Source: Selaginella moellendorffii
Taxonomy: Eukaryota > Plantae > Lycopodiophyta
DNA: 64,000 nucleotides
Reading direction: 5' to 3'
Assembly: GCF_000143415.4 (NCBI RefSeq)
Contig: NW_003314289.1
Location: forward strand, 1,792,293-1,856,292
Shown: positions 1 to 64,000 of the stretch, piece after piece
Layout of the letters: each line of letters begins with the position of its first letter
Numbering within the stretch: the stretch's first letter is position 1
Position numbers and translations under genes: made by a program
Notes under the pieces: model-generated
Told to the model about the DNA's origin: nothing
Database searches by the model: none
Seen by the model: the letters and a program-made list of their open reading frames with translations, nothing else

Positions 1-66
1 CCAACCAGATGTCAATCAACATGTGGTGTGATTCCCTAGCCAACCAATAGAGTCGGACCCAAGACC

Positions 67-255
67 GCTCCAATACCAAATGTAAGCTCCTAAATTTGGA
101 CTTCCTAGGAGGTCACCCAACCCAGTACTATTCAAACCCAAGGACATTTAATCCCAAATATCCTAAAACCCTTAATCGATTGGAAAAAAAGGTGCACTTT
201 TATTCATGGGCCCTTTCCCTTTATATTTGAACCCTATGGACCATATCTCAAGTCG
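67..255 (-). mobile_element. Cassandra-like LTR fragment with 5S rRNA-derived core and adjacent tRNA-iMet-type PBS
   Basis: 67-78 is the reverse complement of a TGGTATCAGAGC-like PBS, followed by an LTR terminus (TGT at 81). 98-152 (GGACTTCCTAGGAGGTCACCCAACCCAGTACTA...CCCAAGGACATTTAA) resembles the reverse complement of the plant 5S rRNA A/C-box region. Confidence 0.65.
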
Positions 256-257
256 TT

Positions 258-921
258 CTCTTTGGTTGCTTATAGTAGTGTTTCAGTATTACTGTCTGGA
301 GTGGATTCTTTTGGAGATCTCTACTATTGCTTGGATGTGGATCTTGTGGGAGACAATGATGGAGGCCTAAGCTAGGTTGGACTTTGCCATTCTAGGTTCT
401 CCGGATAATAGTCCTGCATTTATGGATTAAGCATTTTATGTTTTAATGTTTTGGTTGGGGATATACCACCCGTTTACAAGTGTTTATTATCCATAGTCAA
501 ATGGTTTGGTGGAATGGCTCATACAAACCTTCAAAAAGATAATTGCAAAATATATGAACTTTTAACATTCGAATTAAGATGGTTATTTGCTATCCTTTTG
601 GTATGCATATGTTATAGGGGTGCAAAGTTCTATTAGTTTTTCACGATATAAACTCCTATATGGTCATAATCTGATATTGTTAACAAAGTTGAGTTTACTT
701 TCGCAATTGCCACGAGTTGTTGATATTAGGTCTTAAGATTAGTATTTGATGAGCATTCTTCCACTAGTGTAAGTAGAGTCTACCAAACATTTGAGCCACA
801 TATAAATGGGACAATAACAGTGCTATATTACTTAGTGGAAAGGACCGTATTAGGTGTTGTGGCAAGTTGGACCACAAGTTTATGAGGTTCAGCATAACGT
901 CAAACAAGTTGATCCTTTAAA

Positions 922-957
<36 letters not shown>

Positions 958-1278
958 CAAATAAAATGTTTTGTACAAAGGGATCAAGAACAATTGACAC
1001 CACCTATAGATCCATAAATGCTTGCTTTTGATATTCCTCTAAATCCTGGCCCATCCACCAAAAGACCTTAGCTATCTTCTATCCTTCTAAAAGGAAGTAA
1101 TGCTTTGAAGTTCAAATGTACAACTACAATGCAATATACTATTATTAGCATATTAGGATTTTGATAGCCATCAGATTAGTTTCAATCTTGACCACCCGCT
1201 ATTGTATTTAAATTAGGGTTTTTGGGTTAATTGATATGCATATTTCTATATTCTATTTTCATATTCCACACGCTCACA
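258..1278 (+). mobile_element. Degenerate 3' end (integrase remnant, PPT, 3' LTR ~1104-1278) of the gypsy family seen at 26071-31081
   Basis: Reverse-complement similarity to 26071-27100 (e.g. 835-895 vs 26440-26495; 1104-1278 vs the LTR at 26071-26245), with many C>T/G>A changes. Confidence 0.8.
927..956. repeat. (TA)n microsatellite
   Basis: About 15 TA units. Confidence 0.95.
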
Positions 1279-1324
1279 TATATATTATTACACCTTTACT
1301 TTAAAATTTAATCTATACTCTAGT

Positions 1325-1440
1325 GAAGATTGGGGATGTTCTGGAGCTCAGCCAAAGTTGAGCAGTGGATTCATCCACAAGAAGGAGAGCTAGCTCCAGA
1401 ATCCTGCAGTTGCTAGTGGCTTCACATTCTTCTCAGGGAT
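1325..1440 (-). pseudogene. Fragment of an ABCC/MRP transporter gene (L0 linker)
   Basis: Minus strand reads NVKPLATAGFWS*LSFLWMNPLLNFG, then ELQNIPNL after a frameshift. This matches the MRP motif 'TPFATAGFxSxLxFSWMNPLL..G..RPLELxDIPxL'. Contains stops. Confidence 0.65.
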
Positions 1441-3455
1441 CTGTTGTTTGGATACTATAATGTTATAAATAGTATAATGAATAATAATACATGTTTTTCT
1501 GCCAAAGGGTAAATGAATTTCTTCTGTTTTGCATAGGTAGCGAGGTGGTGGGAAACCCCTTGGTTGGCAGGGAAATCTCTCTCACTCCAAGGGTCCTGGG
1601 GAACTGGTCCCATCTCAAGACAGCTCTTGGGTGGTGCTAGAAGTTTGAGTGGAGCTGGCGTGTGGACATAGGCCATGTTCCAAGGATACCTCATTGTTGG
1701 ATCTACTAGAGCTTGTAGCCACACTCATGAATCTCTGTGAAGGCACAGCACTCCTACCCCAAGCGGTGCAACTCGCAGGAGGCAGCGCTCCAAAGCTGGA
1801 GCCTGCAGTGAGACGAGCTGCAGCTTGAAGCAAGTCCACTCCAGCTCACGCTGGATTTGCCATTGTATGCAGCGCAATTGCCTAAGATCTCAGCAATAAC
1901 ACCGCTCACATTGAGAATCCTTGCACCCTGATCTAGGCCGTGCTGAGCTCCTCATCCAGAGTTTCTGAGGCAGCACACAGTATGAGACCATGTAAGCCTT
2001 GCAAGGATCCATGCCTCACAAGTGTAGCCTCCCAGTGTGTGTCCAGGCCACTGACATTCCTATATTGCATAGCAGAAGGACAAAACTTTTTCTCCAACAG
2101 CATTGAGAGTGTTGTCTGTGGCATGAGGTCGAGCATACTGGGGGCCCCAGTCCTCAATGCAAACGAGGCCACTCCTCATGTCCCTGGGAAGCCCCACTTG
2201 ACTTTTGATTCCACATTGAGTGCTTCACATACCTGGCATCTTGATGACACAAAATGTCTGCTATTTCCATGGAAATCCAGTCATGGGTGTTTAGCACAGC
2301 CATACGTTACAACCCCCAGGTGTGTATGCTTTCAAGGTATATTCATAGTAATTTAATATAAGCCACACAAACAAAACCATGTGAATGTTTATGAATAAAA
2401 TTGTTAATCATGAGGAGGTACATGATGTACGGCCAAGAAAAAGAATGAACAGGTCAGCCATTGGCAGCGGCATGACTTTACCTAGTATGCAGTCGTTCGA
2501 ATTTTGGCTAGCGAGTGGTCTGAGTCGTACAACGATGGAGCTGAATGCAAGGGTGAAGCACTGGTATGATGGAGGCAATGGTGGCAAAGCACGGGCCTAC
2601 AGTACATATCTCGCTCTGATAGTTTGCGCTGGAACTCCTTTACCATGGTAATGTATACTTGAACTATGTAAGTCAACAAAGAAGAAAACAAATACCAGGG
2701 AAGCAAGCTCCATAAAAAGAAGAGAATCTGATGTGAATCCAAACTTGCCATAGAAAGTCAGGCCATCTAATTCTGACAAGAACCATAGTTACATTTTATA
2801 TATCAGACGGTTGAGACTTTGCATAAAGAAAACAGGTAGCTTCTTGCTGCTTTCCTGCTCTTAAAACACGTGTTTAACGCAAAACAAGTAGCAAACATTC
2901 TTTGACCACAAATTCCACTTGACTATAGATGACGTATGACATTGTCCTGCAAAAACCTTTGTTTCAAAAAGAAGGCTTGTCAAACACATCCTAAAGTTCT
3001 CAAGTTGCCAAAGACCACGTCTCGTCCTTTTGGAGACAGGATGGCCTACGCTGGAGCGAAGCATGTAACGTGTTGTGCAGCTTGAGCCGCTTACAAAATT
3101 GGACTGAAATATACACAGCGTAAAACTTAGGCGGTGAATAGTGTCAGTATTGAGGAATTTTCAATCCAGGGCTTCTTCTTCACAACATTGATCCAGAGAA
3201 GGAGCGGAAGTAAAAGATTGTCAAAGTTAGTAGTGACCCCTATACTGCTGTAATGGTATTCATATATTTGTAGTAACAGAGGAAGCACTATACAGTCAAC
3301 AATATGTTCTCTATTTCTTCTGTTTGTACGGTTCATTTTTAGAATTCCAGATGGAGACAAAGAAGTGAGAGAGAAAATGGTATTTACTCTTTTTAAAATT
3401 TACAAAAAAATGGGCCTGAGGGAATTTACCCAGAATCAAAACCGTCTATCACATA

Positions 3456-5022
3456 TTAGCAGACACTGACCTGCCTGTAGTGGCTGGGTCTGCCGTCTGG
3501 ATATGTCACCAGCGTCATTCTGTAGCCTTGACGCTTGAGAACCAACTGTTGACTCAACTCGAGCTGCTCACAGGCCATTTCTGTGGCCTGCATACTCGAA
3601 CCTCGGATGACTTTGGAGTGCAGCAGCATGAACTTGCCATCTGCCAGCTCCACCACCGCGTTGTGCCATGGTGTTGGGATGTGGAAGTTCTTCTCCTCGG
3701 AAGAACGCTGCGCTGCCACTAGAGAGGAATGGATGATGTTGATGCCATACTTGGGACCTCTGTTTGGATGCGGGTGGATGGAAATGCGCAGCTGCAAAGG
3801 GAAGAGCCACTCCACCATGGCCGAGTATGCACGGTTCCTGAGGATCATGAGGAAGGCAACCTGGCTGCACAGCTTCTTCTTGGCCGACTTTGACGGGAGA
3901 TTCTTGCAGCTCTTGTGTTCGTACAAGTCCTCGAGCATGAACCTGGAGAAGCCACGATATAGATTGCGTGTCTCCGGGTCCTCCTTGATCTCCTTGGTGA
4001 CGGTTGACTCGTCACATCCAAACAAGCACATGAGAGCTCGCCTGGCATTCTCTGCATTGGCGGTGAGCTCAGTCGCAACGGGATGCTCCACGGTGGTGTT
4101 GGAGATAAGCTTTGCAATGTCTTTGTCACTGTGGTTGTCCAGCAGAAACTCATCCAGGCGAAAGAAATTGACAAGGCCGGGATACAGATTGTGTGCCATC
4201 TCCCAAAACATCTCGCCGTAAGAATCCACAGCAGCGTCGTCCGAGCCGACGAGATCAGAGAAGACATGGCCATCCGAGGCGACGTTGTAGTGCACGCCTG
4301 GAGCATACACGGCCTTGATGAGATCCGCAACAATCTTCATGGAATGGATGGCCAGCTCCTCGGCCTTGTCCGGGCACTTTCCCAGAGTCTTGTCGGGATT
4401 GCACGACTTGACTGGAAATGCGGGCAAGACGAACTCGAGTGGAATGTTTCTTGCGACGTGGTACCTCACCTTGTCCGCAAACCTCTGCTTGCCCCCACTT
4501 GTGAACCACTGGTCGTGCTTTGGGAAGTGGATGTAATTCTTCTCGATGATGTCCACAACTTGGGAGGTGATGTCGTCCACCTCTTGAGGTGTGTGCGAGC
4601 TGAAGGGCTCCAGAAGGCAATCTCTGGTCATGACGCCGTTGTCCAGCAGCAGAGAGGCCAGATAGCTCATGCTCTCGCTGTCCTCCTCCTGGAGATTGGG
4701 ATCCTGGATGAAAACCACGCCCTCGAACCCGCTCCCAATGTATCTCTCGTAGACGGGTGGCTGTCCACTCCTGGTCAGCTGCTGCTCCAAGCATGGAAAT
4801 GGTGTACTTGTTCATCTCTGGAGCAACTGAGCGTGTGGCCTGCTTAGCCGCCTCTAAATCTTCCGCCTTGTCACTCGCGACCATGGAGGAGAACAAGAAA
4901 TCACACTTTGCTGCTAGTACTGGGACATGCCTGGACGCAGATTGTGAGACGAAGCCAATCTCACCACTCTCTCTGTGGATGTACAGGAATGCAATCTTGT
5001 CCTTTGGATATGAACTTGCCAT
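3456..5022 (-). pseudogene. DIT1/PvcA-family isocyanide synthase, copy 1 (intronless; +1 frameshift at ~4755-4757, real or sequencing error)
   Basis: Motifs LPAFPVKSCNPDKTLGKCPDKAEELA, SDGHVFSD, LYRGFSRFMLEDL, RNRAYS, LRISIHPHPNRGPKYGI, HIPTPWHN. AGACGGGTGG here versus AGACGGTGG in copy 2 splits the N-terminal ORF (ATG 5022) from the 3456-4790 ORF. Confidence 0.88.
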
Positions 5023-5121
5023 GGGTGTTATGAAGAAAAAGAGAAAATCTCAAATTTCAGGCTAGAGGATGGAAGATTGCAGACTGGGATCGATGAATTG
5101 TCTGGGTTTCCCTGGTTGGGC

Positions 5122-5128
5122 TTTTATA
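5122..5128 (-). promoter_or_regulatory. Putative TATA box (TATAAAA) of ICS copy 1
   Basis: GGTATAAAAGCCC on the minus strand ~100 bp upstream of the ATG; conserved in copy 2. Confidence 0.5.
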
Positions 5129-5466
5129 CCAGGAAGCCGCCCGCCTTCCCGGTACCTACGCGCTTGACTGGAAAATTCTCAAACGTGGGCTGGGAAAATA
5201 GAACGCGATTGACAAAGTCACACAACTGACCATGAAGCTTCACACGTAGTTTCTTGTTTGTTTCTTTTGACAACGTTTGATTCTTTTCACAACCATGTAG
5301 AACAAGGAATCTTTTGTCAAGGCCTGGTTTTTCTTCTCTTCTTCTTTGTGTACAAATGCTAGTCTCTAGAGAATGGTGTCTCAAAGAATCTCTATAATTC
5401 GGTTCCAGATTTTCTTACCTTTGCATGAATGCTTCTAGTATGACACAGCAATCGTTTGTTGCATCT

Positions 5467-6509
5467 TCAAACTGGAGCAGCCTTGCCTCTAAAACTGATC
5501 AAAGGATTTGCATTTGCCCACACTGCAGCATCCTTGTAGCCCAGGACATAGAGCTCATCTAATACTGCATCTCCAGCCAGTTCTAAAGCCCAGTTTAAAA
5601 GCTGCAAAACAGTCGAGAAATTTACTAAATACCTTTATTATTTCTGTACCTGTCTTGGAGAGGCTCGGTTGTCGGGATTACAGTCCGGGCTGATACCCAC
5701 TGTGTCTTGAAGACCGAGGCGCTTGGCAGAAAAGGCACACACTCGTACCTGTGTAAAAGCAAAGCGAAAGTTTCAGAAGCCAACTCAAATCTTACCAAGT
5801 GACACGAAAGAACCGTTGTTTCAGCAGCTGAAGGGGGCATGAAGAGTGTGAACCCGCCGTTGATGCACAGTCTGTTCTTGAAGACAGTAACAGGTCGTGG
5901 TGCTAGATAACTAAAAACCAGTCAATCTTCCATCTTAATGGAACGCAATAGCAAACTACTTACTTGGGAATGAAACACGACGTAAGCAAAGCGTTGATCA
6001 GATCTTCTTTGGAATCAAACTGGTCAACGAGCAGGCCTCTTGGTACTCGAAAGAGTTGCGTGATTGCAACTGCAAAGAGAAGTAGTGAACTTAGCATGAC
6101 ACAAGGGAGAGAGAAAAGAGACAGCTCCATACCTCTGATCCTCCCGCTCGCCTTAACGTGCGCGTCATCGGGCATAACTTTGTACAAAACTCTCCTCAGC
6201 ACAGCCTAGTGATGGAGACAATAAAGAGGAGCTCTGAGCAAACTAGACACAGACTCAGTACCTCGAGAGATCTCTCTTACCCCGAGCCTGAAAGCAGTCC
6301 CATTGGCACGACAATCTTGTGCTAGATCCTTGGTTGCGACCAGTGCGTCTTGCATGCTCATCCCTGCCACTACAACAGCATAAACGAGCGCTCCAGCCGA
6401 CGATCCAGCTAAAGGAGTATCCTCCTACGAAGATAGAAAAGCAGAAAATGGAGAAGAGTTGGAGCTCGATCGTACCGTGATATAGTTCCGCTCCATGAGG
6501 CACTTCCAC
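5467..6509 (-). pseudogene. Patatin-like phospholipase (PNPLA-type), 5'-truncated
   Basis: Spliced exons DTPLAGSSAGALV (GxSxG), DLAQDCRANGTAFRLG, PRGLLVDQFDSKEDLINA, YLAPRP..NRLCINGG (DGG changed to NGG), GISPDCNP, LNWALE. The 5' end is replaced by gypsy integrase sequence at ~6510. Confidence 0.8.
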
Positions 6510-9500
6510 TTTACCAATTCGAGCCTCAATCTCATAAGGCCCTGCAAACCTGCGTAAGGAACTCAAGATCAATTCATTTACAGGAATACATGCATTTTTA
6601 CCTTTGGGTCAACTTCTAGCTGATCCCACTTGGTAGCCTGAGGTTCTTGGTGTTCAACCACACCTTCTCCCCATAGCTCACCCATTGATAACTTCCCATG
6701 GACTCACCCCTATGCTCGAATGTGGTGAGTTGTTATAACATATTTCTGTAAGTCCCAAATGACTTACCCAATTGGTCTAGTCTCCCGAGACATAACATTG
6801 CAAATAATCCTCCAACTGCCTATTCACCCTTTCCGGTTGCCCGTCTATCAAGAAGTGTTAGTGCCATCAAACTTGACTTAATACCTATTACCTGTCTATG
6901 GGTGATAGGCTATGCTGAATTTCAACTTGGTGCAATATTGTTCCAAGAGTGTTCTCCAGAACCTATTGGTGAAGATCTTATCTCGATCTGAGATAATCTC
7001 TTCTGGCCTTCCCCGCACTTGAACCACTTGTTCAAAGAACAGCTTTGCCACACCTTTTGCATCCACTTCTGTTGTGGTGGGTATGAAATGTGCCATCTTC
7101 GAAAATCGATCCACCACCACAAATATCGCATCGAACCCCTTGCTTGGGGGGAGTCCCGTGATGAAGTCCATCATAAAACATTTCCACGGACGATCTAGAA
7201 TTGGGATGCTTTGTAGCAAGCCCCCACTAGCTTTAGTCACGGCTTTGACCTGCTGATATGTTAGACATGTCTTTACATAGTCTTGGACGTCCTTAGCCAT
7301 ATCTGGCTAGTGGTACTTCTTCTTGAGTAAGCCCATTGTCTTGGGCACTCCGCCGTATCCCACAAAAGGTCTGTCATGACACTCTTTTAAGGCTACCTTC
7401 CTTAGTTCCCCTTCTGGAACATACACCCTCGTTTGCTTGTAATATATGAGTCTATTGCGTTCCACATAGCCCGTTTTCTCTTCCGTTGGCAGCTCACCTC
7501 TCTGGTGAGCTTCCCATGCCTCTAGATTCCTCAGCAACACTTCTTGTGCTAGACCATCGTTCTTGTATGCAGTCCGCATATCATCCCAAAAGGTTGTTGT
7601 TGTGTTGGATATTGCCAACTTTAAGCTCGCTTTTCAACTAAGCGCATCTGCCACGATGTTGCTCTTCCCAAGCTTGTACAGAATCTCGCAATCAAACTCA
7701 GCCAAAGCATTGGCCCACCGACCTTGTTTTCCCCTCAGGCTGGGTTGTGACAAGAAGTGTTTCGTTGCCACATTGTCTATATAAACTTTAAAGTGTCTCC
7801 CAAGGTAGTGTTGCCACTCCTTGAGCGCCTTGACCACCGCAAACAATTCCTTCTCATGGGCAGGCCACTTCCATTAAGCCTTATCCAGCTTCTTCGAGAA
7901 GAACGCTACTGGATGGTTGTCTTGCTTCAAAATTGTGCCCAACGCAAAGTCTGAAGCATCCGTTTCTACCTCAAAGTCATTACCAAAGTTTGGTAATGCT
8001 AACATGGGAGCCTTCCTCAACTTCCCCTTGAGGTGGACGAATGCTGCCTCGCATTCTACTGTCCATACCATCTTCCCTTTTCCCGTTTGGTTTGTTAAGG
8101 GTAGGGCTACTCTAGAATAGTGTCTGATAAACTTTCAATAGTAGTTGCATAGCCCAAAGAATGCCCTTAACTCGTGTACATTCGATGGTCGCTCTCAATC
8201 CTGGATCGCTTGGACCTTCTCAGGGTCCACCTTGAGCTCGTCCTTGCCCACCACATGCCCGAGAAACTTTACCTCTTGTTGAGCAAAGTCACATTTGCTC
8301 TCTTTAGCATATAGCTGGTGTTCTTTTAGTTTCTCAAACACCTTCGTCAAGTGTTTGGTATGCTCCTCTAGCATTTCGCTATACATCAGGATGTCGTTAA
8401 TATAGACGACCACAAAGTGATTCAGATAGGGTACAAAGATATGGTTCATCAATGCCGAAAATGTTGCCGGCACATTGCATAGCCTGAAGGGCATCACCAG
8501 AAACTCGAAGCTCCCATACCTCATTTGACAGGTTGTCTTATCAACATCTTCTTCTGCTACCCTGATCTGGTAGTATCCTAACCTTAGGTCAATCCTTGAG
8601 AAGTATTTTGCCTTTCCCAACCTATCGAATAGGTCCTCAATCCTTGGCAAAGGGTACTTGTTCTTCTTTGTATACTTGTTGAGCAATCGGTAGTCTATGC
8701 ACATGCGCATAAATCCATCTTTCTTTTTCACAAATAGCACTGGCGCCCCATACGGCGACTTGCTCAATCTAACATACCCTTTGTCCACCAACTCCTCTAG
8801 TTGGCGCTTGAGCTCCGCGAGTTCTTTTTCATTCAAACGATAAGGGGGACGAACCACCGCCTTAGCACCCTCGACTAGCTCAATTTTATGCTCTATCGGT
8901 TGTGTGGGGGGCAACCCCGCTGGTAGCTCCTCCAGCATGGTATCCTAGAATTGGTCCAACACCCGCTGGATCACTAAAGGTACTTCTTTCGTTCCTGTCT
9001 TTTTGTCACTTCTCACCGAGAGTAAGCACAAAAATGCAGCCTTGGTCCCGTTAGTGAGTTGTCCTCTCGTGGACACCAAGTTTAGGTATGAATCTTTGGC
9101 CTTGCATTACCCTACCTTTAAATCCTGGGCCTCCACCCTAGATCTTCTTCCTTGGGCATTTGCTATTACCACAAGGTTCCTACCTTGTCCATGTAGAGCT
9201 ACCATGAACCGATTGAACTAATCCATCCCGAAGATCACATCAAATCCCGCCATGTCCAATATAGTGAAATCCATGTCTACTTTCCAAGTCCCTACTTCGA
9301 CTCTCACTTGTCGAAGTACCTCATCGGTGCTTTGGCTACCTTGAACAAACTATATAGTCCTTGGTTCGCCCAGCCGCTGCACTGTTAGTCCGACTTGCCG
9401 GATTATGTCTGCAGCCACAAAATTATCCAAAGCACCCGTGTCAATAAGGATCTTAATAAAGCTACCTCCGAGCTTCTCTCGGAGGGCTAATAGATGTCGC

Positions 9501-11897
9501 GAATGACTCTCTACCAAAATTCCTCGTGTAATGAGTAACTTTGAGCTAGGGACTCGATTACATACCTCAGTTTGGACTTCAATGGCCATATTGGCTCTGG
9601 CCTTCTTCGAGTAGGGACATTCCCTTGAAAAGTGTCCCACTTCACCGCAGTTGTAGCATATGTTATTTCCCACGCTGCTAAATTACTTGACCTTCTTATC
9701 CATGGGTTTGTCTCTTTTTGCTTGACTCCCCCACATACTTGCTCGCTGGCCACTGGATTCGCCTTTCCGGAACCCCGAGGACTCATTCTTAGATAAACTT
9801 TTCTTGAATTTCCCTTTGCTATATATTTCCCTTGGTTTGGCCCCTTTCCTAAACGTGGACCCCGACCCTATCGTGTTCCCCTTTCATAGGTTATCATTGA
9901 AATGCACCTTGATAGCCGCATCCAACACTTCTTTGTAATTGGTCAGGTTCCAATGCATCACCTCGCCACGAGCCCAGATTTGCAAGCCCGATATGAAGGC
10001 ATGGAATGCATCCATATCCCTCATGTCCGTGACAAGTATCCTCTTTGCTATAAACCCATTCACATACTTCTGAATGGTTCCGGTCTGCTTCAACCTACTT
10101 AGCTAGTCTCTTAGATGCAGAGTAGCATTCGGAGGAACGTAAGTCGCGCAAATTCTCGCCTTCATCATGTCCCAAGTGGCCACCGGTCCTTTGTTGGCCT
10201 CTGTCGTTCTCCACCAAGACATGGCATTATCTTCCAAGTATGGTTTTGCACATGGGACCTTCTCCGAGCTCGGTAACGGCAATGCTCGAAAATAGTCCTC
10301 CATATCATAAAACCAATCCTCCACCACCTTATAGTCGTTCACTCCCTTGAAGACCGGTGGGGGCTTTGGTTTGTACTTGGGAACTACCTGAGGGATTGAT
10401 TCCACTTCGGTCTGTTCAACCTTGTTTGGTTCTGCCTCAGTCCCTACCGAAGGGTGTGCACCTTCTATGCTGCCAGCATCCACAGTCTTTCGCTTTTTTT
10501 TTTCTGCTTCTTGTCATGCTTTAGCTTGCATACGAGAGTCTCCAGCAGGGCATTGGTCTGTGCCAATTGTCCTTCTAGAACGTCCAATCGAGCCTTGGAC
10601 GACCGCACCTCACCACCAGACTCTTGTTTGGAAATTTCCTCACTAGAGTCCTCCTCATGCAAGGATTCCTCATCCATTGCCTTTTGTTCGACCGGAGGCT
10701 CTAGCTCTGGAGGAGGTTCCGTCTCTGTCTTGGTTCGTTTACCTACCTTTGCTATCTCCCAGCAATCCGCCTCTATCCTTTGCTAGAACTGAGGAAAAGG
10801 CTCCGATACCAAATTGTAAGCCATAAATTTTTCCTTTCCAATTTATTTTTTCCAATTTAGGGGGATTGGGAGAGATTTGGGAATTCGTGGATGGATGGCT
10901 AACGCTCCGTTGCTCATGTAGTGAGTAGCTGAAACCAAGTAGGACCAAGTAAGAGCTGGTACCATAGGTGGGAATCTTGGCGAGGGAACTTAGCAAAAGT
11001 CAATGTAGTGCTGGACTCTGGGTTAGATTAGACTTAAGGTTTGGCTACACTCCCCGCAGGCACAAGCAGCCAAGCACACCAAGCCTCTAAGTTCCTAACA
11101 TGATCATGGGACCCTTTATATCCCAAGTCTTGGGTGCAACACTTGCTTTGGGACGCCGGGGCGAAACACTGTGGCCTAACAGCCTGGTATGGGTACCTCT
11201 ACCCCCCCCCCACTTCCATCCCGAAGGAAGGCACAAGCCCCTAGGAAGGGCGAGGACCAATGAGCCGCATGGTACTCAAATGGGGCACCACTCCACATGA
11301 GCCGGGAGCACTGCAATCGGTTTCACTTTCGGGAGTGGGAGCTACTCTTGAGCACTTCTTGGGGTGGCCCTCCGGCACCACCCAAGTCCCTACTCACTCC
11401 CACCCAAGGCCCCTCAGCCCTAGTATCAACCTCAAGTCAGTTTAGAAGCACCACTGGAGAGTTCCTTCAAGATTGGTTCCTAGACCTCACTATCCCTACT
11501 ATACTTTTGGAACCCCCTGCAGCCCCCCCCCCCCCCCCCCCCCGGGAGACGCACGCTTTGGGGGCTTTCACCCCTTGACCCGTATTAGTACTCGGACTCG
11601 GTCTCGGACTCGACCTCGGACTCGATCTCGGACCTGACTTCGGACTCGGTCTCGGACTCGATCTCGGACTCGATCTTAGACCCGATCTCGAACTCGACTT
11701 CAGACTCGACCTCGGACTCAGTCTCGAACCCGATTTGGATCTCGGACTCGGTCTCCGATTCGGCCTCAGACTCGATCCCGGACTCTATCACGAACTCGGT
11801 CTCAGAGTCGGTCTTGGACTCGATCTTCGACTCGGTCCCATCCGATGAACTCTTTGTCATTTTGGTCATGCTTTCGGGGATCCTTTAGCCTACGACA
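6510..11897 (-). mobile_element. Ty3/gypsy LTR retrotransposon (family A), 3'-truncated and decayed
   Basis: gag (9884-10677), CCHC knuckle CYNCGEVGHFSREC, protease LIDTGA, RT (8195-8938; YINDIL), RNase H (ETDASDFALG), integrase (MDFITGLP, SDRD, GPY at ~6540). PBS TGGTATCGGAGCC at 10799-10811; 5' LTR ~10815-11897. Many stops. Confidence 0.92.
11590..11840. repeat. 12-bp-period tandem repeat (CTCGGACTCGRT-like) inside the LTR
   Basis: Repeating units are directly visible; a related array lies at 14600-14960. Confidence 0.9.
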
Positions 11898-11899
11898 TC

Positions 11900-12490
11900 T
11901 TGGCGAGTTGGTTCCTTATACAGTGATGCAATTTAACATTCATTTTCAAGCCTTTTGTTTTGTGTAAAGCCAAATAATGCTTTTCACTTGGTACAATGTT
12001 TGTGAGACATTGCTTTTTCCACTTTTTATTGCTTGTGTTTTAACTCCACTTTCTGTGGGATATGGTCCTGTTTCAATGGAGGTTAATGTTATTGCTTCCC
12101 GAGTTCATAGACAAGGGCAATGATGTGGTCATGGCCATGATGTTCATTGTTGAACGTGTGATAAAATTAGTCATGTTAGCATTGGCATCCTCCATTTCCT
12201 GAGTGGAGACCTTGATGTTAGCAACAACTTGTTGGTGCTGTTGCAGTGGAAGGTTAAAACATCGAGATGCTTCTAAGAAACAAAAAGTCATGCAAGTAGT
12301 AGATGGTCCTTGTGTGAATAAATTTGTGACCTTTCTATTTTTCTTTCGGGAGTATTATCAAAGGGTTCATTTGGCACAAGTTCATTTCTCCTATTATTTT
12401 ATCTGTGTTAATTAATACAAGCTTAAGTTTATCTTTTATTGCTTAGTTTGTAGCCACATATTGCTATCTACAATTACGTCATGTGGCAGA
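11900..12490 (+). mobile_element. Degenerate gag/protease fragment of gypsy family B
   Basis: Reverse-complement similarity to 29520-30240. Confidence 0.75.
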
Positions 12491-12501
12491 GCTAGTCTAG
12501 T

Positions 12502-13020
12502 CATAGAGCTCATCTAATATTGCATCTCCAACCGGCTCTCAAGCCCAGTTTAAAAGCTGCGAAACAGTCAAGAACTTAGGTATGTACCTTTTAACTTCTT
12601 ATTGTTTGGAGAGGCTCGGTTGTCAGGATTACAGTCCAGGCTGATACCCACTGTGTCTTGAAGACTAAGGTGCTTGGCAGAGAAGGCGCATACTCTTACC
12701 CGTGTAAAAGCAAAACAAAAGCTTCAGAAGCCAAAACAAAAATCTTAGTGAGTGATACGAAAGAACCATTGTTTCAGTAGCTGAAGGGGGCATGAAGAGC
12801 GTGAACTTGCCGTCGATGCACAGTCTATTGTTAAAGACGGTAACAGATTGTGGTGCTAGATAACTAAAAACCAGTCAAGCTCCCATCTGAACGGAATGCA
12901 AGAGCAAATTGCTTTAAAACACAATGTAAGCAATGTGTTCATCAGATCTTCCTTGGAATCAAATTAGTCAACAGGCAGGCCTCTTGGCCCTCAAAAGCGT
13001 TGCATGATTGCAACTGTAGA
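12502..13020 (-). pseudogene. Second patatin-like phospholipase fragment (duplicate of 5547-6075)
   Basis: Direct repeat with many transitions; encodes LCIDG and GISLDCNP. Confidence 0.8.
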
Positions 13021-13029
13021 GAGACAGAT

Positions 13030-16000
13030 GCTAACCATTTCATCTAGAATTTTTGTACAAGAGAATGGTCTAATCCTTGGAGGTTTAATTACTTTGGTGG
13101 ATTGCCCACTAATATTCTTTATATTTTGGCAAATCACTTGAGATAATCATACACTTCCCAATGAAGATAGCAATCATCTTTTGGTGCTCAAATTATTATA
13201 CTATTGCAACATTGTCCCTTGGAGACACTTGGGAAACTCATGTAAATGCTGAATATCATCCCAAAAATCAACCACACACATGTAGATTGGAGCATTCTCC
13301 TAAACATTTTCAAATGCATATTTGAACATGTCAATGATTATGATGATGTATTTTAATAATTGGTTTGTCTTCATCAAGGACCATCTGAGTTAATGATGCA
13401 ATTTAGCATCTATTTCTAAGCCTTTTGCTTTATGTAGAGCCAAATAATACTCTTTGCTTGGCATAATGTTATAAGACATCACTTCTTCTTCTCTTTCTAT
13501 GGGAGATAGTCCTATTTTAATAAAGGTTGATGCTACTGCTTCTCGAGTTTATAGACAAAGGCAAGGATGTGGTCATGGTCATGATGTCTGCTGCTAGGCA
13601 TTATAAGCGACTAATTTTTCCATTCTACTTTAATCATTTAACCACACTTTTAACTATTTGGAAGAGTCTCACTCACAACCTCCATAAGTCCTATTTAGGA
13701 CTTGGGGATATGCTAGCCTCGTGAATGGTATATATGCCACTTAACCTTTGCACTTGGTTTAAGTGGTATATATTTCCGATCTCATAACTAACACCCAAAG
13801 GTACTATTGATATATCAACTTATTATACTAAGGCCATGCCCATTCACCTTTATCATATCAATAGTCCAAGACCACCTACATCACGATTCTATCTCTCAAA
13901 GATTAAGCCATCCATCTATGAATGGTCATCCCTTGACCACACTTTAGCACCCTTAAGATGCCCAGAAACATGCAGAACACCCTTCCCCAATGTCCCTTCT
14001 TCTGTCCCCACTAAGTGCTTCTTCATCCAAAGCCATACTCACCAACCCCACCACTAAGTCAAAGCCCAAAAGCCTGACCACTAAATCCCATTGTCCTTTG
14101 GGACTTCCTCACTATGTGATTGTGTCTTTGGTCACTACACTAAAGGACTGTTCCTCTTCATTTTTATAGTCTGGGACTTTAGGACAACATTTCGAAACAC
14201 CACAACCCTACACGAGCTTCATAGGTACTCTCCCCACCTTTCGCCCTTAAGTGCCTAACCATGTGGCTAGAGTGAGGTCCTAATGAGCCACACCAGGTAT
14301 CTAAGTAGGTAGTGCCACTCACACCTAGATTAGGAGTATTGACCATTCGATCTCTCGGGGGAGCTAGAGCCGGCTTTTAAACACTTCACCAAGCTACCTT
14401 GCTTGTCTATTTGTATTCACTCAAACTTTGAACTCCTCAGTGGATATACCATCACCCAACACATGGGTATAACCTTCCTTGGTCACACTAACCTTTCCTA
14501 GCCAAACTGATTCCATTAAAGTCCTCCCCTTACTATACTTTTGGAGCTCACTAAACCCCCTAGGGTTTAGGAGATGAACACTTTGGGCTTTCACCCTTGG
14601 ACTCGAACTTGGACTTGGACTCAGACTCGGTCTCGATTTTGGTTTCAGTCTCGGTCTCGGTCTCGGTCTCAGTTTCAGTCTTGGTCTCGATCTTAGTCTC
14701 GGTCTCAATCTCTTTCTCAGCCCAACCTTAGACTCTATCTCAGGTTCATCTAAGACTCGACCTCGGACTCCATCTCAGTTCCATCTTAGGTCCATCTTGG
14801 ATCCATCTTAGGTCCATCTTAGACTCCATCTCGGGTCCATATTAGACTCCATCTCGAATTTATTTCGGGTCCATATTAGACTCCATCTTGGGTCCATATC
14901 AGACTCCATTTTGGACTCCATCTTGAACTCTATCTTGGGTCCATCTTGGACTCCATTTTGACACTTCCACGTGTCATGTATTGGTCATTTTGTGTCCCTT
15001 TCCTAAAAACTTACTTACTGCTTACTTCGTGCTCGTTCCTCGAGCACTTCATTGGGATTTCCACTCCTACTTTCGACTGTCCAAATCAAAGCTTTTAGTC
15101 CAAATGTGTTATGCTTATTTGGCTTCTGCTTTGGCCACTACCATGTGGCACCCTTTCGGCTCCACTTTAGGGATTAGGGATTTGTGACACTTTGGGGTTT
15201 AGGGATTTGTATCTCATAAATGTGTGATGAAATTGGTCATGTTAGCATTTTCTAGATTAGCAACCTCTATTTTCTGGGTGGAGATCTTGGTGTCAACAAC
15301 AACCTATTGATGTTGCTGCAGTGGAAGGTCAGGACACCAAGATGTTTTTGAGAAACAAGGAGTCGTACAAGTAGTAAAGGGTCCTTGTGTGAATAAATCT
15401 GTGACCCCTCCATTTTTCTTTCAGGAGTATTATCAAAGGGTTTATTTGGCATAAGGTCATCCAGTATTTACTTTCCAAGCTCATTTTTATAATAAAATGT
15501 CTCCTATTATTCTATCCATATTAGTTAATATAAACTTAAGTTTATCTTCTATTGCTCAGTCTATGGTCACATGTTGCTATCTACATTTATGTTATGTGGC
15601 AAAATTAGTTTTCATTCTTTATAGCAACAGTCGTACATATGCATGTGCATGAAATAAGGTAGACTTAATTATGCGTGTGGGAGATCTCGAGCTTAAACTG
15701 TAGTTGTTGCAGATGCTATTGAGTCAAGTTTTTGCCCTCATCCTTTATATGGATTGGTTACAGCACAATCATATCGAGTGTGACTTTACTACTTTTCCCA
15801 TTGTCTTATACTTCTTTATATTTTTTGTATTCCTCTCATTTTTGTTCTTTTTTGTCTTTTTGCCTTTATCACTTTTATCACTTCATTATTTCCTCCTATG
15901 TTTCTGTTTTGTTCCTCTATTCCCTCTTTAGATCCATTCAATGATTTTTGTGTTGTAGTGGTTGACTGACTCATGAAGGAGTATACCAATCTCTTTGAAT

Positions 16001-16046
16001 TTGACCTGTCATCTGGGGCAAAATTGCAACACGTCATTTTATTCCA
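13030..16046 (+). mobile_element. Degenerate gypsy family B gag/protease interrupted by an LTR-like insert
   Basis: 13030-13600 and 15222-16040 are contiguous pieces of the reverse complement of ~29070-30560. Confidence 0.75.
13602..15189. mobile_element. Nested solo-LTR-like insert related to the family A LTR
   Basis: Starts TATAAGCG (degenerate TGTAAG) and ends TGTGACA. Shares GGGCTTTCACCCTTG plus the CTCGGACTC tandem array with the 10815-11897 LTR. Confidence 0.6.
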
Positions 16047-17154
16047 CAAAACCATGTGAATGTTTATGAATAAAATTGTTAATCATGGAGGAGGTACATG
16101 ATGTACAACCAAGAAAAAGAATGGACAGGTCAGCTATTGGCAGCGGCATGACTTTACCTAGTATGCAGTTGTTCGAATTTTGGCTAGCAAGTGGTCTGAG
16201 TTGTACGACGATGGAGCTGAATGCAAGGGTGAAGCACTAGTATGATGGAGGTGATGGTGGCAAAGCACAAGCCTACAGTATATATCTCGCTCTGATAGTT
16301 TGAGCTGGAACTCCTTTACCATGGTAATGTATACTTGAACTATGTAAGTCAACAAAGAAGAAAACAAATACCAGGGAAGCAAGCTCCATAAAAAGAAGAG
16401 AATCTGATGTGAATCCAAACTTGCCATAGAAAGTCAGGCCATCTAATTCTGACAAGAACCATAGTTACATTTTATATATCAGGCGGTTGAGACTTTGCAT
16501 AAAGAAAACAGGTAGCTTCTTGCTGCTTTCCTGCTCTTAAAACACGTGTTTAAAATGATGCATAAATACCGTATAACGCAAAACGAGTAGCAAACATTCT
16601 TTGACCACAAATTCCACTTGACTATAGATGACGTATGACATTGTCCTGCAAAAACCTTTGTTTCAAAAAGAAGGCTTGTCAAACACATCCTAAAGTTCTC
16701 AAGTTGCCAAAGACCACGTCTCGTCCTTATGGTGACAGGATGGCCTACGCTGGAGCAAAGCATGTAACGTGTTGTGCAGCTTGAGCCGCTTACAAAATTG
16801 GACTGAAATATACACAGCGTAAAACTTAGGCGGTGAATAGTGTCGGTATTGAGGAATTTTCAATCCAGGGCTTCTTCTTCACAACATTGATCCAGAGAAG
16901 GAGCGGAAGTAAAAGATTGTCAAAGTTAGTAGTGACCCCTATACTGCTGTAATGGTATTCATATATTTGTAGTAACAGAGGAAGCACTATACAGTCAACA
17001 ATATGTTCTCTATTTCTTCTGTTTGTACGGTTCATTTTTAGAATTCCAGATGGAGACAAAGAAGTGAGAGAGAAAATGGTATTTACTCTTTTTAAAATTT
17101 ACAAAAAAATGGGCCTGAGGGAATTTACCCAGAATCAAAACCGTCTATCACATA

Positions 17155-18787
17155 TTAGCAGACACTGACCTGCCTGTAGTGGCTGGGTCTGCCGTCTGGA
17201 TATGTCACCAGCGTCATTCTGTAGCCTTGACGCTTGAGAACCAACTGTTGACTCAACTCGAGCTGCTCACAGGCCATTTCTGTGGCCTGCATACTCGAAC
17301 CTCGGATGACTTTGGAGTGCAGCAGCATGAACTTGCCATCTGCCAGCTCCACCACCGCGTTGTGCCATGGTGTTGGGATGTGGAAGTTTTTCTCCTCGGA
17401 AGAACGCTGCGCTGCCACTAGAGAGGAATGGATGATGTTGATGCCATACTTGGGACCTCTGTTTGGATGCGGGTGGATGGAAATGCGCAGCTGCAAAGGG
17501 AAGAGCCACTCCACCATGGCCGAGTATGCACGGTTCCTGAGGATCATGAGGAAGGCAACCTGGCTGCACAGCTTCTTCTTGGCCGACTTTGACGGGAGAT
17601 TCTTGCAGCTCTTGTGTTCGTACAAGTCCTCGAGCATGAACCTGGAGAAGCCACGATATAGATTGCGTGTCTCCGGGTCCTCCTTGATCTCCTTGGTGAC
17701 GGTGGACTCGTCACATCCAAACAAGCACATGNNNNNNNNNNNNNNNNNNNNNNNNNNNNNNNNNNNNNNNNNNNNNNNNNNNNNNNNNNNNNNNNNNNNN
17801 NNNNNNNNNNNNNNNNNNNNNNNNNNNNNNNAGCTCAGTCGCAACGGGATGCTCCACGGTGGTGTTGGAGATAAGCTTTGCAATGTCTTTGTCACTGTGG
17901 TTGTCCAGCAGAAACTCATCCAGGCGAAAGAAATTGACAAGGCCGGGATACAGATTGTGTGCCATCTCCCAAAACATCTCGCCGTAAGAATCCACAGCAG
18001 CGTCGTCCGAGCCGACGAGATCAGAGAAGACATGGCCATCCGAGGCGACGTTGTAGTGCACGCCTGGAGCATACACGGCCTTGATGAGATCCGCAACAAT
18101 CTTCATGGAATGGATGGCCAGCTCCTCGGCCTTGTCCGGGCACTTTCCCAGAGTCTTGTCGGGATTGCACGACTTGACTGGAAATGCGGGCAAGACGAAC
18201 TCGAGTGGAATGTTTCTTGCGACGTGGTACCTCACCTTGTCCGCAAACCTCTGCTTGCCCCCACTTGTGAACCACTGGTCGTGCTTTGGGAAGTGGATGT
18301 AATTCTTCTCGATGATGTCCACAACTTGGGAGGTGATGTCGTCCACCTCTTGAGGTGTGTGCGAGCTGGAGGGCTCCAGAAGGCAATCTCTGGTCATGAC
18401 GCCGTTGTCCAGCAGCAGAGAGGCCAGATAGCTCATGCTCTCGCTGTCCTCCTCCTGGAGATTGGGATCCTGGATGAAAACCACGCCCTCGAACCCGTTC
18501 CCAATGTATCTCTCGTAGACGGTGGCTGTCCACTCCTGGTCAGCTGCTGCTCCAAGCATGGAAATGGTGTACTTGTTCATCTCTGGAGCAACTGAGCGTG
18601 TGGCCTGCTTAGCAGCCTCTAAATCTTCCGCCTTGTCACTCGCGACCATGGAGGAGAACAAGAAATCACACTTTGCTGCTAGTACTGGGACATGCCTGGA
18701 CGCAGATTGTGAGACGAAGCTAATCTCACCACTCTCTCTGTGGATGTACAGGAATGCAATCTTGTCCTTTGGATATGAACTTGCCAT
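17155..18787 (-). CDS. DIT1/PvcA-family isocyanide synthase, copy 2 (intronless, ~521 aa inferred; spans an N gap)
   Basis: Open from MASSYPKDKIAFLY (18787) through LPAFPVKS and SDGHVFSD to the gap, then from MCLFG...IHPHPNRGPKYG..IPTPWHN to the stop. The 100-N gap corresponds to 33 in-frame bp in copy 1. Confidence 0.88.
17732..17831. other. Assembly gap (100 N)
   Basis: Run of N. Confidence 1.
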
Positions 18788-19265
18788 GGGTGTTATGAGA
18801 AAAAGAGAGAATCTCAAATTTCAGGCTAGAGGATGGAAGATTGCAGACTGGGATCGATGAATTGTCTGGGTTTCCCTGGTTGGGCTTTTATACCAGGAAG
18901 CCGCCCGCCTTCCCGGTACCTACGCGCTTGACTGGAAAGTTCTCAAACGTGGGCGATTGCTAGCTTTGGGAAGAAAACGTGATTAAATTTTGGCCACATG
19001 ATTGATATCATCAGAAAGGAAGTTTGATATGTAATTTCCTCTCGTGAGCTTCCTACCAAGTTTCGCTTGACAACCACGTAAAACAAGATCTTTGATATCG
19101 TCAAGATTTTCTATACATTTTTCTACAGCGTCGCCTACCAGCGTTGATTGTCGGGTCAAAGCTTTTCTCTTTGGCGGTACTGTGATAGTAAATGGGTGAG
19201 ACCATAAAAACCTCTTCTTTGTGAGCTCTGTGTTTTGTGGAAAGTGGAAACACCATTGATCGATC
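18788..19265. promoter_or_regulatory. 478-bp divergent intergenic region between ICS copy 2 and PDR copy 1
   Basis: Head-to-head ATGs. TATAAAA on the minus strand at 18886-18892; CATAAAAA on the plus strand at ~19203; W-box-like TTGACT at ~18928 and GGTCAA at ~19155. Confidence 0.55.
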
Positions 19266-22200
19266 ATGGAGGCTGCAATGACGGGTGACCGTTTTTCCGA
19301 GAGTGGATCGCTTCGTGTCGACGACGAGGAGGCTCTCAAATGGGTTGCGTTGGAAAAGCTTCCCACGCACAATCGTCTCAGGACAGCCCTCCTCCAGAAT
19401 CTCGGGGAGGATGGACAGGAAATTGCTTATCAGGATGTCAAGAAGCTCGGATTCCAAGAGAAGAGGGGCCTCATCGAAAAGCTGCTGGGCGTCCAGGAAT
19501 CAGAGGACGAGATCTTCGTCAAGAGGCTCCGGGAAAGAATCGATAGGCAAGTTCCAAGTTCTTACAATTTGTCAATCTCTGTGGAAGGGTTTTTTTTCTT
19601 AGTTCTTTAGTTCTTTGTTTGCAGGGTTGGAGTCGAGCTTCCCAAAATCGAAGTCCGGTTTGAGGGTCTCACTGTTGAGGCTCAAACTCATGTGGGAAAG
19701 AGAGCTCTTCCCACGCTCTACAACTTTGTTGTCAATGGGGTGGAGAGAATTCTCGGCTTGCTTCATCTCATTTCATCAAACAAGCATCCACTCAAAGTCT
19801 TGCGCAATATCAGTGGCATCATCAAGCCCTCCAGGTTTGTAGTGTTTCCGTCAATTCGCAAGAACTCCAATGAACTAGAACTCATCTTACTTTCTTTCAT
19901 TGAGACAGGATGACTTTGCTCTTGGGTCCTCCCAGTGCGGGCAAAACTACACTCCTTCTTGCACTCGCTGGGAAACTAGACAAGTCACTTAAGGCAAGAA
20001 CAAGCTATCAGAAGTTCTCATCCTCGAAAAAATATGAAGAATTTTCTCTACAGTTTTTATTTATCTTCTTTTTTCTTTTCATACAGGTTTCCGGTCGCAT
20101 CACCTACAATGGCTCTGATATGACAGAGTTTGTGCCGCAAAGAACTTCTGCCTACATTAGCCAGCATGACTTGCATATGGGAGAACTGACCGTGAGAGAG
20201 ACCTTTGATTTTTCTTCCCGGTGCCAAGGTGTTGGAAGCAGACATGGTAATATAATCTTCATCGCTATTGCATCACAGCTACTGACTATCGCCAGCTCTT
20301 TGTTCTCTAAAACAGAAATGGTTATGGAGCTGGCAAGAAGAGAAAAGAATGCCAAGATCAAACCCGACCTTGCTATTGATGCTTACATGAAGGCAAGGAA
20401 CTTAACAAAAATGAATCAACTTTCTTATGTTTTCTGTGGAAACAGGCTTCTGCTATCAAAGGTCAGGCAACCACCATTGTCACAGATTACATCTTGAAGG
20501 TATGAGTGTCATTTTCTTAGCTAGTACCTTAGTTTAATATCATTGATTTTCTTTCTTTCCTTTCTTTTCGTCCTGTAGATCCTAGGATTGGATATCTGCG
20601 CTGATACAGTTATTGGAGATGCAATGCGCAGAGGTATCTCCGGTGGACAAAAGAAGCGTGTTACCACTGGTTAGTCCTAAAACAATTGGATTGCAGAATT
20701 GCTTACAAGTTCTTTCCTAAACTTTCAGGAGAGATGCTGGTCGGGCCAGCCAAATCTCTTTTTATGGACGAGATTTCAACTGGTCTTGACACCTCCACCA
20801 CGTACCAAATCGTGAAAAGCTTGAGGCAGTCGGTTCATGTCTTGGATGCTACTGTGATTGTGTCTCTGCTACAACCAGCCCCGGAAACTTACGAGCTCTT
20901 CGACGACTTGATCCTCCTGGCCGAAGGCCAGATTGTTTATCAGGGCCCGCGGGATCTTGTGCTCGATTTCTTCGACTCCCAGGGATTCAAGTGTCCTGCA
21001 AGGAAAGGAGTCGCGGATTTCCTACAAGAAGTCACGTCGAGAAAAGACCAAGAGCAGTACTGGGCTGACGAGGAGAAGCCTTACGAATACGTATCCGTAG
21101 AGAAATTCTCAAGCGCATTCCGCCAGTTTCATGTTGGTCAGAACTTAGCCGAGGAGTTTTCGACGCCTTTTGACACGACTAAATCTCATCCAGCGGCACT
21201 TGTGACGAAGAAATACGGCCTCGGCAAGTGGGACATTTTCAAAGCAGTCCTGGCGAGGCAGATGCTCCTGATGAAAAGGGACTCTTTTGTCTATGTCTTC
21301 AAGTGTACACAGGTACGTAGATGTTGATAATCTCGAGTCACTAAAGCAGAATTCGACTTTGCAGCTCTTTATCATGGCCGCGATCACGATGACAGTTTTC
21401 TTACGGACAAATATTCATGCCAACAACGTAAATGATGCGACACTTTACATGGGAGCATTGTTTTTTGGTCTGGCTACTATCATGTTCAGTGGTTTCGCTG
21501 AGGTCTCCATGACAATCCAACGCCTCCCAGTGTTTTTCAAGCAAAGGGACCAAAAGCTGTTTCCTGCCTGGGCATACTCAATCTCTACAATAATCACAAG
21601 GCTTCCACTCTCGCTTCTGGAATCAGCAATCTGGGTGTTCATGACATACTACGTTATCGGCTTCGCTCCCAGCGCTTCAAGGTTTGTAAAACTTCTTACA
21701 AGGCTTGTTGATATCTCTAAGACATTTGTTAACTTTTTGACAGACTCTTTCGCCAGTTCTTGCTTCTGTTCTTGGTCCATCAGATGGCAGGAGGACTTTT
21801 CCGATTTATCGCTGCACTCTCACAGAAAATCGTCATAGCAAACACGTTTGGCTCGTTCGCGCTCTTGGTCATCTTTGCGCTGGGTGGCTTTGTTCTCTCA
21901 AGAGGTAAAAGACTTGTTTCTCACAGTTTATAGCATCTAAGTTTCTTCCTTTTCATTTTGTTCCAGATAGCATACATCCTTGGTGGATCTGGGGCTATTG
22001 GTCGTCTCCAATGATGTATGGGCAAAACGCACTTGCTGTCAATGAGTTTAGTGCAACAAGGTGGCAGCGGGTGAGTCTTATTTAAAAACTAGCTCTTGAA
22101 GCTCAGAAGTTTGATCACCTTCTCTCTTACCTGTAGATGGATGGGAATGCCACGATTGCAAGAAACTTCCTACAGTCCCGAGGACTCTTTGCTGATGGAT

Positions 22201-24927
22201 ACTGGTATTGGATTGGAGCTGGTGCTCAGCTTGGTTACATTATCTTTTTCAATGTTGGTTTCACGTTGGCTTTGACCTATCTCCGCGGTAAGTGATCACT
22301 CTTAAAGTTTTTCTCACAAACTTACGAAGTGTGCTCTTCTTATCTCTGGCAGCTCCAAGTAAATCTAATCAAGCAATAGCATCTGTGGAAACGACCAAAT
22401 CGTACAAAAACCAGTTCAAGGCTTCTGATACAGGTAAATTTACTATTTTCACGACCACGAGCGAGATCTGATTTCCATACCTTAATGCAGCTAACGAGAT
22501 CGAGCTGAGCCAACCAGCTGAAAAGAAGAAGGGAATGGTTCTTCCTTTCAAGCCTCTGGCGTTGTCGTTCAGCAATGTCAACTATTACGTAGACATGCCT
22601 CCGGTTGGTTTGCAAAACTGAGCTTTTTCTCATGCGAAGTTCTCACATTGCTCATTTGATCACTTCCAGGAGATGCTAAAACAAGGCGTGACAGAGAGTA
22701 GACTCCAGCTTCTTCACGACATAAGCAGCAGCTTCAGGCCTGGAGTTCTCACGGCTCTGATGGGCGTAAGTGGAGCTGGAAAAACTACACTCATGGATGT
22801 TTTGGCTGGACGTAAAACTGGTGGCCACATCGAGGGTGAGATCTCCATCTCGGGATATCCAAAGAGGCAGGAAACTTTCACCAGAGTCTCTGGCTATTGC
22901 GAGCAAAACGATATCCACTCGCCAAATGTGACTATCTACGAATCGCTCGTCTTTTCTGCTTGGCTTCGACTGTCAGAGGATGTATCAAAAGAGACCAGAC
23001 TGGTGAGTGCTTTTTCAGAGGTTTCAGAGGTTTCTCACTCTGTTTGTCGTTATTTCTTGTTTTCGTTGAGCTTTCAAGTTTCTCACGATTCTTGGTTGTT
23101 TTCTTGTGTAGATGTTTGTAGAGGAGATCATGGAACTTGTGGAGCTCACTCCTATCCGCGATGCTATCGTTGGTCGCCCTGGAATGGACGGGCTCTCCAC
23201 GGAGCAGCGAAAGAGACTGACAGTAGCAGTGGAACTCGTTGCAAATCCCTCCATCATTTTTATGGACGAGCCAACTTCGGGTCTGGACGCTCGGGCTGCC
23301 GCGATTGTCATGAGAACAGTACGCAATACCGTCAACACGGGACGCACCGTCGTTTGTACCATTCACCAGCCGAGCATTGACATCTTCGAATCCTTTGATG
23401 AGGTAAGATCTTTTGATCAACAGAGAGTTTCTCTTTTCCCGCTTTTGTGCTGATTGTTATGTTTGTGGTGTTTAGCTGCTGCTCATGCAACGAGGTGGCC
23501 GAGTGATTTACTCTGGTCCTCTTGGAAAACATTCGAGCAGACTCATCGAATACTTCGAAGTAAGTTTCATATAGTTTTTCTCCAACACTGCATTGTTAAC
23601 GAGAGACTTTGTTTCCGCAGGCTGTTCCTGGGGTTCCTCGTATCCACGACGGCTACAATCCAGCAACTTGGATGCTCGAGGTGACGAATCCGGATGTAGA
23701 ATACCGGCTCAATGTGAACTATCCTGAGATCTACAAGTCGTCAACTCTCTACCAGTGAGTTTTAACATTCTTTTGCTGAGAGTTTTGGAACTGATCAATG
23801 CATTACCAGCCACAACCAAGCTGTGATTGCTGATCTACGCACACCTCCTCCAGGCTTGGTCGACTTGTCTTTTCCTTCGGAATTTCCTCTCTCGTTTGGG
23901 GGACAAGTAGTGGCCTGCTTGTGGAAGCAGCATCGATCTTACTGGAAGAATCCATACTACGTTTTGGGACGCCTGTTCTTCACGCTCACTGCTGCTCTCA
24001 TGTTTGGCACCATGTTTTGGGACGTTGGCTCAAAGAGGTGGGCAAGCTTTAATCCTGATCTTTTCACAAAGTTTATGTTTACTTTGCAGGGAAAGGCAGC
24101 AAGACCTCTTTAACCTCATGGGATCCATGTATTCTGCCGTGTATTTCATTGGAGTTTGCAACGCAGCGGGGATTCAACCAGTTGTTTCAGTAGAGCGAGC
24201 TGTATACTATCGAGAAAAAGCTGCTGGAATGTATTCAGCTCTCCCCTATGCCTTTGCTCAGGTAAAGTTACATAGCTTTGGCTATGGTGGCAAGAACCTT
24301 ACTTGAAAGCGTCCTTTTCAGGTGATCATCGAGCTATTCTACGTTTTGGTTCAGGCAGTTTCATACGCAGGCATTGTTTACTCAATGATGAAACTCGAGT
24401 GGACTGCCGCAAAGTTTTTGTGGTTCGTTTTCTTCTCCTACTTCTCCTTCCTCTTTTTCACGCTCTACGGGATGATGGCCGTGGCAATCACGCCCAACGA
24501 GAGGGTGGCGGCAATTTCTTCCACTGGATTCTACGCGCTGTGGAACCTCTTCTCGGGCTTCCTCATCCCTCGACCGGTGCGTATATGATCAATCTTTTTT
24601 CGCGTTTGCTCGATCGAGGAGACTCAATTTTTTTTCTCTTGCACGATGCAGAGCATGCCAATATGGTGGAGATGGTGCTACTGGCTTTCGCCACCCGCGT
24701 GGACTCTGTATGGAATCATCACTTCTCAGCTCGGGGATATCACTGCGCCACTGAGGCTCACAGACGAGACGAGGCAGCCAGTGCCAGTGCAAGAGTTTTT
24801 GAGAAACTACTTCGGCTACGAGCGCGATTTCCTGGGTGTGGTCGCAGGCGTGCATGTTGCGCTTGTCGTTACAATTGCGATCGTCTTCGGCCTGTGCATC
24901 AAGTTCTTGAACTTCCAGAGACGATAA
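19266..24927 (+). CDS. Full-size ABCG / pleiotropic drug resistance (PDR) transporter, copy 1 (multi-exon)
   Basis: [83 protein letters not shown]-terminal LNFQRR*. Confidence 0.95.
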
Positions 24928-26070
24928 AGCATCGCCAACACATTTTTGCTCCAGTTTTGATAAATGTAAATATTAAACAGGGATGTAATCCTACTCTGAT
25001 TAATTAATATTTATTTCCAATGGTCAATGTTTGGTGCTCCCAATCCGGATCAGAACCGCAGAGCAATGAAAGCACGTAATCCCGTATAACAGGTCAGAGA
25101 AATCTACTGTAATGACATAACGCTCTTGTGCTTGCAGGGCTTGTTCCCAGCGCAGCTGCGAAATTGTGTACACTCTTTTACGTTCGGAGTATTTCCCTCC
25201 GGAGCACAACAGTGATGCAGTATGGCCAAGCAGCTTTACAAAGCGTGCTCGGAGAAGACGGAACAAAAAGTATCCAGAAGAGTTTCACGCGCGATCGTCG
25301 TCACAGGCGGTGCAGCTACAGGTTCTTTCATTCTCTTCGCTTAAGTTTTCCTTTGACGCGTTCCCTTTTGCTCCAGGCTTACTGTGTAGGTGAAGGAAAC
25401 GACCGAGTTTCATCCTGCTTTTCAATTGTATCTGCCGAGCAGTTTTACCAGCCAGGAATCCACGGCAGCCACACCTCCCTCGCCGATGGCACGGTTTCAA
25501 CTTCAATGTTGCCTAACGGGTGTAGCTTGATGGTAGAGGCAGAAATCGTCTTTTTGTTCACCACCATAAACTCTCTTCCTTCCCCTAGGTCCTTGGCAAG
25601 TTGTTGAAGGGTATCCACTTTCCAATATTATCCAGAAGTTCCTCACCTATGTTTTTTCTAGAAAATCATCCACAACCTATGTAATTGTGTCAATTAAATC
25701 CCACAAAGAAGTGATAAGAGCTTAGTCCACTTTGAGTGAGCAATTTATAGCTTGTTCATGAATGATCGATCATACCTTGAGCACTACCTGAATGTACTTT
25801 GACAATCGTTTTCATGTTAATCAAGCCAGAGTTTGTAGCACCATCTACAACTAAAGAGAACAATGTAGGCATCTTTTACTGCCACCTTCCCTGATTGTCA
25901 TCATCCTCATCTTGTCAAATAAGCATCTTATGGTGATGGCAAGGCAATAAGTGGCACTTGTCATGAGCTAGTTTTGTATGCTGGCTTTCATTCATGGTTT
26001 TTAAGGATTTTTTTTCTAAGGGTTTTTCATATCATCAAAATTCCTTATATATTCTAAAATAAAATAATAT

Positions 26071-29000
26071 TGTGAGTGCTTAGAATATGGAAAGGGAATA
26101 TAGAAATGTGCATATCAATTAGCCCAAAAACCCTAGCTTATATACAAGAGTAAGTGGTCTGGATTGAAACTAATCCGACAGCTACCAAAATCCCACTACA
26201 TTAATATTAGTATACGGCATCGTAGCCGTATACTTGGCCCTCACATCATCCCCTCCTCTCGGAATAATGGAAGACCATCAGGGTTCTCTTGTAGACAGGC
26301 CGAGATCTAGAGGAACATCAGGAGGAGGCATCGGTGGATTTGTAGATGGTATTAACTGCTCCTGATCCCTTTGTATGAAGCGTTTCAACTGTTGCACATG
26401 CACAATCTCTGGAGGATCGGCCTGCTGGACGTCATGCCGAACCTCATAAACTTGTGGTCCAACTTGCCGCAACACCCGATACGGTCCTTTCCACTGTGCA
26501 AGGAGCCCCTTAGATAAACCACATACCGTAAGATGGGGAAAACGGACTAACACTAAATCATCCACTTTGTACTCCACAGGTGGACAATGATGGGAGTTGT
26601 AGTGCTGTTGTTGTCCCACTTGTACGTGGCCTAAATGTTCGGCAGACTCCGCTCGGATAAGTGGAAGAATGCTTGTCAAATATTGATCCCATGACCTAGC
26701 ATCCGCAGCTCGTGGCAATCGCGAAGGTAAACCCAGCTCCATTGGTAATATTGGATCATGACCATATAGGAGTTTATATGGTGAAGCATCAACAGAACTC
26801 TACAACCCAGTGACATATGCATACCAAAGAGACGGCAAATAACCATCCCAATCCGAATGTTGAAAGTTCACATACTTCGCAATCATCCCCTTGAACATCC
26901 AAATGAGCCGTTCCACCAGACCATCTGATTGTGGATGATAAGCACTCGTGAAAGTGTGGTGAATCCCTAACCGAGACGTCAAAACATAAAATGCCTCAGC
27001 CATAAATGTGGGACCATTATCCGAAAGAATCCGCTCTGGACAAGAATGCTGGAACACCACTCGATTGAGGACGAAGTATCCAACAGCAGTTGCAGAGGCG
27101 CTAGCAAGAGCACCAACTTCCACCCAACGAGTCAAATAGTCAGAAGCAATAATAACATACTCATTGCCAGCAGTTGACCGTGGAAAAGGTCCCATAAGAT
27201 CAAACGCCACCAACTCAAACGGACGGGAAATTGCAATTGACTCCAACCGTCCTTCCGCAACCCGAGGGGGAGTATTATGAGCTTGGCACCAAATGCAGCT
27301 ACGCACATACCGGATAATATCACGTCGCATCTCCGGCCAATAGAAAGACCTGCATAGCTTCTCAATTACACGACGATGTCCCGTATGCCCACCTAGAACA
27401 GGAGAATCATGGTAGGCATGGAGAAACCACAGAATAAAGATAGAAAGCACCACCAACCGTAAATGATCATTAGGATCTGTCCCCACAAAATAAAGAAGGC
27501 CACCTTCAAGACGATATTGAGAATGTAAATGCCGGAAAGGCAAGTCATCAGCAAGTGATGCAGGATTCTCAAACCCATCTCGAAGCCTTCGAATCCAAGG
27601 CTCAATCTTTTGAGCCTCACGAACCTCATCAAGCGAAGGTAGATCTTGCTCTATGTCTTGTGGACACTAAATGTCAAGTACAGCAACCGCCGACTACACA
27701 GAATCCTCGTCTAGAAAATCCACAGAGGCTAGAACAACAGGCTCGTCAGAAACATGAGAAGAGAATGGAGAAGGAAGAGGAGCTCGAGAAAGGGCATCAG
27801 CATCAGCCGAAGAACTCCCTGGGCGATGAACAACATCAAAATCATATATTTGAAGCTTCAAAGCCCATTGAGCAGTACTACCAACTAGGTTCTTCTGCTT
27901 CAATAATGAAGTAACAGTAGTATGATCACTTTCAAGTAACGTCCGAGAACCATATAGATATGCATGAAGTTTCTCGAAACCCCAAACTGCTGCTAAACAC
28001 TCCTTCTCTGTCGTGGAGTGGTTCATTTCTGCTGGTTGTAATGTATGGCTTATATACACAATAGGATGGCACTGACCAGGCACACTCGAGCTCTTTTGCA
28101 TCAACACACCTCCAAGACCAATGTCAGAAGCATCCACACGCAAAATAAAAGGTCAAGTGTAGTCAGGATATACCAAAACCGGAGGAGTCGTCAATAGTTC
28201 TTTGAGATCCTCGAATGCCCGCTCATAATCCGGAGACCAGATGAAAGATGATGTTGATGACTTCAGCAACGCTTGCAACAGTGCAGTGCGATCAGAAAGA
28301 TGATCCACAAAACAACTGAGATACTGCACCTTGCCCAAGAAGCGCTGCACATCATTCACACACTTCGGAGTAGGGAACTTTAGAACAGCCACAAGTTTGT
28401 CAAGATCAACTTGCAAACCCTCATGAGAAATACAGTACCCAAGATAAGTTGTATCCTTGGACCAAAACATGCACTTTGTCTGCTTCATCTTTAAACCAAC
28501 GTCGTATAGCCAATCCAACACTTTACAAACATCAAGAACATGGTCCTCCCACATCCCCTCCAAGTGGATCAAGACATCATCAATGAAGTCAGCAGTCACC
28601 TCTGGCATATCGCAAAGAACCTTGTCCATCATCTGCTAGAAAGTTGCTAGAGCATTGTTTAAACCACACGGCATCACCAAGAACTCGTACAAACCAAATG
28701 GTGTATGAAAAACAGTCTTAGGAATATCTGCTTCGGCCATCAGTACTTGCCAGTACCCAGAAGCCAGATCTAGCTTGGTGAACCAACGACTTCACCCCAG
28801 ACGATCCAAGAGATCGGCAGTGTGAGGAAGAGGGTACACATCTGGGATCGTCACTTCGTTTAATGGACGATAGTCGATGTAGAAATGATCACTCTCATCA
28901 GGCTTCGTCACAAGATGAGGTTCACATGCCCAAGGACTCCACGACTTCTGAATAACACCCTTCTCCAACATCTCCTGGACATTTGCACATAAAATCTTGA

Positions 29001-31081
29001 TCTCCTTGGGTGACTGACGACGAATGGAAACCTTGATTAGATGAGCATCCCCGGTTAGAATTGGATGATGTGTGGCAATCTTGGCCCCAGACGATAGGTC
29101 AAATTCAAAGAGATCAAAATACTCCTTCATGAGCCAGTCCACCGCTGCAACACAAAGATCGTTGGAGGGATCGGAAAAGGGAAGAACAGAATAAGATGGA
29201 AACATAGGAGGAAATAGTAGAGAAACAAAAGTAATAGAAGTAGAGGTAGAAGGAGAGGGACAAAGAGGTACAAAAATGAAAGGAATAAATGAAACATAAA
29301 GAAGTATGAGACAAGGGGGAGAAGCCTCAAAATCACACATAGCATGATTGCGTTGCAACCAATCCATACCAAGAATGAGGTCAAAAGCTTGACTCAGCAC
29401 CACCTGCAATGATTGCAACTGAAGCTCAAGATCGCCCACACGGACAACCAGGTCCACCTCATCCCATGCACATGCATATGTACGGCCGTTGCTATAAAGA
29501 ATGAAAATTGGTTCTGCTGCATGACGCAAGTGTAAACGGCAACGTGTGACAACAGGTCGAGCAATATAAGATAAACTCGAACCTGTATCAACCAACATGG
29601 AGAGAATAATAGGAGACCTCTAATTATAAAAACGAGCTTGGAAAGTAAACACTGGATGAACTGGTGCCGAGTGAACCCCTTGATGATACTCCCGAAAGAA
29701 AGATGAAGAGGTTACTGACTTATTTGCGCAAGGTCCCTCTGTTACTCACGCGACTCCTCATTTCCCGAATGCATCTCGGTGTCCAAACCTTCCACTACAA
29801 CAGCACCAACGGGACGTTGCTGACACCAAGGTCTCCACCCAGGAAATGGAGGTTGCCAATCCGGAAAATGCTGACAACGCTTATAAGTATGACTAACTTC
29901 GTCACACGCCCAACAGCGAACATCACAGCCATGACCACGTCCTTGCCCTTGTCCTTGGACTTGAGCAGCAGCAGCATCAACTTCTATTGGAACAGGACCA
30001 TCACCTATAGAAAGAGGAGTTGAAGGACGTGCAGTGAGAAGTGGAAGAGGCAATGTCTCATAACATTGTGCTAAGCAAAGAGCATCGTCAAGGGTGGCGG
30101 GAGCAAGTGCATGCACAAATCCGACAAGATCTTGACAAAGTGCTGGCCACAACATTCCTAGCTTGATCCACTCCGATATATTTGGCTCCGCACGAAGCAA
30201 AAGACTTCGGAAATGAATGCCAAATTGCATTACCGTCTTAGATGGCCCTTGGCGAAGATGATGCAATTGTTGAAAGGCATCATCACAATCATCGGCATGT
30301 CCGAAGGCGCGTTTGAAGACATCTGGGAGAACACTTCAATCCCCACGAGTGGTTGCACTCAAACCATTGTACCATTGCAATGCCATCCCTTAGAGACACG
30401 TGGGAAACTCACGCAAACGTCGAGCATCATCCCAAGAATGATATGTGGCAATCACCGTGAAGTGATCGAACCAATGGTACGCATCATCCCCAGGATTCCG
30501 GCAAAAGAACTCCGGCCGAACGCGAGGATTGGCACCAAAAGCAGGAGGAGTTGTACCACGTGACATGAATGCTGCCATCAACTAAGTTTGTTGTTCAATT
30601 GCAAGCGCATAGCATCAAGCAATTGTACCAACTGCTACTCCAGAGTCAAAGGAGGAGATTGCTAATCTACCATAAAGACGAATGAAAAAGAAAGAGCAAA
30701 AGAAGAGAAATGACACAAAATTAGAAAGAAATGGTAGATCTAAACAATGTAAAAAGTTAGATTCAAACAAAAATCTTGAAAGGAAAAAACAAAAGAAAAG
30801 AAATGGAAAAAGCTAGATTTAGACAATGCAAAAGCTAAATCTAAACCAAAATCCCAAATCCAAGCACTCCTCAGGGACAATCAAAGATGCCCCTCACCTC
30901 CACCAATGTGAGTGCTTGGAATATAGAAAGGGAATACAGAAATGTGTATATCAATTAGCCCAAAAACCCTAACTTATATACAGGAGCGAGTGGTCTGGAT
31001 TGAAATCAATCCAACGGTTACCAAAATCCCAATACGCTAATATTAGTATATGGCATCATAGCCGTACACTTGGCCCTCACA
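26071..31081 (-). mobile_element. Full-length Ty3/gypsy LTR retrotransposon (family B), 175-bp LTRs at 26071-26245 and 30907-31081
   Basis: TG..CA LTR pair with ~19 differences by manual count. PBS TGGTGGAGGTGAGGG (tRNA-Ala-like) and PPT GAGAGGAGGGGATGA. gag with knuckle, protease LVDTGS, RT FIDDVL, RNase H DASDIGLG, integrase (HHCC, SDNG, GPY). Internal stops. Confidence 0.93.
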
Positions 31082-31090
31082 ATTTTAATA

Positions 31091-31139
31091 TGTGAGTGCA
31101 TAAAATATGGAAATGGAATACAGAAATGTGCATATCAAT
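31091..31139 (-). mobile_element. Partial third LTR of family B
   Basis: TGTGAGTGCATAAAATATGG...CATATCAAT matches the first ~50 bp of the LTRs. Confidence 0.75.
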
Positions 31140-34100
31140 GGTTGCCAATGAATATGTGTCCATAGACAAATTCACACTAGCATTGAAGGGATTTCATGTT
31201 GGTCAGAATTTAGCCAAGGATCTTTCGACGCCTTTTGACACGGCTAAATCTCATCCAGCAGCACTTGTGACGAAGAAATACAGCCTCGGCAAGTGGGACA
31301 TTTCAAAGCAGTAATGGCGAGGCAAATGCTCCTGATGAAAAGGGACTCTTTTGCCTATATCTTCAAGTGTACACAGGTACATAGAATTTTTTTCACCCAG
31401 GATTATCTCAAAATGAAAAAAAAAAATGACTTTGCAGCTCTTCATCACGGCCTTGATCACTATGACCGTTTTCCTATGGACACACATTCAGTCCAACAGC
31501 ACCGATGATGCAGAACTTTACATGGGAGCCTTGTTTTTTGTCCTGGCTACGACCATGTTCAGTGGTATTGTGGAGCTTTCCATGACGATCCAATGCCTTC
31601 CGATGTTTTTCAAGCAAAGAGACCAAATGCTGTTTCCTGCTTGGGCGTATTCAATCGCTACAATAATTACGTGGCTTCCGCTTTCACTTTTGGAAACTGC
31701 AATGTGGGTGTTCATGACATACTATGTGATTGGTTTTGCTCCTAGTGCTTCAAGGTCTGTAAGAGAATTACGAGGCTTCTCTATAATGGTTCGCAATTTT
31801 GACAGGCTCTTTTGCCAGTATCTAGTTATATTCTTGGTCCATCAGATGGCTGGAGGACTCTTCCGGTTTATTGCTACACTCTCACAGAAGATGGTCATAG
31901 CAAACACTTTTGGGTCGTTTGCTCTGTTGGTCATCTTTTCGCTAGGTGGCTTTATTCTCTCCAGAGGTAAAAAAACGTTTCTTGCAGTTCAAAACATCTA
32001 ATTTTCTTGTTCTTGGTTCCAGATAACATTCATGCCTGGTGGATCTGGGGCTACTGATCGTCTCCAATGATGTATGGACAAAACGCTCTAGCTGTTAATG
32101 AGTTTAGTGCAACAAGGTGGCAACAGGTGAGTCTTATATAAGACAAGCTTTTCATGGTAATATTTCTTCTCTTGCTTGCAGCTGGAAGGGAACTCCACGA
32201 TTGGAAGAAACTTCCTAGAGTCGCGAGGACTTTTTTCTGACGATTACTGGTACTGGATTGGAACTGGTGCTGAACGTGGCTACGTCATCCTTTTTAATGC
32301 TGGTTTCACATTGGCCTTGAGATATCTTACTGATCACTCTTGAAGTTCTTACGGTTTTTCCAATTATCACAGCTCCTAGTAAATCTAATCAAGCGATAGT
32401 CTCGGTCACTGGACACAAGAATCAGTCGAAGGTTTATGACTCGGATAAGTCTTCTTTTTTCCATTCTCAGGGGGATCTGATTTTCCATTTGCATGAGCTC
32501 GACCTAAGGAAACCAGCTGATATGAAGAAAACTGGAATGGTTCTTCCTTTCAAGCCACTGGCGTTAGCCTTCAGCAATGTTAACTATTCATGCCTCCGGT
32601 TGGTTCTCAAAACTAAGCTCTTTCTCCAATCTCATCTTACTCACTTGACTTCCAGGAGATGCTAAAAGAAGGTGTGGCCGAAAGCAGGCTCCAGCTTCTT
32701 CACGACATAAGCAGCAGCTTCAGGCCTGGACTTCTTACGGCTCTGATGGGCGTGAGTGGAGCTGGGAAAACTACTCTGATGGATGTTTTGGCTGGACGAA
32801 AAACTGGTGGCTAGAGGGTGAGATCTCCATCTCGGGATTCCCAAAGAAGCAGGAAACATTCATTAGAGTCTCTGGCTATTGCGAGCAAAATGATATCCAC
32901 TCTCCAAATGTTACCGTCTACGAATCGCTTGTTTTTTCGTCTTGGCTTCAACTGTCCGAGGATGTATCAAAAGAAACCAGACTGGTGAGTATTTGTTTCA
33001 GAGGTTTCAGTGGTTTCTCAGTTTGATTGTTTTCTTTTCCCTTGTGGTGTAGATGTTTGTGGAGGAGATCATGGAGCTTGTGGAACTCACTCCTATCCGG
33101 GATGCCATCGTTGGTCGTCCTGGAATGGAGGGGCTTTCCACCGAGCAGCGAAAGAGACTGACAGTAGCAGTGGAACTCGTTGCAAATCCCTCCATCATTT
33201 TTATGGACGAGCCAACTTCGGGTCTGGACGCTCGGGCTGCTGCAATTGTCTTAAGAACCGTACGAAATACAGTGAACATGGGACGTACCGTCGTTTGTAC
33301 CATTCACCAGCCAAGCATTGACATCTTCGAAGCCTTTGATGAGGTAAGATCTTTTGATCAGTCAGCTTTTGTACTGATTGTTGTGTTTGTGTGGTTTTAG
33401 CTGCTGCTCCTGCAACGAGGAGGACGAGTTATTTACTCTGGTCCTCTTGGAATTCATTCCAGCAGACTCGTCAACCACTTTGAAGTATGTGATAGGATAG
33501 TTGTTTTCTTCTGCAAAACTCGCCTCTAAACAAGCGACTTTGTTTGTGCAGGCTGTTCCAGGGTCCTCGTCTCCCCGATGGATACAATCCGGCAACTTGG
33601 ATGCTCGAGGTGACGAATCCAGATGTAGAACACTGGCTCAATGTGGACTACTCTCAACTCTACAAGTTTTCAACTCTCTACCAATAAGTTATAACATTCT
33701 TTGAGAGTTTTGGGACTGATCAATCCTCTCTCGTTTGAGGGACAAGTAGTGGCCTGCTTGTGGACGCAGCATCGATCTTACTGGAAGAATCCATACTACG
33801 TTTTGGGACGCCTGTTTTTCACGCTCACTGCTGCTCTCATGTTTGGCACCATGTTTTGGGACGTTGGCTCAAAGAAAACTTTAATCCTGAGCTTTTCACA
33901 AAAGTTTATGATTACTTTGCAGGGAAAGGCAGCAAGACTTGTTTAACCTCATGGGATCTATGTATTCCGCCGTGTATTTCATTGGAGTTTGCAATGCAAT
34001 GGGGATTCAACCAGTTGTTTCAGTGGAGCGAGCTGTTTACTATCGAGAAAAAGCCTCTGGAATGTACTCCGCTCTCCCTTATGCCTTTGCTCAGGTAAAG

Positions 34101-34231
34101 TATAGCTTTGGGTATATGGTGGCAATATTTCAAAGCGTCTTTGTCAGGTGTTTATCAAGCTCTTCTACGTTTTGGTTCAGGCAGTTTCATACTCAGGCAT
34201 TGTTTACTCGATGATGAAACTCAAGTGGACT
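31140..34231 (+). pseudogene. PDR/ABCG pseudogene, copy 2 (5'- and 3'-truncated)
   Basis: Paralogous exons from EYVSIDKF to MMKLKW. Frameshift at ~31302, premature TGA at 32055, deletion creating TAG at ~32812, exon deletion at ~33724. Confidence 0.92.
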
Positions 34232-34435
34232 TCTCTGCTCCTTGTAGAAGCATTCTGTTGATGCTCGCAAGAGAAGAAGACCATCACTGGAAGATTCGCA
34301 TAGCCGGATTCCATATTCAACCACTACTGTTTTTTTTGGTTTTTTTATTTGTTCCTCTGTTGTTTTTTTTTTTTCGGTTCAGGTATTATGCTTAAATCTA
34401 GTAAGCCTTCGAAGCAAAAACCAAACTACGGTCAC

Positions 34436-35833
34436 TCAAAAGTAGATGTCCGTGGAATCCATATGCTCCACGAAGCCCTCGAGATTAATCTCAAAAGCAG
34501 TTCCCCCCTCTCCAGAACTATCTTCCAGAGTAGGATGCTTGAACACCTCTTCAGTGGGGAAAGTCATCTTGGTGGGCTTGCTCAAGCTCCTGATCGTGCT
34601 CCTTGCCCCAAGACCGGCACACAAAAAACTTGTAGCTCCCCTTTCGAGCCATCTCGTCATACTCGAAAGAAAACCCAAACACCAGATTCACAGACTCAAG
34701 CGCGAGACCATCCAGCAAGTTCTTCTCCAAGATTGCATCATCCTCGTTGGTGAACGCAACTTCTCCCACCACGATCGGCTCCACAAACCCGTCGCTGCTC
34801 TTGGCCATAGTTGCAGCTAGACGTGCAAACGTTCAAATGCGTCCACGTTTAAACGCCGTTTAAAACGTTTTTTTCAGGACAATCAAACGTTTACATGTTA
34901 AAGCCTAAAATGATTAAGAAAGCACTAATATTTACTAAAGACACTTTAATCTAATATTAAGTTTATAAAACCCAACCGAATAACATACTAAAACAAATGA
35001 AAGAAGAAGCCGTTTCGCTGTTCTGCTTGTCTCAGCACTGGACCAGTTCTCCGTGCTTGCCACCATAGATTCTGCTGGCCCCCCTGAACCCTGTGCGGCT
35101 TGCTGCAGCAGATGCCCATCATCGGCATCTGCTGGGTCTGCTAGCTCGAAATCGGAAAAACTACTGCGAGGTTTTTTAAGGGTTCATGGCAGGAATTGGA
35201 GGATGCCGCAAATGCTGGAGCTGGAAGCATGTGATACAAGCAGAGCGGCACTGGACATGTAAGTATTGTCATGAGATTCACACTGGGGGAGCGGAGCGAG
35301 TGTGAGCACATCTTGCTGGAGTTTGGGCAAGAGGTGTGAAAACGTGCAAGGCAATGAGGGAGATCCCTTATGAAGTTCTGAAGAAACCCTAAAGAAACCT
35401 TTGTCTCTTTTCGCAAATAGTGCAAACGCGTTGGGAGTTTAGAATGGCGTTTTTTAACGTGTTTAAAACGTTACGTTTTTTTAGTTTCATACGTTTTCCG
35501 GCAACTATGCTCTTGGCTCCTCTCGGGTACAGTGCAAAATCCACCTTCTTGATCACGCCGGAGGAAAGGGAATCCAAAACATACCCTCCTCATGCCGGTC
35601 TCGGGTATGAGGGTGGCCGCCATCCACATCCGAGCTTGGCCATGGAAATGAGTGTTGTCCCCGCACACCAACAAGCTGCCATTCTCGTATTGCACGCCAT
35701 ACCTCGTGATCTCTTCGTAGTTTAGCAGCGCCTTGACTTCCTCCCCGGACACCCTTGCGTCAAGCCTCTCCGGCGAGTAACATCATCCAGCACGAGCTTG
35801 GCCTTCTTGCCTAGCGCTCAAATCGCTGCTCAT
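34436..35833 (-). pseudogene. Putative Uma2/DUF820-like PD-(D/E)xK nuclease gene, disrupted
   Basis: With the hAT insert removed the minus strand reads YGVQYENGSLLVCGDNTHFHG...KKVDFALYPRGAKSSDGFVEPIVVGEVAFTNEDDAILEKNLLDGLALESVNLVFGF. Frameshifts present. Confidence 0.45.
34806..35509 (+). mobile_element. Non-autonomous hAT transposon (704 bp)
   Basis: TIRs CATAGTTGC / GCAACTATG. Perfect 8-bp TSD CTCTTGGC at 34798-34805 and 35510-35517. Internal BED zinc-finger remnant WKHV..WTCKYC..GGAERV*AHLAG..VKTC at ~35215-35350. AAACG-rich subterminal repeats. Confidence 0.9.
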
Positions 35834-36369
35834 TTATAAATTTAACCCTAGACATCATGCACACATTTAGAGACTTGAATATGATCACAATGTTAATATG
35901 CTTGGATCATCAAAAGGCATTCTCTATAAGATCACGTACAAATAAACTACGTAACTACTACAAATACTTTCTTGAGAGGGAATCAGGTGCAGAATTTCAC
36001 GCGCTTAACCGGAATGAAGCCACTGATCTTAGAAAGTGTTATCTCGGAAACAAGATAACGTACTTCTTCGGCTACCTCGTGGGAATGTTTTGACCATTGA
36101 AACGCGGACCACGATTTAAACAATACAAAGTCATGAAAGGAAGCCTTGTATGAAATTTTCTGCGATGAGCTTCCTCGTTTGACAGCTGACAAAGAGAAAA
36201 ACTCTGCTTCAACGCATAACATTTTACCAGTATATTATAATTGTCAAGTAGAGCCTACCAACTTTGATCTCGCGCTCAAGAGACTTGTATTGTAAAATCA
36301 GAGAAGACTGGAGCATAAAAACCCGAGCATTTGCTTGCCTTGGTATCTAAATACATTCATCGATCGATC

Positions 36370-39300
36370 ATGGAGGTGGCAATGTCGGGTGATTGTTTTT
36401 CCGAGAGTGGATCAATTCGTTTCGATGATGAGGAGGCTCTCAAGTGGGTTGCGTTGGAAAAGCTTCCAACCCACAATCGTCTCAGGACAGCACTCCTCCA
36501 AAATCTTGGGGAGAATGGGGGGCAGCAAATTGCTTATCAGGATGTGAAGAAGCTCGGATCACAAGAAAAGAGGGACCTCATCCAGAAGCTGCTGGGCGTC
36601 CAGGAGTCGGAGGACGAGAAGTTCGTCAGGAGGCTCCGAGAAAGAATCGATAGGCAAGCTCTTAACTTTGTCACATCGGGATTTTTCTCAGCTCTTTTCT
36701 TTTTCTGTTTGCAGGGTTGGAGTGGAGCTTCCCAAAATCGAAGTCCGGTTTGAGGGTCTCAATGTAGAAGCTGAGGCTCATGTGGGAAAGCGAGCTCTTC
36801 CAACGCTCTACAACTTTGTTGTCAATGGGGTGGAGGGAGTCCTCGGCTTGCTTCATCTCGTTCCATCAAATAAACATCCACTCCAAGTCTTGCGCGATGT
36901 CCGTGGCATCATCAAGCCTTCCAGGATGACTTTGCTCTTGGGTCCTCCCAGTGCGGGCAAAACTACGCTCCTTCTAGCACTCGCCGGCAAATTGGACAAG
37001 TCACTCAAGGCAAGAACAAGTTCTTATCATCTGAAGTTTATCAAGGAAGTTTCTCAAACTCCATCTTCTCTTTTCCCTCATCCAGGTTTCGGGTCGCGTC
37101 ACCTACAATGGCTCCGATATGACAGAGTTTGTGCCGCAGAGAACGTCAGCGTACATTAGCCAGCATGACTTGCATATGGGAGAATTGACAGTGAGAGAAA
37201 CCTTTGATTTTTCTTCGAGGTGTCAAGGAGTTGGAAGCAGCCATGGTAATTATCTCCAAAGCTATTGCATCATAAGCTTTAGTACTGACTGACAACCTCT
37301 TTTTCTTGTCTACAACAGAAATGGTTATGGAGTTGGCTAGAAGAGAAAAGAATGCCAAGATCAAACCAGACCTTGATATTGATGCTTACATGAAGGTAAA
37401 GAACTTACGAAAAACGTTTCCACTTCCTTATATTTTTGTGGAAACAGGCTTCTGCCATCCAAGGCCAGGAAACCACTATTGTCACGGATTACATCCTGAA
37501 GGTATTTCTTCAGTGCTATAATAGTTCAATGTGGACTGAGTTTTTATATATGTTTTCTCGTGTATAGATCCTCGGATTGGACATTTGTGCTGATACACTA
37601 GTTGGCGATGCAATGCGTAGAGGAATCTCTGGTGGACAAAAGAAGCGTGTTACTACTGGTGAGTGCTCCAACAATTGAGTCGCGACCTTGCTAACAAGTT
37701 CTTTAAACTTTCAGGTGAGATGCTAGTTGGGCCAGCCAAATCTCTTTTCATGGACGAGATATCGACTGGTCTCGACACCTCCACCACGTACCAAATTATA
37801 AAAAGTTTGAGGCATACGGTTCATGTGTTGGATGCTACGGTGGTTGTGTCCTTGCTACAACCAGCGCCAGAAACTTACGAGCTCTTCGACGACTTGATCC
37901 TCCTGGCCGAAGGCCAGATTGTTTATCAGGGTCCACGGGAGCTTGTGCTCGATTTCTTCATCTCCCAGGGATTCAAGTGTCCTGCAAGGAAAGGAGTCGC
38001 AGATTTCCTACAAGAAGTAACGTCGAGAAAAGATCAGGAGCAGTACTGGGCCGTCGAGGACAAGCCTTACGAATACGTGTCCGTGGATAAATTCGTACGC
38101 GCATTCGAGGGATTTCATGTTGGTCAGAATTTAGCCGAGGAGCTTTCGACGCCTTTTGACACGACTAAATCTCATCCAGCGGCACTTGTGACGAAGAAAT
38201 ACGGCCTCGGCAAGTGGGACATTTTCAAAGCAGTAATGGCAAGGCAAGTGCTTCTGATGAAAAGGGACGCTTTTGTCTACGTCTTCAAGTGTACACAGGT
38301 ACGTAGATATTTTTCACCAGGATGATCTCATGTGACTAAAGAAAAACTCGAATTTGCAGCTCTTTATCACGGCCTTGATCACTATGACCGTTTTCCTACG
38401 GACACACATTCAGTCCAACAGCACCGATGATGCGGAACTTTACATGGGAGCCTTGTTTTTTGCCCTGGCTACGATCATGTTCAGTGGTTTTGTGGAGCTT
38501 TCCATGACGATCCAACGCCTTCCGGTGTTTTTCAAGCAACGAGACCAAATGCTGTTTCCTGCCTGGGCATATTCAATCGCGACAGTAATTACGAGGCTTC
38601 CGCTCTCGCTTTTGGAAACAGCAATGTTTGTGTTCATGACATACTACGTGATTGGTTTCGCTCCTAGCGTTTCAAGGTTTGTAAAAACCTTACGAGGCTT
38701 TCTTGACATCTCTAATGGTTTAGTCATCTATTTTGACAGACTCTTTCGCCAGTATCTAATTATATTCTTGGTCCATCAGATGGCCGGAGGACTCTTCCGG
38801 TTTATTGCTGCGCTCTCACAGAAGATGGTTGTAGCAAACACTTTTGGGTCGTTTGCTCTGTTGGTCATCTTTTCGCTGGGTGGCTTTGTTCTCTCCAGAG
38901 GTAACGAAACTCGTTTCTCGCAGTTTGTAATATCTAAGTTTCTCCTATTTCTTGGTTCCAGATAGCATTCATGCTTGGTGGATCTGGGGGTACTGGTCGT
39001 CTCCAATGATGTATGGGCAAAACGCTCTCGCTGTTAATGAGTTTAGTGCATCAAGGTGGCAACAGGTGAGTCCTATCTAAGACAAGCATTTCATTCTCAC
39101 ATCGATCTTTTCTTTCTTGTAGACTGAAGGGAACTCCACAGATGGAAGAAACTTCCTAGAGTCACGAGGACTTTTTTCTGATGATTACTGGTACTGGATT
39201 GGAGCTGGTGCTGAGCTTGGCTACGTCATCCTTTTTAATGTTGGTTTCACTTTGGCCTTGACCTATCTCCGCGGTAAGAATTACTGATCACTCTTGAAGT

Positions 39301-41883
39301 TCTTACGTTATAAGATTTCCATCTATTTTCGCAGCTCCCAGTAAATCTAATCAAGCGATAGTCTCGGTCACAGGACACAAGAATCAGTCTAAGGTTTATG
39401 ACTCGGGTAAGTCTACGTTTTTCCATTCTCACGAGGGCGATCTGATTTCCCGTATTTGTTTCTTGCAGCTACTGAGCTCGAGCTAAGCAAACAAGCTGAC
39501 ACCAAGAAAACTGGAATGGTTCTTCCTTTCAAGCCACTGGCGTTGGCCTTCAGCAACGTCAAGTATTACGTAGACATGCCTCCGGTTGGTTTCCAAAACT
39601 GAGCTCTCTTTTTTTGTTGTCTTCCGAAAATCTCATGTTCATACTTCCAGGAGATGCTAAAAGAAGGCGTGGACGAGAGCAGACTCCAGCTTCTTCACGA
39701 CATAAGCAGCAGCTTCAGGCCTGGAGTTCTTACGGCTCTGATGGGCGTGAGTGGAGCTGGGAAAACTACTCTGATGGACGTTTTGGCTGGACGTAAAACC
39801 GGTGGCTACATCGAGGGTGAGATCTCCATCTCGGGATTTCCAAAGAAGCAGGAAACGTTTACTAGAGTCTCTGGCTATTGCGAGCAAAACGATATCCACT
39901 CACCAAACGTGACTGTCTACGAATCGCTCGTCTTTTCGGCTTGGCTTCGACTGTCCGAGGATGTATCCAAGGGGACTAGACTGGTAAGTGTTTTTGCTGA
40001 GCGTTCAAGTTCAAGTGGTTTCTGACTTTGAGTATTTTCTTTTCCCTTGTGGTGTAGATGTTTGTGGAGGAGATAATGGAGCTTGTGGAGCTCACTCCTA
40101 TTCGAGATGCCATCGTTGGTCGCCCTGGAATGGACGGGCTCTCCACCGAGCAGCGAAAGAGACTGACAGTAGGAGTAGAACTCGTTGCGAATCCATCCAT
40201 CATTTTTATGGACGAGCCAACCTCGGGTCTGGATGCTCGGGCCGCTGCAATCGTCATGAGAACCGTACGTAATACCGTGAACACGGGACGCACCGTCGTT
40301 TGTACCATTCACCAGCCGAGCATTGACATCTTCGAATCCTTTGATGAGGTAAGATCTTTTGATCAACAGAGAGTTTCTCTTTTCCAGCTTTTGTGTTGAT
40401 TGTTATGTTTGTGTGGTTTTAGCTGTTGCTCATGCAACGAGGAGGGCGAGTGATTTACTCTGGTCCTCTTGGAAATCATTCGAGCAGACTCATCGACTAC
40501 TTTGAAGTACGTGATAGTTTTTTTCTTCTGCAAAACTCGGTTCTAAACGAGCGCGACTTGTTTGTGCAGGCTGTTCCTGGTGTTCCTTGTATCCCTGACG
40601 GATACAATCCGGCAACTTGGATGCTCGAGGTTACGAATCCGGACGTAGAACACCGGCTGAATGTCGACTACTCTGAGATCTACAAGTCGTCAACTCTCTA
40701 CCAGTAAGTTATAACATTCTTTGAGAGTTTTGGGACTGATCAATGAATTATCAGGCACAACCAAGCTGTGATTGCTGATCTACGCACACCTCCTCCAGGC
40801 TCGGTCGACTTGTCTTTCCCTTCGCAATTTCCTCTCTCGTTTGGGGGACAAGTAGTGGCCTGCTTGTGGAAGCAGCATCGATCTTACTGGAAGAATCCTT
40901 ACTATGTTTTGGGACGCCTGTTCTTCACGCTCACTGCTGCTCTCATGTTTGGCACCATGTTTTGGGACATTGGCTCGCAAAGGTAGGCAAGCTTTTGCTG
41001 CAATAATGTTTGACAAAGTTGACACGGTTTTGTTTACTTTGCAGAGAAAGGCAGCAAGACTTGTTCAATCTCATGGGATCCATGTTTTCGGCCGTGTATT
41101 TCATTGGAGTTTGCAACGCAGTGGGAGTTCAACCGGTTGTTTCAGTGGAGCGAGCTGTTTACTATCGAGAGAAAGCCGCTGGAATGTACTCCGCTCTCCC
41201 TTACGCCTTTGCTCAGGTAATGTAATTTGAAGCTTTGGCTATGGTGACGAAGAAACATATCTCAGACGTTTCTTTCAGGTGATTATCGAGCTCTTCTACG
41301 TTTTGGTTCAGGCAGTTTCATACGCGGCCATTGTCTACTCGATGATGAAACTCGAGTGGTCGGCCGCAAAGTTTCTGTGGTTCGTCTTCTTCTCCTACTT
41401 CTCCTTCCTCTTCTTCACGCTCTACGGGATGATGGCCGTGGCAATCACGCCCAACGAGAGGGTGGCGGCCATTTGTTCGACGGGATTCTACGCAGTGTGG
41501 AACCTCTTCGCGGGTTTTCTCATCCCTCGACCGGTGCGTATATAATCACACTTTTTTCGCTTTTGCTCGATCGAGGAAACTCATTTTTTTTCTCTTGCAC
41601 GATGCAGAGCATGCCAATTTGGTGGAGATGGTGCTACTGGCTTTCGCCACCCGCGTGGACGCTGTATGGAATCATCACTTCTCAGCTCGGGGATATTACT
41701 GCGCCACTGAGGCTCACAGACGAGACGAGGCAGCCAGTGCCAGTGCAAGAGTTTTTGAGAGACTACTTCGGCTACGAGCACGATTTCCTGGGTGTGGTCG
41801 CAGGCGTGCATGTTGCGCTCGTCGTCACAATCGCGATCGTCTTCGGCCTGTGCATCAAGTTCTTGAACTTCCAGAGACGATGA
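36370..41883 (+). CDS. Full-size ABCG/PDR transporter, copy 3 (multi-exon)
   Basis: Same motif series as copy 1, from [16 protein letters not shown] to LNFQRR*. Confidence 0.95.
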
Positions 41884-42104
41884 AGCGATTTCTCTATGAC
41901 TCTTCCTCAAATTCTTCCAGGACCCCTTTGCAAATGTAAATACTACCCAGCGAAGGGAGTTACATGTAAACAAAGATCCAATTTTTCCATAGAACATCGC
42001 CACGAGAAGGATTTCTCTTGCTCGAACGAGGTGGCAAATCCAGTATATAGCATTTAAGTAGAAACCCTTGACGTTTATTGGGCCTTTAGAGTGAGAGCGC
42101 TGCT

Positions 42105-42651
42105 ATGGCGTCGTCCTGTCTAGTTGTGCATTGTAATCCCAGCTTCTGGGCTCGCTCCAAAACTTGTTCCAAGCCCGCGATTCCACAGGCGTGCTTGAAA
42201 CAACGGCACCAACATTCTCTTATCGTCACCAAGGCAAGTATTTCCTCTCTTTCTTCTAATTCCCATAGCTAAGTACCGCATTCGTGGTTTCCAGGCAAGT
42301 AGCAGCGCTCCTCCTTCGCCATCTTCGTCTGGGAGCAAGAGCATCATCTGTCCAGAGTGTACTGGAAATGGTGAGCTTTTTTTTGTTTCTCATGGATTGT
42401 TCTTCAAATTCTATTCTTTTTCACAGGGGCGAAGTCTTGCACCTCATGCAAAGGCGATGGCGTTAACTTGGAGGATCATTTTGGAGGACGTTTCAAAACC
42501 GGAGAGATGTGCTGGCTGTGCAGGTACTGCTAAAACTTGTTCTTCCGACGAGAAACAGAGAAAACTTTCCAGGGGGAAGAGGCAGATCTTGTGTGGAAAC
42601 TGCAATGGTGCTGGCTTTGTTGGAGGCTTTCTGAGCACCGTAGACGACTGA
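42105..42651 (+). CDS. BSD2: BUNDLE SHEATH DEFECTIVE 2, DnaJ-like Zn-finger Rubisco assembly factor (4 exons)
   Basis: Transit-peptide-like N-terminus; CPECTGNG / CTSCKGDGVNLEDHFGGRFK / CWLCRGKRQILCGNCNGAGFVGGFLST. Confidence 0.88.
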
Positions 42652-42759
42652 GAGATCTAGAAACGGGTGAGACGATGCAAACCAACTTTCTGGATTAAAA
42701 GAGATCTTAGTTCGTGTCACTCGCTAACGCTTTGCTAGAGCTCAGTCTCAAAAGATATC

Positions 42760-43903
42760 ATGATAACTCTCGATGCTCGCAACTTTCTTCCACCGCTGGG
42801 CAAGAATCTGCAAATCCAGCACCAGCAGCCACAGCGCAAGCTCAAGCCGACGACGACGAGAAGAAAATTGGCCATTTTGTCGACGATTGGAGTGCCAGCC
42901 ACTTTGCTTTTCGGCTTGACGAGTGTGGCTCGGTGCGAGCAAGTGAGGCTGGAAGACGTTGACAATCCAAAGTTGCGGGAGGCGATTCGAGCAGCTGTAA
43001 GTGGTGACTTTGATTATGCCGAGGCCCTCTTCTCGGAGCTTCTATCCGAGGATGATACAAATGCTAGCGTGTGGTCCAACCGTGGAAACGTGAGAGTGTC
43101 ACTCAAGAAGTACCAGCAAGCGCTAGAAGATTACACGAAAGCAGTAATTCTTGCGCCTGGAGCACCAGTTCCGCTGCTCAATCGAGCCATTGCGAACGAG
43201 GTAAATAAGTTCTTCTAGACTTTCACTCAAACTCTATCTTTTGTACTCAGGCGCTAGGAAACTATGGCGATGCCATTGCTGACTGTGAAGCAGCCATTAA
43301 AATCGATCCTCGGGTATGGTACAAACAAGTTTGTTCATTCCTTTTGTTTTTGTTCTTCGCTTAGGAAGAAATTTACAGGAGTATGCAGCGTGGTATAACC
43401 TGGGAAACGTGGATGTTCGTGTCAAAAACTATGCTGCTGCTGCAAGTGCTTACGAGAGAGCTGCCACTTTAGCTCCTGGAATCGCAGGATACCGATTCAA
43501 GCAAGCACTAGTTCTCTTCCAGGTAAGTAGGACACCTTCCCGCATCTTTAGTTTTATTTTGCTTTGATGGAACATTCAGCTAGATCAAGTCCAAGCAGCA
43601 AAGAAATTGCTGCAAGGCCTCGTGAGGAAGTATCCCAACTATGCCGAAGCTCATGCAGCATTAGCAGCTCTTCTCTGGAAAGAAGGCAACCGAAGCCAGG
43701 CAGAAGACCAGTTCAATCAAGCCGGCGTGCAAAATCCAAATTTCAGCGATGCAAGGTCTGGAAACATGGAAACATGGATTTAGTTCTGTGAGAAGCTGCT
43801 TTGATGGATTTCCTGTTGTATAAGGTGGATAAGCTCGAGCTTGGAATGGCCTCCTGCCGTGGTTGACGCAATGGACAAGTTCCTGGAGATCAATATCAAG
43901 TAA
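42760..43903 (+). CDS. Plastid-type tetratricopeptide-repeat protein (multi-exon)
   Basis: TPR units VWSNRGN..ALEDY, LLNRA, AWYNLGN, YAEAHAALAA; C-terminal WPP motif; RR-containing transit-like N-terminus. Confidence 0.8.
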
Positions 43904-44901
43904 GTGGAAGAACGCAAGAGTTTATTAGTTCGCAAGTTTGTGGGGAGAGGCGAATGGAAACATGGAAGTCTATCCGCGCTCATGCTCTAGTTTTCCTCGT
44001 CTGTGCCTTCATCGTCAGCAGAGCAAGAGCAACTTGGAGCGGAGGTGGAGCTTGTGGAGTCGATGGAGTCGATGAAGGTGATGGCGATGAAGGGCAATAA
44101 TCAACAGGAGGGCTCGGTAGTTGACATCGCTTGCTCATTACTTTCGGAATTGTACATGGGAGAGACCGTGTAGGATCTGTGATAAATCATTGATCACGTA
44201 TAAGAAACTAAAGCTTCTAAACAAATATTTTTTTGTGATTTACCTGAGCTACCACCACCTCCGTGATGACCTCCATTGTCACCGATGGCCTGCTATTGTA
44301 ACTGTTATAAGAAGCAAACTTAGCAATGCTAGAAGCAAAAACCTTTTCATTGCTAAGATTGCTAAGATCTAATCAATTAAGCTTGATTCTTGAGATTGAA
44401 TAACCTTTCAAAGTTTATATATATCAGGAATTCACCTATTTTCATTTCTATATGGCACTAAAATTATTACTAATTTCTCTGATACATTCTATCTATATTT
44501 GAGAAATAAAATTACCCACAATCTCTCAAAGAATATTTGCAAGATAAATTATCCATACAATGGTAAGAGAGTATAAGCTCTCATAAGAGAATAAACTGTT
44601 TCTTGTTTGGAAAGAAGGAAACAATCTATCTTACATAATACTATATAACACCACAAAGGCAAGAGTGTGTAGAGAAAAAAGAGATATAAAGAAGACTCCG
44701 CCGCTGTCACTCCCCCCTTGCAAATTCGCTGCCAAGAACCAAGAACCATTCGTGTGTTCTATACACTTTCTTCCAGCAGCTCCCACTTTTGTTCCTTGTT
44801 TTTGATTTTCAGTCGCTGCTGCTCTTCGCTGTGATCCAGTTTTCGCTGGTAGATCGTAGTAAAGCAAAGCACAGTTCCTCCTGTTCTGGAATTCCCCCCC
44901 T

Positions 44902-46666
44902 TCAGCCATCGTAACCAAAGCTTCCCTTCTTTCTATCTCTACTGTTGTTATTGCTCTCCCCCCAAGCTCGGTCTCTTTGCTCGCGAGTAGCCACTGCTTT
45001 GGCGTGTCTGGTAGCAGCATGCGTCGGGCTGTCCCTGTGACCACCTTCCAAATCGTCGGAAGAATTCCCCCCACCACCATTTGCAGCACGGAAACGAGGA
45101 TCCTTGGACCGCAACTCTGGCGTTCCCTGAGCCGATGGTAGTGACGATCTAGCCCCTCTATCCCTGAGCCGTTTCTCTTCCGTCCCACTCGACTTCTTCT
45201 CTCGCTCACGCCTGTCTCTGGACGGCGTCGAGGGAGCGAACCTGCTGTTGTTTGCTGGATAAAGACCCGGATCGTAAGTTTGGGACGCTAGATAGTTTAG
45301 AGCCGTCACCACGTCCCCTATGTGCGGCCGCGTAGTTGCCTGCTCTTGGAGACACATCGCTGCTACTGCGAGAGCCTGATACAAGCCTCTCATTGGATAG
45401 TGGCCTTGAAGGAGTGGATCGGCCATAGAAGGAAACTTTCGTCGATCTTTGAAGAGGGGTCTAGCCTGCGCGTAAAGTACGTGTATGAAAGAAGGAAAAT
45501 AAAAAGGAGTACAAAAACTTACCCATGCAACAAGATTGTGCTCTCCGGCCGGCCTAGCATTGTCGATAGCTTTCCGTCCAGTGATGAGCTCCAAAAGAAC
45601 GACTCCGAAACTGTACACGTCCGACTTGAGGGTCAACTGTCCCGTCATGGCATACTCAGGTGCACAGTAGCCATAAGTTCCCATCACACGGGTTGAAACG
45701 TGTGTTTTGTCCCCGACTGGACCCAGCTTTGCAAGACCGAAATCTGAGAGCTTGGGATGATGCCCCTCGCCGAGTAAGATGTTTGATGACTTGAAATCCC
45801 GATAGATAACTGGCGGATTTGCTTTGTCATGTAGGTACTCCAGTCCCCTGGCAGCTCCCGCAGCTATTTTCATCCTTGTGTTCCAGCCCAACGGTTCCTT
45901 GTCAGCCGGCACGTCTGCACGAAAGCTCACTCAGTTTCGTATGCAGGAAACAACTAAATTAATAGACAAACCGTGTAGATGATCTTCCAGGCTCCCAAGC
46001 TGCATAAACTCGTAGACGAGAAGCCTTTGATCGCCATCAGCACAATAGCCGATCAAATTGACGAGATTTGGATGGTGAAGCAAGCTGAGCATCAGAACTT
46101 CCACCAAGAATTCTCTGTTTCCTTGAAGTCCGTTTCTATCCAGCTGCTTCACTGCCACAACCTGCAGTGTTGGAAGGAGGAAAATTTGTTAGACAAAACC
46201 AAACAAGAAAGAAAAAACTTGCAAGAGAGCAAGAACACCGAACCTGGCCACTGTCCAAGCGCCCTTTGTAGACACGGCCAAAGCCTCCTTCGCCGAGCAT
46301 ACACTCCGGTCGAAAATTCTTGGTTGCCGAGGCAAGCTCGCGGAACGTAAATGTTTGCGCAGCAATCTTGGACTCGTCGCCGCGACTCCCTTCCTTTTTT
46401 GCATCGAAGAAGCCTTTGGATTTGAGCTTATCTGCATCGACAGCCCATCAGTTCCCGCCAGCAAGCAATGTACATTGCCTAATTCACACCCGCATTTCAC
46501 AGCGCAATGGGATCAAGGGCAAGAACAAACCCAGATCGCCCGCATTCTCCGAGCTAAACTCACCGGATGCCGTCTTGTTGAAGGATCCGGCGCTGTCCTC
46601 CCTCCTCAGCCCTTTCCTCCCTGATGCCTGCTTCTTGGAGGAGCCGAAGCACGCGAAGCAGCCCAT
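44902..46666 (-). CDS. PBS1/PBL27-like receptor-like cytoplasmic kinase (RLCK VII)
   Basis: MGCFACF acylation motif, [57 protein letters not shown]. Confidence 0.93.
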
Positions 46667-47478
46667 AGCTGAAGAACTAGGGCGAAATTTCAGTCGATCC
46701 TAGAGCTTACATCCATCCCCGAGCTCCGCCCGCCTCCTCCGCCTCCCCCGCCACGCTTCCGCCTCCTCTGCCAGTTCCATCGCGCATCAAAACCCTAGAT
46801 AATGCACGACCGCGTTCACATGCTCCCCGCGCGGTGACGCACTATCCCCACGGTCGCATATTCCACGGGCAAGCCCAGGGTATATTCCACAGTCATGCAT
46901 GTGTGCCATGCCATGCCAATGCCATGCCAATGCCATGGGGCCGTTACAGCAATGATTTTATGGTGGCGCGCATGAGTAGCGCGTGTTTTTAGCCTAGGTA
47001 TATTCTCTATCGCCTCCGCTAGTATCGTAGCGTAGTTGTTTACGCGCGCTACTACTACAGCGTACTATACTCCTCCCCCCGGTTTTAACTCTCTCGGATT
47101 CCGAAAGGATTCCAATCCCCGTACGCCCTGGGCCAGTTTTAGAAATGTACCTCTACCGTACAATATATAGCGGCACGAGTGAGAGGTCACTTTGACACGA
47201 CGCGATTCTCCACGTTTTGGTGTGACACCACCAAACTATAACCTGACCACTAGCTAGTAACTAGTTTCTTACATTTTCTTTTATACCTCCAGTCGAGGTG
47301 GATACTAAGTAGAGAGTCACTAGACGTAAATGTATGGGAAGGTTTCTTATAAAATGAAATGTATCTAGCTCTACTCTTATCCATCAGTTTCATTGGTAGT
47401 CAAAATGGAACCATAACTGATATATGGGATAAATAAATATAATATTCTATTCCGATACTCTGGCACGTGTCAGCCTAG

Positions 47479-48623
47479 TCAGCAGTGGCGTTGCGGCGAG
47501 CCAAGTGGCGTGTTGTGGTTGGACGCCCGCTGCTCTTGCATGCTGTAGTGGAGCAGCTGGGCTGTACCGTAGGCCGGCGGCGTGGCGGCGCGGGAGGTGG
47601 CGCCGCTGACAAGCCGCGCGGCGTGCTGTTGCTGCATGGAATAGATGAGGTTGGAGAGCTGCGCGGACCGTGGGAGATGATCGGCGGTACCACCGGCGGT
47701 ACCAATGTCAGTCATCCATGCCGTGACGGCGTCCTGGTCCGTGGAGTCGGCTCGATCCAGCGTCAGTCCATATGGGAGGTGGTGGAACTGGCCAAAGAAG
47801 TTGTGATTGTTGGCGGCGCTGGCGGCGGCGCTAGCGGATCTAATTCCGCCAGGCCGAGCTCCCGTACCCTCGGAAGAAGCCGGGGACGCTAGCGGCGAGG
47901 TGGAGAGGCCGGAATTGGTGGTAGTGGTGGTGGTGGCGGTGGTGGCGGCGCCCTGGAGGAGCGGCGGCATGGAGGAGCTGGACATGTAGTGGTGGCGGGG
48001 CGAGGCGGTAGTGGAGCAATCCCCTGCGCGGGGATCCATCTGCTGCTGCTGGAGCATCAGGTGGCTGGGGGAGAGGAGATATCTTCCAGCCGCCGCGAGA
48101 TTTATTTGCTGGTGGTGTTGGTGGTGGTGATGGTGGCCGCCGCTGCTGATCGAGTGTGTCGTGTTTGTCAGCGATGTTGTGGTGGTTCTTCCGGATCCTC
48201 CCGACTGTGGCAGCGAAATCTGGCTCAATGCAACCTTCTGCCCAAGAAACATACAAGAGAAACCACGATTGATCTCATTCCCATATCTCGATCAAGAAAT
48301 CTTCTACTCGCGCTCTCTTTTGCTCGCTCGAATATTGGTGATCAAATGCTAGCGAATGGAAGGAAATGGAAAGAAAGACCAACCTGGTGCTGCTGGGAGT
48401 GAGAGCTCTGATCTTGCTGGGGGCGATAAGTAGTTCCATCCGTCTCCACGATCCATCCCGCCTCGCCGGCAAGCGCGCGGAGAACATCGTTGATGTCCGC
48501 TCGCGGCGGGAGATTGTAGCCGCCGTGCTTGCGCAGGCCAGTGAAGATCCGCGTCGTGATCGCGCGCCTGTGCCTCTCGCGGATCTTGGTCTTCTCCTTC
48601 TCCGCAGCACTGAGCTTCCCCAT
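47479..48623 (-). CDS. BES1/BZR1-family transcription factor (2 exons)
   Basis: [60 protein letters not shown]; S/T/Q/H-rich C-terminus. Confidence 0.88.
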
Positions 48624-49093
48624 TAAAGAAGAAGTCGAAGAAGAAGAAGCAATCCACACTCGAGCGGCGGCGGCGCTCGCTCGGCGCGCTCTTGGATCGA
48701 TTAAAGAGCGCTGGCTCTTCTCTGCCACACTTTAAATCACACTCTCATTCTCACTCTCTCGAGAACTGGAGTGTGGATTTGGAAGAGTGGCAATGAAAAT
48801 GATGGAGGAGAGGAAGAGGAAGAGGAAGAGGAAGAAGAGAGAGAGGGGCTGGGCGAGCAAAGCTTTCTTTGGCAGTGCTGCAGGAGTGAGCTCTACATCA
48901 CTCACGCATAGGGTTCTCCCCTCACACGTTTGGACATAGAGGCCGCGCCCAATACCATGCCGCCAACCGGGAAGAACGTTTTATTCCCACTAATCTAACC
49001 CCCACTTTACCACTAACAACCACTGCTAATCTAATCATTGTTCTTCGCGATCTTCTTTCTCAATCAATGGTAACGAAGCTATGGATGCCTCGA

Positions 49094-52000
49094 TCACACA
49101 TTGTAGACCATGCCGACGTGAAGGAGGCTCTCGTGAGGGATGTGGTAGATCACCGAGTTGTCCCGGCAGATCCTGCGAAGGAATCCATAGCAGTAATTGA
49201 TCGTCGCTCTCCTCAGCAGCCCCGATCCCTCGTTGCACCGGATGAGCGTGTTGCCGAGGATGTGGACGATGCCTTGCTCCTTGGCGCTGTGCAAGAACTT
49301 GAGCTCGTCCTGTCGTCGATCATCTCTGTCGTCGCCATCACTGCTGTAGCTCGTCAGCTGCGTCGACGAGTTCACCGACGTGAGAGAGTTGCTCATGAAC
49401 CCCGCCACCGTGTTCCTCGTCTCCTGGTGATCGTGTTCTTGCTGTTCTTGCTGGGACTGGGAGCTCGACGCCGCGTACACCACCTGGCTTAACTCCGAGT
49501 TTCCATCGTCCTGTCCATCCACGCTCTCGAGCAGCGACTCGTACTTCACGAACGCCGCCAGCGTCTGGATCAAGAGATCGTCGAAATGGTCGTCTCGTTT
49601 GTGGAGATCCTTGTATCCGTATCTCACAGCGCAGCGAAACATCCGGTAGTTCTTGGGGCCGATCCTTCGCACCAGAAACCTTTCCTCCTTTGGCACCGTG
49701 CTCACCGGCAAGTACTTGACGCAGACGAACACCAGGATTGAGTGGATCGCTGGGAAGTGCGTCAAAAAGTGGGAGAAGATAGATGGAACTCCGTGAGCTA
49801 GCTCGGTGTAGAAGAGGCCGATGCCGGGTAGCCGGACGAGTCCCAAGCTCGGTCCCAGGCCGAGGATCCATCCAACCGAGACTTTGTTGCGTTTCTCGGT
49901 CTCGTAGCGCTGCGTGGAGCCGTAGTGCCATGTATACATGACGAGCAAGAGGACCGCTCCTATCGCCAGGGGAACCCAGCCACCATTTGGAACTTTGAAG
50001 AGCACGGCCGAGATGTAAACGAGCTCCACGGTGCCAAACACGGCGAGGAAGAGCAGCACCAGGAATATATTTGTTTGCCAGATGACCACCATGAGCAAAG
50101 CCATGAGCAAAGTCGTGACTAGCATAACTCCGATCACGGCAACACCTGTGACAAGCAAGTTGGCAGTAAGTTTTGCTCTCCTGAAAAGAAAAAAAAAAGT
50201 GTTTTTGAATACCGTATGCGTTGCCGATTTGCGTTGTTTTGCGGAAGCCGGCAGTGATGAGCAAGCACAGCGCCATGAGTATCCAGTTCACCTCGGGCAC
50301 GTAAATCTGGCCCATGAAACGCTGAGAAGTGTGGACGATCTTTACTCGAGGGAAGCAGCCGAGTGCTACTGCCTGCTTGACTATAGAGAAAGTTGCCGAG
50401 ATTGTTGCCTGGCTCGCGATGATCGCTGCTGCGGTGGCAATCACAAACATTGGCCAGTACAGAGGTCCTGTGAAACAAGGTAAAAGAGAAGTTTTGTTCA
50501 CATATTTGTTCACGAGCTTTGAGAAAACCGTAGTACCTGGGACAGAGCTATAGAAGGCATCGGCCACTCGATCTGGATGATGCATCAAGAACGCAGCCTG
50601 CCCCATGTAAGCTGCGAGGAGGCAAGGAAAAACCAGAAATGTAAACGCCAGCTGTTGCAAAAGTTTCTCATAAGAAATCTCTGTATACCAATTTATCTAT
50701 CTTTTCTCTTTCTGGTTTTTTCTTTCGCTCGAGGAAACTCGTTACCTGAATGGAAAGAGCGGAAAAATGGCCGAGGTCTGCAAACAATGCCTCTGCGCCT
50801 GCAATGTGAATTCCTTGCATGAGCGACAGCGTAAAAACGAAAGAGGAACATCGTTTACCAGTGATGGAGAGCATAATTCCTCCAAGAGCGACCCATCCAT
50901 TCACTTCACTCCTGTGGAAGTAGCGAATGAAAGTGAGCGGCGAGAGCGCCCGGAAGATGGATGGGTCGTGCCTGAAAATGTTGTAGAGCCCGATCAAACC
51001 AATGGAGAGGAACCAGAGAAAGATGACGGGAGCAAAAATGAAAGCCACTCTGCCGGTTCCAAATCGTTGCATACAAAACAGGATCACCAGAATCAGCAGG
51101 GACAGCACCAGCACAGCTTCTGCAAAAAGAAACAAATGTTGCGTAAACTGTTGTGAGCGCTGCTTCTTTGGTACCTTCCGGAAGAGAATGATGCGCCGCT
51201 TGAATGCCTTTGACAGACGAAAGTACTGCAAAGGTAGCGTATTGTCAGAAGAAAACGAGCGAGAAGAGCGAAGAAAAAGTGTGTGTCGCTATACCTGAGA
51301 TTGCCGGGGAAAGGATACCATCGCCGATAACCATGCTCGTTCCCAAAAGAACCAGGACGAGCAAGATCTTCTGGAGATGGGAGTTGTTCTCCAAGAGTGT
51401 TCTCACCTTGAAAGCCAGAGAGTTTGGAGCTACTGGCCGGCGGCTATACGTCGTGAGTTTCAAGTCGGTGTGATGCTGGTTTTGGATGGTGTTTGCTTTG
51501 ACGTGCCTGCAGATGAGCGAGTAGAGAGCAAAAGTTCCACCTGCGGACAAGGATTCATGAGCTCCCGATCGAGACGAGAAGGAAACAACGAGCGAGAAGA
51601 AAGAGCCAACCTTCGCCATAGTCGCTGGACTGAAGCGCGATGAACACGTATTTGATGAGAGGGATGAGAGTGATGGTGTAGATGATGAGCGAGAGCGTTC
51701 CAAGGATATCGTCGGTGTTCTCCACGGTGCTAGTGTCCTGGAAGATGCTCGAGAAGACGTAGAGAGGCGAGGTTCCAAGATCTCCATACACCACTCCCAA
51801 GCTCAAGAAGGCCAGCCGCAAAGTGGTGGCCGTGGACAATCCCTGGAGCAAGAAACAAAGAAGCCCAATTGGATTCACGAGACAAGCGGGATGGAGGATT
51901 CATCACAAACCTTGTCGGATCGCCACATACTGGCGACGTGCCCGGCCTCCTCCCCGAGTGGCTGATCCAAAGTTTGGTCCAGCTTCCACATTCTTCCCTT

Positions 52001-52122
52001 TCCCTGTTCTTGGGCTTCCTCCTCCTCATCGGTCTCGACCACCGCATCCATTCTGCCAAATCTAATCGATGATCAAGCGACTTGGGCTCCCGATTCTCCG
52101 TCTCCGCCTCGATCGGTGCCAC
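49094..52122 (-). CDS. HAK/KUP/KT potassium transporter (multi-exon)
   Basis: [75 protein letters not shown]. Confidence 0.95.
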
Positions 52123-53030
52123 GATTCGGGGGTGTTGGCGTCATCGCCCACTGTCGCTCATCCTTCTCCCGTCCGGCGGAGCACTGTGATTGTGGCTGGC
52201 GGCCTCCCAACGCCGCCACATCTCCTCCATCTCTACGGCCTTGATGAGCTCCGTCCAAGAAGCTCCTGTCTTTACCCAGAGCACGGAACTATCGGGAGCT
52301 CTCCTCTCCTTCCCTATCTCTTGCCCCCTCGCAGAATAGAAGAGGGAAGAACTTGTCAACGTTTTGCGCCGTGGGCACCACCAGATCCGATCCGCGACAC
52401 CATTGTTGGAAGCTTGACGCCAAGATTTGTGGAGCAATCGCGGAGACCAAGAGCGAGCGAGCACGATCGACACTAGATTGGTTAGAAAAACCCCACCTTG
52501 GGTGCCTGTGCTCCTGTTCTAGCCATAGAATCAGGAGCCCACGCAAGAAATATGGGACCAGTACTCGATAAAATTCGTTGGTTACTAATTACTCTGGTAA
52601 TTAGGGCATTGCACTGTTGTTTAGGGCTCACGGTTGTTAACGCATTTTAGCTCTGTTGTTTAGGGCTCACGGGTTATAGAAGCTGCTGGATTTGAGGCTT
52701 TTAACCAGGTATGTTTTCAAGATCTTTAGATCTTTGTTTTATACTTATCTAGCTTGTTTCGTACCACAGGGAAGACACTCATTGTCTAGATCACTGATCT
52801 TTATCACGTACTTTGGAGGCACACATGACGTGATTCTTGTGTCCTTTGTGAAAGAGAGGATCGTTTCTATGGTTACACTATATATTTGTAAACTCCTAAT
52901 GCATTTGATATTGATCATCTCAAAATGCATCTGCCCGGGAATTATATTTCTATAACAGGTCGCACCCTAATGCTAGAGTTTAAACCAATGAGCGGGAAAA
53001 GAAGTGCCCTAGCCCTAGAGGAGAAGAGCA

Positions 53031-54134
53031 ATGGCGCTGCTGCTGCTGCTGGCGCTCCTGCCGATCGCGGTGATTCTCGTCGATGCCGCGGACAACAATC
53101 CGGTATTCAATCCGTGCCGCCAGTTGCTGCCGGTCGGGGGCAAGGATTCGATCAGCATTGCGGTAGGGTACACTGGCGCGCCCTCGGTGTGGTACAACAA
53201 CTCGGATCCGTCGCTCAATCAGCTCTCGCCTTGCGACAACGCGCTCGTCGCTGTGAGTGTTGTCTGAGAATTCGTGTTGATCGAGCTTTCTTTGGTTTGC
53301 TGTGTTGGGCAGAAAATGCCGGCGAATTCCCGGGTTGCCGTGTTCAGGCCTCTGCTGGATCAAATCTCGATGCTGCGGACGAACAATGCGAGCTATCTGG
53401 ATCTTCACACTGCCGTAATTTATCAAACTTCCACGATCGAAGAACACAGTAAAAGAAGATCTTTTTCTTTTACTTTGACTTTCTTATCAGGTTTTGTTTT
53501 TTTGTTCCAGTTTCCTGGGAATGCTACTGTGGTTGCGTATGCTGGGAATCCCACAATTGTCTCGACTCCAAAATACTTCCTCATTCCTTACGTAAGTTCA
53601 TGAGGAAGAGTTTTAGCCGAAATTGGAGTCACGGTTTGTTTTGTGAGCAGGGGAGAATACCGATCTACACGCTCGTGATTGAGCTCAAGAAAGGAGTGCT
53701 CAAGAATTTGCTTTGGTAAGAATCACCTTTGTTTGTGTGTGTTTACGTTTCTTTCTTCAGGAAGGACGATAAGTGTGCATCCTGCGGTGGAAAGACGAGC
53801 GCTTCGTGCTTCCAAGGTGCCTGTTCGACGTCAGAGTCGACTTGTCTGGATCCATCGTCGACAATTGCGTCGGTAAAAGGCGCTGATCCGTGCCGATTTG
53901 CCGTAAGCTTTGTGTCTTTTCCTCCGAGATAGAGAAGAAGCATCCTTACTCCTTTTCTGGCTCTTACAGATAAATGTCGCGTTCTCTGGGACCGACAAAA
54001 ACAACGTGGTGATGGACTCGTGGTACCAGGTGAAGTCCATGGAGCAGTACTCCATCACATCACTCTTTGGACAGGCCGGCAATGCGCTATCCCAAGTTGG
54101 TCTGTCTATCATAGATGACCAACTTGGTGGGTGA
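53031..54134 (+). CDS. Conserved secreted plant protein (Expp1-like, multi-exon)
   Basis: Signal peptide, DNNPVFNPC, QLSPCD, AVFRPxxDxIS, Cys-rich segment, AFSGTDK. Confidence 0.7.
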
Positions 54135-55000
54135 CATAATCGACCAACCAACCAAGTTCCTGGGTTTATGGGGGGATGGGGGGCTGCTCATGCTGTTTGT
54201 CGCATTCCGACTACTCGATGCGCTCCTTGTTCGTAAGAGGAGCACGTTTTCGGGTAATCCTAATTCGGAGCTGGTTTCCAGAAAAAATTTGTGTTTTTTC
54301 AGCGCCTCTCACTTACTTCTCCCATGGTTGCTGCGCTCTATATTTCATCTAGTGCATGGTACGCTCGAGAGTTCTTTTCAGCGGAATGATGTGATGCCAT
54401 ATAGGTGATCGATCAGTTCCTCATTGCCTGCTCGCCCGCCGAATGTTTTGCCTCTCGTGGCGCCAATCTCGTGTACCTTTATGACTGCAGCGACAATTTC
54501 AGGTACGTTTACCGATCAGAGTTTATCACCTTTCGATTTTAAGAGACCACGAGGTCAGCCATTGCAGATTGGTTTCCGGACAAGATCGAGAAAGCTGGCC
54601 AACTTCGGCACCGCAGTGGGTCGTCAGGATGCTCTTACAGAAGTGGGGATTCTAACACGAAGGTAGTGACGTTACATTAGCAGGACTCCAGTTACGCTGC
54701 GCTCGTAGGTGGATCTACGAAGCTCGAAGCTGGCCACGGGCTCGCGAATGGGATCACGGTATGTACCGATATGTTTTCATGAAAGCTACGTGTTTTTTTT
54801 TTTAACGAGGAGGGCATGGGTTTGTGGCAGGGATCCGTAGGTGCTAACTCAGCTCACAGAGCGAGTTGGAGATGGAGAGGCTCGTGCTGTATATCGAGTC
54901 GCGAGGCACTACGGCACAGGGAACTATGTTTCGAGGAGCACAGGGCCAAAGGACATGTCATACGTATAAATTCTCGGACATGATCAAGGATCAAACAAGC

Positions 55001-55699
55001 TTAAGCCACATTGAGCTCTAGTGTGGATGACGAATTAAAGCTGGATCCAGGATAGCAGGGTCGCTCCAGATACATTCCGATGCCTCTGAAGTACTGAGTT
55101 TGTGTAGCAAAGCCCCAGAAGCCCACGAATTTGCCGACTGGAGTGACGAAAAACTGTCCTCTTGTGATTCCATATGGCCCATAGCTCTTCTGGTGCCCAG
55201 TGTATTTGTCGCTGGAGATGAAGGTGAGCTGATTTATCCCATCTCTCGTGAACTTGCTTGGTCCTCCGAATCCTCTCATTTGGGTTATCTCTTCATTGGG
55301 ATAGTCCAGACATATCTGCGAAGAACAAGAAGGAAGAACCAGGTGATCTCGTGGACAAGTTGGAGCTCACCTGTGTCGGTGCCTTGTGTGTGGTGGTGCC
55401 ATGAGCTGGTGCCCAGATATACTGACCATCTCCATAGTCATACATCACTTGGAGACCATCAAACACTTCACCGTGCCAGAGTCGCATGCACACAATCCCT
55501 TTGGACTCGCCGTCGCTAAACTCGATCCCTTCTGTGCCCCCCCATCGGCCATAGCGGCGGGCACTGGATCCATCCAGAAGCTGGAGAGCCAAAGAGCAGC
55601 ATATATAATGTCAGCTGCGAGCAAAGCAGATGTGATGAAGTGAAGTGTAGAACACTTAACGCAGAGGGCGAATACGAAAAAGAACACTGGAGTCCACAT
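55001..55699 (-). CDS. Secreted jacalin-like lectin (3 exons)
   Basis: Predicted spliced signal peptide MWTPVFFFVFALC|LLDGSSA; GRWGGTEG..FSDG, HG, EEITQMRG, LTFIS, YGPYG, FVGFWG, GIGMY. Confidence 0.75.
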
Positions 55700-56049
55700 A
55701 TCCCCTATCGATCGATCTCAGCTGGATGACTGGAAGCAAGGTGTTCTTATTTGCAAGCAGCAAGGTGAAGGGCGTCGATGTGTAAAGCTTCTTGATTAAA
55801 AAGTTGTCTTGTACCACATTCTTCTCGTGGAAGGGAAAATGCTGGTCCCCGATGTCGAGCCCTCAACCGCTCGTGAGTCCTTGCTATGACAAGAATTACC
55901 TGCTGCTTGTTCACTTCTGGATGACAAGAATTTCTCTTTTCTTTAGTCCTTGGGTCCCTACGTATATGCGCATTGATATAGCCTGAAATTTCTTAACGAT
56001 TTGTTAGCTGAAATTTTTCCTCTGTACTATTTCTACGGTCCCGCTGAGA

Positions 56050-57430
56050 TAACTCGGGCTCTTGGATTCAAAGTCAAATGTTGTAGAGGCGGCCAAGCCC
56101 ACAATCTCCATGACACCGGAGATCAACAGGTACACGATGTCCATTCTTGGAGCTGATTCGTGCTCTTCATGGCAAGCCACCGTGTACAAGAGATACATTG
56201 GGAATGGGTTTGAGGGCGTGGTTTTCATCCCAGTCTCCAGGAGGAGGATAGCTAGAGCATGAGCTATCTGGCCTCTCTGCTGCTGGACAACGGCGTCATG
56301 AACAGAGATTGCCTTTTGGAGTCCTTCACCTCACACACACCTCAAGAGGTGGACGACCATCACCTTCCAAGGTTGTGGACATCATTGAGAAGAATTACAT
56401 CCACTTTCCAAAGCACGATCAATGGTTCACTAATGGGGTGAAGTAGAGATTTGTGGACAAATGAGGTACCACATAATAGTATATAGCATCATAGCTATAC
56501 AACTGGACCTTATACATATAGCCTTCACAAGGAATGTTCCATTGGAGTTTGTCTTGCCGGCATTTCCAGTCTAAGTCATGCAATCCCAACAAGACTCTGG
56601 GAAAGTGCCCGGCCATCCATTCCATGAATATTGTTGCGGATCCCATCACGTTCCAGGCGTGCACTACAACGTCGTCTCGAATGGCCATGTCTTCTCTGAT
56701 CTCGTCAGCTCTGACGATGCTGCTGTGGATTCTTAGGAGGGATGTTTTGGGGAGATGGCACACAATTTGTATCCCGGCTTGGTCAGTTTCTTTAGCCTGG
56801 ACGAGTTTCTTCTGGACAACCACAGTGAGGACAGCATTGCCAACCTTTTATCCAGCACGGCAGTGGAACATTCAGTTGCGACTGAGCTCACGGCCAATGC
56901 AGAGAATGCCAGGCGAACTCTCATTGTTTGGATGTGACGAGTCAACAGTCACCAAGGTAGGAAGATCCCGAGACACGTAATCTGTATCGTGGCTTCTCCG
57001 GGTTCACCCTCGAGGACTTGCACGAACACAAGAGCTGCAAAGACCTTCCGTCAAAGTCGAAGTTGTGCAGCCAAGTTGGCTTCCTCATGATCCTCTGGAA
57101 CGGTGCATACTCGGCCCATGGTGGAGTGGCTCTTCCCGTTGCAGCTGCGCATCTCCATCCACCGGCATCCAAAAGAGGTCCCAAGTATGGCATCATCCAC
57201 TCCTCTCTAGTGGCAGTGCAGAAGAGAAGAACTTCCACATCCCAACGCCATGGCTCAACGCAGTTGTCGAGCTCGAGGATGGCAAGTTCATGCTGCTCCA
57301 TTCCAAGATCATCAGAGAGTTTGGGAGAACAGCTCGATTGAGCCAGCAGCTGCTTCTCAAGCGTGACGGCTATCTTGTGAGGTATCCGGACCACAGACCC
57401 AGCCACTACAGGCAAGTCAGCGCCTGCTAG
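56050..57430 (+). pseudogene. DIT1/PvcA isocyanide synthase, copy 3 (decayed)
   Basis: YIGNGFEGVVF, MSYLASLLLDNG, KSCNPNKTLGKCP, LYRGFSRF, GPKYG, HIPTPWLN, RPSHYRQVSAC. Many indels and stops, plus an AT-rich insert at ~56475-56525. The 5' boundary is approximate. Confidence 0.9.
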
Positions 57431-57769
57431 GCCGCAGCTATTGGCATTTCCAATTCAATTGCCAATGTATAAGCTTGCGTAGTCCCAATCTCCAATACAA
57501 TTCGTATTTATCTTTCCTAGAGTTGGCATTTTACATCCATCTTAGTTGAAACATAGCAGTCACAAACTTGTAAGAAATTGTTCTAGGGTTTTTGAAGAGG
57601 GATCGCGCTCGAGAGCGTGGTTTGTTGCAACTCCAGTGCTCGTAGTACGTGCGAACGAGCAGTGCATTAAACAGCCAAAATGCGATGCACAGCACCCACA
57701 CCGCATTGTCTTCGGGTAAATCTTGTCTTCACATATCTCTCATGCTACATTCTTGTTTTTCTTTGTCTA

Positions 57770-59175
57770 GATATGGACATCTCACTTGGGAATGGAACGA
57801 AGGTCTTCGGAGCTACCTACACCCGCTCATCTTTGCTGCGCGCTACGACGTTGGCAGTGTTTAAGCTGGATACTGGTTCATGGTAAGCTCGATAAAACTT
57901 GAGCTTTTTTCGAGAAAGTTCTAATGCCTTCTAGCTTTTTCATGAATGATTCCATGATAGTGGAGGTCGCCAAGGCTTTTCCAGTCTCTCATTGCCGCAG
58001 CTGGTGATGTTTACCTGTGGAAGCTCGCTTGTCGAGCATTTGGTGACCCTGTTGCATAGTGGACCATCTGAGGAAAACTTGCGATTCTCAAACTTTATTA
58101 TGCAGATGTTTTGCCAGCTCGTCAACTGGCTCACCTTCTTTTGCATGGTTTGCACTCTATCCAGCACCATCGAGACTGTCCTGACGACGATTGCGCTCTT
58201 ATCGACAAGCACTTGGGATTTATGTCGAATTGTCAGCTAGCTCTTTCTATGAATGCCGTGACAAATCCAGATATCTCCTCCATGAAGTTCTTCCTATCGG
58301 ATAAGCAAAGGAGGCGTGTTCCATGCTCAAAACCCTTACATTTGCTTCCAACTTTCAGGTGTGGCATTCTTGGAGCGACTTTCGTTTTGGACAGGATCAT
58401 GTACGGAAATGGATATTTGTGCCCCCGAGGTTTTTCCTGTTTAATTACCTCTCGGGGGACGGTAGCCATCCCTGGCACTGGTATTTCACCCAGGGCTTTC
58501 CAGCGATGGCATTCACGCACTTGCCGCTAACATGTTGGTAGTCGCGGCAGTGGTTTCTTGCGGGTCTTGTAGCTTGGATATTGTTCACGTATAGTCTGCT
58601 CGGGCACAAAGAATTCAGGTATCCGTTAGCATATGTATGAAGAGCAACTTAACTTTTCTAGTCATTCAGGTTCGTCACATCCTCTGGCGATGCTCTTTTC
58701 TGGGAACAGCCTTGCCTCCATTGAGTTCGGAAGTAAGCAAATCGTCAAAGCAAAATCCGTTGGACGATGAAGTTTATACTTTTGTCCAAACAGCGCGGCT
58801 GAATGGAGTACCTTGGCAAAGAAGCGGCAGACCAAAGGGTGGTAAGCATTACGTTTCTGACGCAATGCCATGCTACTCCATTCTACACGTCACTGCACAA
58901 GGATTTGCCAATGAGATTCTTAGCGATGGTGGCAAAGACGAGGCCTCACGGTTCATGGAAGATCCACTCGAGCACTCTCTGTCATGTTCGACAACGGGAG
59001 CTTGCCCAGTCACATCGTCATTTTTTACTCCTTGGAGGACAAACTCCGGCCATTTCTGGAAGCACGCTCCTACAAGTTGGCAAGCTTCTCTACTCCCGCG
59101 AGCGAGTACAGATCTTGGACTGGCGCGCAGTTGCGCAAGTGGGCACCGCCAACTTCCTCAAACTCCAGTTTGCTA
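57770..59175 (+). pseudogene. GPI mannosyltransferase 3 (PIG-B/Gpi10-like), degraded
   Basis: [58 protein letters not shown]. Deletions and frameshifts. Confidence 0.75.
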
Positions 59176-59624
59176 GCCCTAGTCTAATGGCGTCTCAAAA
59201 TCGATCAGAGGCATATTCGGCATGGAAGCTTGCGCTGGGAGAGACGAAGAGGCTCCGCGTTTCCAGCACCGTGACCTGCTCCATTTCTGCAATTTGGCTC
59301 TCAAAGCCAGGGTCCGTCCATAATCATGTTATGTAGTATAATTTGCTTAAATCAAATGGAAAGTTTATAATTATAAACATTTCTATAAATTATAATCTAA
59401 ATGGTAGAATATTTTAGAATATTTAAATATATTTTAAATATATCCTAGTTTCGATATATGTTTACTTAAGCAAACCCAAAAACACGTAGCTCAATTTGTT
59501 CAAGCAAATTAGTCAACGGTCAGCCGTAAATGTTAAAGTTAAACTAAATATTTAAGATTAAAGCTAACATTTAAAAACCACATTTCACTAGGGCTCCTTG
59601 AAAGTTTATTGCCGCCGCGCAGAC

Positions 59625-61869
59625 ATGGAGGATGAGCCGCTTGAGAGCAAGGTGAATAAGGCGCGAGTGGCGAGGGCTCGTGAAGTAGATTTTACACAGT
59701 TGTGGAATCGAGGCTCCAAGGTTTTTCTTCCGTTCCCGGGCTTGGAGGGTTCGTGCCAGATCAAGAGGCCTCGTTCGAATTTTGCAGCACGGGGGAGTAC
59801 ATCGGTTTTAGGAAGGCTGTGGAACCTCTATTCAAGAATAGCAGGGGGGGCGTTTTCATATTGACAGGTACCAAGGGAGGGGAGAAAAGCAGCATATTGA
59901 GGGCCTTCGCTTGGGAGCTTATTAAACTGTACGATATGTCGAACAAGCGGCCACGACCTGGATGTCCTATCACCAGAGTAGTGTGTATTTGGTACTTGAA
60001 TGTGGATCATCCCGTTGCTGAACAGATCCGTGACGTGCTGCTATTCACGTTCTGCAACGAGAAAGGGGCGGAGGAGGCCATAGCCTCCATAGAAACACCG
60101 GAAGATGCTAAGGCATTTCTGGAAAGTCGGAGGCGGCTCGGCGAAAGGATCGTCCTGTTGACTGATGGGGAAGAGCGTCATGATCCGACGACCGGAAGTG
60201 ATGCAGAGAAGCGCAAGGCAGCCGAGAAATGGACAGACGAACTTTGGGGGCAAGCACGCGTTGTGGTGAAGGCCCTTTCACCCAACAGTGAAGTATTGAA
60301 ACAATCTCGGTTTCAAGGTAGTCCCACAGTATATAATATCAGCAAGATGTTCACGAAGGTAATGTGATGCCTTCAGATTGGAGTTTGCTAACTATCTTCG
60401 TCAAACAGGCAAAGCGTGATGCGTACCTGTCGGGAACTGTTCTTGGCAAGTTTCTTGAGAACTATCCTGAGCACTGGGGTGATGTCGAGGACCTTGGTGC
60501 ATGCCACCCGTTGTCACTCTCCATTCTTGTTAACCACTGCAACAGCCTGACAGGTTACGCCGCAGGTGCTGACGAAGAGTACGATGGATTTCGCGAGATA
60601 TATGATCTCTGCGTGGAACCACAACAGCATCCCGAGCTTGCCGCTGATCCTTCTGCCACCACTGATCCTTCTGCCGCTGATTCTTCTGCCGCTGTTCCTC
60701 CTGATCCCATTGAGGAGTACTGCCATGTAAGTGCACCGTGTGAATTATTGTAACTAGGGCCTTAACGTTCTGTCCTGCAGAAGTTAGACTGGAAGATGCT
60801 TGTGCGGCGCTACAAACAGGATCCGGAATTTCAAGATTTAAAGAATTCGATACGCATGAACATGGCGAATTTGGACCCGCTGTTACCATATACGGAACTG
60901 GCTGTTCTTTTCCCGGCGTTTACGGTGGCGACGGAGTTCTGCACCCCTTTTATCGCAAGGATCCATACAGAGGAGGTTAACAGGCACTTGATGTCTACAG
61001 ATCCTATCGGAACAAAGCCTTGACGGCTTACGCACGTCAAAGGCTGGCAGATGTTGAGGCGTATGTACTGGGCTGGGCTGGGCTGGCTGATTGAAAATTT
61101 TATCGGTGAAGTGATTTGTAAGAAAGGCATGAAGCTAGGGGACTTCGAGGTTCCGAGAGAATTCACCAGGGAACCTTTTGAGGGAGCAGAGCCGAAGCAG
61201 GTGCAGACTAAGGGCTTTCGGGACGGTCAACTTCCGGATAGTTATTTCTTCAAGTACACCGATTTCGTGGTGGTGTTCAAGTCTGAAGGCGTCGTCCATA
61301 TAATTGCTGGGCAGATAACCATGAACCCTGAGGACCATCGAAAGACAGAACAGAAGTTTGTGAAGAAGTCATACGTTTGAATGTGGCTACCGGACGTGAG
61401 CGAGGACGAAGTTCGGGTGCATTATTCCTTCTTCAGCCCGATGAAGGTTGATTTGAACCCCCTGGACAAAGAGGCAGAGGCTATGGAGCACTGGCTGCAT
61501 GTTTCGACTTTCTTGGAGTCCTTCGCCGATGGTATCACGGAAGAAGATTGCAAGTTGCTAGAGGAGCTGGAAGAGAAGAGAAAGCAGTCCAAGAAGGAGA
61601 GGCGGTCTAAAATGGACCCTGCCGTGCTGAAGTGGGTCAATGAATGCAAGAAGGCATTCCTGCAGGCGAAGGCGCAGAAGCATCAGATATGGATAACTGG
61701 AACTAAAGAGAGAATCGTGAAGTCAATATTGGACGCAGGGGTTATGGAGGACTGGCGGTCCTGGGAGGCAGTTGTGCCATACTTGAGGGGCCGTTCTCAC
61801 AGCTACGCTCACGGCGCAAGCCAGGACCAAAATGTGATAGCGAAGAGAAGCCGAAGAGAAAGAAGCTGA
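59625..61869 (+). pseudogene. Crinkler/RHS-like P-loop NTPase + PD-(D/E)xK nuclease protein with SAP-like C-terminus, disrupted
   Basis: Walker-A-like FILTGTKGGEKS, Walker-B-like IVLLTDG, later TDFVVV...IAGQITMNPEDH, and CKKAFLQAKAQKHQIWITGTKERIVKSIL. Frameshift at ~59743; in-frame TGAs at 61021 and 61378. Confidence 0.5.
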
Positions 61870-63728
61870 TGCGGAAAGCATCTTCAAGTAGCGATGAACA
61901 GAAGCAGAAGTGGAAGAAGGTAAGTAGTGACGAAGAGGTAGAGTTGCGATGAACATGGATGCAGTTTAAGCCTTGGTCTCGTCTGTAGTTCAGCAAGTAG
62001 ATAGATGATGTCACTACAAAAATAGTATTGAAACTGGCAGAGTAGAATAAATAGAGAAGTAGCAAGCAATCCAGCTCTGCTGGAATAGATACGAAAATTG
62101 TTGGTTGGTGATATAATTCTATTTGTAGCCAATGGTTTTTGGGTTAATGATTCTGTTTTGCAGCAACCCTGTCCCTTGCAATCTTCTATAAAGATTAAAA
62201 TTCAATTTTTTTATGTTCCCTTCAAAAGAAAGTAACAGAAAACTTGACCATGGCCGAAAATTAATCTTAGCAGTAAGATGTTAATGTTTTGCAGTGTTTA
62301 TTTTTAGGATTTACATATTGTGATTTACAGAAAATGCAAGCTTTATAGGAAATTGGCACCTTTTTAGAATGAATAGCATGTCTCAATCCATTGGTTTCAA
62401 AGAGATCCTAGATAGGACTCTTTTGCTTTGGATATCATTGTATAAGATTTCAGCTTTGATTATGTTTTGGTAAAGAATCTTGGAGTTGGTACAGTGTTTC
62501 TACAACATTGTGAAGATCTGTTATTCATTCAGATCTGTTTCTACAACAGATCCTTTAGGATCTGTTGCAGCTGCAAAACAAAAGCTCAACTCTTCTAGAG
62601 GCTGCTCATCGTGACTACAGACCTTGTGCATGCACACTTCCCTAGCACACTTCCCCAAACTTGCAAAACTTTTTGTGCTCCAACCAGTTCTCTTTAATTT
62701 GACATTCCTTGGAGCAATAGCTCACAAGAAAGCATCCAGCAAGTTGTTGTACAAAAGTTGCTTCATGAGCCCTATTTCTAGTTGGAGCATTACTTAGGAG
62801 AATTACAATGTAGCCAGTCTTTATGTTTAGCTTGTGAGGGGGCAGTTATCAAGTTTAAAAACTCCAAGGATTTTTTCATCTGTTTCTATTTCTATGATAT
62901 CAATGCTTATTGTGCAGACTTCCACCCCAAGAGATGCATGTTTTGTGATAGACTTGGGTTGTCTGGCTCTCTATATTTTCTAAACAATTTTCTCTAGTAG
63001 TGGATGTTAGTGGCAGTCTGACAAATGTCTTTGTTGAATTTTGTAGGAGGTGTAGGGAGCCTAGTCTCACAAGCCAATTTGACTTTCTTTTGGGTTCACT
63101 TGCATGAGCAACAAGAATTTCAGGAGTTTCTATATTGGTGAAGCTTTTTAACGATTTGAGTGTGACAGGCCCTGGGGTCATTTTGTATTAACTCAAATTG
63201 CTCAGAAAGTGAATTTGCAATTTAAAGACGAGGCTTCCCACATTTGAATGCTGGATCCATTGCCAGGGAGAAGGGAGAAGCTTGCCACTGTTGAGAGGCA
63301 CTTAGAAGAGGTGGACCTTGACATGCAAGACTACAAGGAGCTGGTGCAAGCAAGAAGAGATCATCTAGTAAAGACTTGCAAAACAACCTTTAAATAGTTT
63401 ATATGTGATTAAATATGGAAATTCTATATTTATATTTATTTATTTTGCTTTTACAGAAACAGAAAGCTTAATTAATATAAAAAACATTTTAGATTTAGTT
63501 TAAGTTAAAATTTTCTTATCTATACTTTTTTTTATCATTTACACAAGAAACTCAGCTTCTTACTAAGCAAGGTAGAGAATAATTTGTGACTTCGTCTCAA
63601 TGTTAAAAGAGGAATCTACATTGCGAAGCCAGTCAAACATGGGGAACCATAAAAGGCTGCGGGTCAGAGCATCCTACACAAAAATTCTTACACTTTCTAT
63701 TTCATTCACTACTTTTTGATATCAATCC

Positions 63729-64000
63729 ATGGTTTTTCCAAAGTACCAGATCGCATTCTTGTATATCCATAGAGAGAGTGGTGACATTGCCTTCGTCTCA
63801 CAATCTGCGTCCAGCCAAGCGAAGTGTGATTTCTTGTTCTCTTCCATGGTTCCGAGTGACAAGGCACAGGATTTAGAGGCGCCCAAGTACACCATGTCCA
63901 TGCTTGGAACTGACTCGTGCTCTTCATGACAAGCCACCGTCTACGAGAGATACATGAGAGATATATTGGGAATCATGAGTTATTTGGCGTCTCTCCTGCT
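63729..64000 (+). pseudogene. DIT1/PvcA isocyanide synthase, copy 4 (5' part, decayed; runs off the window)
   Basis: PKYQIAFLYIHRESGDIAFVSQSAS..AKCDFLFSSMV, stop at 63927, then ATVYERY and MSYLASLL. Confidence 0.85.

What the first reader, a model, noticed from the sequence alone, without database searches (positions are those of the whole stretch)
3456..18787. Fungal-type DIT1/PvcA isocyanide synthase genes inside a plant genome
Seen: an intronless ~521-aa protein with the family motifs LPAFPxKSxN..K.LG..PDKAEELA, SDGHVFSD, LYRGFSRFM.EDL, RNxAYS, LRISIHxH.NxGPKxGI and HIPTPWHN, amid unambiguous intron-containing plant genes. Known: this family (yeast Dit1, Pseudomonas PvcA, Aspergillus XanB/CrmA) converts an amino-acid amine to an isocyanide using a ribulose-5-phosphate carbon, and is considered bacterial/fungal. 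From recall, the motif wording and long N-terminal extension resemble ascomycete Dit1 more than PvcA. Inference: horizontal transfer from a fungus, which could give this plant an isocyanide or N-formyl-amino-acid chemistry (metal-chelating defence compound or spore-wall precursor) that I do not know to be described in plants.
Basis: partly seen in the sequence, partly recalled or inferred. Interest (0 to 1): 0.95.

Follow-up and report, generated by a model that had tools for sequence, protein, structure and literature searches.

The report
Fungal-type isocyanide synthase genes in Selaginella
This spikemoss (Selaginella moellendorffii) window holds two near-identical, transcribed copies of a fungal Dit1-type isocyanide synthase gene; the family has 20 or more members, was most likely taken from an early-diverging fungus, and is already listed in databases and one 2018 paper, but what it makes in the plant is unknown.

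Summary
Two 99%-identical DIT1_PvcA (PF05141) genes lie on the minus strand, at 3456-5022 and 17155-18787, in Selaginella moellendorffii nuclear DNA. Neither gives an uninterrupted 521-aa ORF as assembled. Copy A has one extra base at 4755-4757. Copy B's 100-N gap hides 33 nt (11 codons), so the frame break there comes from the placeholder.

RNA contigs from four runs cover only the gene, end in poly(A), show no intron, and all lack copy A's extra base.

The protein has the yeast Dit1 architecture, the PvcA/PIsnA fold, and all 44 family-conserved residues. Paralogues show dN/dS of 0.13-0.20.

Two ML trees put a monophyletic Selaginella clade beside chytrid fungi and outside crown Ascomycota. 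AU tests cannot fix the exact position. Two other paralogues keep a phase-1 intron at the same codon as chytrid and Aspergillus genes.

Transfer from a fungus is well supported. An ascomycete donor is not the best fit.

The presence is not new. RefSeq names these genes "spore wall maturation protein DIT1", and Lim et al. 2018 list 23 Selaginella gene ids ("one species of moss"). The scan also flagged other copies on other DNA of this genome. Enzyme activity and product are untested. No Dit2 or Dtr1 partner lies nearby.

The parts
3456..5022 (-). ICS copy A coding region, Dit1 type and intronless; a 1-base insertion at 4755-4757 shifts the frame
   Evidence: RNA contigs of 4 runs all lack the extra base
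3366..3455 (-). 3' UTR of copy A, up to the poly(A) addition site
   Evidence: an X2 contig ends at 3366 with 25 loose T on the + strand, which is a poly(A) tail on the minus strand
5023..5079 (-). 5' UTR of copy A; RNA contigs reach 5074-5079
   Evidence: depth table and contig pieces
5122..5128 (-). TATAAAA box, conserved upstream of both copies, about 45 nt before the furthest RNA contig end
   Evidence: read directly from the sequence; function inferred
17155..18787 (-). ICS copy B coding region; frame intact where read, interrupted by the assembly gap
17732..17831 (.). Assembly gap of 100 N that stands for 33 nt (codons 320-330)
2370..5190 (.). Duplicated segment A: gene plus about 1 kb downstream and 170 bp upstream. 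The low end is approximate
16046..18954 (.). Duplicated segment B, 13.7 kb from segment A
56068..57429 (+). Degenerate ICS pseudogene with stops and frameshifts
   Evidence: tblastn of P0001, 37% identity over 485 columns with in-frame stops; 83% DNA identity to L002
63735..64000 (+). Start of a further ICS copy that runs off the window; it carries a stop and deletions
   Evidence: tblastn
19910..25607 (+). Context: ABCG/PDR transporter gene with introns, head-to-head with copy B
   Evidence: ABC_tran and ABC2_membrane hits on separate ORFs
5345..6400 (-). Context: expressed, spliced plant gene just upstream of copy A
   Evidence: joints with CT..AC ends on the + strand, which are GT..AG on the minus strand, skipping 48-75 nt in up to 3 runs

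Best explanation
These are nuclear genes of Selaginella moellendorffii. They belong to a tandemly amplified family of Dit1-type isocyanide synthases. The family has at least 16 RefSeq models and 23 JGI gene ids across both assembled haplotypes.

Shown: the family descends from one ancestor that groups with fungal Dit1, closest to chytrids. It has since diversified under purifying selection. It is transcribed as polyadenylated mRNA. It keeps every residue that is conserved across fungal and bacterial isocyanide synthases.

Inferred: a single genomic-DNA transfer from an early-diverging, chytrid-like fungus into the Selaginella lineage. One fungal intron survives in older paralogues and was lost in the clade that holds the window's copies.

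Inferred from the family's known chemistry (PvcA/IsnA/Dit1): the enzyme condenses the alpha-amino group of L-tyrosine, or another aromatic amino acid, with C2 of ribulose-5-phosphate to give an alpha-isocyano acid. That product either hydrates to the N-formyl amino acid or is tailored by plant enzymes. No fungal Dit2 or Dtr1 partner came along.

Both window copies are imperfect as assembled. One is a placeholder gap. The other is a 1-base insertion that may be an assembly error or a young pseudogene.
For: Identity of the genome: 99% to XP_002975629.2, and 99.6% DNA identity to GL377593.1.

Family and fold: Pfam E 5e-83. PDB sequence hits to PIsnA at 2e-28 and PvcA at 1e-25. AF2 model with pLDDT 84 and TM 0.83-0.88 to 9dh4/3e59. 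Full-length TM 0.78 to yeast Dit1. All 44 positions conserved in at least 93% of 44 fungal and bacterial proteins are kept, apart from two conservative changes.

Selection: dN/dS 0.13-0.20 at dS 0.35-1.0 among paralogues.

Expression: contigs of 4 runs from 4 studies cover 3338-5079 only, with zero depth on 2400-3203. They show a poly(A) tail at 3366 and no intron in the gene, apart from one X2 contig whose 3' end is replaced, probably a paralogue transcript. All have the intact frame.

Phylogeny: Selaginella is monophyletic at 100/100. It groups with chytrids at 97/92 and 92/93. Eukaryotes separate from bacteria at 100/100.

Intron: there is a phase-1 GT-AG intron in the codon after SDGHVFSDL in P0005 (57 nt, with an in-frame stop) and P0006 (55 nt). 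The same codon and phase carry an intron in 4 chytrids and in Aspergillus. Removing it restores the exact proteins.

Plant integration at other loci: the neighbours include PPR-DYW, CesA and BAHD genes.
Against: AU tests do not reject Selaginella as sister to all fungi (p 0.16 and 0.46) or as sister to Ascomycota (p 0.34). All sampled chytrids share a 1-residue insertion after KSxN that Selaginella lacks.

Other lycophytes could not be searched. S. moellendorffii proteins in the database carry no Logan source, so plant read sets are probably not covered. Oomycete and amoebozoan ICS proteins were not in my trees.

No activity, substrate or product data exist. No read evidence was obtained for the P0005/P0006 introns or across copy B's gap. 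Neither window copy is an uninterrupted ORF as assembled. The contigs laid also differ from both copies at other sites, so the window copies' own transcription is not shown.
Confidence: 0.75

Rival explanations
1. Vertical inheritance. A Dit1-type gene was present in an early eukaryote and survived only in fungi, a diplonemid and Selaginella.
For: AU tests allow Selaginella to sit outside all fungi. A diplonemid transcript (Namystynia) has the same architecture and the C-terminal DGRPSHY motif. The shared intron is equally compatible with common ancestry.
Against: It needs independent loss in every other sampled archaeplastid lineage. No other plant appears among 1299 hits in 1.84 billion cluster representatives, as far as these could be identified. 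Lim et al. found a single plant species. Both ML trees place Selaginella inside fungi.
Confidence: 0.08
2. Contamination or chimeric assembly. The ICS genes are fungal DNA joined to plant contigs.
For: GC3 of the gene is 0.73, against 0.44-0.57 in neighbouring exons. An assembly gap lies inside copy B.
Against: Copy A is joined without any N to a spliced plant gene and to Ty3 elements. Paralogues lie on at least 8 scaffolds of 0.4-4 Mb, next to PPR-DYW, CesA and BAHD genes. The sequence is only 39-49% identical to any fungus. The introns are of Selaginella size, 55-57 nt. The sequence is present in runs of several independent studies.
Confidence: 0.02
3. The window's two copies are dead duplicates, and only other paralogues work.
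For: Copy A has a frameshift that truncates the frame after residue 89. All transcript contigs lack that base and also differ from both copies at other sites. Clear pseudogenes lie at 56068-57429 and 63735-64000. P0007 and P0009 are degenerate.
Against: Outside the single extra base, copy A differs from the intact GL377593.1 genes by 3 substitutions in the region compared and has dS = 0. Copy B is in frame wherever it is read. A 1-base error in a C run is a common assembly artefact.
Confidence: 0.2
4. The enzyme has changed function. The family keeps the fold but makes something other than an isocyanide in the plant.
For: No Dit2-type P450, Dtr1/MFS or OPT partner lies within 10 kb at six loci. 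The family expansion is large. No isocyanide is known from land plants (my own knowledge). Yeast Dit1's direct product is itself only proposed.
Against: Every family-conserved residue is retained. Purifying selection acts over the full length.
Confidence: 0.15
5. Direct bacterial origin (PvcA/IsnA type).
For: The family is abundant in bacteria.
Against: The split between eukaryotic and bacterial sequences has 100/100 support. The Dit1 N-terminal domain is present. The protein has eukaryote-specific insertions and a spliceosomal intron shared with fungi.
Confidence: 0.01

Closest known systems
Saccharomyces cerevisiae Dit1 (P21623), spore wall maturation protein
   Same: Same two-part architecture, an N-terminal domain plus the ICS core. 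The predicted structures align over residues 1-521 with TM 0.78/0.76. Same Pfam family.
   Different: Only 27% identity. Yeast DIT1 is paired divergently with DIT2 (a P450) and works with the Dtr1 exporter; no such partners lie near the Selaginella genes. Ascomycete signature residues (SDC, SIHAH) are absent.
Chytrid Dit1 homologues (Blyttiomyces, Cladochytrium, Phlyctochytrium, Powellomyces, Geranomyces)
   Same: Highest identity, 39-49%. Sister group in both ML trees. Shared motifs (SDL, SIHPH, FHIPTPWHN, C-terminal YPDGRPSHY). Shared phase-1 intron after SDGHVFSDL.
   Different: Chytrids carry 2-6 introns, against 0-1 in Selaginella. They have a 1-residue insertion after KSxN. They sit beside an OPT transporter, or beside a P450 with an MFS fusion.
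Bacterial isonitrile synthases PvcA (3E59) and PIsnA (9DH4/9DHM)
   Same: The catalytic core fold matches, TM 0.83-0.88 by target. All shared conserved residues are present.
   Different: The bacterial enzymes lack the roughly 140-residue N-terminal domain and two eukaryote-specific insertions. They are usually paired with a PvcB/IsnB dioxygenase. About 24% identity.
Aspergillus XanB / CrmA / IcsA / IcsB
   Same: Same ICS core.
   Different: These are fusions with dioxygenase or NRPS modules and align only from about residue 125-145. The Selaginella proteins are single-module Dit1-type.

Membership tests
DIT1_PvcA isocyanide synthase (PF05141) | Profile match above Pfam's gathering score over the whole domain | tested here: met
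   279 bits against a cut-off of 26.4, profile 1-269 of 273
DIT1_PvcA isocyanide synthase (PF05141) | PvcA/IsnA fold | tested here: met
   AF2 model pLDDT 84; Foldseek E 4.5e-21, TM 0.87 to 9dh4 and 3e59
DIT1_PvcA isocyanide synthase (PF05141) | Family-wide conserved residues (LPAFPxK..N, PDxxE, SDGxVFSD, R, F..D, R..A, P...RxSIH, K.G, TPWH) | tested here: met
   44 positions conserved in at least 93% of 44 non-Selaginella proteins. All are kept in copy A and P0001-P0006, except I to V and V to S/A
DIT1_PvcA isocyanide synthase (PF05141) | Forms an isonitrile from an amino-acid amine and ribulose-5-phosphate | not testable with these tools
   needs an enzyme assay
Fungal Dit1 subtype | N-terminal domain preceding the ICS core | tested here: met
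   Yeast Dit1 aligns to residues 1-521; bacterial and XanB-type enzymes align only from about 125-150
Fungal dit gene cluster (DIT1-DIT2-DTR1) | Adjacent Dit2-type P450 and/or MFS exporter | tested here: not met
   tblastx of Aspergillus and Cladochytrium P450, MFS and OPT genes found nothing in the window or in 5 other Selaginella loci with 10-kb flanks. Present in Aspergillus and Cladochytrium
Horizontally transferred gene (fungus to plant) | Recipient clade nested among donor lineages with support | tested here: inconclusive
   ML gives Selaginella + chytrids at 97/92 and 92/93. AU does not reject fungi as one clade without Selaginella, p 0.16 and 0.46
Horizontally transferred gene (fungus to plant) | Absent from the recipient's relatives | tested here: inconclusive
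   No other plant among the hits, and Lim 2018 lists one plant species. Coverage of other lycophytes in these databases is doubtful
Horizontally transferred gene (fungus to plant) | Physically integrated and expressed in the host genome | tested here: met
   Contiguous with spliced plant genes. Polyadenylated transcripts confined to the gene. Plant-specific neighbours at other loci

The most novel reading that the evidence does not exclude
Selaginella uses a fungus-derived, massively amplified Dit1-type enzyme family to make tyrosine-derived isocyanide or N-formyl metabolites. That would be the first isocyanide pathway in a land plant. Host enzymes do the tailoring, and export may go through the ABCG/PDR transporters that border the array. 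The products would serve in metal binding, antimicrobial defence or spore-wall cross-linking.
Probability: 0.4. Interest if true: 0.8.

Novelty: new member of a known kind. Interest (0 to 1): 0.55.

Why it matters
Isocyanide natural products are known from bacteria, fungi and marine animals. To my knowledge none is known from land plants.

Here a complete Dit1-type isocyanide synthase family is conserved, transcribed and strongly amplified in a model lycophyte. That predicts an unexplored branch of plant specialised metabolism. It is directly testable by expressing one intronless 1.6-kb gene.

It is also a clean case of fungus-to-plant gene transfer. One donor intron survives in some paralogues and is lost in others, which is useful for studying how foreign genes are domesticated.

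The presence of the genes was already catalogued, so the value lies in function and history, not in discovery of the sequence.

Tried and rejected
Literature. Ten full-text searches paired Selaginella with isocyanide synthase, DIT1, dityrosine, isonitrile and isocyanide, and also tried PF05141, DIT1_PvcA and PIsnA. None found a paper about the plant genes. The only mention found came from reading Lim et al. 2018. The structural paper for 9DH4 was not found, so no published list of catalytic residues was used; family-wide conservation stood in for it.

Donor resolution. Three AU tests were all non-significant.

Cluster partners. A tblastx search for P450, MFS and OPT genes found none. The only hits were the DIT1 C-terminus that my own query slice included.

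Excluded from the selection and conservation analyses: P0007 and P0009 are degenerate or mis-modelled, and the DGHVFSD motif is missing from P0007.

Neighbouring gene. Pfam found nothing on the largest exon-like ORF (5960-6202) of the spliced neighbour. My impression of a patatin-like motif there is from memory and untested.

Limits reached. Read laying is capped at one call, so there is no read evidence across copy B's gap or for the P0005/P0006 introns. Organism names in the run search are coded, so other Selaginella species could not be recognised.
Full report
**What is there.** ORF listing shows two minus-strand copies of one gene. Copy A spans 3456-5022 and copy B spans 17155-18787. A DNA alignment shows them about 99% identical from roughly 170 bp upstream of the ATG to about 1 kb past the stop. 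Pfam assigns both to DIT1_PvcA (PF05141). Copy A scores E 5e-83, 279 bits against a cut-off of 26.4, covering almost the whole profile.

**The gap and the frame.** I tested the gap first, as asked. Copy B's two flanks are collinear with copy A. They are also collinear with two gap-free copies on scaffold GL377593.1. tblastn maps residues 1-319 and 331-521 of the intact protein to either side of the gap.

The 100 N at 17732-17831 therefore replace 33 nt, or 11 codons. The apparent frame break comes from the placeholder length. I could not lay reads across the gap itself.

Copy A has a different defect: one extra C in a C run at 4755-4757. Copy B and both GL377593.1 copies lack it. It splits the ORF in two. 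The "521-aa protein" is thus a composite as far as this window goes, although it matches RefSeq XP_002975629.2 at 99%.

**Whose genome.** The best protein hits are Selaginella moellendorffii at 99%. The DNA is 99.6% identical to GL377593.1 of GCA_000143415.2, but not the same sequence. It is probably the other haplotype or another assembly.

The rest of the window holds intron-broken ABCG/PDR transporter genes, a protein kinase, a KUP potassium transporter and Ty3 retroelements. It has no other N run.

**Expression.** Contigs of four runs from four studies were laid on 2400-6400.
- They cover 3338-5079 only. Depth is zero on the 0.8 kb downstream flank (2400-3203) and close to zero on 5080-5213.
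- One contig ends at 3366 in a 25-nt poly(A) tail.
- No splice joint falls inside the gene. One X2 contig has its 3' end replaced, probably a paralogue transcript.
- All four runs lack copy A's extra base.
- The contigs also differ from both window copies at several sites, so several near-identical paralogues are transcribed. Copy A's own transcription is not shown.
- Immediately upstream, at 5345-6400, contigs show five to six joints with GT..AG ends on the minus strand, skipping 48-75 nt. These are typical short plant introns in an expressed neighbour.

**Family membership.**
- Sequence search of the PDB finds PIsnA (9DHM/9DH4, E 2e-28) and PvcA (3E59, E 1e-25).
- An AlphaFold2 model of the 521-aa protein has pLDDT 84 and pTM 0.86. 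It matches those structures with TM 0.83-0.88 by target.
- Against Swiss-Prot models, yeast Dit1 aligns over residues 1-521 with TM 0.78. Bacterial synthases and Aspergillus XanB, CrmA, IcsA and IcsB align only from about residue 125-150. The N-terminal domain is therefore the Dit1 type.
- Of 44 alignment positions conserved in at least 93% of 44 fungal and bacterial homologues, all are kept in copy A and in paralogues P0001-P0006. The only exceptions are two conservative changes.
- Pairwise dN/dS among four intact paralogues is 0.13-0.20, with dS from 0.35 to about 1.0. The family has been under purifying selection in the plant for a long time.

**Size of the family.** Cluster look-ups list at least 16 RefSeq XP models named "spore wall maturation protein DIT1", plus many JGI models, on at least 8 scaffolds. 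Several have consecutive accession numbers on GL377593.1. The window itself also holds a degenerate pseudogene at 56068-57429 and the start of another defective copy at 63735-64000. Earlier notes of this scan flag further copies 7 kb and 52 kb upstream and on another piece of the genome. I did not check those.

**Origin.** A word-indexed search of 5.8 billion clusters and a full HMMER scan of 1.84 billion representatives both gave chytrid fungi as the nearest non-Selaginella proteins, at 39-49% identity. The genera are Blyttiomyces, Cladochytrium, Zopfochytrium, Phlyctochytrium, Powellomyces, Geranomyces, Fimicolochytrium and Irineochytrium. Dikarya come next, and bacteria lie far behind. No other plant appeared. 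S. moellendorffii proteins there carry no Logan source, so plant read sets are probably not covered, and this absence is weak evidence.

An ML tree (LG+C20 PMSF, 53 sequences) gives these supports:
- Selaginella monophyletic: 100/100.
- Selaginella plus chytrids: 97/92.
- Ascomycota as a clade excluding Selaginella: 100/100.
- Eukaryotes against bacteria: 100/100.

A pruned 44-sequence tree agrees, with Selaginella sister to chytrids at 92/93.

AU tests are less decisive.
- Fungi as one clade without Selaginella is not rejected: p 0.16 and p 0.46.
- Selaginella as sister to Ascomycota is not rejected either: p 0.34.
- All sampled chytrids share a one-residue insertion after KSxN that Selaginella lacks.

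I therefore regard a fungal-type origin as well supported. A chytrid-like donor is the best estimate but unproven. An origin within crown Ascomycota is excluded.

**A shared intron.** The window's copies, P0001 and P0004 are intronless. The genes for P0005 and P0006 each have one intron, of 57 and 55 nt. It is GT-AG, phase 1, and lies in the codon right after SDGHVFSDL. The P0005 intron holds an in-frame stop, and the P0006 intron is not a multiple of three, so both must be spliced. Removing them restores the exact annotated proteins.

The same codon and phase carry an intron in Phlyctochytrium, Powellomyces, Geranomyces, Cladochytrium and Aspergillus oryzae. This argues for a eukaryotic genomic-DNA source and against a bacterial one. 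P0006 and P0005 branch first in the trees, so it also implies intron loss on the way to the clade that holds the window's copies. I have no read evidence for these introns.

**Context.** In Aspergillus and Cladochytrium the gene sits beside a P450. In Cladochytrium it is also fused to an MFS transporter. In three other chytrids it sits beside an OPT transporter. tblastx with these partners found nothing in the window or in five other Selaginella loci with 10-kb flanks. Only the synthase is present near the plant genes.

Copy B lies head-to-head with an ABCG/PDR gene. The copies on GL377593.1 have copy A's type of upstream sequence instead, so this adjacency looks like an edge of the array and not a conserved pair.

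**Prior knowledge.** Lim et al. [quoted passage not shown] Their Table S1 lists 23 SELMODRAFT ids under Streptophyta. I found no paper on their origin, expression or chemistry in the open-access library.

**Verdict.** The transfer reading is supported with a corrected donor. The presence was already catalogued. Function remains open and is easy to test.

Noticed in passing
window 5345-6400 (-): An expressed gene with five to six short GT-AG introns (48-75 nt) lies directly upstream of ICS copy A. Contig depth reaches 236. The contigs differ from the window by small indels, so a paralogue may be the transcribed copy. Its identity is unknown; Pfam found nothing on its largest ORF.
   Followed up: partly
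window 56068-57429 (+) and 63735-64000 (+): Two further ICS-derived sequences on the opposite strand. One is a decayed pseudogene. The other is the start of a defective copy that runs off the window.
   Followed up: partly
window 19910-25607, 31426-32001, 36668-43218 (+): Several ABCG/PDR transporter gene segments lie in tandem. The first is head-to-head with ICS copy B, with about 1.1 kb between the start codons. This adjacency is not seen at the GL377593.1 copies.
   Followed up: partly
window 3456-4754 compared with neighbouring exons: GC3 of the ICS gene is 0.73, against 0.44-0.57 in five neighbouring exon ORFs. It could be expression-linked codon bias or a leftover of the donor. The sample is too small to decide.
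   Followed up: no
L004, L005, L006 (chytrid loci): In Phlyctochytrium, Powellomyces and Geranomyces the Dit1 gene is divergently paired with an OPT oligopeptide transporter. In Cladochytrium (L007) a P450 lies beside a Dit1-MFS fusion gene. These look like possible chytrid dit-like clusters.
   Followed up: no
L008:15331-20999: Two plant-type 2OG-Fe(II) oxygenase genes (DIOX_N + 2OG-FeII_Oxy) lie 4-9 kb from the intron-bearing paralogue P0005. Bacterial isonitrile synthases work with a different 2OG oxygenase (PvcB/IsnB), so the pairing may be chance.
   Followed up: no
L009, L010 and chytrid loci: Several intron positions of fungal Dit1 genes are shared between chytrids and Dikarya: after SDGHVFSDx, before RNxAYS, and within SIHP|H. 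They appear to be old in the fungal family.
   Followed up: partly
window 6896-10483 (-) and 26278-30266 (-): Ty3/gypsy-type retroelement ORFs (integrase, reverse transcriptase, protease and gag-like) lie between the ICS copies and beyond the first PDR gene.
   Followed up: no
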